47,175 bases of DNA from assembly GCA_964483225.1 (NCBI GenBank), contig CAZABU010000003.1:1-47175 (forward strand), given 5' to 3'. Positions 1-47,175 of the stretch are shown here, in pieces. The notes beneath the pieces are model-generated. The model ran no database searches. It had not been told where the DNA came from and saw nothing but the letters and a program-made list of their open reading frames with translations. Each line of letters begins with the position of its first letter. The first letter of the stretch is position 1. This DNA comes from an uncultured Ruminococcus sp. GTDB taxonomy: Bacteria; Bacillota; Clostridia; Oscillospirales; CAG-272. Position numbers and translations under genes: made by a program.

Positions 1-535
1 CCTCGGGAACGGTAAAGGTATCGCCGTAGATCTGGTTGAAGCGCTGGGCGATATCGCGGGCAAGCTCCAGATGCTGCTTCTGGTCGATGCCTACGGGAAC
101 AAGGTCGGTCTGGTAGAGCAGGATATCCGCCGCCATCAGCGAGGGATAGGTGAACAGACCTGCGTTGATGTTCTGAGAGTGCTTCTGGCTCTTGTCCTTG
201 AACTGGGTCATTCTTGAAAGCTCGCCGAACATGGTGTAGCAGTCGAGTATCCAGCCAAGCTCCGCGTGGGCGGGAACGTGGGACTGAACGAACAGGGTGT
301 TCTTCGTGGGGTCAAGACCGCACGCCATATAGAGCGCCAGAGTTTCGTAGGTGCGGCGGCGCAGATCTGCGGGCACCTGTCTTACCGTGATTGCGTGGAG
401 GTCCACCACGCAGTAGAAGGTCTTGTAATCCTCAGAGAAGCGGGAGAAATTCTTGATAGCTCCGAGATAATTACCTATGGTGAGGTTTCCCGAGGGCTGA
501 ACTCCCGAGAAAACTATTTTCTTATCGTTTATCAT
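1..535 (-). CDS. trpS: Tryptophan--tRNA ligase, N-terminal ~178 aa (3' end runs off the window)
   Basis: My own minus-strand translation from the ATG at 535-533 gives [30 protein letters not shown]...[24 protein letters not shown]. It has the class-I aaRS HIGH-type element (TIGNYLG) and the TrpRS-typical VPVGxDQxQH block. An RBS AAAGGAAAG lies just upstream. It is absent from the ORF track because it is open at the window edge. Confidence 0.9.
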
Positions 536-579
536 TTGTCTTTCCTTTCTGCGCCCGGCGCAGGCATATATAATACAGT

Positions 580-608
580 ATTATACAACCGTGAAGAGAT
601 TTTGTCAA
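580..608 (-). promoter_or_regulatory. Sigma-A type promoter for trpS (TTGACA-17-TATAAT)
   Basis: The minus strand reads TTGACA (608-603), a 17-nt spacer, then TATAAT (585-580). This leaves only a ~45-nt leader, which contains a 6-bp GC hairpin (CTGCGC/GCGCAG) before the RBS. Confidence 0.6.
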
Positions 609-616
609 GTAAATAT

Positions 617-1648
617 TTACAGCTCGGTGACGTCGTCGCGTCCGGGATAAAGCTGGGAGTATGCGCGCATTCCTCTCTCGTCCTCAACCGTAATGCGGAA
701 GAAGCGCTCGTTTGGGCGCACCTTAAAGGTGACCTCGGTGAGCAGCTCGCCCTCCTCGGCAAATTTCACGGCTGCCTGCCTGCCCTCGGTCTGCTTTGCG
801 ATACGCCTTGCGGGTGAGGTCTTGACGGTGATGCGGTTTTCCTCTCTGGTGATAGAGTATATTTCCGGCCCCGTGGAGGCATAGAAGCGGTGCTCGCGGA
901 GAGCCTGCATTATCTCGCCGTAGTCAAGACTGTCTGCGTTTATCATTATCCAACCGCCGAAGGAATCGCACTTCGTCCCCTCAAAGCCGTGGGCGTTGTG
1001 ATTGTCGTCGGCGGCGATGGCGGCAACGTGCTTGCCGTTCTTTATCATAACGTCGAAGATCTGCTCATAGCCGTCGAAGCCGTTTCTGTAGCAACCGGTG
1101 TTAAACACCTCGACGAAATCTATATTGCCGTAATTCAGATACTGCGCCTCGTATTCCAGCGACCAAACGGGGTGGTTGTAGCAAACGAGAAAGCCCTGCT
1201 CATGGGCGTAATCCACAACTCGGCTGATACCCTCGGGTGACCAGACGCGCATATCGGCTCTGCCGTCGTACTTTACGGTCGCTCTGACCTCCTCGGGCCC
1301 CTTCTTGTCGGCCTCGGCGGACATACAGAGGGTCGTATCGTTGTTCGGGTCCAGGGCGTAGAAATTCATATGCATCGTGTGCACCACCTGTCGGGTAAAG
1401 GAATCCCAGGGGATCTTAGGGTCGGTGATGTCAAGCTCATAGCCCGTGATGGCGAGGAAGTCACCGTCCGAAAGATGGGCGCAGCTCACGATATGGTCGT
1501 GGTCGGTATAGGCTACTATCGAGTAGCCCCGCTTCATATATTCTTCCTTTATCTTCTCAGGGGTGGCTCTGCCGTCGGAATTGGTGGAGTGGCAGTGCAT
1601 ATTCGCTTTGAAAAACCTTTTGTTTTCGTCAAGATAAATATTCATCAT
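617..1648 (-). CDS. PHP-domain metal-dependent phosphoesterase (paralog 1)
   Basis: 343 aa. The N-terminal block ANMHCHSTNSDGRATPEKIKEEYMKRGYSIVAYTDHD shows the HxH...D/H metal-ligand pattern of the PHP superfamily. Later ligand blocks are NHP and DDNHN. Confidence 0.75.
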   Translation of the reverse strand: MMNIYLDENKRFFKANMHCHSTNSDGRATPEKIKEEYMKRGYSIVAYTDHDHIVSCAHLSDGDFLAITGYELDITDPKIPWDSFTRQVVHTMHMNFYALDPNNDTTLCMSAEADKKGPEEVRATVKYDGRADMRVWSPEGISRVVDYAHEQGFLVCYNHPVWSLEYEAQYLNYGNIDFVEVFNTGCYRNGFDGYEQIFDVMIKNGKHVAAIAADDNHNAHGFEGTKCDSFGGWIMINADSLDYGEIMQALREHRFYASTGPEIYSITREENRITVKTSPARRIAKQTEGRQAAVKFAEEGELLTEVTFKVRPNERFFRITVEDERGMRAYSQLYPGRDDVTEL

Positions 1649-1700
1649 ATCTGCTCCAAAACAGTGAAAGTGTAAACTCTACTTGTCAAAAATGCAAGAT

Positions 1701-2744
1701 CTATGCCTTGGGAGCCGCATCGACGCGAGGAGTTTCTGCGGGCAGCTCGTATATCTGAGAGTACGCGCACTTGCCGTATTCGTCCTCAAGTCTTATGCGG
1801 AAGCGGAGAGCCGCGACCCTGAACTTGAAGCTCGCGGTGGTGATCGTTTCGCCCTCGGGCGCGTATGCTTGGCTCTGCTGTCTGCCCTGGGTGATGAGGA
1901 AGGCGCGCTTGATGGGGGAGCACTTGACCGTGAGCACACCCTCGTCGCTGAGAACGATGGAATGGATCTCGGGGCCTGTGGAGGCGTAGAAGTCGCCCTG
2001 CTCAAGAGCGGAGATAACGGTGGGGTAGTCGAGTTTCGGGGCATCGAGGACTATCCAGCCGCCGAAGGAGTCGGTACGGGGGCCGGAAAATTCGTAAATA
2101 TTGTGGTTATCGTCGTCTGCCACGGGCATGATCTTCTTTCCTGCCTTCATCATCTCGTTGTAGGCGTTGTCACTCTCGCGGAAGCCGGCGACGTCGCAGC
2201 CGGTGTTGTGTACCTCGATAAAATCAAAACCCTCGTAGCCGAGATAGTCCTCCGCAGTCTGCAAAGACCAGACGGGGTGATTGAGCGAAACGAGGTAACC
2301 GAGCTCATGGGCTCTCGCTACCATCTCGTTTATACGCTCATGGGTGTAACGGCGCTCAAATTCCTCGCCGGGCTTGACGAAGGGGCGCATATCCTCGAAT
2401 TTCGGATGATAGTAATTGTCGTTGTAGAAGGGGGTTACCGTGTTGCTCTGATCCTTCGCGAAGAAGTTGATATGGGCAACCCTGCCGGAGGGGGCGGGGC
2501 TGTCGGTGTCGACCTTCGGTCCGCCAATACTCAACTCGCAGGCGTTGATAGCCACGAAATTCTCGTCGCAGAGGTCGGAGCAGTCGATAAGCACCTCGTG
2601 GTCGGTGTATGCGACTACGGAGTAGCCCTTCTTCAGGTATTCTTCCTTGATTCTCTCGGGGGTCGCTCTGCCGTCGGAGCGTCTGGTGTGACAGTGCAGA
2701 TTTGCCTTGTATCTGTTGTCGTACTTTCCGTATAAAATCTTCAT
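1701..2744 (-). CDS. PHP-domain metal-dependent phosphoesterase (paralog 2)
   Basis: 347 aa and collinear with the downstream paralog (ANLHCHTRRSDGRATPERIKEEYLKKGYSVVAYTDHE, LNHPVWSL, DDDNHN, FYASTGPEI). An RBS GAGAGGT lies 7 nt upstream of the ATG. Confidence 0.75.
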   Translation of the reverse strand: MKILYGKYDNRYKANLHCHTRRSDGRATPERIKEEYLKKGYSVVAYTDHEVLIDCSDLCDENFVAINACELSIGGPKVDTDSPAPSGRVAHINFFAKDQSNTVTPFYNDNYYHPKFEDMRPFVKPGEEFERRYTHERINEMVARAHELGYLVSLNHPVWSLQTAEDYLGYEGFDFIEVHNTGCDVAGFRESDNAYNEMMKAGKKIMPVADDDNHNIYEFSGPRTDSFGGWIVLDAPKLDYPTVISALEQGDFYASTGPEIHSIVLSDEGVLTVKCSPIKRAFLITQGRQQSQAYAPEGETITTASFKFRVAALRFRIRLEDEYGKCAYSQIYELPAETPRVDAAPKA

Positions 2745-2773
2745 GATCCGTACCTCTCAGCCTGTTTTTTTAT

Positions 2774-2802
2774 ATTATACCACTCTTTTTTTTGAAAAGC
2801 AA
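2774..2802 (-). promoter_or_regulatory. Sigma-A promoter for the PHP-PHP(-trpS) unit (TTGCTT-17-TGgTATAAT)
   Basis: The minus strand reads TTGCTT (2802-2797), a 17-nt A-rich spacer, then TATAAT (2779-2774), preceded by a TGg extended -10 element. Confidence 0.55.
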
Positions 2803-2909
2803 TACGCCGACGGATTTTCCGTTAACTGTTTTTTCGCCGTTTTTTAACGGTTTGTCCGTAAATATATTTGTATTTTATATATTTTGTTCATAATTTGTCT
2901 ATATTTATA

Positions 2910-2918
2910 TGCTATAAT
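2910..2918 (+). promoter_or_regulatory. Extended -10 element (TGcTATAAT) upstream of the ABC operon
   Basis: TGCTATAAT sits at 2910-2918, about 110 nt upstream of the ATG at 3030. There is no good -35, but the TGn extension can compensate for that. Confidence 0.4.
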
Positions 2919-3029
2919 CATTGAGTATGATTGTCGGCCTGTCCGGAATTTCGCGTTTTGGGCGGTCGAGCTTTTTATGCTAAAAATATTTTCTTATTTG
3001 CGAGAAAGTGCGCAAAGGAAGGGCGAAAA

Positions 3030-4001
3030 ATGGTAAAGGCTGAAAATATAGTCAAAAGATACGGCTCAAACTACGCATTGAACGGCGTCAGCTTTGAGAT
3101 AGGGGAGGGCGAGATCGTCGGTCTGCTGGGCCCCAACGGCGCGGGAAAGAGTACGGCGATGAATATTCTTACGGGATATCTGTCTGCCACCTCCGGCGCG
3201 GCATACATAAACGGAATAAACATTCTTGACGATCCCATCGGTGCCAAGAAGTGCATAGGCTTCCTCCCCGAGCAGCCGCCCGTGTACCCCGAGATGACCG
3301 TCAGAGAGTATCTCGATTTCGTATACGAGCTCAAGGGCTGTGAGCTGGAGCGCGAGGCTCATCTTGCGGAGATCCTTTCGGTGGTAAAGCTCACCGACGT
3401 CAAGGACAGGCTTATCCGTAACCTCTCCAAGGGATATAAGCAGAGAGTGGGTATTGCTCAGGCTCTGGTGGGCGACCCCAAGGTCGTTATCTTCGACGAG
3501 CCTACGGTAGGCCTTGACCCCAAGCAGATCCTTGAGGTCAGAAATCTTATCAGAAATCTCGGCCGCCGTCACACCGTTATCCTCTCCACCCACATTCTTG
3601 CCGAGGTGCAGGCGGTCTGTGAGAGGATCATTATAATCAACAAGGGACATATAATCGCCGACGAGCGCACCGAGGATATGGTAAAGACCATTGAGGACGG
3701 TTATTTCTATGAGGTAAAGCTCTGCGCTCCCCAGCGTGACGCTCTCGCTGCCATCAAGAAGCTCCCCGGCGTTAAGGACGTCGAGGCCACCGGCGCAAGA
3801 GAGGGCGATGCCTTCGTGCTCAATATCGAGTCTGCCCCCGGGGTGGACGTGAGAAAGAGCCTCTTCCGCCTTTGCGCAGAGAAAAATTGGCCCATCGTCG
3901 GCCTGATGCCCGTGGGCACCGACCTTGAGTCCGTGTTCATCAGACTCGTGGATCGCTCCGAGAGCGGCGCGTCCCGGAACTTTTCAACCAAGTCCGTATA
4001 A
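3030..4001 (+). CDS. ABC transporter ATP-binding protein (ABC-2 / GldA-like subtype)
   Basis: Walker A GPNGAGKST, signature LSKGYKQRV, Walker B VVIFDEPTVGLD and an H-loop STH are present. I moved the start to the ATG at 3030 (MVKAENIVKRYG) because it lies behind an AAAGGAAGGG RBS. The track start at 2931 adds a non-homologous extension. Confidence 0.9.
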   Translation: MVKAENIVKRYGSNYALNGVSFEIGEGEIVGLLGPNGAGKSTAMNILTGYLSATSGAAYINGINILDDPIGAKKCIGFLPEQPPVYPEMTVREYLDFVYELKGCELEREAHLAEILSVVKLTDVKDRLIRNLSKGYKQRVGIAQALVGDPKVVIFDEPTVGLDPKQILEVRNLIRNLGRRHTVILSTHILAEVQAVCERIIIINKGHIIADERTEDMVKTIEDGYFYEVKLCAPQRDALAAIKKLPGVKDVEATGAREGDAFVLNIESAPGVDVRKSLFRLCAEKNWPIVGLMPVGTDLESVFIRLVDRSESGASRNFSTKSV

Positions 4002-4017
4002 GTGAAGGAGAAAAGAT

Positions 4018-4725
4018 ATGTTAGCTATTTATAAAAGAGAAATGCGCTCCTATTTCACGGGAGTGATAGGCTATGCCTTCCTCGTTATATTCCTTGCGGT
4101 TGCCGCCGCGCTCTTCAGCTATACCACGCTGTTTTCGATGAGCGCCGACGTGACCTCCTATTTCGCCTTTATGCTTCTTTTCTCCGCGATAATCCTTCCC
4201 ATCCTTACGATGAAGTCCTTCAGCGAAGAAAGAAAGGCAAAGACCGAGCAGCTGATACTCACCGCTCCCGTGTCCATTCCCGCAATGGTTATCGGAAAGT
4301 TCCTCGCGGCATATACGATGTTTGCGGGCGCTATGGTGTTCACCTCCCTCTATTTCCTTATCCTTATCCCCTACGCCGAGCTTCAGGTCGCGACCCTGCT
4401 CGGTAACGTGATCGCCCTTCTCCTTGTTGGAATGGTGTTCATCGCCATAGGTCTTTTCGTTTCCTCTCTCACCGAGAACCAGCTCTCCGCCGCCGTCGGC
4501 ACTATCGCCATCATTCTCGGCTTCCTTGCGGTGGGCATCATCTCGGCTCTCCTTCCCACCACCTTCTGGCTGCGCTACGTATTTGACGCCCTGTCCATCT
4601 ACACTCGCTTCCAGACCTTCACCAACGGTTATTTTGACCTCGCCTCCTTCGTTTATTATCTGTCCGTGTCTGCGGTGTTCATCTACTTCACGATGAGGAT
4701 CTACGACCGCCGCCGCTACAATTGA
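4018..4725 (+). CDS. ABC-2 family permease (GldF-like), about 6 TM segments
   Basis: 235 aa, highly hydrophobic, starting 16 nt after the ATPase stop with a GAAGGAG RBS. The size and topology fit ABC-2 permeases. Confidence 0.8.
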   Translation: MLAIYKREMRSYFTGVIGYAFLVIFLAVAAALFSYTTLFSMSADVTSYFAFMLLFSAIILPILTMKSFSEERKAKTEQLILTAPVSIPAMVIGKFLAAYTMFAGAMVFTSLYFLILIPYAELQVATLLGNVIALLLVGMVFIAIGLFVSSLTENQLSAAVGTIAIILGFLAVGIISALLPTTFWLRYVFDALSIYTRFQTFTNGYFDLASFVYYLSVSAVFIYFTMRIYDRRRYN

Positions 4726-4743
4726 TCACGGAAGGTGGTACAG

Positions 4744-6252
4744 ATGAATAATTTCAAGCAAAAGCTTTCGTCACTGATGCAAAGCCGTAACTTCTTCTCG
4801 GCTCTGCTGGTGATAATAGTGATAGCCGCGGTGGTGTTCCTGAACGTCATCGTTTATGCGCTGGACGCCTATTTCGGGCTCTATATCTATAACGAGCCTG
4901 AGGACGACCTGTCCATAAGCGATGCCTCGGACGTCCTCTTTGCCGATGCAATTGCCGCGGAGAAGAAGGTCACCGTCACCTTCTGTATGCCGGAAACGGA
5001 TATCAAGAACCATTCCACCGGCTCTTACGTTTACAGGACTGCAAAGGCCTTTGCCGAAAGGTATGAGGGCTTTATCGAGCTCCGCTATATCAACGTGCTG
5101 ACCAGGCTCGACGCAGAGGGTAAATTCTTTGATACCTCCCGCTATGAGAAGGATATGCGAGGCAATGAAAACGTGATAGACAAGACCTCGGTCATCTTTG
5201 AGTGCGAGGGGAATTATCGCGTGCTCACGGATATGTATTCCGGCAAGGGCTTCGTTGATTTCTATACTCTCGACGAGGAGATGTATATTACCTCCTATAA
5301 TGGCGAGGAGGTCTTCGCCTCTATGGTTGGTTGGGTGCTCACAAGCGAGCACGGGACGGCCTATTTCACCGTAGGTCACAGCGAAACTCCCAACATTTCA
5401 CTTTACAACGTGCTCGCCTGCGCGGGCTATTACGTTGACACCGTAAACCTCCGTAAGGAGGAGCTCCCCGACGATGCGGCGCTGGTGGTGGTGTGCAACC
5501 CTCTTACCGATTTTGAGCGCGCGGCGGAGGGCTCGTCCCTGAGGACGGAGATAGAGCGTCTTACCTCCTATGCGGAGCGCGGCGGCGCTATGCTCGTTAC
5601 CCTCGACCCCTTGGCAAAGCGGCTTGTGGTATTCGAGAAGTTCCTTGCCGATTTCGGCATTGAGGTCATGCGCACCGAGGACGGCGAGAGCGCCATCGTC
5701 AAGGATTCCGACAACGGTATAACCACCGACGGCTTCACTCTCGTCTGCGACTATGCCGAGGGTGATATCCCCTCCGCTATGAGCGAAAGGATCGCCGATG
5801 CCGACGGCAGTATAATAGTACGCACCGTGGCGGCCCTAAAGCTCTCCGGACAGGCTCAGCCTCTGCTTCGCTCCTCCGCCTCTGCCGTTTGTCAGGCGGG
5901 CGGCGCTACCGTTGACTCCGAGGGTGCCTACGCCGTGGCGGCCTATTCCGAGGTGGAAAACAAGGACGGCTCGTCGGCGAAGCTGGTGGTCGTTCCCAGC
6001 GTTTACCTTACCGCCACCGATGCCATCGTAACCAACGGATATTCTAACAAGGACTTCCTGTATTCTCTCTTTGACGTGTTCTACGGACACGGCCGTATGC
6101 CTTACGGCTGTCGTAGCGTGGTCTACGATAATGACGTACTCGAAAATCTCACGATGGGAGAGGCAAGGCTCTATACAGCCCTGCTTATCGCTATACCGGT
6201 GATAATTGCCGGTGTGGGCGTGTTCATTACCGTCAGAAGGAAGAACAGGTAA
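4744..6252 (+). CDS. GldG-like ABC transporter auxiliary protein (paralog 1)
   Basis: It has an N-terminal TM (FFSALLVIIVIAAVVFLNVIVYAL), a large external domain and a C-terminal TM plus basic tail (LLIAIPVIIAGVGVFITVRRKNR). That is the bitopic-at-both-ends topology typical of the GldG/ABC_transp_aux family, and it sits directly behind an ABC-2 pair. I chose the ATG at 4744, behind the RBS GAAGGTGG. Confidence 0.6.
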   Translation: MNNFKQKLSSLMQSRNFFSALLVIIVIAAVVFLNVIVYALDAYFGLYIYNEPEDDLSISDASDVLFADAIAAEKKVTVTFCMPETDIKNHSTGSYVYRTAKAFAERYEGFIELRYINVLTRLDAEGKFFDTSRYEKDMRGNENVIDKTSVIFECEGNYRVLTDMYSGKGFVDFYTLDEEMYITSYNGEEVFASMVGWVLTSEHGTAYFTVGHSETPNISLYNVLACAGYYVDTVNLRKEELPDDAALVVVCNPLTDFERAAEGSSLRTEIERLTSYAERGGAMLVTLDPLAKRLVVFEKFLADFGIEVMRTEDGESAIVKDSDNGITTDGFTLVCDYAEGDIPSAMSERIADADGSIIVRTVAALKLSGQAQPLLRSSASAVCQAGGATVDSEGAYAVAAYSEVENKDGSSAKLVVVPSVYLTATDAIVTNGYSNKDFLYSLFDVFYGHGRMPYGCRSVVYDNDVLENLTMGEARLYTALLIAIPVIIAGVGVFITVRRKNR

Positions 6253-6259
6253 TTTGCAA

Positions 6260-7912
6260 ATGAAGATAAATTCAAAATGGAAAATAACGAGGACGAGAGC
6301 CATAGCGCTGATCAGCGCGGGTGCCGTGATTCTGCTCTTGCTGCTGAATCTTTTGTTCACCTACCTCGGTCTGCGCCACTCTCTGTATCTCGATACGACC
6401 TCCGAGGGGCTGTATACCCTTTCGGAAACGATGAAGAAGGAATGCTCCTTCATCGATAAGCTGGATGATGACGAGCGGATGGTGGAGATTACCTTCTGCA
6501 CCGACCCCGACATCCTCGTCAAGTCCGAAATCACCCGAGTCACCTACTTTATGGCTCTGAAGATGCAGGACTGCTTTGATAATCTCAAGGTGTCCTACGC
6601 CAACGTGGAGCTGAACCCCACGGCCGTATCCAAGTATAAGCCCACCTCTCTTTCCGAGATCGCCCCGGATGATATAATAATCTCCTACGGCGACAGGTAC
6701 AGAGTCGTGAACGCGAAGAACTTCTGGATCACCTCCGAGGACGAGCTTTATTCCTACAACGGCGAGTATAAGATGGCCTCCATCATTATGTCCGTCGCTT
6801 CGGTAAACCGTCCCGCGGCTTACTTCGTTACCGATCTTGGCGAGTCCTATTTCGACCCCGCGGATCCCGAGAGGGAGGAGGGGCTTGAGCTCTCCTATCT
6901 TTACGACCTGCTCACCGAGCGCGGTCTTGAGGTAAAGACCCTGGAGCTCGCCTCCGTGGAGAGGGTTCCCGAGGACTGCGTGCTCCTCATCATAAACGAT
7001 CCCGAGCGCGATTTCACCGTTGATGAGAGCAGGCTCGGCGAGTATAACTACGTTACCGATACCGAGAAGCTTGACCGTTATCTTATCTCGGCTCACGGCT
7101 CTATTATGGTTGCCCGTGACCATAAGGGTATAGCTCTTCCCAACCTCGACAGCTTTCTCTATGAGTGGGGCTTTGATTTCAGCACCGCCGAGGTGAGGGA
7201 CGAGGAAAACTATATGGGCGATTCCCACTCCGTTCTGGTGGGTGAATACAACACCGACGACGAGAGCTACGGCTACGGAATTTACGGAGATTTCTCCGCG
7301 CTGACCTCCGCGCCCCCTATGGTGTTTGCCAATACCGGCTACGTTGGCTGCTCCTTTGACGGAGCGACCTCCGCTCCCGAGGCCGGTACCTACGCCGCGT
7401 CGAGAAACTACGCTCCTCTGATATCCACCTACGCTACGGCGAGAGCCTATGAGAAAAACCCCGACACAGACACCTACGTTGATCTGATGGCGGAGGGCAA
7501 GCTTGACCTTGCCGCGGTCAGCACGAGGATCGAGCTGGATTCCTATACCGGCGAGGAGAAATTCTCCTACCTGTTCTGCACCGGAAGTGCAGATTTCTTC
7601 GGCGCGGACCTTCTCGGCAACGCCTCTTACGCTAACTATGAGGTGGTGTCCTCCCTTGTGGAGAATATCGCCCGTACCGACGAGTTTGCCTCCATTGAGC
7701 TTGGCGGCACGTCATATAACTCACCCAGCATGGGCGGTAAGCCTCTTGCCGACCTGGCGATGTACAGCACCGATACCACCAAGAACAGCGGCGTATTCGT
7801 GAACGGTCTTTCCACCGGCGAGACCGTAGGAATCACCGTTGTGCTGATGATCATTCCCGTGGCAGTAGCCATCGTCGGACTTGCCGTCTGCATAAGACGC
7901 AAATTCCTGTAA
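6260..7912 (+). CDS. GldG-like ABC transporter auxiliary protein (paralog 2)
   Basis: The topology matches paralog 1 (N-terminal TM AIALISAGAVILLLLLNLLF, C-terminal TM VVLMIIPVAVAIVGLAVCIRRKFL). I moved the start to the ATG at 6260 (MKINSKW), 8 nt after the previous stop. Confidence 0.6.
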   Translation: MKINSKWKITRTRAIALISAGAVILLLLLNLLFTYLGLRHSLYLDTTSEGLYTLSETMKKECSFIDKLDDDERMVEITFCTDPDILVKSEITRVTYFMALKMQDCFDNLKVSYANVELNPTAVSKYKPTSLSEIAPDDIIISYGDRYRVVNAKNFWITSEDELYSYNGEYKMASIIMSVASVNRPAAYFVTDLGESYFDPADPEREEGLELSYLYDLLTERGLEVKTLELASVERVPEDCVLLIINDPERDFTVDESRLGEYNYVTDTEKLDRYLISAHGSIMVARDHKGIALPNLDSFLYEWGFDFSTAEVRDEENYMGDSHSVLVGEYNTDDESYGYGIYGDFSALTSAPPMVFANTGYVGCSFDGATSAPEAGTYAASRNYAPLISTYATARAYEKNPDTDTYVDLMAEGKLDLAAVSTRIELDSYTGEEKFSYLFCTGSADFFGADLLGNASYANYEVVSSLVENIARTDEFASIELGGTSYNSPSMGGKPLADLAMYSTDTTKNSGVFVNGLSTGETVGITVVLMIIPVAVAIVGLAVCIRRKFL

Positions 7913-7924
7913 GGAGGTGCAGAA

Positions 7925-10843
7925 ATGATAATCAATAAGAAAACCTCCCTTGGAAAAAAGCAGCTGGCGATAATCGTTACCGCCTCCGTTCTGGCTCTCC
8001 TTATCATCGCTTACGTGATAATCGGCGCGGTGATGGGCGCCACATCCTCTCCCTCGGATACCGATACTACCGAGCCCCCGCAGATCCGTGACGGCGAGTC
8101 CGTATACGGCAATTCCGCCGTGGCCTATCCCGTCTTTTACGAGTCGGCCATCAGGGAGATCGTTGTAAACAGCCACAACGGCACCTTCTCTATGAGCCGC
8201 AACGACGGCACCAATCCCTTCATCTTCTATTACGTTGACGAAAACGGCGAAACTCAGGTATATTACCCCGAGATCTGTAACGAGTCCGGCTTCGATTACA
8301 CCGCTCTTTACTCTATAGACCAGAGCGACAGCATGAAGATGTATAAGATCTCTTATCTTGCAAACGCCCTCGGCTTTATGTATTTCGGTGATAGAATAGA
8401 CCTGCCCGATAGATCCGATCCCGAGGAAAGAGCCGCCGCCCTTGCCCGCTACGGTCTCTCCGAGGAGGACAGAGAGGGTATCGAGGTGACCTACGTCGAC
8501 GGTGACGGAGAGGAGCAGACCATCGTTATCTTCGTTGGCGACAGGCTCATATCCGGAATCGGCTATTACTTCCTCGTCAGTGGCAGAGATTATATCTACA
8601 CCGGTATCAACAACCGCTTTGATTACGCCCTCGGCGGCTTTGAGGACTTCCTGCACACAAGACTTGTGGCGGAGGGACTTGAGGCTGACGGCCTTTACGA
8701 GCCCTTCCTTGCTTCGGATTATAAGCAGTGGAAGAATCGCGTTTACTCCAAATCCCGTGACGACGGTGACGGTATATTCGACAGAGTCGTTGCCGGAGCA
8801 ACCGTTGTTGGCAGGGGCAGTCTTGATACTCCCATCTACGATAACGACGCTCTGGATGAGGACAGCACCGACGGCTATAACAGAGGCACAAAGAAGCTCC
8901 TGTCCGTAAATCTCAACGATATTAAGGATTATCCCGAGTTCTCCCGACTTGCCGCCGCCCTTACGGGGAAGGCTGTGGGCAGCTATGAGGACAAGATCGT
9001 GGCCTCTGTGATCTCCGATACGCTCAGCGTAGACTTCGGCGACGGGCAGACCGCCACCTACACCTATCACGTGACCGCGGTTGAGTCAATTCTCACCGCA
9101 AACGGCGAATACCTTACCGATGCGGCCTACACCGCCTCCGGTGAGAGCGCCACTATGCTCAAGGTGACCTACGACCTCTACCTTGGCGGCGAGAAGAAGA
9201 ACGAGGCTCCCCTTCACGGCATCCTTGATCTCTCCGACGCTACCGTTCCCGCCGCGGCGATAGCGGCTCTGTCTGCAGAGAGCATCGGGGATACCGACGT
9301 CACCTTCGACGTCACCTACGATAAGAATACCGCTACCTCCAAGGCCTATACCTACGTTATTTCCGAGATCCTGCTTATCTGCGAGATCGACGAGGCAGGC
9401 AGAGGCGTATATACTGATACCGTCACCGAGTCCTCGGTGGTTACCTACCGCTACTATTATATGGTTGACGGAGTAAAGATCGGCAGCGAGAGCAGCCGCA
9501 CCGTTGCTTTGTCTGAGATCACTTCCGGCGACGACCTTACCATCAAGGAAAAGCTCCTCGGTAAGGGCACCGGCAGCACCGGTGAGCTGAAGGCGCTTGA
9601 GGACGTCATCTACTGTCAGGTGATGATGAACTTCGATACCTACACCTTCGACACCGTGGAATATTACGTCACCTCCGAGCTTATGACCTCCTTCGAGTTC
9701 GTCAATGCCTCGGACAGAGATCCCTTCTACGGCGAGTCCCTGTATAAAAACACTCTCCCCGCAGGCCACAAGAACTACGGCTATGCGCTGAACGCCTCCG
9801 CCTGCGAGACGGTGGTGAAGCTGCTCGGCGGAATTTCCGGCGAGACCTCCCAGTATTCCGAGGGACTTCTCGGTGCTGAGTGCGTTGCCGTGGGAATCAC
9901 CCCTGCAAATATGGCTAAGTACGGCCTCTACGCTTACACCGTCTACTTCGAGCTGCCCCGCGGCATTGAGGTTGCTCCCAAGGAGGAGGACGATGCCGAT
10001 TCTGCAGACGATTATATATCCCTTTCCAATCTCGGCTTCACGCTTTATATCAGCGAGCCCGACGAGGACGGAATGAGATACGTCGGCTCGGATATGTACG
10101 ATATAATTGTGAAGATAGACGGCGCGACCTTTGATTACCTTGATAACGGCTTTGCCGATTTCTGGGCAAGGCGCAGTCTGGTAATGGTCGGCTACGAGGA
10201 TATCGACAATATGACCGTCGATCTTTATATGGACGACCTGTACGGCAGCTATAACCTTGAGATGGTTCACGAAACCGTATGGATCTCCGGCAACCAGCAT
10301 CTGACCGAAAAGCCCGAGAGCGGCGGCCAGGAATACGATTTCCTCACCGTCAACGTGTCTATGACGGGTGCCTGCACCGAGACCGCCTTCTCCCGTTATA
10401 TCGAGAGCGAGGGCCTCACGAAGCTGAGCCTTGCGGCGATCTACAACAAGGTTGCGGGTCTTACCGGAAATCAGGGCCTTACCTACGGCCACGATACCTT
10501 CGGAACGTCCAACTTCAAGGATTTCCTGACGGTAATGTTCAGCACCTATTACGGCGACACTCTGACCGCCGAGGAAAAGGCGCTGGCAAGCGAGGATAAC
10601 CGACTGATGAGAATTTCCTTCACGGTTACCGACTCCTCGCCCTATCCTTACGTCTACGAGTTCTATCGCATAGACGATAGACGCGTTATGGTCAGCATCA
10701 CTCAGACCGGCGGCTCCGGCCAGACGGTGATGAGAGTCGATGATTTCTATATCTCCACCTTTGCCTTCAAGAAGATCGTGCGCAACTTCACCGAGCTGCT
10801 CAACGGCGTATCCTTGAATCCCGACGTAGGATACGGAGATTGA
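7925..10843 (+). CDS. Large N-terminally anchored extracytoplasmic protein, DUF4340-like by operon position
   Basis: 972 aa with a single N-terminal TM (LAIIVTASVLALLIIAYVIIGAV), then an acidic Thr/Tyr/Asp-rich sequence. An AGGAGG RBS is present. It occupies the position that DUF4340 proteins usually hold after GldG-like genes. The family call is from context, not from a motif. Confidence 0.5.
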   Translation: MIINKKTSLGKKQLAIIVTASVLALLIIAYVIIGAVMGATSSPSDTDTTEPPQIRDGESVYGNSAVAYPVFYESAIREIVVNSHNGTFSMSRNDGTNPFIFYYVDENGETQVYYPEICNESGFDYTALYSIDQSDSMKMYKISYLANALGFMYFGDRIDLPDRSDPEERAAALARYGLSEEDREGIEVTYVDGDGEEQTIVIFVGDRLISGIGYYFLVSGRDYIYTGINNRFDYALGGFEDFLHTRLVAEGLEADGLYEPFLASDYKQWKNRVYSKSRDDGDGIFDRVVAGATVVGRGSLDTPIYDNDALDEDSTDGYNRGTKKLLSVNLNDIKDYPEFSRLAAALTGKAVGSYEDKIVASVISDTLSVDFGDGQTATYTYHVTAVESILTANGEYLTDAAYTASGESATMLKVTYDLYLGGEKKNEAPLHGILDLSDATVPAAAIAALSAESIGDTDVTFDVTYDKNTATSKAYTYVISEILLICEIDEAGRGVYTDTVTESSVVTYRYYYMVDGVKIGSESSRTVALSEITSGDDLTIKEKLLGKGTGSTGELKALEDVIYCQVMMNFDTYTFDTVEYYVTSELMTSFEFVNASDRDPFYGESLYKNTLPAGHKNYGYALNASACETVVKLLGGISGETSQYSEGLLGAECVAVGITPANMAKYGLYAYTVYFELPRGIEVAPKEEDDADSADDYISLSNLGFTLYISEPDEDGMRYVGSDMYDIIVKIDGATFDYLDNGFADFWARRSLVMVGYEDIDNMTVDLYMDDLYGSYNLEMVHETVWISGNQHLTEKPESGGQEYDFLTVNVSMTGACTETAFSRYIESEGLTKLSLAAIYNKVAGLTGNQGLTYGHDTFGTSNFKDFLTVMFSTYYGDTLTAEEKALASEDNRLMRISFTVTDSSPYPYVYEFYRIDDRRVMVSITQTGGSGQTVMRVDDFYISTFAFKKIVRNFTELLNGVSLNPDVGYGD

Positions 10844-10908
10844 TACTGCTTCGGACACCGATTTTCCCTTATAAATGGAAAAAATATATAAAAATATATA
10901 AAAAAGGT

Positions 10909-10937
10909 TTGCATTTTCCGAAATAGTATGTTATAAT
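10909..10937 (+). promoter_or_regulatory. Near-consensus sigma-A promoter (TTGCAT-17-TGtTATAAT) with an upstream A/T-rich tandem 10-mer
   Basis: TTGCAT is at 10909-10914 and TATAAT at 10932-10937, with a TGt extension. AAAATATATA occurs twice at 10881-10900 and looks like an UP element. The leader contains the stem-loop GGGCAGG-N8-CCTGCCC at 10956-10977. Confidence 0.65.
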
Positions 10938-11007
10938 TATCTTTGCTCAATAAAAGGGCAGGTCCCAGAGCCTGCCCGAATTGAAATATTATATAAGGAT
11001 GAAAGAT

Positions 11008-13284
11008 ATGAAAAAGAGAATTATCGCTGCGATCGTTGCTATGGTAATGCTCGTTCTTTCTCTCGCGAGCTGCGGCAGCTTTAACTTCGCGGAAGAGAAT
11101 CTGGATGGCTACGTAGTATTCGACGCCGACGCTTTCAAGAAAGCGCTTGCAACAATTGAGGTCGAGGACGAGGACTTTACCACCGATGAGACCGTCCGCG
11201 CGCAGAAGGTCGTTGATGACCTTTACGCCACCCTTACCGCCGCTATGATCAAGGCTGCCGGCGATGAGGATAAGATCAAGAACGGCACCCCCTCCGAGCG
11301 TGACGCCGTTTACTTCTGCTACTACTGCGTAGATGCAGACGGCAACGTGTTCTACACCTCTCAGATGAAGGACAGCACCGTTACCGCTTCTACTACCAAG
11401 GCAAATCACCTGGTTCAGCTCGTTGATTACGATGAGGATAACGAGCTTCAGTCTGCTATCGCCGAGGCGCTTCTCGCTGCTATCGGTGAGGGCAAGGAGT
11501 TCTCCGAGTATAAGATCAACACCACCAATGGCACCGCGGTAAACACCAAGACCGAGGGTGAGGGCGAGAATGCCAAGACCCCCGACACCGTAGTCGTTTC
11601 CTACAAGGTGACCTACGAGCTTCCCGCAGTTGACGAGGACGGCAACCCCGTGTTTGACGATGATAACAACCCCACCTACGACTCCTACACCAAGGTCGTA
11701 AACTATGAGGAGATCGACCTTTCCGCAGATACCCCTCTCGCTACCTACCTTCGCGGCGACGAGGTTACTATGACCGTCGGCAACAAGGCGTATATCACCG
11801 AGGGTGAGGGCGAGGGCGCAACAAAGAACTATACCCTCAAGGTTACCGAAACCGTTGATGAGAACGAGGGCGTTGTTTGCAGCTACACCGAGTTCACCGT
11901 TCAGTGGATCGTAGAGGAGAAGCCCGACGAGGCTTACGTTACCGTAAAGCACACTCCCTACACCTCCTCCAACAGCATTGAGCCTGATAACAGACACAAC
12001 ACCAGCTCCAAGGTTGACCTCAACGACAAGGAGCTCACCTACTACATCTACCCCGTATATTACGTATCCGTTCCCGAGATCTCCGCTACCTCTATTATGA
12101 AGAACATTCTCGGCAAGAACATTTCCGCCACCACTATTGAGATCTTCGAGAGCGAGGAGTACAAGGCCGGCGATAAGACCGTCAAGGCTATGATCGAAAC
12201 TCTCGTTAAGACCTGGGGCGAGGACGAGGATACTCTTAAGACCCTTAAGGTTACCGTTGATAACGCCGAGAAGACCCTCTATGATCTCCACGAGGCATAT
12301 AACGAGGCGGCTGATGCCGTAACCGCGGCAGGCGACAATGCCACTGACGAGCAGAATACCGCTAAGGAAACCACCAAGAAGGCTTACGACGATGCTCTTG
12401 ATGCCGAGATCGATAAGCAGATCGCAAGCATTCTCACCGCTACCAAGGCAGATGCAAAGGCTATCTCCGAGGTTATCGTTGAGCAGTACAAGAGCGACAT
12501 CATTTACAAGAAGCTCAAGGACACCTACGACAACGATATGATCGAGAAGGTGGGCGCAGAGGTTTGGAAGCTCATTGAGAAGTACGCTGTCATCCACGAT
12601 TATCCCGCAGATCTCGTCGAGGAGTTCGTTGATCACCTCTACGAGGGCTATGAGAATGAGTTCTACACCGGCGATAAGGATTCCAGCACCACCAACTACG
12701 ACTACTACGGCGATCTCAACACATACCTCGTAGCTCAGGTAGGCGAGGACGTTGACGCAGGCCTCGAGAAGGAGGCTAAGGCTGCTATTGATCCTATGCT
12801 CAAGATCTACGCCGCTGCAAAGGCTCTCGAGTCCGACGCGGTTGCTGCTCTTACCTTATACGTCGAGAAGGATATAGCCGCCGGCGTTTACGACGCAGAC
12901 TACGAGTACAACGATTCTCTCTCCGAGAAGAAGAATGAGAAGAAGAAGGCCGAGGCAGAGAAGGCCGCAGAGGAGGCTAAGGCTGAGGCTCTTGAGGATG
13001 CCACCAAGTTTGTCGTTACCGACAAGGTCTTCAAGGAATACAAGAAGGACATCGGTAAGGCCACCTACAGAGTATGGGAGGAGCAGTACGGCGAGATCAA
13101 CATTCGCCTTGCCCTTCAGAGCAACCGCCTGTTCTACTATCTGCTTGCTACCGACATTGCAAAGAACGAGGATGGCGACCTTGAGGTATCCTACGCCACC
13201 GTTGGCGAGGGCGAGAGCGCAACCAAGGTCATCAGCTTCAGAACCTTCACCTACTCCATCAAGGCAGAGACCGACGCTGAATAA
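11008..13284 (+). CDS. Lipoprotein, acidic, with a trigger-factor-C-terminal-like helical region (paralog of 13934..15715)
   Basis: The signal peptide plus lipobox reads MKKRIIAAIVAMVMLVLSLAS|C. The protein is 758 aa, with recurring T/V-(E)GEGE motifs and a C-terminal Lys/Glu/Ala helical region. I chose the ATG at 11008 behind an AAGGA RBS. Confidence 0.65.
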   Translation: MKKRIIAAIVAMVMLVLSLASCGSFNFAEENLDGYVVFDADAFKKALATIEVEDEDFTTDETVRAQKVVDDLYATLTAAMIKAAGDEDKIKNGTPSERDAVYFCYYCVDADGNVFYTSQMKDSTVTASTTKANHLVQLVDYDEDNELQSAIAEALLAAIGEGKEFSEYKINTTNGTAVNTKTEGEGENAKTPDTVVVSYKVTYELPAVDEDGNPVFDDDNNPTYDSYTKVVNYEEIDLSADTPLATYLRGDEVTMTVGNKAYITEGEGEGATKNYTLKVTETVDENEGVVCSYTEFTVQWIVEEKPDEAYVTVKHTPYTSSNSIEPDNRHNTSSKVDLNDKELTYYIYPVYYVSVPEISATSIMKNILGKNISATTIEIFESEEYKAGDKTVKAMIETLVKTWGEDEDTLKTLKVTVDNAEKTLYDLHEAYNEAADAVTAAGDNATDEQNTAKETTKKAYDDALDAEIDKQIASILTATKADAKAISEVIVEQYKSDIIYKKLKDTYDNDMIEKVGAEVWKLIEKYAVIHDYPADLVEEFVDHLYEGYENEFYTGDKDSSTTNYDYYGDLNTYLVAQVGEDVDAGLEKEAKAAIDPMLKIYAAAKALESDAVAALTLYVEKDIAAGVYDADYEYNDSLSEKKNEKKKAEAEKAAEEAKAEALEDATKFVVTDKVFKEYKKDIGKATYRVWEEQYGEINIRLALQSNRLFYYLLATDIAKNEDGDLEVSYATVGEGESATKVISFRTFTYSIKAETDAE

Positions 13285-13325
13285 AAATCACTTTTGCCTG
13301 CGAGTCCTGCAGGTGGAAAATGAAA

Positions 13326-13354
13326 ACGGACGAAGACCCTTCGTCCGTTTTCTT
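13326..13354 (+). terminator. Rho-independent terminator
   Basis: A perfect 10-bp stem ACGGACGAAG / CTTCGTCCGT with a 3-nt loop is followed by TTTTCTT. Confidence 0.8.
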
Positions 13355-13435
13355 AAAATGTAAAAAGAAATTCGTTTTGCGCAAAAAGAGAGGGCGGCGA
13401 TCCCCTCGCTGATATTTACCGAAAGGAAGACGGGA

Positions 13436-13870
13436 ATGAAGGAAGTATCGTTATATACCGACGGCGCCTGTCGGGGAAATCCCGGACGTGGCGGCTGGGG
13501 CGCAATTCTCGTTTACGGGAAATATGAGCGCGAGCTTTCGGGCGGCGAGCCCGAGACCACAAACAACAGAATGGAGCTTATGGCGGCGATAGCCGGTCTT
13601 TCTGCGCTGAAGGAGCCCTGTGCCGTGACCCTCTATTCCGACTCCAAGTACCTCGTTGACGCCTATACGCAGGGCTGGGTATATTCCTGGCGCAAGCAGG
13701 GCTGGAGGCGAGGCCGCGAGGAGCTGAAAAACCCCGACCTTTGGGAGCGCCTTTATGCCCTCACCGAGCTGCACGAGGTAAGCTTCGTGTGGGTCAAGGG
13801 CCATAACGGACACGACTACAACGAGCGTTGCGACAAGCTGGCGACTGATTTCGCCGACTCCTTTGTATGA
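13436..13870 (+). CDS. rnhA: Ribonuclease HI
   Basis: The sequence [19 protein letters not shown]...[11 protein letters not shown]...LYSDSKYLV...[18 protein letters not shown] carries the DEDD catalytic residues in canonical RNase H1 spacing. Confidence 0.92.
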
Positions 13871-13892
13871 TGCGACGGTTATATAATATAAT
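13863..13892 (+). promoter_or_regulatory. Possible sigma-A promoter (TTGTAT-18-TATAAT) overlapping the rnhA stop
   Basis: TTGTAT is at 13863-13868 and TATAAT at 13887-13892, about 40 nt upstream of the ATG at 13934. Confidence 0.35.
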
Positions 13893-13933
13893 GTAGAATG
13901 CTGCGCCCCCGAGGTGTGGAAAGGATTTTATTT

Positions 13934-15715
13934 ATGAAGAAGAAAAATATTGGCCCCGACAAGGAGGTCCACTCGGCAAAGGAACCGAAGGTGGCATCCC
14001 GATGGAGCAAAATGACGAAGAAAAAGCGCATACTTACCGTAGTGATCTCTGTGGTCACCCTCCTTGCGGTGGCGGCGGCAATCGTGCTGCCCATCGTTCT
14101 GCTCTCCGACGGAGACGACAAGAACTTTGAGTACACCACCGCCGATCTGACGAAATACGTTGACTTCTCCGCCGGCTCCTATAAGGATTACACTCTGGAC
14201 ATCGATATCGCCCTTCCCAAGGACATCGACCCCGACGTGGCTATGCTTAATATGCTGGCGAGGGACGCCTCGACCGAGCCCGAATTTGACGGCGCCTACA
14301 AAAAGACCGAGCCGGTTACCCCCGGTGACGTGGTTCATATCTGGTACCGTGGCTATCTCCTTGACGAGAACGGCGAGGAGCTGAGCGTTTCGGGTATGTG
14401 CAACTACGGCAACTCGTCACCCACCGCTCTTACCATAGGCTCGGGTAGCTTCGTTCCCGGCTTCGAGCTTAATCTGCTTGGAAAGATGCCTCACGGCTAT
14501 ACTAATTTCAAGATTACAAGCGGCGAGGTTAAGGAAACCCAGATAGCTTACGTCAGCTACTCTCTCTACACAGAGGGTGAGGACGAGGACGACGCTAAAA
14601 AGAGCACCACCGTAAGAGTGGATATGTCCTCCGACGAGGTGGATGAAAAGATGGGCGAGGGCTTTAAGGAGCGCCTGCTTGGCAGAACCATCGGCGAGGA
14701 GCTTGCCTTCGATACCGTAAAGAACGGAAAGACCCAGCATTACATCAATTTCAAGGTCGATTTCGTTACCGAAAAGGAGCCCAACGCCTACGTCGTTGAG
14801 TGCTACTTCCCCTATGATTACAGCTCGTCGAGCCTGGCAAATCAGACCGCTTACTTTGAGGTCATCATAGTACAGACTCAGATCTACGACACTCCCGATT
14901 ATACCTATGAGCAGGACGCGGACGGCAAGTACCGCTTTAACCTCACCAACGAGTATATAGAGCAGAAGCTCGCCGAGGATGACAGCCCCATAACCCTCGA
15001 GGAGCTTATGGAGTACGAGGGCGAGGAGCTCTGGCAGAAGTACAGAGCCTACGCCGAGGCCTATTTGATGGATGCTTACGAGGAGAATCGCCGCGCTCTT
15101 ATCGAAGAGGAGATGTGGACTTATTATCTCAAGTATGCAAAGATCTTAAAGTACCCTCAGAACAAGGTTGACGCCGTTTACCGCGAGTATTACGACGACG
15201 TGCTCTATCAGTATGAGTACACCGGCGGCAGTATTTCTCTTGGCTATGACTCCGACTACGACGGAATCGACGATACCGAGTATTACGACAACATCGACGA
15301 TTTCGCAGAGGCCTATCTCGGCCTTTACTATTCCGAAACCGAATGGAAGGACTATCTTCGCAGCCTTTCGGAGAGCCTTGTGGCGGAAAGACTTATCCTC
15401 TACTATATAATGCAGCAGGAAAACCTAACCCCCACCGAGGAGGAATTTGAGCAGAGGCTCGCCGCCTTGAAGCAGGAGTATATAGACGAGTATCTGTTGC
15501 AGTATGCCGAGGAGTTCGAGGTCGACACCTCGAAATACACCGAGGAGGAATATGAGGAATACGTGGCAAAGAGGACAGAGGAGATCTTCGACTATTATGA
15601 TGAATCCTACTTCCGCGAAACAACGTATTATGAGATTGCGCTGGAAACTTTGATCACCTATCCTACGGTAACCACTATGGATGACAGAGAATCATCTCTC
15701 CCTCAGACTAAATAA
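13934..15715 (+). CDS. Membrane-anchored, exported trigger-factor-like protein with an FKBP-type PPIase domain
   Basis: A basic N-terminal tail is followed by a signal-anchor TM (ILTVVISVVTLLAVAAAIVLPIVLL). The block PGDVVHIWYRGYLLDENGEE...LTIGSGSFVPGFELNLLGK matches the trigger-factor FKBP signature (GDxVxIdy.G...lGsgxFIPGFE.qL.G). The C-terminal acidic helical region resembles the trigger-factor C domain. I moved the start to the ATG at 13934. Confidence 0.6.
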   Translation: MKKKNIGPDKEVHSAKEPKVASRWSKMTKKKRILTVVISVVTLLAVAAAIVLPIVLLSDGDDKNFEYTTADLTKYVDFSAGSYKDYTLDIDIALPKDIDPDVAMLNMLARDASTEPEFDGAYKKTEPVTPGDVVHIWYRGYLLDENGEELSVSGMCNYGNSSPTALTIGSGSFVPGFELNLLGKMPHGYTNFKITSGEVKETQIAYVSYSLYTEGEDEDDAKKSTTVRVDMSSDEVDEKMGEGFKERLLGRTIGEELAFDTVKNGKTQHYINFKVDFVTEKEPNAYVVECYFPYDYSSSSLANQTAYFEVIIVQTQIYDTPDYTYEQDADGKYRFNLTNEYIEQKLAEDDSPITLEELMEYEGEELWQKYRAYAEAYLMDAYEENRRALIEEEMWTYYLKYAKILKYPQNKVDAVYREYYDDVLYQYEYTGGSISLGYDSDYDGIDDTEYYDNIDDFAEAYLGLYYSETEWKDYLRSLSESLVAERLILYYIMQQENLTPTEEEFEQRLAALKQEYIDEYLLQYAEEFEVDTSKYTEEEYEEYVAKRTEEIFDYYDESYFRETTYYEIALETLITYPTVTTMDDRESSLPQTK

Positions 15716-15719
15716 AACA

Positions 15720-15763
15720 TAGGCGTTTTGCAAAGTAAAGCTTGCAAAACGCCTAATATTTTT
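15720..15763. terminator. Bidirectional rho-independent terminator between convergent genes
   Basis: A 14-bp stem TAGGCGTTTTGCAA / TTGCAAAACGCCTA is followed by ATATTTTT on the + strand and by an A/T-rich tail on the - strand. Confidence 0.8.
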
Positions 15764-15791
15764 GTAAAATCCTAAGCTATGTAAGCTGGGC

Positions 15792-17531
15792 TCATCTGCC
15801 CATTTTAAGGATCCTGTGCTTGTAGTTCATCTTCCCGTCGCGGAAGCCAAGCCGCGTTGCCTCGCGGTAAAGCTCCTCGGCTCTGCCTCTGTCGGTGGGC
15901 ATTCCCAGTCCCATCTCGCAGATACAGCCCAGGGTATAGGTTGCCGCCGGGTGCCCCATCTCACGGCAGACCTCAAGCCGTTCTCTTGCTATATCCAGCT
16001 TCTTTTGGTAGAGCAGTCGCATAGCGGAGGAATAGAGCGAACGGAGCATAGCCTTGTATTTGTTTTCGTAAAGTCGGTAGAGCTCGGCATCTGCCGCCTC
16101 GCTTCCGGCGCGCTTCGCCGCGGAAAGGATCTCCACCGCCCGCCTGAAGTCGAAGCGTGTGCCGATGCCGCGCGCATAGCATCTGCCGAGGTGGTATCTC
16201 GCCTCCTCGTCGCCCTCGCCGAGGGCGTATTCATACCAGAGGAAGGCCGCCCGTCGATCCTTGCCGATGCCACAGCCGCGCTCCAGCATATCCGCAAGAC
16301 GGCAGTAGGCAGGCAGGTATCCCATGGAGGCCGATACGGCAAAGCAGCGGAAGGCCTCGGTCGGGTCATCTGCGTTTGCGGCGGCGCGGTTGAAGTAGTC
16401 CTCTCTGGCGGTGATGATCTCCTCCGCCTTCAAGCGGCAGGCGGCGTGCCCCTCCTTCGCCCCTTCGGTGTAGTATTCCAGCGCAAGAGGGTAATCGGCA
16501 TCGACGAGCTTGCCCTCGGAGTAAATGTCGCCGAGGATCTCATAGGATGAGCCCTCGCCAAGCTCGGCCGCCTTTTTGTAGCAGTCGAGAGCTGCCTCGG
16601 TGTTCTTTTCGGCAAGCTCGCCCTTCATATAGATGTCGCCGAGAGCACGTGCCGCCGCCGAGCTTCCCGCATCTGCCGCCTCTGCCAGCAGCTTCAGCGC
16701 CTCACCGACCTCGGGAGTATTCAGACCAACGCCTCGGAGCAGCCTTTCGGCGTGGCGGAACATATCGCTCGCATCGCCGCCTTGGGCTAACAGCTTTGAT
16801 ATACCCAGCTCCGCTGTGGGGAGCTTGTATTTTTCCGCATCCGTCAGCAGGGCGCGGAGTATCTTTTCTCTATTAACAAAGGCGATAGTGGCAGGCTTCT
16901 CCGCCGTTGCGCCTCTGAGTCGATATACCAGCTTCAGGGCGTAGATCGGCGGCATTCCCAGCTTATCCATATACCATTTTGCGTGACTTTCGTTCTTTGG
17001 AACGCCCACGCCGTCAGCGTACATCTTCGCCATATCCACCGTAGCCTCGGGATCGCCGTCCTCGGCGGAAAGGGCGCAGTAATAGGCGGCGGTATGCTCG
17101 TCGCCGCGGCTTTCGTAAAGCTCGGAGGCCGCGCGGTAAGCTGTGGCACAGCCGAGTAGGGCTGAGTAAGCCGTCCAGAAGTCGGCGGCTCTGACGCTGG
17201 TACGCGAAGCCAGTCTTCCGTAGCGGTAGGCGCCAAGGGGCGAGTTCTTCCTTGCCGCGGCGTAGAAATATTTCATCGCCAGATCAAGGTCCTTGAGCAG
17301 CAGGATGCCGTTTTCAAGGATATCGCCGTAGGCGCATTCTCCCTCGGGGACGCCCTCGTCTGCCAGCTTGTGATATATTGAGGTAGCCTTGACGAAATCC
17401 CGCGCGCGCATCGCCTCGGCCGCTTGTCCGAGCCTGTCGGCTACGTCCTCGGTCGCACCGCCGTGAGTCTTGCACACGGGGCAGACCTGCGCCTCCTCGG
17501 GGATCCTTCGTCCACAGATATAGCAGTTCAT
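15792..17531 (-). CDS. Sel1-repeat (TPR-like) protein with an N-terminal zinc ribbon
   Basis: The N terminus reads MNCYICGRRIPEEAQVCPVCK (CxxC-N10-CxxC). It is followed by many ~36-aa Sel1-type repeats, for example MAKMYADGVGVPKNESHAKWYMDKL and LGDIYSEGKLVDADYPLALEYYTEGAKEG. There is no signal peptide. Confidence 0.8.
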   Translation of the reverse strand: MNCYICGRRIPEEAQVCPVCKTHGGATEDVADRLGQAAEAMRARDFVKATSIYHKLADEGVPEGECAYGDILENGILLLKDLDLAMKYFYAAARKNSPLGAYRYGRLASRTSVRAADFWTAYSALLGCATAYRAASELYESRGDEHTAAYYCALSAEDGDPEATVDMAKMYADGVGVPKNESHAKWYMDKLGMPPIYALKLVYRLRGATAEKPATIAFVNREKILRALLTDAEKYKLPTAELGISKLLAQGGDASDMFRHAERLLRGVGLNTPEVGEALKLLAEAADAGSSAAARALGDIYMKGELAEKNTEAALDCYKKAAELGEGSSYEILGDIYSEGKLVDADYPLALEYYTEGAKEGHAACRLKAEEIITAREDYFNRAAANADDPTEAFRCFAVSASMGYLPAYCRLADMLERGCGIGKDRRAAFLWYEYALGEGDEEARYHLGRCYARGIGTRFDFRRAVEILSAAKRAGSEAADAELYRLYENKYKAMLRSLYSSAMRLLYQKKLDIARERLEVCREMGHPAATYTLGCICEMGLGMPTDRGRAEELYREATRLGFRDGKMNYKHRILKMGR

Positions 17532-17559
17532 ATTGCCTCCGAAATCTCTTTATGTCTTT

Positions 17560-17588
17560 ATTTTACACTAATTTGTGATCTTTGTCAA
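17560..17588 (-). promoter_or_regulatory. Sigma-A promoter for the Sel1 gene (TTGACA-17-TAAAAT)
   Basis: The minus strand reads TTGACA (17588-17583), a 17-nt spacer, then TAAAAT (17565-17560). It sits back-to-back with the extended -10 element at 17590-17598. Confidence 0.55.
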
Positions 17589-17589
17589 T

Positions 17590-17598
17590 TGCTATAAT
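17590..17598 (+). promoter_or_regulatory. Extended -10 element (TGcTATAAT) for the small ORF
   Basis: TGCTATAAT is at 17590-17598, about 90 nt upstream of the ATG at 17687. Confidence 0.4.
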
Positions 17599-17686
17599 AA
17601 TTTTACGCCTCGCGGGAAAAATAAATGCGGTCGGGCTCGCGGTCCGCGTAGCCCTGAAAAAAGAGTAATACCCGAGGAGGATAGCT

Positions 17687-17848
17687 ATGTTTCTCAAAAA
17701 AGCAAAAAAGCATCCATATATAGGTCTTGCCGTCTTTTCTCTTGCCGCCGCAGGAATGATAAATCTCACCAACAAGGCAAAGAAGTTTATGAAGACGCGC
17801 GTTGCGTGCATAAAAAATATGGTAGAAAAGAAAATGGGCGGCAACTGA
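17687..17848 (+). CDS. Small (53 aa) predicted single-pass membrane protein
   Basis: It is not in the ORF track (too short). A GAGGAGG RBS lies 6 nt upstream. The product is MFLKKAKKHPYIGLAVFSLAAAGMINLTNKAKKFMKTRVACIKNMVEKKMGGN. The ORF is bracketed by its own promoter-like element and a terminator. Confidence 0.45.
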   Translation: MFLKKAKKHPYIGLAVFSLAAAGMINLTNKAKKFMKTRVACIKNMVEKKMGGN

Positions 17849-17862
17849 CAAGCTTGCTTGAG

Positions 17863-17888
17863 GAGGGGCGTTTTGCCCCTCTTTTGTT
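17863..17888 (+). terminator. Rho-independent terminator after the small ORF
   Basis: The stem GAGGGGC-GTTTT-GCCCCTC is followed by TTTTGTT. The same hairpin lies just downstream of the convergent spoIIE stop. Confidence 0.7.
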
Positions 17889-17908
17889 ATCTTTTGTTTA
17901 CATAATCC

Positions 17909-20317
17909 CTATATTTTGACGATTTTCAGCGCAATAACGCTCATATCATCGCCGTTTTTTGACCGCGCCTTTGCCTCGGCGAGAATCAGCTCTGCCAGTT
18001 CGGAGAGCGGCCGTCTTACGGGCTTCGAGAGAAGCTCAAGGAGCCAGGTGACGTCCTCGCCGCTCTGACTTATGCCGTCGGAGATCATTATTACGTAGTC
18101 CTCGGGCTTGATCTCCACTCTTACGCGTTCGGTGTCAATGGTTCTCATAAGGCCTATGGGGGCGGTTTCCGAGCGTATGCGGAAAATCGAGCTGTCACGC
18201 TTAACGTAGGATATGGCGGCTCCGCTCTTTAGGAACATCGCGTCACCTCGTATCAGATCCAGCTCGAACAGGTCCACCGTAGCGGAGCATTCCTCTCGCC
18301 CTCGGCGCATACTGTAATTCAGAAGATGGAGCACAGTTTCCTTTGTGGCTCCGAAATCAAGAGCGCGAGTCAGGAATTTCGCGACAAACTCCGAGGCGCT
18401 CCTTGCGGCCTCGCCCCGTCCCATTCCGTCGGATACCAGGGCGTAGAAGCGGTGATCCGCCGTTTCAAAGGTACAGACCGTGTCCCCCGAAACCTCGCTG
18501 CTGTCGCCTGCCGCGGTGGCGGTGGCGTATTCCACGGCGTAGGAGCGGGCACTGTCACATTCCATCAGCGCGACGGTATCTCTGCGGAAAAATTCAGGGG
18601 TGGTGAGCTTGGTCTTCAGCATATTTTCGAGCTCGGATTTAAGCTGTCCCGATGTGATCCGCGTTCCGTCTGCGTCCTCACCCGCAAGTATAACGTGATG
18701 GCGCCTCTCACCGAATACCCGCACCGAGCTCTCTCCGGGGCCGTAGCGCTCCGTGATCTCTGAGGCCGCCTCGCTCAGGGTAGAGTTCTGCGCTCTTTCT
18801 GCATCGTCCTTGCTACGTGCCTCGCTTATGAGATTGGCGATCAGCTCGTATTCCTCTGCCGTTCCGTCGGCCTCAAGCCGGAGGTAACGCTCTCTTTCCG
18901 CCGCAGAGGCCGCGCTGTTGATCTCCTCGGCGATCATGTGTGCCTTGGCGCAAAATTCGGTGTCGGTGTTTATCTGCTCGGCAGAGAGCCTGCCGCCGGA
19001 GGCGAGAATATCTGCCAGCCGCTCGGCTCTCAGGGCGCAGGGGCGTATCTCCTCGCTCTCGCAAAGCCCCCGCTCGCCGCAGCTTTTACAGCTGTCCTCG
19101 GATACGCGACGGATGATCGCGGCGTAGTCCTCCTTGCCGAGCTCCGCGGAGGCGGGGCCGTGATTCCTGATGACCGATGCCAAAGAAACCAACGACACCT
19201 CCAGGCCGTCCAATGCGCCGACGTATCTGTTTTTATAGGCCAGAGCCATCGTGCCCACCATCTCTGTGGCGCTTTCCTTGACCGCCCGCGTCACCTCCTC
19301 CTTTTTAGATACCGGAAGCCCGCGCAGCAGAGGGGTGGCCAATGCCGCCGCCATCAGATATTCGGGCAGGGTAGCGAGGAAGCCGGACAGCCCTGAGCTG
19401 TAAGCACTCCAGGCCGAAAGCGCCATAACGCCGCCCAGCAGACCGTAGCCGATCCCGAACTCAAAAAGCAGTCCCGAAAGCAATCCTGCCAGCGCGAAGG
19501 ACACCGAGTAGACGCCACTGACGCCAAGGGAGGAAAGAAAGCCCGTGGCCAGCCCTCGCAGCGCACCGAAGCGCCGGGATACCAGAAGGGTAGCAAAGGA
19601 CACGAATATGTAAGACGCCGAGATACCGAAGACCTCGAGCTCTCCGAGAGAGAGGGCGGTAAAAAACAGCAGCATCAGCGCCGAGCCCTGGAAGAAAATT
19701 TTGTTCATTTTCTCTCCGTCGTCGGTGCCGGACAGAGAAAAGATCTCCTTTTTGGAGTGTAACAGCTCCTCAAGGCCTATCCCTGAGCCGAAAAGCCCCG
19801 AGAAGGCAAAGGTCAGAAGCGGAGGCAGAAGTATCATAGATATTCCGTAAAGAATACTCGTCTGGCCGAAGCCGGACAGCAACAGCTCGTAAACGCTGGC
19901 AACGAAGCCGCCTATGACCGCCGCCGACATCCGCAGCAGCAGATTTTCGCCAAACAGCGAGTCCTGCTCCCGTTTGCCTCCGCCTGAAATTATGACTCGT
20001 AAAAACAGAGTTATCGCGGATACGATGGCGTAAATAAGGCCGCCTGTGCCAAGCGTCAGCGCGCCTACAACACTGCCGATGGCCGCCGCCCAAACGTAGG
20101 CGGGGAGAACCGAGATCAGCGCAATACCTAACGGGTGTGCCCCGAAGACCACGTGGCATCTTGAGAACAGCAGCCCGAGCGCGATCACGGCAAGATCGAA
20201 TACCAGCGAGCCTCGGTTCTCCTCCCTGCGCCGTCTTTCCGTATCAATAATACCGCGGAAAAATCCGCCGTTCCTCTTTTCACGGTCGCTGTCCTGCTTG
20301 CTTGTAAGCTTGTCCAT
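17909..20317 (-). CDS. spoIIE: Stage II sporulation protein E (membrane PP2C phosphatase)
   Basis: About 10 N-terminal TM segments are followed by a C-terminal PP2C block: EVSGDTVCTFETADHRFYALVSDGMGRGEAARSAS...ATVDLFELDL...FLKSGAAISYV...VIMISDGI. I moved the start to the ATG at 20317 (MDKLTSKQ) behind an AAGGAG RBS. The track start at 20434 adds an implausible extension. Confidence 0.85.
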   Translation of the reverse strand: MDKLTSKQDSDREKRNGGFFRGIIDTERRRREENRGSLVFDLAVIALGLLFSRCHVVFGAHPLGIALISVLPAYVWAAAIGSVVGALTLGTGGLIYAIVSAITLFLRVIISGGGKREQDSLFGENLLLRMSAAVIGGFVASVYELLLSGFGQTSILYGISMILLPPLLTFAFSGLFGSGIGLEELLHSKKEIFSLSGTDDGEKMNKIFFQGSALMLLFFTALSLGELEVFGISASYIFVSFATLLVSRRFGALRGLATGFLSSLGVSGVYSVSFALAGLLSGLLFEFGIGYGLLGGVMALSAWSAYSSGLSGFLATLPEYLMAAALATPLLRGLPVSKKEEVTRAVKESATEMVGTMALAYKNRYVGALDGLEVSLVSLASVIRNHGPASAELGKEDYAAIIRRVSEDSCKSCGERGLCESEEIRPCALRAERLADILASGGRLSAEQINTDTEFCAKAHMIAEEINSAASAAERERYLRLEADGTAEEYELIANLISEARSKDDAERAQNSTLSEAASEITERYGPGESSVRVFGERRHHVILAGEDADGTRITSGQLKSELENMLKTKLTTPEFFRRDTVALMECDSARSYAVEYATATAAGDSSEVSGDTVCTFETADHRFYALVSDGMGRGEAARSASEFVAKFLTRALDFGATKETVLHLLNYSMRRGREECSATVDLFELDLIRGDAMFLKSGAAISYVKRDSSIFRIRSETAPIGLMRTIDTERVRVEIKPEDYVIMISDGISQSGEDVTWLLELLSKPVRRPLSELAELILAEAKARSKNGDDMSVIALKIVKI

Positions 20318-20373
20318 ATCGGTTGTTCTCCTTTTTTGAGCAATTTTTCTACACGTTTTATTGTATTCCACAG

Positions 20374-20406
20374 CTCGACAGAAAAAAGGCGAAAACCGCT
20401 GTCGAA
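20374..20406. promoter_or_regulatory. Two Spo0A-box-like heptamers upstream of spoIIE
   Basis: TGTCGAA is at 20400-20406 (+ strand). CTCGACA at 20374-20380 is TGTCGAG on the - strand. They lie 57-89 nt upstream of the spoIIE start codon. A candidate -10 (TACAAT, - strand, 20365-20360) lacks a good -35. Confidence 0.4.
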
Positions 20407-20559
20407 GGGGATAATTGTAAACTATAATTTGCAAAATCTTGGATTTTACAGTCTAAAAAGAGAAATGCCCGCTACAAAAATGAAGAAAAATGCGACATTT
20501 TAATGAATAACCGACGCCGTTTTGCCACCCCCCTTTTTTAAGATTAGTTTTTTATCCCC

Positions 20560-20588
20560 TTGAAATTGCGAAAAGTTTATGATATACT
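20560..20588 (+). promoter_or_regulatory. Sigma-A promoter (TTGAAA-17-TGaTATACT) for the two-component operon
   Basis: TTGAAA is at 20560-20565 and TATACT at 20583-20588, with a TGa extension. It lies about 60 nt upstream of the ATG at 20650. Confidence 0.6.
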
Positions 20589-20649
20589 ATTACTTGAAAA
20601 TATTTATTTTTTGCACACCGCGCAGGTGCGCACACAAAGGAGAAAGAAA

Positions 20650-21342
20650 ATGAGAATACTTGTAGTTGATGATGAGCTTGAGATCCGTAACGTGCTCCGT
20701 CTGTTGCTTGAGAAGGCGTCCCATACCGTTCTCGAGGCGGCTAACGGTGCCGAGGCCGTTGAGATACTCCGCGCGGATACTGCCGTCGATCTTTGTATTA
20801 TGGACGTTATGATGCCCGTTATGACCGGCGTTGAGGCTACCGCTACAATTCGTACCTTCTCCGCCGTGCCTATCCTGTTCCTTACGGCAAAGTCCCTGGA
20901 GGGTGATAAGGAGATCGCCTACTCCTCCGGCGGCGACGATTATCTTGTAAAGCCCTTCTCCTCGGGCGAGCTTCTGATGAAGGTGGAGGCGCTTACCAGA
21001 AGATATAACAGCTACAGCGTCAAGCGCGTGGGCACCGGCGAGGTCATTCACCTCTGGGGCGGCGTTACCGTCGTTCCCGAAACCCGCGAGGTCATCAAGA
21101 ACGGTGTGCCCGTTGACGTGCGTGACAAGGAGCTTGAGATACTTATATATCTTGCCAGAAACCGCGGCAGAGTTATAAGCCCCGGTGAGCTTTACGAGCA
21201 GGTGTGGGGCGAGATGCCTCTGCGCTCCTCGGGTAACACCGTTACGGTACATATGCTTAATCTGCGCAGAAAGCTTGAGGACGATCCCTCCTCGCCGAAG
21301 CTGATCCGTACCGTTTGGGGAAAGGGCTACAGTATTGATTAA
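20650..21342 (+). CDS. OmpR/PhoB-family response regulator
   Basis: The receiver domain starts MRILVVDDELEIRNVL, has the phospho-acceptor context CIMDVMMP and a conserved K in LVKPF. The C-terminal winged helix reads LIRTVWGKGYSI. I moved the start to the ATG at 20650 behind an AAAGGAGAAAG RBS. Confidence 0.9.
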   Translation: MRILVVDDELEIRNVLRLLLEKASHTVLEAANGAEAVEILRADTAVDLCIMDVMMPVMTGVEATATIRTFSAVPILFLTAKSLEGDKEIAYSSGGDDYLVKPFSSGELLMKVEALTRRYNSYSVKRVGTGEVIHLWGGVTVVPETREVIKNGVPVDVRDKELEILIYLARNRGRVISPGELYEQVWGEMPLRSSGNTVTVHMLNLRRKLEDDPSSPKLIRTVWGKGYSID

Positions 21343-22780
21343 ACGTTGGCTTGAGCGTCTTTACGACAAGCTCCCCTTCACCTTCGGGCGCAGGTATATC
21401 TCTCTGTACGTCGGTATGGTCCTCGCCACCGTTATGGGGATCGTGGCGGGAACGGCGGTCTATGTCATCGGACGGCTCGTTTCCTATCAGATAATAGATA
21501 CGGTATATGCCACTCCCGAGCACCGGCGGGCGCGGACGGAGGCTTATATCGGCGAGCTGCAGACGTATATAGACGTAGAGGAGCTTTCCTTCCGTGATAC
21601 CGACAGTATCGGCGACTGGGTCGAGAAAAAGGGCTATACGTACCTGACTCTTTATAAGGACGGCAGCCTTTATTTCAGCACCGACATCGGTTATACTGAC
21701 AGGGCCGCCGCGACGGAGCCGCCCTTACCCTCGGACGGCGGTACGCTTGCGGAATATGCGGCGCAGACGGGGCTTTACGTCCTTGAATTCCGCGACGGAG
21801 CTCTGCTTGCATCTATATCCGAGTTTACCGAGATGCTTTATTACGATCTGGGCAACGGAATCAGCCTTGTGGCTGCCATGCTGGCTATGTCCACTATCAT
21901 CATAGGCTATCTGCGCCTGATAATCGTCAGAATAAAGAGACTGGGCAGTGACGTTACCGTCGTTGCCTACGGTGACAACAGCCACAGCATCGAGGTCGAG
22001 GGCTACGACGATATATCGAAGCTGGCCTCCGAGGTTGAGCTTATGCGCCAGAATATGCTGGATAACATCAGCAAGGAGCGAAAGGCCAGGGACGCAAACA
22101 CCGACCTTATCACCTCTATGTCCCACGATATAAGGACACCCTTGACGGTCATACTCGGTTATCTTGATATGATGAAAAACGAGCTCCCGCCGGAGCAGAT
22201 GGCGTCCTACGTCGATTCCTGCGAGAAGACGGCGCTGAGGCTCAAAAACCTCTCGGACGATATGTTCAGATACTTCCTCGCCTTCGGAAACACGGGCGAC
22301 GGAATATCGCTTGAGGAATACGATGCGCAGACCCTGCTGGAGCAGCTCCTGACCGAGCATCTTCTCCTGCTTTCCGAGAGCGGTTATATAACCGACGTGG
22401 AAGAGGAGGACGATCTTCTGGAGGAGGGTACCACCATCGTCACAGACCCTCCGAATCTTATGCGCATCATCGACAATATTTTTTCCAATTTCTACAAATA
22501 CGCAGATAAGGAGCATCCCGTATCGCTCCACCTCTCCAAGCTCGGTGACGTTCTGGTGCTGAAGTTCACCAACCGTATCAAGACCGATTCCACAGGCGTG
22601 GAGAGCAATAAAATAGGACTCAAGTCGTGCGCAAGGCTGGCAGAATTCCTCACCGAGGGATTTGAGTATAAGGCGGAGGACGGTGTCTATTCCACGAGAA
22701 TGGCCCTGAAGATAATTCCGCCCCAGAAGAACAGCACCAGAGTCGCGATACCCGGTGAGGAGATCTATGATCAGCTTTAA
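21335..22780 (+). CDS. Sensor histidine kinase (2 TM segments plus a periplasmic-type loop)
   Basis: The H-box is SMSHDIRTPLTVILGYLDMM and the N-box is IIDNIFSNFYKYA. The TTG start overlaps the regulator stop by 8 nt. Confidence 0.85.
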   Translation: MIKRWLERLYDKLPFTFGRRYISLYVGMVLATVMGIVAGTAVYVIGRLVSYQIIDTVYATPEHRRARTEAYIGELQTYIDVEELSFRDTDSIGDWVEKKGYTYLTLYKDGSLYFSTDIGYTDRAAATEPPLPSDGGTLAEYAAQTGLYVLEFRDGALLASISEFTEMLYYDLGNGISLVAAMLAMSTIIIGYLRLIIVRIKRLGSDVTVVAYGDNSHSIEVEGYDDISKLASEVELMRQNMLDNISKERKARDANTDLITSMSHDIRTPLTVILGYLDMMKNELPPEQMASYVDSCEKTALRLKNLSDDMFRYFLAFGNTGDGISLEEYDAQTLLEQLLTEHLLLLSESGYITDVEEEDDLLEEGTTIVTDPPNLMRIIDNIFSNFYKYADKEHPVSLHLSKLGDVLVLKFTNRIKTDSTGVESNKIGLKSCARLAEFLTEGFEYKAEDGVYSTRMALKIIPPQKNSTRVAIPGEEIYDQL

Positions 22781-23684
22781 GGAATTTTCCCCCGACAACA
22801 GAGTTGAGGTTGCCGAGCACCTCCTGTCCCTGCTGCCTGAGGCCGCTGAGGATATTACCGCGGTGGTTGAGAGCTGCCTGCAGATGGCCGAGGATAACCC
22901 CGACGTGGAGCTTGCCCTCTGTATATCAAACGGTTGCGCGCTCGTGCGTATCTTTGAGCTCGGCAGATATTATTTCGCATATCCGATCGCCCTTATTGAC
23001 GGCGCCGACGGCTACGGTGCTCTTGAGGAGCTTCGAGCATATTCGGTGAAGGAGGAGGTGCCTCTGGTGCTGGTTGACGTGCCGAGGGAGGAGCTCCTCT
23101 CTGCCGTGGGCTACTTCAGACACACCTCGGTGGATATGAGCGACGCGGAGGGAGAATGCTTCCGCGTGACGGCACAGAGTGAGGCCTCGCTCCTCTCGGA
23201 GCTGCCTCTGCCCTCGGTGGCCGCCGTAACCCTTTCGCCTCTGCTCGACGAGCATACCGAGCCCTACGCCGCTCTTTGCCGCGACAGCGAGGTCAACAAA
23301 TATTGGGGCTACGACTTCCGCGGGGATGCGCCCGACGCCGAGGACGGATATTTCATACGCTCGGCGCGTATGGAGCTTGCCCGCGGAGTCAGCGTCACCT
23401 ACGCCGCAACCGAGAAGAATAACTTCGTCGGCGAGGCGGTGATATACGCCTTCGACCTGCTCGGCGGCGCAGAGATAGCCTTCAGGCTTCTGCCCGAGTG
23501 GCAGGGAAAGGGCCTTGGCAGAGCCACCCTTGAGGCTCTTATCGAGGCGGGACGCGCTATGGGGCTCCTTCGCCTTTATGCCACCGTCCACGGGGAGAAC
23601 GTCCCCTCGCTGAAGCTCCTCTCCCACTATGCGGAGGGCGAAATGGGCGAGGACGGAAGAGTTCATTTTGTTATAGAGCTATAA
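22767..23684 (+). CDS. GNAT-family N-acetyltransferase with an extra N-terminal domain
   Basis: The C-terminal half has the acetyl-CoA motif LLPEWQGKGLGRATLEALI...LYATVHGENVPSLKLL. The ATG at 22767 lies behind a GGTGAGGAG RBS and overlaps the kinase stop by 14 nt. Confidence 0.75.
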   Translation: MISFKEFSPDNRVEVAEHLLSLLPEAAEDITAVVESCLQMAEDNPDVELALCISNGCALVRIFELGRYYFAYPIALIDGADGYGALEELRAYSVKEEVPLVLVDVPREELLSAVGYFRHTSVDMSDAEGECFRVTAQSEASLLSELPLPSVAAVTLSPLLDEHTEPYAALCRDSEVNKYWGYDFRGDAPDAEDGYFIRSARMELARGVSVTYAATEKNNFVGEAVIYAFDLLGGAEIAFRLLPEWQGKGLGRATLEALIEAGRAMGLLRLYATVHGENVPSLKLLSHYAEGEMGEDGRVHFVIEL

Positions 23685-23743
23685 CCGTAAATTTTTGCGG
23701 TTTTAACATTGTTTGACAACTAAAGTTTACGAAAGGGGAGTGT

Positions 23744-26326
23744 ATGAAGAAAGCTACGGTCGGAATCCTCGCCCACGTTGACGCGGGAAAGACCACCTTG
23801 TCCGAGGCGCTTCTCTATTGCTCGGGAACGCTGGGAGCCCTCGGCAGGGTGGATAAGCGGGATACCTATCTTGACACCCATCCGATTGAGCGTGAGCGGG
23901 GAATCACCATTTTCTCAAAGCAGGCGATCCTCGAGCTGCCGAGCGTGTCCGTAACTCTGATAGACACTCCCGGTCACGTGGATTTCTCCTGCGAGGCGGA
24001 GCGGGCTCTCGGAATACAGGACTATGCAATTCTTATCGTGAATGCGGCGGACGGAGTTACCGCCCATACGAAGACTCTCTGGCATCTGCTGGTCGCAAAG
24101 AGCGTACCCACCTTTATCTTCGTAAACAAGACGGATATCTCGGAGCGGCGAAGGCCTCACCTGCTGGAGGAGCTGCGGTGTATGCTCTCCCCTCATTGTG
24201 TGGATTTCACCGATCAGAGCGGGGAGGAATTCCTTGAGTCGGTTGCCGCCTGTGACGAGCGGCTGATGGAGGAATTTTTCGAGAGCGACAGCCTCTCCGA
24301 GGCGAGCATCGCCGCGGCTATTGCCGCACGCAAGGTGTTCCCCTGCCTTTTCGGCTCTGCCCTGAAGCTGCGCGGCGTACCGGAGCTCATCAGCCTGCTG
24401 GATAAATATGTGATCCCGAAAAAATACTCCGATAGCATTTTCGGAGCAAAAATATATAAAATTTCAAGAGATCCGAAGGGTAAGCGGCTCAGCTACGCAA
24501 AGATCACCGGCGCCGCCGTAAGACCCAAGGATACCGTGACTTATCGCACTCCCTCGGGTGAGCTTGTCACCGAGAAGGTGGAGGAGATAAGGATCTACTC
24601 CGGCGATAAGTACAAGAGTGCCTCGGCTGCAGAGGCCGGTACGGTCTGCGCCCTGCTGGGACTCACCGCTACGGCGGCGGGTATGGGACTCGGTGCCGAG
24701 CTTTCCGACGAGCACACCCTGACCCCCGTCCTCGGCTACCGTATGCTTCTGCCGAGGGATGCAAACCCCTATGAAACCTATATGCGCCTGATGGTGCTTA
24801 CCGAGGAGGAACCCTCTCTTGGTATGACCTACGACCCCGCGACCCACGAGCTGCGCGTGCGGCTTATGGGCGAGATACAGACCGAGGTGCTGACCAAGAT
24901 GATCGCCGAGCGCTTCGGCCTTGAGGTGGGCTTCGACGAGGGCGCTATCCTCTATAAGGAAACCGTTGCCGAAAGCGTGCAGGGCGCCGGTCATTTCGAG
25001 CCCCTGCGCCATTATTCAGAGGTTCATCTGCGCATCGACCCTCTGCCCGAGGGTAGCGGCGTCGTGGCCGCAACAGAATGTCCCACCGATACCCTTGCCC
25101 TCAATTGGCAGAGGCTGGTGCTGACCCATATCGAGGAGCGCACCCATCGCGGCGTGCTTACCGGCGCCCCTCTTACCGACGTCAGAATAACTCTGACGGC
25201 AGGGCGTGCGCATCTGAAGCATACCGAGGGCGGCGATTTCAGACAGGCGACCTACCGGGCGATAAGGCAGGGACTTATGAAGGCCGAGAGCATTCTCCTT
25301 GAGCCCACCTTTGATTTCAAAATCGACGTGCCGAGCGAATACCTCGGCAGAGTGATGAACGATATTACCAATATGCACGGCGCTACCGCGCCCCCCGAGC
25401 TTCTTGACGATAGGGCTGTGCTGAGCGGCAGCTGTCCCGTGTTTACTATGCGCTCCTATCCGTCGACCCTTCGCGCCTTTACCCGAGGCGAGGGGCGGAT
25501 AGCGATGACCGTCGGGGCTTACGCCCCCTGTCACAACAGCGAGCAGGTGATCGCCGAGTCGGGCTATGATCCGAGCCTTGACGAGCGCAACCCTGCAGGC
25601 TCGGTGTTCTGCAAGGGCGGCTCGGGCTACGCCGTCCCCTGGGACGAGGCCGATGCCCTTATGCATCTGACTCCCACCGGTGCGCCCGCAACCGACGAGC
25701 CCCCTGCCGAGGCCGCCCGTGTGGCAAGGACTCGGAGCTATCGCGGCACCGTGGAGGAGGACAAGGAGCTTATGCGCATCTTCGAGAGCACCTACGGCAA
25801 GATAAAGCCAAGACGGGTGAGCGAGAGGGTGGAGAACGCCGCTCCTGCGGCAAAGACACAAAGGCCGAAAAAACCGACTCCGCGAGGCGAGGATTACGTC
25901 ATCGTGGACGGCTACAACTTTATCTTCGGCTGTGACGAGCTTCGGGGAGAGGGTGAGCGCGACCTTGGCCGTGCCCGTGATATGCTGGTGCGGGCGATGT
26001 GCGATTATACCGCCTTTACAAAGTGCCGCGCAATCGTCGTCTTTGATGCCTATAAGCGTGAGGGTGGTGAGGGTAGCGTTGAGCATATAGGCGGTGTCCG
26101 CGTGGTCTACACAAAGGAAAAGCAGACCGCCGACGCCTATATTGAAAAGGCTACCTACGATATGTCGGGGGAGCACACCGTCAGGGTCGTGACCTCGGAT
26201 ATGCAGGAGCAGCTGGTGGTGCTCGGCAGCGGAGGCCTGCGAGTCAGCGCCAAGGAATTTATGCGCGAGCTTTCGGATACCGCCGCCTTGATCGGAGAAA
26301 CCGCGGAGCGGCTATCCCGGGGCTGA
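23744..26326 (+). CDS. Tet(M)/EF-G-family translational GTPase fused to a C-terminal Rae1/YacP-type NYN ribonuclease domain
   Basis: G1 is AHVDAGKT, G2 is RGITI, G3 is DTPGH and G4 is NKTD. The length and collinearity fit a five-domain Tet(M)/EF-G factor up to about aa 642. A Pro/Lys/Arg-rich linker follows. Residues ~716-860 read IVDGYNFIF...AIVVFDAY...VVYTKEKQTADAYIEK...VVTSDMQEQ...LRVSAKEF, which are the YacP/Rae1 signature blocks. Confidence 0.85.
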   Translation: MKKATVGILAHVDAGKTTLSEALLYCSGTLGALGRVDKRDTYLDTHPIERERGITIFSKQAILELPSVSVTLIDTPGHVDFSCEAERALGIQDYAILIVNAADGVTAHTKTLWHLLVAKSVPTFIFVNKTDISERRRPHLLEELRCMLSPHCVDFTDQSGEEFLESVAACDERLMEEFFESDSLSEASIAAAIAARKVFPCLFGSALKLRGVPELISLLDKYVIPKKYSDSIFGAKIYKISRDPKGKRLSYAKITGAAVRPKDTVTYRTPSGELVTEKVEEIRIYSGDKYKSASAAEAGTVCALLGLTATAAGMGLGAELSDEHTLTPVLGYRMLLPRDANPYETYMRLMVLTEEEPSLGMTYDPATHELRVRLMGEIQTEVLTKMIAERFGLEVGFDEGAILYKETVAESVQGAGHFEPLRHYSEVHLRIDPLPEGSGVVAATECPTDTLALNWQRLVLTHIEERTHRGVLTGAPLTDVRITLTAGRAHLKHTEGGDFRQATYRAIRQGLMKAESILLEPTFDFKIDVPSEYLGRVMNDITNMHGATAPPELLDDRAVLSGSCPVFTMRSYPSTLRAFTRGEGRIAMTVGAYAPCHNSEQVIAESGYDPSLDERNPAGSVFCKGGSGYAVPWDEADALMHLTPTGAPATDEPPAEAARVARTRSYRGTVEEDKELMRIFESTYGKIKPRRVSERVENAAPAAKTQRPKKPTPRGEDYVIVDGYNFIFGCDELRGEGERDLGRARDMLVRAMCDYTAFTKCRAIVVFDAYKREGGEGSVEHIGGVRVVYTKEKQTADAYIEKATYDMSGEHTVRVVTSDMQEQLVVLGSGGLRVSAKEFMRELSDTAALIGETAERLSRG

Positions 26327-26392
26327 TACCCACGCTTTTATTTCGCGAGTGAAAATTAACCGTTTCTTAACTGTTTGGAAACAGGTACATTG

Positions 26393-26421
26393 TTGCTTTT
26401 CGTTTGCATATATGATACAAT
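26393..26421 (+). promoter_or_regulatory. Sigma-A promoter (TTGCTT-17-TGaTACAAT) for the DUF1538 operon
   Basis: TTGCTT is at 26393-26398 and TACAAT at 26416-26421, with a TGa extension. It lies about 58 nt upstream of the TTG start at 26479. Confidence 0.55.
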
Positions 26422-26478
26422 ATAACGGAATGCTTTGGCGGCCCTTGCCGCAAAAAGAATCTTGAGAGGAGATATATC

Positions 26479-28164
26479 TTGAATTTAATTAAGGACAAAA
26501 TTATGGAGTCGGTGAAATCGGTATTGCCGATCGCGCTGATAGTGGTGGCGCTCAGCTTTACGCTCGTGCCCCTCTCCGCAGAAAATATGCTGCTATTCAT
26601 TATGGGTGTCGTGTGCCTGATATTCGGTATGAGCCTCTTTACCGCAGGTGCCGAGATGTCGATGCAGCCCTTGGGTACCAAGATAGGTACCTCTATTGCC
26701 GGCTCGGGCAAGATATGGCTCATTGCCTTCGTAAGCTTTATTATAGGTATTCTGGTTACCATATCCGAGCCCGATCTGCAGATCCTTGCCGAGCAGGTAA
26801 GCGGTCTGAAAAACGAGATACTGATACTGACCGTTTCCGTTGGCGTTGGCATCTTCCTGCTTATGGCGGTGCTCAGAATACTCTTTAACGTGAGCCTGGC
26901 TCTGATGATGGTAGTATTCTACGCGGTAGCCTTCGTGCTTGCCTTCTTCGTGGATCCCTCATTCCTTTCCCTTGCCTTTGACTCGGGCGGAGTTACCACG
27001 GGTCCCATGACCGTCCCCTTCATTATGTCCATCGGTGCAGGTGTTTCGGCGGCGAAGATATCCGGCGGCGGCCGTGGCGACTCCTTCGGTATCACCGGTC
27101 TTTGCAGCATCGGCCCCATCATCTCCGTGCTGGTGCTGGGAATCGTTATGAAGGTTGAGGGTACCTATGAGCCCTCCGTCCCCGCAGTTATGGAGGACAC
27201 CAGAGAGGGACTCGTTCTCTTCCTTCACGGCTTTGTAGAGCATGCCGTCGACGTGCTCGTGGCTCTCACTCCCATAATCGTTTTTGCAATAATCTTCCAG
27301 TACGTTACCAGAGCCTTTAACAAGGGTCAGCTCATCCGTATGGCCGTCGGTATCGTGTACGTCCTCGTGGGACTTACCGTTTTCCTTACCGGTGCAAACG
27401 TCGGCTTCCTTCCTACGGGTACCGCTATTGGAAGCGCCCTCGGCGGCATTGGCGGCGGCTGGCTCCTCGTTCCGATAAGCATGCTGCTCGGTTACTTCAT
27501 CGTAAAGGCCGAGCCCTCGGTCTACGTGCTCAACAAGCTGGTTGAGAAGATGAGCGCCGGCGCAATTTCGGGTAAGACCACCGGCTTCGGTCTGTCCGTG
27601 GGTGTGTGCGCGGCTCTCGGCCTCTCGGCCATCAGAATTATCACGGGAATACACATTCTCTGGTTCCTTATCCCCGGTTATATAATCGCCATCGGCCTCT
27701 CCTTCTTCGTTCCCAAGATGTTCGTGGGTATCTCCTTCGATGCGGGCGGAGTTGCAAGCGGTACGATGATGAGTGCCTTTGTGCTTCCTCTTTGTATGGG
27801 CGCCTGCAACGCCCTGGGCGGAAACGTTATGACCGACGCCTTTGGCTGCGTTGCCATGGTTGCGATGGCACCTATAATCGCCATCCAGCTTTGCGGACTT
27901 ACATACCGCGTTAAAAAGGCGGGCAGCGTGCGCAGATTCGTCAGCGCCTCCGAGACCTTCATTGATTACGGCTACCATGAGGCAAAGCGTCGCGCTGAGA
28001 GCGTAAAGCGCATCGCGTCGGCAGAGGGCGGCGTTCGTACAGTGCAGAAAAAGCGTACGGCAGATAAGGCCGCGACCACCGACGGTGCAGAGCAGACCGC
28101 AGAGGCTCCCGCCGAGAAAAGTGTTGCTTCCGTGGTCGCAGAGGGAAAGGCTGGTGAGAACTGA
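26479..28164 (+). CDS. DUF1538-type polytopic membrane protein (two fused homologous halves) with a disordered C-terminal tail
   Basis: 561 aa, extremely hydrophobic and Gly-rich. It has two similar halves (for example FDSGGVTTGPMTVPFIMSIG versus FDAGGVASGTMMSAFVLPLC). The TTG start is 6 nt after a GAGAGGAG RBS. The family call is from memory of the FDxGGVxxG repeat and the P-II neighbour. Confidence 0.6.
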   Translation: MNLIKDKIMESVKSVLPIALIVVALSFTLVPLSAENMLLFIMGVVCLIFGMSLFTAGAEMSMQPLGTKIGTSIAGSGKIWLIAFVSFIIGILVTISEPDLQILAEQVSGLKNEILILTVSVGVGIFLLMAVLRILFNVSLALMMVVFYAVAFVLAFFVDPSFLSLAFDSGGVTTGPMTVPFIMSIGAGVSAAKISGGGRGDSFGITGLCSIGPIISVLVLGIVMKVEGTYEPSVPAVMEDTREGLVLFLHGFVEHAVDVLVALTPIIVFAIIFQYVTRAFNKGQLIRMAVGIVYVLVGLTVFLTGANVGFLPTGTAIGSALGGIGGGWLLVPISMLLGYFIVKAEPSVYVLNKLVEKMSAGAISGKTTGFGLSVGVCAALGLSAIRIITGIHILWFLIPGYIIAIGLSFFVPKMFVGISFDAGGVASGTMMSAFVLPLCMGACNALGGNVMTDAFGCVAMVAMAPIIAIQLCGLTYRVKKAGSVRRFVSASETFIDYGYHEAKRRAESVKRIASAEGGVRTVQKKRTADKAATTDGAEQTAEAPAEKSVASVVAEGKAGEN

Positions 28165-28904
28165 TGAAAAAGATCAGCGACAATAAAAAAGTAAAGCTCC
28201 TTGTGGGTATAATCAACAAGGAGGATGAGCTCAGATTTACCGATATCGTCAACGAATACGCTACGGCGGTGCATTTCTCCGGCCTCGGCTACGGAACCGC
28301 GCGCTCAAGCTATATGACCTACTTCGGCTTCAACGAGATAGAGAAGTGCATCACTATGTCGCTTATACCCGGCGGCTCCGAGCACACCATTCTCAGTGCC
28401 ATCGGCCACGGGCTGAAGCTCTATCTTGTGGGAAGGGGAATCGCCTTTACGCTCCCCCTCTCGGGTATATCCAATCTGATAAACGACGCGGTGCTCTCGG
28501 GCGTTGATAAGTCCGATAGGCCTATGGGCAAGAGAGCCCCCATTTCAAAGAAAAAGGAGAAGGAACGGATGCATGAGCTTGTAATCGCGGTGGTAAACAG
28601 CAAGTACACCGACATAGCAATAGAGGCGGCAAGAGCCGCAGGCGCGACCGGCGCTACTATATTCAACACCAAAAGTATAAATAACGCAAAGGCGGAGCAG
28701 AGCATCGGTACTACTCTCAGACAGGAGACCGACAGCATCTTCTTCTTGACCAGCCTTGAGTATAAGACCAAGATCATGGAGGCGGTGCGTGACGTTGCCG
28801 GCCTCAAGACCGAGGGAAGTGCAATAATCTTCTCTCTCCCCGTTGACGATCTCGTAGGCATCGGCCGCTTCGAGGAATATATCGACGGAGAGGAAGACCG
28901 CTGA
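28164..28904 (+). CDS. Tandem P-II-like signal-transduction protein (two P-II-fold halves)
   Basis: The ATG overlaps the upstream TGA (TGATG). Both halves show a beta-alpha-beta / loop / beta-alpha-beta pattern resembling GlnB-like proteins: KLLVGIINKEDELRFTDIV...GIAFTLPLSGI and HELVIAVVNSKYTDIAIEAARAAGATGATIF...GSAIIFSLPVDDLVGI. Confidence 0.6.
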   Translation: MKKISDNKKVKLLVGIINKEDELRFTDIVNEYATAVHFSGLGYGTARSSYMTYFGFNEIEKCITMSLIPGGSEHTILSAIGHGLKLYLVGRGIAFTLPLSGISNLINDAVLSGVDKSDRPMGKRAPISKKKEKERMHELVIAVVNSKYTDIAIEAARAAGATGATIFNTKSINNAKAEQSIGTTLRQETDSIFFLTSLEYKTKIMEAVRDVAGLKTEGSAIIFSLPVDDLVGIGRFEEYIDGEEDR

Positions 28905-28926
28905 TTCAGGAAGGGGGTAGAGGAGA

Positions 28927-30459
28927 GTGAGAAAGCTCGGAAAGATACTGTTTTCCCGATACGCAGTCTCGGCGGTAGTTATCATCCTTGAGGTCATCTC
29001 CATCGTCTATCTCTATCTGAGCGCGTCGACGTATTCGTATACAGCCTTTGTCTTCGCCCTCATAGTGGATCTGCTTATCCTTGTGGCGATCGTCAATATG
29101 GACGCTAACCCGGAGTATAAGGTATCCTGGCTCGTGGTGGTGCTGGCGCTCCCGGTTGCAGGCGCCGTGCTCTATCTGATGTTTTACAGACGCCGTCTTT
29201 CCCGCAGGGAATCGCGGCTTATGCGAGGCACGTTGAAGGAGATCTCGGCGTATAATACGGGCGATGCACTGACCGAGCTTCGCGAGGAGAGTGCTGCCGC
29301 CGCCGGCGTGGCCTCGGCCATAGCGGGCGAGGACCCGATCTCGTCGGTCTATCGCGGCACGGCATCGAGATTTTTCTCCTCGGGCGAGGAGTATTTCGGT
29401 GCGCTGGAGGCGGATCTTGCCTCTGCGGAGCACTACGTTTTTATAGAGTATTTCATTATAGCGCGGGGCTCCCTCTGGGACGGCGTTCACAAAATTCTGC
29501 GTGAGAAGGCTCAGGCAGGCGTGGACGTGCGCATAATTTACGATGACCTCGGCTGTATGGGAAAGCTCCCCTCTCATTACGAGCTGATTTTGCGCTCTGA
29601 GGGGATAAAGTGCCAGCGCTTCAATAAGCTGCGCCCCATCGCCAGCATCGCTCACAATAACCGCGACCACAGAAAAATATGCATCGTTGACGGCAGGGTC
29701 TGCTATACCGGCGGTGTTAATATCGCCGATGAGTACGTCAACCGTAAGATGCCCTTCGGGCATTGGAAGGACGGCGGTATTCGTTTAGAGGGGCTTGCCG
29801 TTGCGGGCTTCCTCGGGAGCTTTCTTTCCACCTGGGACCTCACATCAAGGACGGTCAGCGATTATGAGCAGCTGCTTTCCTCCGTAGAGCCCGCAGAGGA
29901 GAGCGACGGCGGATATTATATGCCCTTCGGCTCGGGTCCCTACCCGATATATAAGCGCCCGGTGGGCAAGAACGTTTTTCTCAATACGATAAACCGCTCC
30001 GACCGCTATCTTTATATCACCACCCCCTATCTCGTCATCGACTACGACCTGACCGAGGCTCTTTGCAACGCGGCGGCGCGGGGTGTGGACGTCAGGATAA
30101 TCACGCCGGGCATCGCCGATAAAAAAATCGTGAAAATAATGACCAAGAGCACCTACCCCGGGCTTATGAAGGCGGGCGTTAAGATATATGAATACGCCCC
30201 CGGCTTCATTCACGAAAAAACTCTTGTCTGTGACGACAGCTACGCCGTTGTCGGCACGATAAATCTGGATTACCGCTCCCTGATGCACAACTTCGAGTGC
30301 GCCGTCTGGATGTATAAGACGGGTACGGTCACCGATGCCAAAGAGGCCTTCCTTGCGACTCTGGAGGACTGCGCCGAGGTGGACGGAAAGTTTGCAAAGC
30401 TCACCTTCTGCGAGTGGCTGGTGCGCTGCGGAGTCAAAATATTCGCGCCCATGCTTTGA
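28927..30459 (+). CDS. cls: Cardiolipin synthase (PLD superfamily)
   Basis: Two N-terminal TM segments are followed by two HKD motifs: HRKICIVDGRVCYTGGVNI and HEKTLVCDDSYAVVGTINLD. The GTG start is 22 nt after the P-II-like stop. Confidence 0.88.
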   Translation: MRKLGKILFSRYAVSAVVIILEVISIVYLYLSASTYSYTAFVFALIVDLLILVAIVNMDANPEYKVSWLVVVLALPVAGAVLYLMFYRRRLSRRESRLMRGTLKEISAYNTGDALTELREESAAAAGVASAIAGEDPISSVYRGTASRFFSSGEEYFGALEADLASAEHYVFIEYFIIARGSLWDGVHKILREKAQAGVDVRIIYDDLGCMGKLPSHYELILRSEGIKCQRFNKLRPIASIAHNNRDHRKICIVDGRVCYTGGVNIADEYVNRKMPFGHWKDGGIRLEGLAVAGFLGSFLSTWDLTSRTVSDYEQLLSSVEPAEESDGGYYMPFGSGPYPIYKRPVGKNVFLNTINRSDRYLYITTPYLVIDYDLTEALCNAAARGVDVRIITPGIADKKIVKIMTKSTYPGLMKAGVKIYEYAPGFIHEKTLVCDDSYAVVGTINLDYRSLMHNFECAVWMYKTGTVTDAKEAFLATLEDCAEVDGKFAKLTFCEWLVRCGVKIFAPML

Positions 30460-30485
30460 CGGCAAGGGTAATACCGTATACAAAC

Positions 30486-30516
30486 AAAAAGAGCAAACAC
30501 GTGTTTGCTCTTTTTC
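30486..30516. terminator. Bidirectional rho-independent terminator
   Basis: The perfect palindrome GAGCAAACAC/GTGTTTGCTC is flanked by AAAAA and TTTTT. It sits between the convergent cls and EamA genes. Confidence 0.8.
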
Positions 30517-30568
30517 TATCCCGGGAAGAATTAGTAATCATTTGGATTGCGGCGTACAAGGGAGGAGC

Positions 30569-31465
30569 TTAAACGGACTTCTTTTTATGCTTCGCGTTTG
30601 AAAACCAGATGCTTCCGCTAATGAGCAAAAAGGCGATCAGATACTGTATCTTCCAGATATTCTCGCCCAGTATCAACGCGCCGAAGATGCAGGCAAACAC
30701 GGGCTCGGCAAATTTGATGATAAACAGCCTTGACAGCTCGCCGTTTTTGACGATTCCGAACCAGATGCAATAGCTGACGACGGATGCGGCGCAGATATAT
30801 ACCATAATCCAAATCGAGGCTTCCCACCTGAAATCAACTCTTCCGCCCATGAAAAGGCCTACGGCGAGCAAAACGATACCGCCGAACAGCTGTGAGATTC
30901 CCGTAGCGGTGATGGGGGCTACCTTTTCGAACACCTTTTTACTGATCACGTTAGAGAATACGGTGCAAAATGAGGCGCACAGGATCAGGACATCTCCTAT
31001 GGAAAATGAAAATCCGTCCGAGCTGATATTCAGCGCAACGATGCCGAGAAATCCTATCATAGCGGCAACGATCTTTTTGGCGGTCGGCTTATCCTCTTTG
31101 ATGAAGAGAAAGGAAAAGCAAACGTAAAAGAGCGCGCCGATCTGCTTGATAAGAGCTGTTTTCGAGCTATCTGTCAGCTCAAGCCCCAAATAGGTAAACC
31201 CATAATGAAGAATAATGGCAAACACGCCCGACAGCAGGATCGGAAGGAAGGAATTCTTTACCGGGCGGTAGGAGCCCCTGTCACGAATGGCGGCATAAAG
31301 ACAGATCACACCGCCGCAGATAACAAAACGGATCCCCGCAAACAACAGAATATCGGCGGTGCTTTCAACCGCATATGCCGAGAATCCGAGCTTGACCATC
31401 GGAAACAGCGAGCCCCACAGAAGCATCGTTAACAGTGCGAGCCAAATCGTTTTACTTTTACTCAT
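30569..31465 (-). CDS. EamA/DMT-family transporter (10 TM segments)
   Basis: About 298 aa with two EamA-like halves. A/T-rich codon usage is visibly different from the neighbours. I prefer the ATG at 31465 (MSKSKTIW); a GTG at 31474 is also possible. Confidence 0.8.
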   Translation of the reverse strand: MSKSKTIWLALLTMLLWGSLFPMVKLGFSAYAVESTADILLFAGIRFVICGGVICLYAAIRDRGSYRPVKNSFLPILLSGVFAIILHYGFTYLGLELTDSSKTALIKQIGALFYVCFSFLFIKEDKPTAKKIVAAMIGFLGIVALNISSDGFSFSIGDVLILCASFCTVFSNVISKKVFEKVAPITATGISQLFGGIVLLAVGLFMGGRVDFRWEASIWIMVYICAASVVSYCIWFGIVKNGELSRLFIIKFAEPVFACIFGALILGENIWKIQYLIAFLLISGSIWFSNAKHKKKSV

Positions 31466-31741
31466 CACAGCCACTCAAAACGCCCTTTCCGATATTTTCA
31501 CAGCGTTTCAAAATAGTTTTGTTTTCATCAACGAGTATCGCCTTCATTATGTTTACCTCGCAAATTATGTTCTTTGAAATGCTCGTACATTTTTCTCTTT
31601 TACTGCTCAGGCAAGCGCGGTGGCAGTCAATTGTGAAGCTTCGTTTTTATGATCTCACTTCTGAGAAAAGTATATCACAAGCATAGGCCTCGGTAAATAT
31701 CAAATGTGTTATAATTTATCATATTTGATATAAAAGATATA

Positions 31742-32545
31742 TCATTCGCCCTCGGCGGGCAGCTCGGTGCTTCGGTAGCTGCCGGGAGTGAGGCCGGTCA
31801 CCTTCTTGAAAAGCGTCTTGAAATGTGAGTCGGAGGAAAAGCCGCATTCCTCGGATATCACCGTCAGAGGGGCGCCTGTTTCGGTCAGCATACGCTTGGC
31901 ATGGTTGATGCGCAGAGAGGTGAGGTAGTCGTGTGGCGTACAGCACAGCTCCCGCTTGAAGAGGCGGAGGAGCTGGGGCTTAGAGTAGCCGGAGAGGGAG
32001 CACAGGTCCTCGAGGGAGATATGCGACGAGAAATTCCTTTCCATATAATAAATACACGCTCTTATGGCGGGGTTGAGCCTCTTTGGAGTATGCAGGCCGT
32101 TATAGAGAGTGCAGAGCAGGGAAAGGAGCAGGGCGCTAAGCTCCGCTGTGGCGGTAAGGGATGCGGAGTGGAAGAGCCGCAGCATTTTTTCAAATACGCG
32201 TGTGGGCTCGTTTCCCGCGTGGAAGAATTCGGGTATTCCGTCGAGGATGGGGTTTTTGTATATGACTCCCGCTTCGCCGAAATCGAAATAAACGGTATAG
32301 CATCTCCAATGGGGCAGGCTGCAAAGCTCGGTGCCCGGGCGGGTGAAGCGGACGTCACCGGAGTGGATGGGGTTTTCCTCCCCGTTTATGAATACCGAGC
32401 CGTCTCCGTCGATATAATAGCTCAGCTCGTAGTATTCTGATATCCTGCTCCGTGTTCTTGCGGCGGGGTAGCCGCCCGTATTCGTGGTTCGGCAGATGGA
32501 TATTCTCGGCAGCATATAGGCCGAGTCAAGCTCGCGGATCTCCAT
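31742..32545 (-). CDS. AraC-family transcriptional regulator (cupin plus HTH)
   Basis: The C-terminal double HTH reads LEDLCSLSGYSKPQLLRLFKRELCCTPHDYLTSLRINHAKRMLTETGAPLTVISEECGFSSDSHFKTLFKKVTGLTPGSYR. I chose the ATG at 32545 behind a GGAGG RBS. Confidence 0.85.
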   Translation of the reverse strand: MEIRELDSAYMLPRISICRTTNTGGYPAARTRSRISEYYELSYYIDGDGSVFINGEENPIHSGDVRFTRPGTELCSLPHWRCYTVYFDFGEAGVIYKNPILDGIPEFFHAGNEPTRVFEKMLRLFHSASLTATAELSALLLSLLCTLYNGLHTPKRLNPAIRACIYYMERNFSSHISLEDLCSLSGYSKPQLLRLFKRELCCTPHDYLTSLRINHAKRMLTETGAPLTVISEECGFSSDSHFKTLFKKVTGLTPGSYRSTELPAEGE

Positions 32546-32560
32546 TGTTACCTCCAAAAA

Positions 32561-32580
32561 ATGATAATATTCCGCATTTT
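32561..32580. repeat. 20-nt motif ATGATAATATTCCGCATTTT (copy 1), candidate operator
   Basis: It matches 34778-34797 at 19 of 20 positions. It lies 18 nt upstream of the -35 of the 32598-32626 promoter, in the AraC/Fe-S divergent region. Confidence 0.4.
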
Positions 32581-32597
32581 AATGCTGTGATACAGTA

Positions 32598-32626
32598 TTG
32601 CGCGCGGACGTATATGGGTGTATAAT
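32598..32626 (+). promoter_or_regulatory. Sigma-A promoter (TTGCGC-17-TATAAT) for the Fe-S protein / U32-like pair
   Basis: TTGCGC is at 32598-32603 and TATAAT at 32621-32626, about 35 nt upstream of the ATG at 32661 (RBS AAGGAAGGA). Confidence 0.55.
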
Positions 32627-32660
32627 AAAGCTGTAAACTTGAAAAAGGAAGGATTTATCT

Positions 32661-33737
32661 ATGAACGCACAGGAAATCAAGCAGCTGGCATATCAGTGCG
32701 GTGCCGACATCTGCGGTATCGCATCTATGGATAGGTTTGAGGGCGCACCCCCTCAGATGGACCCCCGCTTTATAATGCCCGAGGCAAAGAGCATGATCGT
32801 TATGGGCTTCCGCGTTATGCGCGGCTCGCTCCGCGGTATCGAGGAGGGTACCTTCTTCTCCAACTATTCCGCTATGGGCTATGGCGGCCTTACCTACAAC
32901 TACATACCTATGACCGTCATCAATATGTGTAAGGTCATCGAGGACGAGGGCTATGAGGCAATTCCCATCGGCCACCAGAGCGACTGGCGCGCTATTGACA
33001 ACAAGGGAAATATGCGTGAGCATTATTCCAAGCCCGTCGAGGAGGGCAAGCCCGCTCCCGACATTATGCTCCATCTCCGCATTTGTGCCTATCTTGCAGG
33101 CCTTGGCGAGATAGGATACAGCAAGATGCTCCTCACTCCCGAGTTCGGCCCCCGTTTGAGAATCGGCGTGATTCTCACCGAGCTGGAGCTTGAGCCCGAC
33201 CCCATTTACGACGGCCCTAAGCTTTGCAACAGATGTATGGCCTGCGTCCGTGAGTGTCCCGGCCACGCCATCAGCCCCGTTAAGACCGTAAAGGTGACTC
33301 TCGCGGGTCACGAGGTAGAGTGGGGCGAGCTCGATTGCGACGCCTGCGACCTTGCCTTCCGCGGCGGTGTTGCCTGCGAGGAGGGGGAAAAGGGTACCTA
33401 CCAGGAGGGTATGGATAACGTGAAGCCCGGCTCCCATTCTCCCTTCTACTACAAGCCCAAGAATCTTTACAACTCCGGCCAGGCCGTCTGCGGCGCAAAG
33501 GGCTGTACCAGAGCCTGCATGATCAGCCTTGAAAAGCGCGGAGTGCTGAAGAACACCTTCAAGAAGCCCTTCAGAAGAAAGCCCCTCTGGAGCGTTGACT
33601 GGTCGGATTACGAGCCCATCGAGGGCAACAGCTCCGCCTCCCTCAGCGACCTCGGTATTATGAAGGGGATAATGGACAAGAGATCTGCCGGAGGCGACAA
33701 CGAGCTTGCCCGGGCGCACGAGAAGGAAGCAGACTGA
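32661..33737 (+). CDS. RdhA/QueG-superfamily iron-sulfur protein (2x[4Fe-4S]-type), cytoplasmic
   Basis: The N-terminal block LAYQCGADICGIASMDRF and the segment GLGEIGYSKMLLTPEFGPRLRIGVILTE are typical of epoxyqueuosine-reductase / reductive-dehalogenase-like proteins. There is a ferredoxin motif CNRCMACVRECP and a second Cys cluster CGAKGCTRAC. No TAT or signal peptide is present. Confidence 0.6.
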   Translation: MNAQEIKQLAYQCGADICGIASMDRFEGAPPQMDPRFIMPEAKSMIVMGFRVMRGSLRGIEEGTFFSNYSAMGYGGLTYNYIPMTVINMCKVIEDEGYEAIPIGHQSDWRAIDNKGNMREHYSKPVEEGKPAPDIMLHLRICAYLAGLGEIGYSKMLLTPEFGPRLRIGVILTELELEPDPIYDGPKLCNRCMACVRECPGHAISPVKTVKVTLAGHEVEWGELDCDACDLAFRGGVACEEGEKGTYQEGMDNVKPGSHSPFYYKPKNLYNSGQAVCGAKGCTRACMISLEKRGVLKNTFKKPFRRKPLWSVDWSDYEPIEGNSSASLSDLGIMKGIMDKRSAGGDNELARAHEKEAD

Positions 33738-33757
33738 AAAATCACGGAGGCCCCCTT

Positions 33758-34777
33758 ATGCTGAAGCTATCGGTAGGATATCAATATAATGAAAGACTGC
33801 CCTTTTCCTCGGTCGTCAGCCGATATGCCGAGCATATCGACGAGGTGTATTTTTCGTGGGTGGATAGCCCAAGCGGCAGATCTGTGATCGGCGGCTACGA
33901 CGGCTATTTTGATTACGGACTCCAGAGCACTCTCCTTGAGGAGCTTCGGGCGATAAAGGCGAATAATGTAAAGCTTGATTTACTTTTCAACGCTAATTGC
34001 TACGGAGCCGACGCGATGAGCGAGGTCTTGCGCGGCAGGGTCTATTCCGTGATAGACTATCTTCAGCAGATGGAGCTTATGCCCGAGGTGATAACCACGA
34101 CATCGCCCGCTATCGCCTATATGATAAAGGAGAGATACGAGGGCGTTGAGCTGCGCGCCTCGGTGAATATGAAGATATCCACCGTCAAGGGTATGAGCTA
34201 CGTTTCCCATCTCTTTGACAGCTTCTGCGTGGCCAAGGAATGTAACCGCGACCTTAAAAGGCTTCGCGAGCTGCGGGAATACGCCGACGAGTGCGGCAAG
34301 CGCCTTACGATGCTGGCGAACAGCGGCTGTATGCGTGACTGCTCCGGTCAGATATTCCACGACAATATGGTTGCCCACGAGGCGGAGATCGCAAAGCAGA
34401 AGAATATCGACTTTATGCCCTATATGTGCTGGAACTATCTGAAGGATAAGAATAACCGCCCCGCGGTGCTTCAGAACACCTGGGTGAGGCCGGAGGATAT
34501 CGACCGCTACGAGGGACTTGTGGATCTCGTGAAGCTGGCGACCCGTGCCCACGCCCTGCCGGGAATGGTTATCGCCGCCTATGCGAAGCGCAGATATTAC
34601 GGAAATCTGCTGGACCTCTTTGAGCCCGGCTTCAGTCCCGCCTTTCTGCCCTATGTGGTCGATAGCTCCAAGATCCCCGAGGATTTCTGGCGCGTGACGG
34701 TTGAATGCGACAAGCGCTGTGACCGCTGCAGCTACTGCAGGACGGTGCTTGAGGGCGCTCTCGAGATGGAAATGTAA
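33758..34777 (+). CDS. Peptidase-U32-family-like protein (putative Fe-S enzyme) with a C-terminal Cys cluster
   Basis: The layout parallels U32 proteins: ...LLFNANCYG..., ITTTSPAIAYMIKERYEGVELRASVNMKI, then LTMLANSGCMRDCSGQ, which resembles the U32 GALCxxxSGxC block. The extra C-terminal cluster is CDKRCDRCSYC. The assignment is by eye only. Confidence 0.45.
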   Translation: MLKLSVGYQYNERLPFSSVVSRYAEHIDEVYFSWVDSPSGRSVIGGYDGYFDYGLQSTLLEELRAIKANNVKLDLLFNANCYGADAMSEVLRGRVYSVIDYLQQMELMPEVITTTSPAIAYMIKERYEGVELRASVNMKISTVKGMSYVSHLFDSFCVAKECNRDLKRLRELREYADECGKRLTMLANSGCMRDCSGQIFHDNMVAHEAEIAKQKNIDFMPYMCWNYLKDKNNRPAVLQNTWVRPEDIDRYEGLVDLVKLATRAHALPGMVIAAYAKRRYYGNLLDLFEPGFSPAFLPYVVDSSKIPEDFWRVTVECDKRCDRCSYCRTVLEGALEMEM

Positions 34778-34797
34778 ATGATAACATTCCGCATTTT
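34778..34797. repeat. 20-nt motif ATGATAACATTCCGCATTTT (copy 2)
   Basis: It starts directly after the U32-like stop codon, matches copy 1 at 19 of 20 positions, and is followed 4 nt later by TATAAT (34802-34807). Confidence 0.4.
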
Positions 34798-34902
34798 TAT
34801 CTATAATAGCACATTCTGAGAAAAAAATCAATACCCGCCAGGGCGGCGCTCTACGTTGATTCTTTGACGCCCGACAAATGGGTACAACGCAAAAATGAAT
34901 AA

Positions 34903-34956
34903 AACTCCCGAGAGACGGTAAATGGTCCGTCAGATACTCTCGGGAGTTGTTTTTTT
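34903..34956. terminator. Bidirectional rho-independent terminator (12-bp stem with an internal mini-hairpin)
   Basis: The stem is AACTCCCGAGAG ... CTCTCGGGAGTT, followed by GTTTTTTT on the + strand. The - strand version ends in TTTTATT. It lies between the convergent U32-like and GH115 genes. Confidence 0.75.
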
Positions 34957-35020
34957 GAGTAATTTGCCGGGCAATCTTCACGGACTCCGGTCGAAAAAGC
35001 TCGGCTGAGCCGCAGGCGGG

Positions 35021-36982
35021 TCAAAGCGGCCGCTTTTCTCTGAGTCTCTCGCAGGTGGAGCGCATCAGCTCGGTGAGCTGGCGGATACCTATTTTGCTCT
35101 CTCCGTCGTGCCAGCCGGCAAAGTCGCCCTGCTCAAGGATCCTCCGCTCCGCGAGGATGCTCTCCATAGCCGCGACTCCGGTCTCAAGGGCGGCGGTTCT
35201 GCCCTCCTCGCTGACGGCGGTCATCATTTCGTAGACGGAGATGGTCCAGCGGGTGAGCTTCATCATATAAAATGCGCCGAATTTTATGAACCTTCTGAAA
35301 TATTCCCGGCTCCGCTCGGGCAGTCGGCTCTCCATAGCCGTCATTTTTTCGAGAACGGCGGCAAACCTGCTCTCGCTCTCTCGCAGCTTCTCGGTCACAG
35401 TGGCGTAGTCGCAGAGGTGGGTCTTGTCCCGAAGCAGGCATTGACCGATCTCATGGAGCTCGCCGTCGGTTGACGGAAATTCCGGGAAGAGGAGCCTGCC
35501 GTAGGGGTGATAATCGAAGCTGTGACGGTTGCAGAGTCCCACAAGCTCCATGGTGCCAAGGTCGGCGTAAGCGGCGAAGTACTCGTCGTAAAGATCGAGC
35601 ACAACGTCGGCGGCATCCCCGAAGATAGGCTTGAAGATACGGCGCAGCCCGGTGCGGGCACTAAGCTCCGGGTTTTCAAGGAGCCTCGCGTTAAGCTCCG
35701 CGCCGATATGAAGCGGGCGTAGGTTCGATACGTTGAGAATTGAATAATAAAGCGAGTCCCGCTTTGCCGCCTCGGAGTAGGAGAAGGCCATCTTGTGAGG
35801 GTCACAGCCCTCGGCCAGGTGAGGCCCCATGCCCCAAAAGCCTATGTGATAGTAAATACCGTAGCGGTGGCCGGGCTTTCGCTCCGTGACGTAAAAATCG
35901 TCGCCGAACATCTGCGACATACCGATATCGCTGAAGATCACGGCGGTGTCGGCGGGGATCCGCAGGTGTCCCGCGCCGTAAAGGGCGGCACCCTCCATCC
36001 ATAGGGTCGCCGTGGAGTGGAAGTCACCGTGGCCGAGCGCCTCCTCTATTATAGCGCGCTGGGTAGAGATGGCGTCTGAGATTATCTCGCCTCTGCCCTC
36101 GGGGCTCATCGGAACGTTCTTGTCTGCCTTCCAGACGGCCTGGTCAGCCTTGCCTCTCAGACCCAGCTGCCAGACGACCCTGTCGCCGTATTTCGCCCAT
36201 TTTTTCGCGTAATACCGCCACAGCTCCTCCATTCGTCCGCGGTTGGTAATGAAGGACACCGTCTCGCCCCGTCTGCCGTTTTTCTTTACATAGTCGGCGG
36301 CAGAGAAGTAGGACACGCCCATAGGCTCCACGTGGTGCTGGGATATATAAAGTCCGCGGCGGCATACCGCCTCAACCAGCGCCTCCTCGGCCGGGTTATC
36401 AATATTGACGAAGGAGGAGGGAATTATGAGGTTGATCTCCAGGCGCAGGGCACATTCGAGTATCATATCCAAAACGTCCGTGCGCATAACGCTCTGATAG
36501 AAGGGATAATCTATATCCCGCTTACCGCCTCCTCCGCGGAAATCGCCCAGCAGATCCTCGTCGTTGAGGAACCAGCCGCGGAACTTCACCCTCCGCTCTC
36601 CCGAGCGAATGACCTGTGGCGCGGCGGTGAGGGATTCCGGCCGTTCGGGGTACACCTCGGTCAGCGGATGCATAGGCGAGAAGCCCAGCACGCGCCCCGA
36701 AAAGGCGTAAACTCCAAAGACGGCGCCAAGAGTGTCGCCGCCTACGATCCGCACGGCGTTCTCGGTTATTTCTATTCGGTAGCTCTCGGGCTCCCCCTTC
36801 TCGATCTCAACGGATACGGAGCCGGGTGCGGTCTCGTTTTCGTGGACGATCTCAAAGCCGTGGGTGTGCCCCGAGAGAATACGGAAATCTCTCTGCAGAC
36901 TCTTTGCCGCCATGGCTATCGCGTCGGGTACACCGGGGTGGAGCGATATGCAGGCGGTGGTGGTTTTATTAAACAGTAACAT
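35021..36982 (-). CDS. Glycoside hydrolase family 115-like (putative xylan alpha-glucuronidase), intracellular
   Basis: The blocks GGDTLGAVFGVYAFSGRVLGFSP, VKFRGWFLNDEDLL, ALRLEINLIIPS, ISQHHVEPMG and WQLGLRGKADQ match my recollection of the conserved GH115 blocks (YRGIFLNDE, LRLKAN, SHHEPM, GMRG). There is no signal peptide. Confidence 0.65.
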   Translation of the reverse strand: MLLFNKTTTACISLHPGVPDAIAMAAKSLQRDFRILSGHTHGFEIVHENETAPGSVSVEIEKGEPESYRIEITENAVRIVGGDTLGAVFGVYAFSGRVLGFSPMHPLTEVYPERPESLTAAPQVIRSGERRVKFRGWFLNDEDLLGDFRGGGGKRDIDYPFYQSVMRTDVLDMILECALRLEINLIIPSSFVNIDNPAEEALVEAVCRRGLYISQHHVEPMGVSYFSAADYVKKNGRRGETVSFITNRGRMEELWRYYAKKWAKYGDRVVWQLGLRGKADQAVWKADKNVPMSPEGRGEIISDAISTQRAIIEEALGHGDFHSTATLWMEGAALYGAGHLRIPADTAVIFSDIGMSQMFGDDFYVTERKPGHRYGIYYHIGFWGMGPHLAEGCDPHKMAFSYSEAAKRDSLYYSILNVSNLRPLHIGAELNARLLENPELSARTGLRRIFKPIFGDAADVVLDLYDEYFAAYADLGTMELVGLCNRHSFDYHPYGRLLFPEFPSTDGELHEIGQCLLRDKTHLCDYATVTEKLRESESRFAAVLEKMTAMESRLPERSREYFRRFIKFGAFYMMKLTRWTISVYEMMTAVSEEGRTAALETGVAAMESILAERRILEQGDFAGWHDGESKIGIRQLTELMRSTCERLREKRPL

Positions 36983-37021
36983 ATTTTCTGACCTCCGATG
37001 GGAGCGTTTTTTCTATATTAT

Positions 37022-37051
37022 ATTATACATAATTTCCGGTACCGCCGTCAA
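37022..37051 (-). promoter_or_regulatory. Sigma-A promoter (TTGACG-18-TATAAT) for the GH115 gene
   Basis: The minus strand reads TTGACG (37051-37046), an 18-nt spacer, then TATAAT (37027-37022). Confidence 0.5.
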
Positions 37052-37096
37052 GAGAAAAAACAATAAAGCTTTAACACCTTCGGGCGCGGAACCGCA

Positions 37097-38011
37097 TCAG
37101 AGCGCCGTCTGCGTATCGTTCGGATCCCCGTTTCTTGCAAGGTCGTATTCCTTCGACCAATCGAGGTCGCGGTATTCCTCGCCGCGAGGATCGTTCTTGA
37201 TCCAATCGAGAAGCATATCAAGCATTTCCTCCGACCAGGTATTTTTGTCTATCTGCGCCGTTGTGAACTTGCCCTGACATATCATCTCAAAGCCGAAATC
37301 GTCCTTGACGTGGGTTTTGGCCGCGCCCTCAACAACGTCGGCAACGAGGTGGCTCGGAATGAACAGAACTCCGCCGCCCGCGCCGAAGACGACGTCGCCG
37401 GGTAGACACACCGCGCCGCCGAAGCTTGTAATATCGTTCCAGTCCTTCATGACGAACTCGCGTATGGGCGTGGGATCTATGCCTCTGTAATATACCTGGA
37501 CGTCGGGGACCTTTTTCATCTGCTCAACGTCACGGACTCCTCCCCAAACGACAGCTCCACCGGTTTTCGTGCGGTTATGTATAGCGGTAGTAAGATTTCC
37601 GCCAAGAAAAGTACCTTTGTAGATCTTATCGTACATATCGCAAACGACAACGTCGCGCTCCACCAAGGAGTCGATGACCCATTGATTATAGTTGCCCTTC
37701 AGTCCGTCCTCTGCACCGCGGTTGAACTGAACCTCGTGCAGATCGGGACGTGTGGGGGCGTAGGTGCAAGTCACAGCTCTGCCGACGAGCTTTCTGCCGT
37801 CGTCGTGGAGCGTCTGCATCGGTGCTTCGCCGCCACCTACGAACTGATGCTCGTAGCCAAGAACGAATATAGGCTTCCAAACCTCTTCAAGCGTCATTCC
37901 GTAAAGCGCGTCTAGATACTTGTCGGCTACCTTCGGGCGTCCGTCCGGAAAGCGCTCGCCCTGCCAAAGAGGGGTCAGGGCTATAATTTTTTCTCTGTCG
38001 TTGAAATTCAT
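37097..38011 (-). CDS. RraA-family protein (class II aldolase / decarboxylase-like) with an N-terminal extension
   Basis: The block FLGGNLTTAIHNRTKTGGAVVWGGVRDVEQM resembles the RraA/HMG-aldolase core (G..la..a...G..G.VidG.vRD). At 304 aa it is longer than canonical RraA. Confidence 0.55.
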   Translation of the reverse strand: MNFNDREKIIALTPLWQGERFPDGRPKVADKYLDALYGMTLEEVWKPIFVLGYEHQFVGGGEAPMQTLHDDGRKLVGRAVTCTYAPTRPDLHEVQFNRGAEDGLKGNYNQWVIDSLVERDVVVCDMYDKIYKGTFLGGNLTTAIHNRTKTGGAVVWGGVRDVEQMKKVPDVQVYYRGIDPTPIREFVMKDWNDITSFGGAVCLPGDVVFGAGGGVLFIPSHLVADVVEGAAKTHVKDDFGFEMICQGKFTTAQIDKNTWSEEMLDMLLDWIKNDPRGEEYRDLDWSKEYDLARNGDPNDTQTAL

Positions 38012-38022
38012 TATTTATCTCC

Positions 38023-38967
38023 TTAAATTAAAGAATCAAGTATGCCCTTCAGATATCCGATGGCAAACATTCTGCCGAGGGCGTCGTAGCCGGGCAGGGT
38101 GGATATCTCGCCGGCCATTGTGGGTACGTGGTCAACTCTGACAGGCACGTCGATACCGAGGCTTGCGTAGCCGCGCATTACCGCTGCCATATCAATATCG
38201 CCGTTGTCGTGGAAGGTTTCTCGGAAGGAGGTAGGCACTCCCTTGGTATTTCTGAAATGAACGAAGGCTATCTTGTCGGCGAACTCCTCTGCCACGTCGA
38301 GTATGCTCTCACCCATTATATGAAAATTCGCCTGACACATAGTGAGTCCCAGCGAGGGAGAGGGACGGATATCCCTGATCGCCCGTCTTATGTTTTCTCT
38401 CGAGATCATTATTCGCTCCACGCCGCCGAGGGCGGGCAGGGGCGGGTCGTCGGGATGAAGGGCAAGGACGATTCCGTGCTTTTCCGCCTCGGGCAGGACC
38501 GCATCAAGAAAATACTTGTAGTTTTCCCAAAGCCTGTCGGCTGTAATGCAGGCGTCGGTGCCCTTGAAATCCGCTATATCAAAGGCGGTAACCTTAGCGC
38601 CTCCGCGCTCCGGAAAGTCGGAGCGGGTCCTCAGCCAGCCGATATGAGCCATAAAGTTGAAGCATATCGTGCCGATGCCAAGCTCATGCATTATGGGGAG
38701 CATCTTTATCACCTTTTCTATGCACTCGTCGCGCATTTCGTCGCCCGCCTTGATGTGGTCGTGGAGGGCGTTCGGCATAGGCTCGATGATTATAGGGGTT
38801 ATACCGAAATCGGTAAAGCTCTTGTGTACCGTTTCCCAGTGCCCCTTATTTGTGACGTCAAAATCTGCCGACTCGGGCAGTCTTACGGTGCCGTGACGTA
38901 CGCCGCATTGAAGGCCGATGTCCCAGGTTGCGTCACGGGTAGAACGAAAGTAGTCTGTAAGAATCAT
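38023..38967 (-). CDS. uxuA: Mannonate dehydratase
   Basis: Its blocks ICFNFMAHIGWLRT, LALHPDDPPLPALGGVERI, VHFRN, FHDNGDIDM and RVDHVPTM...PGYDALGRMFAIGYLKG are collinear with E. coli UxuA. I chose the ATG at 38967 behind an AAGGAGAGG RBS, 11 nt after the upstream stop. Confidence 0.85.
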   Translation of the reverse strand: MILTDYFRSTRDATWDIGLQCGVRHGTVRLPESADFDVTNKGHWETVHKSFTDFGITPIIIEPMPNALHDHIKAGDEMRDECIEKVIKMLPIMHELGIGTICFNFMAHIGWLRTRSDFPERGGAKVTAFDIADFKGTDACITADRLWENYKYFLDAVLPEAEKHGIVLALHPDDPPLPALGGVERIMISRENIRRAIRDIRPSPSLGLTMCQANFHIMGESILDVAEEFADKIAFVHFRNTKGVPTSFRETFHDNGDIDMAAVMRGYASLGIDVPVRVDHVPTMAGEISTLPGYDALGRMFAIGYLKGILDSLI

Positions 38968-38977
38968 GGCCTCTCCT

Positions 38978-39817
38978 TTACACTCCGCTGAGAGTAAGGA
39001 AGCCGCCGTCAACGGGGATAGTCGCGCCGGTCACGAAGGCTGACTCCTCGGAGAGCAGCCATTTTGCGCAGCCCACAAGATCGCAGGCCTCGCCAAATCT
39101 ACCCATAGGAGTGTGGGAAATAACGCTCTGGCCCCTCGCGGTAAGGCCGTCCTTGACGGTGCCGAGATATGTCTTGGATCGCTCGTTGACCATAAAGCCC
39201 GGGGCGATAGCGTTTATTCTGATATTTGCGGGTGCAAAATACGCCGCAAAGGATTGAGTGAGATTGGTTATAGCCGCCTTACTCATAGCGTAGGCAAAGC
39301 AGCGCGTGAGCGGACAGTAGGAGTTCATGGAGGCGAAGTTGATGATGCTTCCGCCCCCGTTTTTGATCATCTGCTTTGCAAGCTCCATCGTGGGAATAAC
39401 CGTGCCCATAGTGTTTATGTTAAGCACTCGCTCGAAGGCGTCCATATCCACGTCGTAGAGTCCTCTTGCGCCCTCGGGCAGCCCGCCCTCAAGCTCTCTC
39501 TCGTCAAAGGCGGTAATGGTCGGCATGGCTCTCACGTCGTTGCCGCCGGCGCCGTTTATGAGAAAGTCGCAGGGGCCCGCGGTGTCGAGAACGAATTTTG
39601 CAAGGCTCGCTACCGCCTCTCTGTCGGTCACGTCACAGGCGTAGACGTAGGCTCTGCCGCCACCTTCGGTTATTTTTTCAGCCACTCTTTTCAGCTTTTC
39701 TTCGGTCCTGCCTACAAGGAAAAGGATCGCTCCCTCCTCTGCAAGCCTTACGGATATCTCGGAGCAGAGCGTTCCGCCCGCGCCGGTCACTACCGTTACC
39801 TTGTCTTTGAATTTCAT
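38978..39817 (-). CDS. SDR-family oxidoreductase (putative fructuronate/mannonate oxidoreductase by context)
   Basis: It has the Rossmann motif VTGAGGTLCSEI, an NGAG motif and catalytic YAMSKAA (YxxxK). It sits between uxaC and uxuA. Confidence 0.8.
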   Translation of the reverse strand: MKFKDKVTVVTGAGGTLCSEISVRLAEEGAILFLVGRTEEKLKRVAEKITEGGGRAYVYACDVTDREAVASLAKFVLDTAGPCDFLINGAGGNDVRAMPTITAFDERELEGGLPEGARGLYDVDMDAFERVLNINTMGTVIPTMELAKQMIKNGGGSIINFASMNSYCPLTRCFAYAMSKAAITNLTQSFAAYFAPANIRINAIAPGFMVNERSKTYLGTVKDGLTARGQSVISHTPMGRFGEACDLVGCAKWLLSEESAFVTGATIPVDGGFLTLSGV

Positions 39818-39848
39818 ATAAAACCTCCGTATATGTAAATAATTATTG

Positions 39849-41198
39849 TCAAATAAGCGTTGTTCTGCTCTTTGCGTTGGAATAACACACCTTCCGTATT
39901 ATATCGGAAAGCAGCCGCTCGTCCCGGGGCGCGCGCCCTGCCTCTGAAAGCTCGGCGAGATAGGAGCATAGAATTCTGCGGAAGTACTCATGCCGCGAAA
40001 AGGACAGCGGACTGCGGGAGTCGGTGGTCATACCGATAAACTCTGAGAGCACTCCAAAGGAGCTTTGAGCGTCGAGGGTCGCTCGGATGCCGTAGGGGTG
40101 GTCGCACCACCACCAAGCAGGGCCGAGCTGGACCTTCCCGCTGACACCGTCCTCGGAAAAGGAACCGCCGAGGGAAGCCAGCGCCGGCATATGTGACATA
40201 TTCAAGGGGAAAAGCACGGTACGGGGAAGCCCACCCCACCTCTCAAAATCTCCCAACATATCCGCGATATTGCCCGGCGTCGGAGTGGTGCCTATGGCCG
40301 CGTAACCGCCAAAGGGACCGGCAAGGCGGGCCAGCCTGTCGCTGGTGTGCCTTTTAGCACCCAGATGGAGGAGCAGGGTCATATTTTTTCTTGCATACAT
40401 GGGTGCGAGCCTGCGCAGTATCGCAGAGCTGAGGGCGTTTTTCTCCTCAGGCGTCAGGTCAGCGCAGAGGCTTTTCTTGAAGAGGTCGTCGGCTTTGCCG
40501 TCCTCGGGCGTATAAGCAAAGCCCTCGTCTATGGAATGGTCGGCGAAGCGACAGCCCAGCGCCGCGAAGTCGTCGATGCGCCTTCCCGCGGCAGCCAAAA
40601 AATCCTCAAGACCAAGGACGTTAGAGCCCGTAAGCGCTCCCAGCGATCGTGCCGTGTCGGCCGTCGGCGCTATAAGGCTGTCGCCTCTGAGGGAAGGGGC
40701 GACGCCCTCCCCGTAGCCCGAAAGCCCGTCGCAGACCGAGGCGATCGGCGATTGATATTCCACGCCGAAGCGGGCGAGGATCCCCCGCGTCGAAAATTCG
40801 GGCGAGGCAAGTCTTTCGTTAAGCTCGCAGTAAAGACGCTCGGCATTTTCCGCGGTGGGCAGCTCCTCTATATTGAATACTCTGCGGAGCTCCAGCATAG
40901 AAAAATCGTAAACGGCCGTGCCGCACAAATAGGGGAAAATTGCACAGAAGGCCTTGAATTTGTCGTAAGGGTCGCACTCACCGGTTATGACGCTCTCGCT
41001 CACGCCGCAGATCCGCATAAGCCTGTGCTTGTAGGGGTCTGCAGAGATCCAGAGCTCGGTGATGCTCCCATAACGTCTGTCGCCGGCGATATCCGTGACC
41101 GACAGGTGGTTGTGATAGTCGATTATCGGCAGCCCCGACGCATAGTTCTCATAAAGCCTTGCGGCGAGCGGGCTTGATAAAAGGAAGCTGTCTTCCAT
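39849..41198 (-). CDS. uxaC: Glucuronate isomerase
   Basis: The sequence MEDSFLLSSPLAARLYENYASGLPIIDYHNHL...ELWISADPYKHRLMR carries the canonical UxaC N-terminal signature (PIIDYHxHL). Confidence 0.9.
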   Translation of the reverse strand: MEDSFLLSSPLAARLYENYASGLPIIDYHNHLSVTDIAGDRRYGSITELWISADPYKHRLMRICGVSESVITGECDPYDKFKAFCAIFPYLCGTAVYDFSMLELRRVFNIEELPTAENAERLYCELNERLASPEFSTRGILARFGVEYQSPIASVCDGLSGYGEGVAPSLRGDSLIAPTADTARSLGALTGSNVLGLEDFLAAAGRRIDDFAALGCRFADHSIDEGFAYTPEDGKADDLFKKSLCADLTPEEKNALSSAILRRLAPMYARKNMTLLLHLGAKRHTSDRLARLAGPFGGYAAIGTTPTPGNIADMLGDFERWGGLPRTVLFPLNMSHMPALASLGGSFSEDGVSGKVQLGPAWWWCDHPYGIRATLDAQSSFGVLSEFIGMTTDSRSPLSFSRHEYFRRILCSYLAELSEAGRAPRDERLLSDIIRKVCYSNAKSRTTLI

Positions 41199-41232
41199 GG
41201 CTTTTATCTCCTTTGCCTTTAGTTTTCACCTT

Positions 41233-41262
41233 ATTATATAAAATACCTGCCCGAGCGGTCAA
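41233..41262 (-). promoter_or_regulatory. Sigma-A promoter (TTGACC-18-TATAAT) for the uxaC operon
   Basis: The minus strand reads TTGACC (41262-41257), an 18-nt spacer, then TATAAT (41238-41233). Confidence 0.5.
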
Positions 41263-41303
41263 TGTCAGATTCAATCAGTGTTTGACACTTTTCGACCAAA
41301 GAG

Positions 41304-41332
41304 TTGACATTTAATTTTGTGCGTGCTACAAT
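41304..41332 (+). promoter_or_regulatory. Consensus sigma-A promoter (TTGACA-17-TGcTACAAT) for the AraC regulator
   Basis: TTGACA is at 41304-41309 and TACAAT at 41327-41332, with a TGc extension. It is divergent from the uxaC promoter. Confidence 0.65.
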
Positions 41333-41358
41333 ATACACACAGGGGGAGGTGGAGCGAG

Positions 41359-42141
41359 ATGCACGAAGAAAAAAGACTGTCGGACAGCTTTGGGATCGAG
41401 AACGTAGACTGTGTCAGAGTCTCGAGGAACAAGGATTTTCATTTTTCGTACCGCCACGGCCGTAAATCGAACGGCTTTATTTTCTTGAAACGTGGCAAAA
41501 TGCGATACAGCTTTCTTGATGCCGACATCGGGGAGCTTGACCTGACGGAGGGAATGCTGCTGTTCGTTCCGCAGGGGGCGCGGTATGAGTCTATCTATCT
41601 CGAGGATAATACGCAGATAATTATTGTACAATTCGACATCATGGCCGGCGCGTTGCCGACGGCGCTCACGGAGCCTGTCATAATTCCAACAGGCGGCGCT
41701 GAAGAGCTGATCCGCTCCGTGGTGGAGCACCCCGACCCCACTGAGGTCGGTGACAGCCGTCAGCTTTATCACGCCTTCAGGGTCTACGAGCTGATATGGC
41801 GCTCCATAGGTGCCCTTGAGAACAGGGGCGGCGACGCTCTCAGGCTGGCGCCCGCTCTCGCCGAGCTGCGGAAAAACTACGCAGAGCAGAGGCGCGTCGG
41901 CTACTACGCCGCCCTGTGCTTTATGAGCGAGACCGGCTTCAGACGGCACTTCCTTGCATATACGGGAATGTCGCCGGTGGCGTATAGAAACAAGCTGCGC
42001 CTGGAGGAGGCCGACCGACTTATCCGTTCGGGCGAATATACCGTAGAGGAGGCAGCAAGCCTTGTGGGATTTTTCAACCTTTCCTTCTTCTGTCGGGCCT
42101 ATCGCGCCGCCTTCGGTCATACGCCCACGGGCAGGGAATAG
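41359..42141 (+). CDS. AraC-family transcriptional regulator (cupin plus HTH)
   Basis: The C-terminal HTH pair reads VGYYAALCFMSETGFRRHFLAYTGMSPVAYRNKLRLEEADRLIRSGEYTVEEAASLVGFFNLSFFCRAYRAAFGHTP. I chose the ATG at 41359 behind a GGGGGAGGTGGA RBS. Confidence 0.85.
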   Translation: MHEEKRLSDSFGIENVDCVRVSRNKDFHFSYRHGRKSNGFIFLKRGKMRYSFLDADIGELDLTEGMLLFVPQGARYESIYLEDNTQIIIVQFDIMAGALPTALTEPVIIPTGGAEELIRSVVEHPDPTEVGDSRQLYHAFRVYELIWRSIGALENRGGDALRLAPALAELRKNYAEQRRVGYYAALCFMSETGFRRHFLAYTGMSPVAYRNKLRLEEADRLIRSGEYTVEEAASLVGFFNLSFFCRAYRAAFGHTPTGRE

Positions 42142-42264
42142 AAAAATTTACAGAACTATAACATTTTTTGCACGCAAAAGGTTTAGAATATAAATAGAAA
42201 AACGCCCCCGTGCGGCGGCGTGGATTTTCAGGAACTATTGATTTACGAAAGAGAGGACTTTATT

Positions 42265-43248
42265 ATGCCGGGACCCGGAGGAGGAAGAAGCGGAGGAGGC
42301 TTCAGCGGAGGCTCGCGTGGCGGCTTTGGCGGCGGCTCGCGCGGCGGATTTAGCGGTGGCTCGAGAGGGGGCTTCGGAGGCGGAGGCTTCCACGGAGGAC
42401 CCCGACCTCCCCATCGCCATCATCACTATCACGGCGGCTTCTTCGGCCGGCACAGACCCTATTACGGCTATGGCTACGGCGGTGGCTGCCTTGGCGGCTT
42501 CCTCGGTATGATGATAGCCCCGGTGATGATACTGATATTTGTGGCGATAATGCTGTTCAGCGTCGTGGGCGGCTCGTTTTCCAGAGTGGCCGGCGGCGGC
42601 ACCTCGGATTACGACGAGGCAACCCTGCAGGCCTACGCCGATGACAGATACGCCGAGTATTTCAGCAGCCACCCCGACACCTACGAGGACAATATACTGA
42701 TAGTTTTCCTTACTAACGAGGAGTGCGACGGCTATGACTGCATCGCCTGGGTCGGTGACAACGTGTCTTACAGTATCCTCGAGGCCTTTGACGTAAGCGG
42801 CGCCTTCGGGCAGGCGGTCTACGATTCGGTGAATGAAACGTATTACGCCTATTCTCTGGACAGTAACCTCGCGTCGGTGATGCACCTTATGACCGAGGAG
42901 GTGGATTCTCTCGGCCTTGAGTCCTCCTTTAAGAAGCCTGCGGCGGCAGGCATCGAGCGACCCGAGTCCGGCTTCTACAACCTCACCGAGCTATCTTTGA
43001 CCGACGGAACCGTCAGAGAGGCCGTTCTTGAATTTTCCGAGGAAACCGGCATACCCACCGTCATCGTGGTGGACACCGTCGAGAACGTTTACGGAAAGAC
43101 GGTTGACTCCGGCGATATCTTCGTCGTTATCATTTCGATAGCGCTTGCCGGCCTTGCCATATTCCTTATCGTAAGGGCGATCAAGAAACGCGCAAACGGC
43201 GACTTTGACCGCGACCCCGGCGACGGCTGGGATCCGCCGAAAATGTAG
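42265..43248 (+). CDS. Two-TM membrane protein with an N-terminal Gly/Arg/Phe repeat tail and a TPM-like external domain
   Basis: The ATG at 42265 is 7 nt after an AAGAGAGGA RBS. The order is a Gly-rich tail, a His-rich patch (HRHHHYH), YYGYGYGGG, a TM segment, a ~200-aa domain (ILIVFLTNEECDGYDCIAWVGDNVSY resembles a TPM-domain core), then a second TM segment. Confidence 0.5.
   Translation: MPGPGGGRSGGGFSGGSRGGFGGGSRGGFSGGSRGGFGGGGFHGGPRPPHRHHHYHGGFFGRHRPYYGYGYGGGCLGGFLGMMIAPVMILIFVAIMLFSVVGGSFSRVAGGGTSDYDEATLQAYADDRYAEYFSSHPDTYEDNILIVFLTNEECDGYDCIAWVGDNVSYSILEAFDVSGAFGQAVYDSVNETYYAYSLDSNLASVMHLMTEEVDSLGLESSFKKPAAAGIERPESGFYNLTELSLTDGTVREAVLEFSEETGIPTVIVVDTVENVYGKTVDSGDIFVVIISIALAGLAIFLIVRAIKKRANGDFDRDPGDGWDPPKM
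42298..42390 (+). repeat. In-frame 24-nt tandem repeat (about 3.8 copies) encoding F(S/G)GGSRGG units
   Basis: The units are GGCTTCAGCGGAGGCTCGCGTGGC, GGCTTTGGCGGCGGCTCGCGCGGC, GGATTTAGCGGTGGCTCGAGAGGG and GGCTTCGGAGGCGGAGGCTTC... Confidence 0.7.
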
Positions 43249-43273
43249 AATATGTAAACCGAACCTTACAAAA

Positions 43274-43310
43274 AGCCCCCCGCTTGCGAAAAGCGGGGGC
43301 TGCTGTTTTA
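43274..43310. terminator. Bidirectional rho-independent terminator
   Basis: AAAAAGCCCCCCGCTTGCGAAAAGCGGGGGCTGCTGTTTTA forms a GC-rich stem flanked by A and T runs. It lies between convergent genes. Confidence 0.75.
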
Positions 43311-43337
43311 ATATTTCAAAATCCGATGTGCTTGCTC

Positions 43338-44927
43338 TTATTCGGCCGCGCCCTCGGAAAGCCTTTTTGCCCTCTCGCTCTCGATATACTGCTTGGCCGA
43401 GGTCTCGGCAGCGGTAAGTCTTGCGTTGAAGTCGGCGGTGAGGGTGGCTATCTGGGTCTGCACCTCGGCCTTCAGGGCCTCGGCTCTTGCCTTCTCGTCC
43501 TCGCTCAGGTCGGCGTTTATTTTCTCAAGAACGGCGTCGGCCTTTTTCTGCGCCTCTGCAGCAAGCGCGATGACCTGCTCGTCGGTGGCGCCGTTTTCTA
43601 TAATGTCGGCGAGGCTCGCGTTCGTTGCCTGAAGGTCGTCAAGGCAGGTCTGGAACTCGGCCTTCGCATCTGCGGGGAGAAGGGGAAGAATGGTAGAGGA
43701 AACCGTGCTGACCGTGGTGATCACGCCCTGGATCGCTATCTTCAGAGCGTTAAGGTCTGTGGCGTAGGTATCGGAGGCTATGGCTACGAGCTCGGCGGCA
43801 TCCTTGCTATGTGCGAGGATCTCGCGCACCTCTGCCTTTACGCTTTCGGACAACTCGTTTTCGCTGATGAAGTCCTCGCAGAACTCAGTCACGCTGCCGA
43901 GGGTGATTTTGCCATCGCCGTCCTCGAGTACGGTAGTATCGTTGATACCGAGTGCTGTGGCAAGGGCGGTAACGTCGTCGGGGCTGAGCTCAAAGCTCGT
44001 GTACTTATCTGCGAAGCTCATTATCTCAAGCACCGCCAGGTAAGTCCTTGCGGAGGTCTTGTAGGCCTGGTAGGTCGCGCCGTAGTGAATGGTGTTTATG
44101 TAAGCGGGATTGGTGAATATCGCCGCCGCGCGCTCGGTGTATATCTTCGTGTAGATGCCGTCCAAAAGCACGCCCATCGAGCTTTCAAAGGTTGCGGTTG
44201 CGCGTGCCTTCGCCTCCAGGTACTCCTCGGTAGCGTAGGCCTCAAGGGTAGAGTGCGCCTTTCTTATCTCTGCGATCAGCGCCTCGTTGGACATCTCAGC
44301 CGCGGCCTCAACGGTTACGTTGCCGCCGTTCACAGCGGAGGCCACCAGCTTATATTTTTCGGGGGTAAGATTGTTTATCGCGGTATTTTCGGGGTAGAGT
44401 GCCTTGAGCTCCTCCAGCTCGCACAGGAGCGAGAACGCAGTCTCGGCATCAACGGTAACCGAAAGGCCGATGCTCTCCGCGGCGGAGACGATCTTCGCGT
44501 CGATCTTCGCCTTCAGCGCCTCTGCGGTGGCGGCATCCTTTGCCGCAACGGTGGTGGTAACGTCGCTGTTCTCCTCGGTCAGATACCCGAGCTCCTCGGC
44601 CAGCTTGGTTACGTAATCGACGGCGGTCTCAACGTCCTTTCCGACGATGTTGGCCTCCTCCTCGTAGAGAAGGACCTTTCCGTCCTCGTTGGCGCCGTAA
44701 ACGCTGACGACGGTGTTATCGTCGCTTACGGTAAGCTCGATAGAGGGGTTTATATCAACGCAAACGTAGCTTGCGGCGGCCTTTGCCTCGGGCTGAGTGC
44801 CGTCATCGGTTTCGGTATCCGTCTTATCGCCGTTACCTGCTTCGCCGAGACCGCTGCAGGCCACCATGGAAAAGCAAAGCAGAGCTACAAGCGTCAGGGA
44901 GATCAGCTTTTTCATTAAAGCAGTCAT
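43338..44927 (-). CDS. Ala/Glu-rich lipoprotein with an RsgI-middle-domain-like N-terminal module
   Basis: The lipobox is in MTALMKKLISLTLVALLCFSMVA|C. The block YVCVDINPSIELTVSDDNTVVSVYGANEDGKVLL resembles the (D/v)INPSvEl module of RsgI-type anti-sigma factors. The rest is long and helical. I chose the ATG at 44927, 8 nt after a GGAGG RBS. Confidence 0.55.
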   Translation of the reverse strand: MTALMKKLISLTLVALLCFSMVACSGLGEAGNGDKTDTETDDGTQPEAKAAASYVCVDINPSIELTVSDDNTVVSVYGANEDGKVLLYEEEANIVGKDVETAVDYVTKLAEELGYLTEENSDVTTTVAAKDAATAEALKAKIDAKIVSAAESIGLSVTVDAETAFSLLCELEELKALYPENTAINNLTPEKYKLVASAVNGGNVTVEAAAEMSNEALIAEIRKAHSTLEAYATEEYLEAKARATATFESSMGVLLDGIYTKIYTERAAAIFTNPAYINTIHYGATYQAYKTSARTYLAVLEIMSFADKYTSFELSPDDVTALATALGINDTTVLEDGDGKITLGSVTEFCEDFISENELSESVKAEVREILAHSKDAAELVAIASDTYATDLNALKIAIQGVITTVSTVSSTILPLLPADAKAEFQTCLDDLQATNASLADIIENGATDEQVIALAAEAQKKADAVLEKINADLSEDEKARAEALKAEVQTQIATLTADFNARLTAAETSAKQYIESERAKRLSEGAAE

Positions 44928-45000
44928 AAAAAGTTCCTCCTGTTTTCTCTTTTTTACGGTTGCCGCCGGCGGGTGGTTCGGGCGGCATTTCCTACCGTAA

Positions 45001-45029
45001 GTATAACATGGCACGGATTTTTTGTAAAG
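45001..45029 (-). promoter_or_regulatory. Sigma-A promoter (TTTACA-17-TGtTATACT) for the lipoprotein gene
   Basis: The minus strand reads TTTACA (45029-45024), a 17-nt spacer, then TATACT (45006-45001), with a TGt extension. Confidence 0.5.
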
Positions 45030-45214
45030 AAAAACCGGGTCAAATTAATAATTTTTAACCCGATTTTTTCCTATAAAAAATGTGCAGAATGTTAATTGAA
45101 AAACATTCGAAAAATATCTGCGAATTTGCTTAATGAAAGTTATAAAAACATTTGAAAATTATCTGCAGACGGGCAGGGAACCTAATGAAAATGCCCGGGA
45201 TTATTTCCTTGCCC

Positions 45215-46144
45215 TCAGGGCTCCACGTCCTTTATCTTCATTATATCGTAGGGTGTTGCCTGGTAAACGAAGTAGTTGAGCCAGTTGGTGAAGAGCAGGG
45301 TGGCATGGCCGCGCCACTTGATAAGCGGGGGCTTTGTGTCGTCGTCATTCGGGAAGTAGTTTTCGGGGATCTTCGGGTTGATGCCTGCGGCCTTGTCGCG
45401 GGTATATTCCTTGTTCAGGGTGTCAGCATCGTATTCCGAATGTCCGGTGACGAAGATCTGCCGGCCGTTTCTCGTCTTTACGGTGTAGACACCGGCCTTT
45501 TCCGAGGAGGCAAGTACGGTCAGCTCGGGGTGAGCCTCTATCTCCTCGCGGAGCACCGTGGTGTAGCGGGAGTGGGGCACGTAGAACTCGTCGTCAAAGC
45601 CGCGGAAGAGTATGGAGTTTTTGTAATCCACCCTGTGGGCGTAGACGCCGGAGAGCTTTTCATCAAGCGTATATTTCTTGACGCCGAAGTGGTAGTAGAG
45701 CCCCGCCTGGGCGCCCCAGCAGATGTGGAGAGTGCTCTGCACGTGAGTTTTCGACCACTCCATAATCTCGCACAGCTCCTGCCAGTAGTCCACCTCCTCG
45801 AACTCCATCTTCTCTACGGGAGCGCCGGTGATGATCATACCGTCGTAGTAGTTTTCCTTAACGTCGGAGAACTGCTTGTAGAATGCCAGAAGGTGCTCCT
45901 CCGAGGTGTTCTTTGACTTATGGCTCTCGGTGTTGATGAGCTCTATCTCCACCTGGAGAGGCGTGTTGCCGAGAAGTCGGGAGAGCTGTGTCTCGGTGTC
46001 GATCTTCGTGGGCATAAGGTTGAGTATCAGTATTTTCAGGGGTCTGATGTCCTGGGTTATAGCGCGCGTTTCGGTCATAACGAAGATATTCTCGTCCTCG
46101 AGAATCTTCACCGCCGGTAGCTCGCTCTGAAGCTTAATGGGCAT
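45215..46144 (-). CDS. metA: Homoserine O-acyltransferase (MetA family)
   Basis: The sequence [58 protein letters not shown] is the canonical MetA N terminus. The block HICWGAQAG contains the catalytic Cys context. Confidence 0.9.
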
Positions 46145-46195
46145 AGCGTGTACCTCTGTTTTTCTTTATAGTAATGTCGGACTTTGCCGTGATTG

Positions 46196-47175
46196 TCAGT
46201 TTTCTACCGAGCGGAGCGCCTGGTCAAGGTCGGCGATAAGGTCCTCCGCGCTCTCAATACCGCAGGAATAACGGATAAGGTCGGGGGAAACGCCCGCAGC
46301 CTCAAGCTCCGCGTCGTTCATCTGCCTGTGAGTCGCGCTTGCGGGGTGGAGGCAGCAGGTGCGAGCGTCGGCAACGTGGGTTTCAATGGCGCCGAGCTTC
46401 ATATTCTTCATAAACTTCTCCGCGGCGGCTCTTCCGCCCTTAACGCCGAAGCTGACTACGCCGCAGGTGCCCTTCGGCATATATTTCTGCGCCAGGCCGT
46501 AGTACTTGTCGCCCTCAAGGGAGGGGTATTTTACCCAGGTAACGAGGGGGTGATTCTTCAAGAAGGTGGCAACCGCCAGGGCGTTTGCGCAATGGCGCTC
46601 CATACGGACATGCAGGCTCTCGAGGCCGAGGCCGAGCAGGAAGGCGCTCTGGGGCGACTGGGTGCAGCCGAAATCACGCATCAGCTGTGCGGTGGCCTTG
46701 GTGATATAGGCGCCGGCCTTGCCGAAGCGCTCGTAGTAATTAACGCCGTGGTAGCTCTCGTCGGGGGTGCAGAGGCAGTCAAACTTGCCGGACGCCGCCC
46801 AGTCAAACTTGCCCGAATCCACGATACAGCCGCCGACGGCACTGCCGTGACCGTCCATGTACTTGGTGGTGGAATGGGTGACGATATCCGCGCCCCACTC
46901 GAAGGGACGGCAGTTCACGGGGGTGGCAAAGGTGTTGTCAATGATAAGGGGTACGCCCGCCTCGTGGGCAACCTTTGCGAATTTCTCAATGTCAAGCACG
47001 TTAAGCGCGGGGTTTGCGATGGTCTCGCCGAATACCGCCTTGGTGTTCGGGCGGATAGCCGCGCGCAGCTCATCCTCGGTGCAATCGGGGGGAACGAAGG
47101 TGAATTCCACGCCCATTCTCTTCATCGTGACGGCAAAGAGGTTGTAGGAGCCGCCGTAGATGGTGCTGGAGGCTA
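46196..47175 (-). CDS. metY: O-acetylhomoserine sulfhydrylase / PLP-dependent Cys-Met enzyme (C-terminal ~326 aa; 5' end off the window)
   Basis: The frame stays open to the window edge (...ASSTIYGGSYNLFAVTMKRMGVEFTFV). The PLP-lysine context is HSTTKYMDGHG. The C-terminal block is IRYSCGIESAEDLIADLDQAL. Confidence 0.88.
   Translation of the reverse strand, partial: ASSTIYGGSYNLFAVTMKRMGVEFTFVPPDCTEDELRAAIRPNTKAVFGETIANPALNVLDIEKFAKVAHEAGVPLIIDNTFATPVNCRPFEWGADIVTHSTTKYMDGHGSAVGGCIVDSGKFDWAASGKFDCLCTPDESYHGVNYYERFGKAGAYITKATAQLMRDFGCTQSPQSAFLLGLGLESLHVRMERHCANALAVATFLKNHPLVTWVKYPSLEGDKYYGLAQKYMPKGTCGVVSFGVKGGRAAAEKFMKNMKLGAIETHVADARTCCLHPASATHRQMNDAELEAAGVSPDLIRYSCGIESAEDLIADLDQALRSVEN

What the first reader, a model, noticed from the sequence alone, without database searches (positions are those of the whole stretch)
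23744..26326. Tet(M)/EF-G-family GTPase covalently fused to a Rae1/YacP-type NYN endoribonuclease: a possible GTPase-delivered, ribosome-targeted RNase
One uninterrupted 860-codon ORF has three parts. (1) Residues 1 to ~642 carry all the G motifs (AHVDAGKT, RGITI, DTPGH, NKTD). Their N terminus is closer to Tet(M)/Tet(O)-type factors (LAHVDAGKTTL.E.LLY.SG) than to housekeeping EF-G. (2) Residues ~643-715 (nt ~25671-25888) form a Pro/Lys/Arg/Ala-rich linker. (3) Residues ~716-860 (nt 25889-26323) carry the YacP/Rae1 NYN blocks IVDGYN, VVFDAY, YTKEKQTADAYIEK, VTSD and LRVSAKEF, with the acidic residues expected for catalysis retained. B. subtilis Rae1/YacP is reported to cut mRNA inside the ribosomal A site in a translation-dependent way. 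Tet(M)/EF-G factors dock at the same A-site / GTPase-associated centre. A fusion therefore suggests a factor that uses GTPase-type ribosome binding to position an RNase. It could act in stalled-ribosome mRNA surveillance or rescue, or in regulated translation shut-off. I do not know of a characterised protein with this architecture.
Basis: partly seen in the sequence, partly recalled or inferred. Interest (0 to 1): 0.85.

Follow-up and report, generated by a model that had tools for sequence, protein, structure and literature searches.

The report
Tet/EF-G-like GTPase fused to Rae1 RNase
A gut Clostridia gene really does encode one protein joining a ribosome-binding GTPase to an RNA-cutting enzyme that acts on stalled ribosomes; the fusion is widespread and was noted in 2015 and 2017, but nobody has tested what it does.

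Summary
Window 23744-26326 (+) is one 860-codon ORF with GTP_EFTU, EFG_III/IV/C and NYN_YacP domains, all above Pfam cut-offs. It is not an assembly artefact. The same single-ORF fusion occurs in 73 of 80 species-representative Clostridia genomes examined, and six of the other seven are cut by contig ends. In a 122-sequence family alignment the GTPase residues (P-loop, catalytic His78, NKxD) are invariant. So are the NYN aspartates D722 and D797, which match B. subtilis Rae1 D7 and D81.

The architecture is not new. Atkinson 2015 listed ten such "Tet" proteins, and Matelska 2017 noted the TetM-NYN_YacP fusion. I found no experimental characterisation.

It is not a classical tetracycline protection protein. 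It scores 374 bits against a 775-bit cut-off. Tet(M) loop-III Pro509 is replaced by a conserved Lys. The gene sits in ordinary, variable chromosomal contexts.

Best reading, by inference: an accessory GTPase that tethers a Rae1-type mRNA endonuclease to stalled ribosomes through a length-constrained linker of about 73 residues.

The parts
23732..23740 (+). Shine-Dalgarno-like AAAGGGGAG, 3 nt upstream of the ATG
   Evidence: Read directly from the sequence.
23744..26326 (+). Complete 860-codon ORF plus stop: Tet/EF-G-like GTPase fused to a Rae1-type NYN RNase
   Evidence: The same single-ORF architecture is seen in 73 of 80 related genome loci and in 49/49 aligned family members by Pfam.
23744..24412 (+). 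G domain, residues 1-223: P-loop AHVDAGKT (23771-23794), DTPGH with catalytic His78 (23975-23977), NKTD (24125-24136)
   Evidence: Pfam GTP_EFTU E=1.1e-44. K16, T17, H78, N128, K129 and D131 are invariant in 122/122 sequences.
24413..24943 (+). Domains II and III, residues 224-400
   Evidence: EFG_III hit at 349-396. AF2 gives a confident beta-barrel and alpha/beta fold. Foldseek matches EF-G/TetM.
24944..25288 (+). Domain IV, residues 401-515, with the family-specific tip loop GRAHLKHTEGGDFR (residues 487-500, nt 25202-25243)
   Evidence: Pfam EFG_IV E=2.5e-17. In the pairwise alignment Tet(M) S508/P509/V510 pair with L491/K492/H493 here. K492 is Lys in 117/122 and H493 is His in 118/122.
25289..25543 (+). 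Domain V, residues 516-600
   Evidence: Pfam EFG_C E=2.7e-16.
25535..25678 (+). Conserved post-domain-V extension, residues 598-645: one helix, a beta-hairpin and a short helix. Family consensus from residue 592: GYxPCHN..EV....GYDP..D..NP..SVFC.HGAG..VPW
   Evidence: Conservation. AF2 pLDDT is about 87-91. No Pfam model covers it.
25679..25753 (+). Disordered tether segment 1, residues 646-670; variable sequence, roughly neutral charge
   Evidence: AF2 pLDDT <50 for 648-672. Column conservation 0.25. Median net charge 0.
25754..25807 (+). Conserved amphipathic helix motif inside the tether, residues 671-688: EEDKELMRIFESTYGKIK
   Evidence: L676 119/122, I679 115/122, F680 114/122, T683 115/122, Y684 114/122, G685 118/122. 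AF2 predicts helix 671-684 but with low positional confidence. The motif is absent from stand-alone Rae1, which starts at the NYN fold.
25808..25891 (+). Disordered tether segment 2, residues 689-716; rich in Lys, Arg and Pro
   Evidence: AF2 pLDDT <50 for 688-713. Net positive charge in 96% of 122 sequences; 16% K, 11.5% R, 12.7% P.
25892..26323 (+). Rae1/YacP-type NYN endoribonuclease domain, residues 717-860. Catalytic Asp codons: D722 (25907-25909), D768 (26045-26047), D797 (26132-26134), D819 (26198-26200)
   Evidence: Pfam NYN_YacP E=4.5e-39. Alignment to 5MQ8. 40% identity to B. subtilis Rae1. Asp residues invariant. AF2 pLDDT about 90.

Best explanation
The gene encodes an accessory translational GTPase, a Tet/EF-G paralogue that is neither the housekeeping translocase nor a classical tetracycline protection protein. 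It carries a catalytically competent Rae1-type NYN endoribonuclease on a flexible tether of about 73 residues.

Shown here:
- Both active sites are under strict purifying selection.
- The five-domain EF-G-like body is intact.
- The tether is disordered apart from one conserved helix, and its length is constrained.
- The NYN domain is about as similar to B. subtilis Rae1 as an orthologue would be.

Inferred mechanism: in the GTP form, the body docks at the ribosomal factor-binding site with domain IV in or at the A site. This holds the nuclease at high local concentration on ribosomes that are stalled or blocked in translocation. The nuclease then cuts mRNA outside the A site. The most plausible position is the mRNA-entry side of the ribosome the factor sits on. 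In a collision, that is the stretch between the collided and the stalled ribosome, where Rae1 cuts are mapped. GTP hydrolysis releases the factor. The truncated mRNA is then handled by tmRNA rescue and mRNA decay. The fusion would make permanent what stand-alone Rae1 achieves through a transient ribosome association.
For: - Domain content and scores.
- 49/49 family members carry both GTP_EFTU and NYN_YacP.
- The single fused ORF is found in 73 of 80 loci from different species.
- At least 47 full-length cluster representatives at 50% identity are among the best 150 hits.
- In 122 sequences, K16, T17, H78, NKxD, D722, D768 and D797 are invariant. The tether has a median of 73 residues (IQR 70-77). 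The basic segment is net positive in 96%.
- D722 and D797 correspond to Rae1 D7 and D81, whose D7N D81N mutant is inactive (PMC10351889).
- B. subtilis Rae1 is 40% identical to the window NYN domain and a median 43.5% identical to the family.
- AF2: ordered body 1-645, disordered 648-672 and 688-713, ordered NYN domain. The fold matches ribosome-bound EF-G and TetM.
- Rae1 acts on stalled or collided ribosomes and feeds tmRNA (PMC12407103; PMC13622287). The preprint notes that stand-alone Rae1 binds ribosomes only transiently.
- Genomes that carry the fusion, R. albus 7 and E. eligens, also encode a canonical EF-G. The fusion is therefore an extra factor (Atkinson Additional file 2).
Against: - There is no experimental evidence for any member. 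Ribosome binding, GTPase activity, RNase activity and the substrate are all inferred from homology.
- The tether's contour length is about 220 Å, so it could reach almost any site on the same or a neighbouring ribosome. Its length does not discriminate between cleavage sites.
- No conserved neighbour genes such as smpB, ssrA or rqcH link it to rescue pathways.
- I could not determine whether genomes with the fusion also keep a stand-alone Rae1.
- Which ribosome state the GTPase recognises is unknown. The domain IV tip is family-specific and resembles neither a validated Tet loop nor a validated EF-G loop.
Confidence: 0.5

Rival explanations
1. It acts on ribosomal RNA or tRNA, not mRNA. Two versions are possible. 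One is a ribosome-assembly or quality-control factor in which a translation-like GTPase checkpoint licenses an rRNA-trimming nuclease. The other is a factor that inactivates or degrades ribosomes under stress.
For: Before Rae1 was characterised, NYN_YacP was predicted to work in rRNA/tRNA maturation, based on the gltX-cysS-mrnC-yacO-yacP operon (PMC5499597; PMC4342817). A precedent recalled from my own knowledge, not tested here: the eukaryotic PIN-domain nuclease Nob1 cuts pre-18S rRNA in 80S-like particles, stimulated by the GTPase eIF5B/Fun12. The long basic tether would suit rRNA contacts equally well.
Against: The only experimentally studied NYN_YacP protein, Rae1, cuts mRNA in a translation-dependent way. 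The fused domain is 40-44% identical to it, with an identical catalytic set. No rRNA-processing or assembly genes are conserved next to the fusion.
Confidence: 0.2
2. One reading: the GTPase delivers the NYN domain into the A site, where it cuts the A-site codon, as RelE does.
For: The 2017 docking model for Rae1, as cited in PMC12407103. The EF-G/Tet fold is directed at the A site.
Against: [quoted passage not shown] In EF-G and Tet complexes domain IV itself occupies the A site (established structures such as 3J9Y and 4V5F, which are among the fold matches). That leaves no room for a 16-kDa NYN domain on the same ribosome.
Confidence: 0.08
3. It is a tetracycline ribosomal protection protein whose extra RNase domain contributes to resistance, as Atkinson suggested in 2015.
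For: The best NCBIfam model is tet_protect and the best PDB sequence matches are Tet(O)/Tet(M). Atkinson placed these proteins in the Tet subfamily. Some database records name them as TetM/W/O/S family proteins.
Against: - The tet_protect score of 373.9 is far below the 775 cut-off, and every specific Tet model is also far below its cut-off.
- Tet(M) loop III is called functionally the most important part. Its Pro509 sits in the drug site (PMC4750697; PMC8161019). Here it is replaced by a different, family-invariant loop, with P509 changed to Lys in 117/122.
- The Tet C-terminal helix region is replaced by a different conserved extension.
- The gene is chromosomal, in variable housekeeping contexts with no mobile-element genes, and its composition matches its neighbours.
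- It is present in hundreds of Clostridia species.
Confidence: 0.07
4. It is a toxin-like or anti-phage translation shut-off effector that destroys mRNA on ribosomes when triggered.
For: Ribosome-dependent RNases are common toxins. The 2026 preprint speculates that Rae1 could act against phage transcripts.
Against: No PADLOC defence-model hit. No conserved adjacent immunity or sensor gene. The gene is a broadly conserved single-copy gene in ordinary chromosomal settings.
Confidence: 0.05
5. It is an artefact: two adjacent genes joined by mis-assembly, frameshift or a lost stop codon.
For: None specific. The window is a metagenome-type contig, and one related locus (L033) has a split gene.
Against: The same junction, with a conserved helix motif inside the linker, appears in 73 independent species genomes. 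It also appears in ten finished isolate genomes listed in 2015. GC and GC3 are uniform across the parts.
Confidence: 0.01

Closest known systems
TetM-like / NYN_YacP fusion proteins of Clostridia (Atkinson 2015 Additional file 8; Matelska et al. 2017). Examples: Ruminococcus albus 7 YP_004106010, Ruminiclostridium thermocellum YP_001036467, Eubacterium rectale YP_002936483, Desulfitobacterium hafniense DSY1131
   Same: Identical architecture. The same domain IV loop (GRAHxKHTEGGDFR), the same post-domain-V extension, the same linker helix motif and the same NYN catalytic blocks. 47% end-to-end identity to the R. albus and R. thermocellum proteins.
   Different: Only in sequence divergence, and in lacking the extra C-terminal tail that some members carry (NYN start to C terminus is 137-180 residues). 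None of these proteins has been characterised.
Bacillus subtilis Rae1 (YacP), PDB 5MQ8/5MQ9
   Same: NYN_YacP fold. 40% identity over Rae1 residues 2-131. All four active-site aspartates are kept, including D7 and D81. Presumably the same chemistry and a ribosome-associated mRNA substrate.
   Different: Rae1 is a stand-alone protein of about 170 residues that binds ribosomes only transiently and sits in the gltX-cysS-mrnC-yacO-yacP operon. Here the domain is the C-terminal module of an 860-residue GTPase, is preceded by a conserved helix and a basic tether, covers Pfam profile positions 1-137 of 166, and lies in an unrelated gene context.
Tet(M)/Tet(O) ribosomal protection proteins (PDB 3J9Y, 4V6V)
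   Same: Five-domain EF-G-like GTPase with a shortened G' region. One continuous alignment over about 600 residues. The best-scoring characterised relatives.
   Different: About 27% identity. Below all Tet HMM cut-offs. Loop III YSPVS is replaced by HLKHT, with Pro509 changed to Lys. Different C-terminal extension plus the NYN domain. Chromosomal and not associated with mobile elements.
Elongation factor G (fusA)
   Same: Overall fold and G motifs, and the probable binding site on the ribosome.
   Different: 21-25% identity. EF-G HMM scores are 303 against a 583 cut-off and 238 against a 659 cut-off. Genomes with the fusion keep a separate EF-G.
Functional analogues in stalled-ribosome surveillance: SmrB (E. 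coli), Cue2/NONU-1, and Hbs1-Dom34 (eukaryotes)
   Same: The concept only. SmrB and Cue2 are endonucleases that cut mRNA at collided ribosomes. Hbs1 is a translational GTPase that brings a rescue factor to a stalled ribosome (and established knowledge).
   Different: The nuclease folds are unrelated (SMR versus NYN). In those systems the GTPase and the nuclease are separate proteins. Here they would be one polypeptide. No homology is implied.

Membership tests
TetM-like/NYN_YacP fusion family of Clostridia (Atkinson 2015; Matelska 2017) | A single polypeptide with an N-terminal Tet/EF-G-like five-domain GTPase and a C-terminal NYN_YacP domain | tested here: met
   The same holds in 49/49 aligned relatives.
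TetM-like/NYN_YacP fusion family of Clostridia (Atkinson 2015; Matelska 2017) | End-to-end homology to the published members | tested here: met
   47% identity over 860-865 aligned columns to R. albus 7 YP_004106010 and R. thermocellum YP_001036467.
TetM-like/NYN_YacP fusion family of Clostridia (Atkinson 2015; Matelska 2017) | Occurrence in Clostridia | tested here: met
   The closest genomes are Clostridia, Eubacteriales and Oscillospiraceae MAGs. The window also carries spoIIE.
Rae1/YacP NYN endoribonucleases (Pfam PF05991) | Match to the NYN_YacP model above the gathering score | tested here: met
   134.5 bits against a 24.6-bit cut-off.
Rae1/YacP NYN endoribonucleases (Pfam PF05991) | Catalytic aspartates equivalent to Rae1 D7 and D81 (plus D53 and D104) | tested here: met
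   D722, D797, D768 and D819 align with them and are invariant in the family. The D7N D81N mutant is inactive (PMC10351889).
Rae1/YacP NYN endoribonucleases (Pfam PF05991) | A stand-alone single-domain protein in the gltX-cysS-mrnC-yacO-yacP context | tested here: not met
   It is fused to a GTPase. Its neighbours are a two-component system, a GNAT, DUF1538 and cls.
Rae1/YacP NYN endoribonucleases (Pfam PF05991) | Translation-dependent mRNA cleavage upstream of stalled ribosomes | not testable with these tools
   Requires in vivo or in vitro cleavage mapping.
Tet-type ribosomal protection proteins | Score at or above the NCBIfam tet_protect cut-off | tested here: not met
   NF012153 scores 373.9 bits against 775. 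Tet(M/W/O/S) scores 249 against 1100. Otr(A) scores 295 against 900. Tet(Q) scores 223 against 1425.
Tet-type ribosomal protection proteins | Domain IV loop III (Tet(M) L505-V510, with Pro509 contacting C1054 in the tetracycline site) | tested here: not met
   The alignment pairs Y507/S508/P509/V510 with H490/L491/K492/H493. K492 is Lys in 117/122. The role of the loop is described in PMC4750697 and PMC8161019.
Tet-type ribosomal protection proteins | A C-terminal extension with the Tet C-terminal helix | tested here: inconclusive
   The alignment to Tet(O) ends at about residue 596 (GYxP). A different conserved extension follows at 598-645. No structural superposition on the Tet helix was possible.
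Tet-type ribosomal protection proteins | Confers tetracycline resistance | not testable with these tools
   Requires MIC measurement.
Elongation factor G | Score at or above the EF-G equivalog or subfamily cut-offs | tested here: not met
   NF009381 scores 303.4 against 583. TIGR00484 scores 238.3 against 659.4.
Translational GTPase superfamily (trGTPases) | G1-G4 motifs with the catalytic His after DxxG, plus EF-G-type domains II-V | tested here: met

The most novel reading that the evidence does not exclude
The protein is a self-contained bacterial 'no-go decay' factor. An EF-G/Tet-like GTPase senses ribosomes that cannot translocate or that have an idle A site. This includes the trailing ribosome of a collision, whose mRNA entrance faces the tail of the stalled ribosome. 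GTP hydrolysis acts as a timer that licenses a cut by the tethered Rae1 nuclease. In many Clostridia this would replace or supplement stand-alone Rae1, and it would show where and how Rae1-type nucleases engage the ribosome. It would be the first example of a translational GTPase directly delivering a nuclease.
Probability: 0.3. Interest if true: 0.8.

Novelty: new member of a known kind. Interest (0 to 1): 0.55.

Why it matters
Rae1 has just been placed at the centre of a Gram-positive pathway that rescues collided ribosomes (2025 NAR paper; 2026 preprint). How it recognises ribosomes is unknown, because its binding is too transient to capture. A natural, widely conserved fusion of Rae1 to a factor-site GTPase is a "Rosetta stone" clue. 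It suggests that the nuclease works together with the GTPase-associated centre. It also offers a stable complex for cryo-EM, using a non-hydrolysable GTP analogue.

The family is common in gut and rumen Clostridia, including Faecalibacterium, Ruminococcus, Oscillibacter, E. rectale and the cellulolytic model R. thermocellum. Its physiology therefore matters for abundant commensals.

There is also a practical point. These proteins are sometimes annotated as Tet(M/W/O/S)-family resistance proteins, although they fail the family's score cut-off and lack the loop that displaces the drug. This can inflate resistome counts in metagenomes.

Tried and rejected
1. **Conserved operon partners.** tblastn of ten window neighbours against 80 related loci, and all-against-all clustering of flanking ORFs, found none. 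The most frequent flanking cluster is a generic ABC-type protein in 10 of 81 loci. The local synteny RR-HK-GNAT-fusion-DUF1538-cls holds only in close relatives. I dropped the idea that the upstream RimJ/RimL-type GNAT is a functional partner.

2. **A second NYN or trGTPase gene in the window or in the 80 loci.** None was found. The sequence held is too short to say anything about the rest of each genome.

3. **Defence-system models (PADLOC).** No hit.

4. **Whole-model fold search.** It returns only EF-G/EF-2/TetM bodies. No PDB entry spans both modules, so it added nothing on how the NYN domain is positioned.

5. **First attempt at measuring tether length.** The regex-based measure missed more than half of the sequences. 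I replaced it with an alignment-based measure.

6. **A possible Cys/His metal site in the 596-625 extension.** Rejected, because those residues are not among the positions conserved at 90% or more and His625 is Gly in the window protein.

7. **Looking up the window protein's own contig.** It is not on record.

8. **The 2017 EMBO J Rae1 paper.** It is not held in the library. I took the catalytic-residue information from PMC10351889 instead.


Full report
**1. The observation**

Window 23744-26326 (+) is a single open reading frame of 860 codons followed by a stop. An AAAGGGGAG ribosome-binding site lies 3 nt upstream of the ATG.

Pfam finds five domains above their gathering scores:
- GTP_EFTU, residues 4-223, E=1.1e-44
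- EFG_III, 349-396
- EFG_IV, 401-515
- EFG_C, 518-600
- NYN_YacP, 719-853, E=4.5e-39

The NYN part aligns with the B. subtilis Rae1/YacP crystal-structure sequence 5MQ8 over Rae1 residues 2-131 (E=1.7e-21), at 40% identity. The GTPase part scores a little better against Tet(O)/Tet(M) (234/230 bits, one continuous alignment) than against EF-G (about 203 bits, two pieces). NCBIfam ranks tet_protect first.

**2. Not an artefact, and not rare**

- A search with the last 221 residues against 1.84 billion cluster representatives gave 102 hits at E<=1e-30. The best 150 all belong to this lineage. Of these, 47 are full-length proteins of 798-1156 residues; 46 carry the G3 and G4 motifs and one (P0186) lacks its N terminus. 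Most of the rest are fragments that still contain the linker motif.
The 80 best are almost all labelled Clostridia: Oscillospiraceae, Ruminococcus, Oscillibacter, Dysosmobacter, Faecalibacterium, Lawsonibacter, Acutalibacteraceae, Anaerotruncus, Ruminiclostridium, Anaerovoracaceae.
- In 73 of those 80 loci the gene is one uninterrupted fused ORF. Six are cut by the contig end and one is split.
- GC and GC3 are uniform over the three parts and the neighbouring genes.

**3. Anatomy**

I aligned 122 family members.
- The P-loop Lys/Thr, the catalytic His78 of DTPGH and the NKxD motif are invariant.
- So are NYN residues D722, Y724, N725, R745, D768, T790, D797 and Q823. D819 is conserved in 121/122.
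- D722 and D797 are the equivalents of Rae1 D7 and D81, the two residues mutated in the inactive D7N D81N enzyme (PMC10351889).
- Both catalytic centres are therefore maintained by selection.

The AlphaFold2 model (mean pLDDT 86, pTM 0.65) shows the following:
- a confident five-domain body plus a small conserved extension (598-645: helix, hairpin, short helix);
- two disordered stretches (648-672 and 688-713) flanking a helix at 671-684;
- a confident NYN domain (717-860).

The "linker" is therefore structured in part. The helix motif (family consensus D.EL..IFERTYG..K) is nearly invariant, for example L676 in 119/122 and G685 in 118/122. The second disordered stretch is Lys/Arg/Pro-rich and net positive in 96% of sequences. 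The total tether length (residues 645 to 717) is tightly distributed, with a median of 73 residues and an IQR of 70-77.

Foldseek against the PDB returns ribosome-bound EF-G, EF-G2, EF-2 and TetM. No entry covers both modules.

**4. Context**

The gene sits among ordinary chromosomal genes:
- Upstream: spoIIE, a response regulator/histidine kinase pair, and a GNAT.
- Downstream: a DUF1538 membrane protein, a cardiolipin synthase and an EamA transporter.
- Further out: ABC transporter genes, RNase H and a glucuronate-utilisation cluster.

No mobile-element genes and no tRNAs are present. The local gene order is kept in an 80%-identical relative but not across the family. No flanking gene family occurs in more than 10 of 81 loci. 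The protein has no conserved operon partner and no defence-system signature.

**5. What is already known**

The architecture is in the literature.
[quoted passage not shown] That paper suggested a novel resistance mechanism (PMC4342817).
- The sequences are in its Additional file 8: R. albus 7, E. eligens, E. rectale, Butyrivibrio proteoclasticus, C. cellulolyticum, C. lentocellum, L. phytofermentans, R. thermocellum and D. hafniense.
- The window protein is 47% identical over its full length to the R. albus and R. thermocellum members.
- Matelska et al. 2017 noted the same TetM-NYN_YacP fusion and called its role unclear (PMC5499597).
- Atkinson's genome table shows that R. albus 7 and E. eligens also have a canonical EF-G. 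The fusion is therefore an additional factor.
- Five literature searches found no experimental work on any member.

**6. Is it a tetracycline protection protein?**

Probably not.
- Its tet_protect score is 374 bits against a cut-off of 775. All specific Tet models are far below threshold, as are the EF-G models.
- Loop III of domain IV is described as functionally the most important part of Tet(M). Its Pro509 lies in the drug site against C1054 (PMC4750697; PMC8161019).
- In the pairwise alignment Tet(M) Y507-S508-P509-V510 corresponds to H490-L491-K492-H493 here. The replacement loop G(R/K)AHxKHTEGGDFR is itself nearly invariant in the family. It is therefore a different, selected function and not a decayed Tet loop.
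- The chromosomal, non-mobile, variable context and the wide vertical-looking spread point the same way.

**7. How it most likely works**

[quoted passage not shown] It explicitly set aside the A-site docking model (PMC12407103).
- A 2026 preprint shows Rae1-dependent tmRNA tagging after ribosome collisions. It also notes that Rae1's ribosome association is transient and structurally uncharacterised (PMC13622287).
- In EF-G and Tet complexes, domain IV occupies the A site (established structures; fold matches). The tethered NYN domain therefore cannot be there on the same ribosome.

My best reading is inference from the anatomy plus this literature. The GTPase docks at the factor site of a stalled or translocation-blocked ribosome and holds the nuclease nearby. 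The nuclease cuts mRNA outside the A site. The mRNA-entry side of a collided ribosome faces the tail of the stalled ribosome. The preprint describes the collision interface as uS7/uS11 of the stalled ribosome against uS3 of the collided one. A factor bound to the trailing ribosome would thus place the nuclease near the mapped Rae1 cut.

The tether has 58 disordered residues plus a 14-residue helix, a contour length of about 220 Å. That is long enough to reach almost anywhere on the ribosome, so geometry alone does not decide the site. The narrow length distribution and the conserved helix suggest a specific docking arrangement that remains unexplained.

**8. Rivals**

- **An rRNA/tRNA-directed role in assembly, quality control or ribosome inactivation.** This is the main alternative (0.2). 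It fits the older operon-based prediction for YacP and the Nob1/eIF5B precedent (the latter from my own knowledge). It conflicts with the close similarity to an enzyme shown to cut mRNA.

**9. What I could not test**

I could not test whether genomes with the fusion also keep a stand-alone Rae1. This is the most informative cheap computation still to do.

**10. Verdict**

This is a real, conserved, bifunctional-looking protein and a member of a family catalogued since 2015 but never studied. The A-site mechanism and the implied novelty are not. Interest is moderate to high. The new Rae1 collision-rescue work turns this fusion into a direct structural and mechanistic handle, but the finding itself is not new.

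Noticed in passing
window 4735-13284 (+): Four consecutive large ORFs (505, 568, 972 and 767 aa) directly downstream of an ABC transporter ATPase/permease pair (2931-4725). None has a Pfam hit at E<=1e-5.
   Followed up: no
window 26479-28904 (+): A DUF1538 membrane protein (561 aa) is followed, with overlapping stop and start, by a 246-aa ORF that has no Pfam hit. The pair is conserved next to the fusion gene in an 80%-identical relative (L081).
   Followed up: partly
window 22755-23684 (+): A 309-aa protein with a C-terminal RimJ/RimL-type GNAT (Acetyltransf_3) lies 59 nt upstream of the fusion gene. It seemed a tempting link to ribosomal-protein acetylation, but it is a neighbour only in close relatives (0 of 80 family loci).
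   Followed up: yes
window 35021-41198 (-): A glucuronate/xylan side-chain utilisation cluster: GH115 alpha-glucuronidase, an RraA-like protein, UxuA, a short-chain dehydrogenase and UxaC. This fits a plant-fibre-degrading gut organism.
   Followed up: no
L045 and L076 (fusion gene at L045:3229-5823 and L076:691-3369): Two fused-gene loci come from MAGs labelled Bacteroides and Alloprevotella. Every other locus is labelled as Clostridia or a related Bacillota lineage. The likely cause is mis-binned contigs rather than transfer to Bacteroidota.
   Followed up: no
L033:8405-10564: This is the only locus where the gene is split. A 720-aa ORF lacks the G domain, which indicates a frameshift, pseudogene or assembly error.
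   Followed up: no
P0158 (1156 aa), P0202 (1069 aa), and Butyrivibrio/E. rectale members in Atkinson's file: Some family members carry much longer tethers or extra insertions (tether up to 137 residues) or a C-terminal tail of about 40 residues (RNYL..L....EE). The window protein lacks these.
   Followed up: partly
P0037 and similar database records: Public annotation sometimes names these proteins 'TetM/TetW/TetO/TetS family tetracycline resistance ribosomal protection protein'. They score under half the family cut-off and lack the drug-displacing loop. This risks over-counting resistance genes in gut metagenomes.
   Followed up: partly
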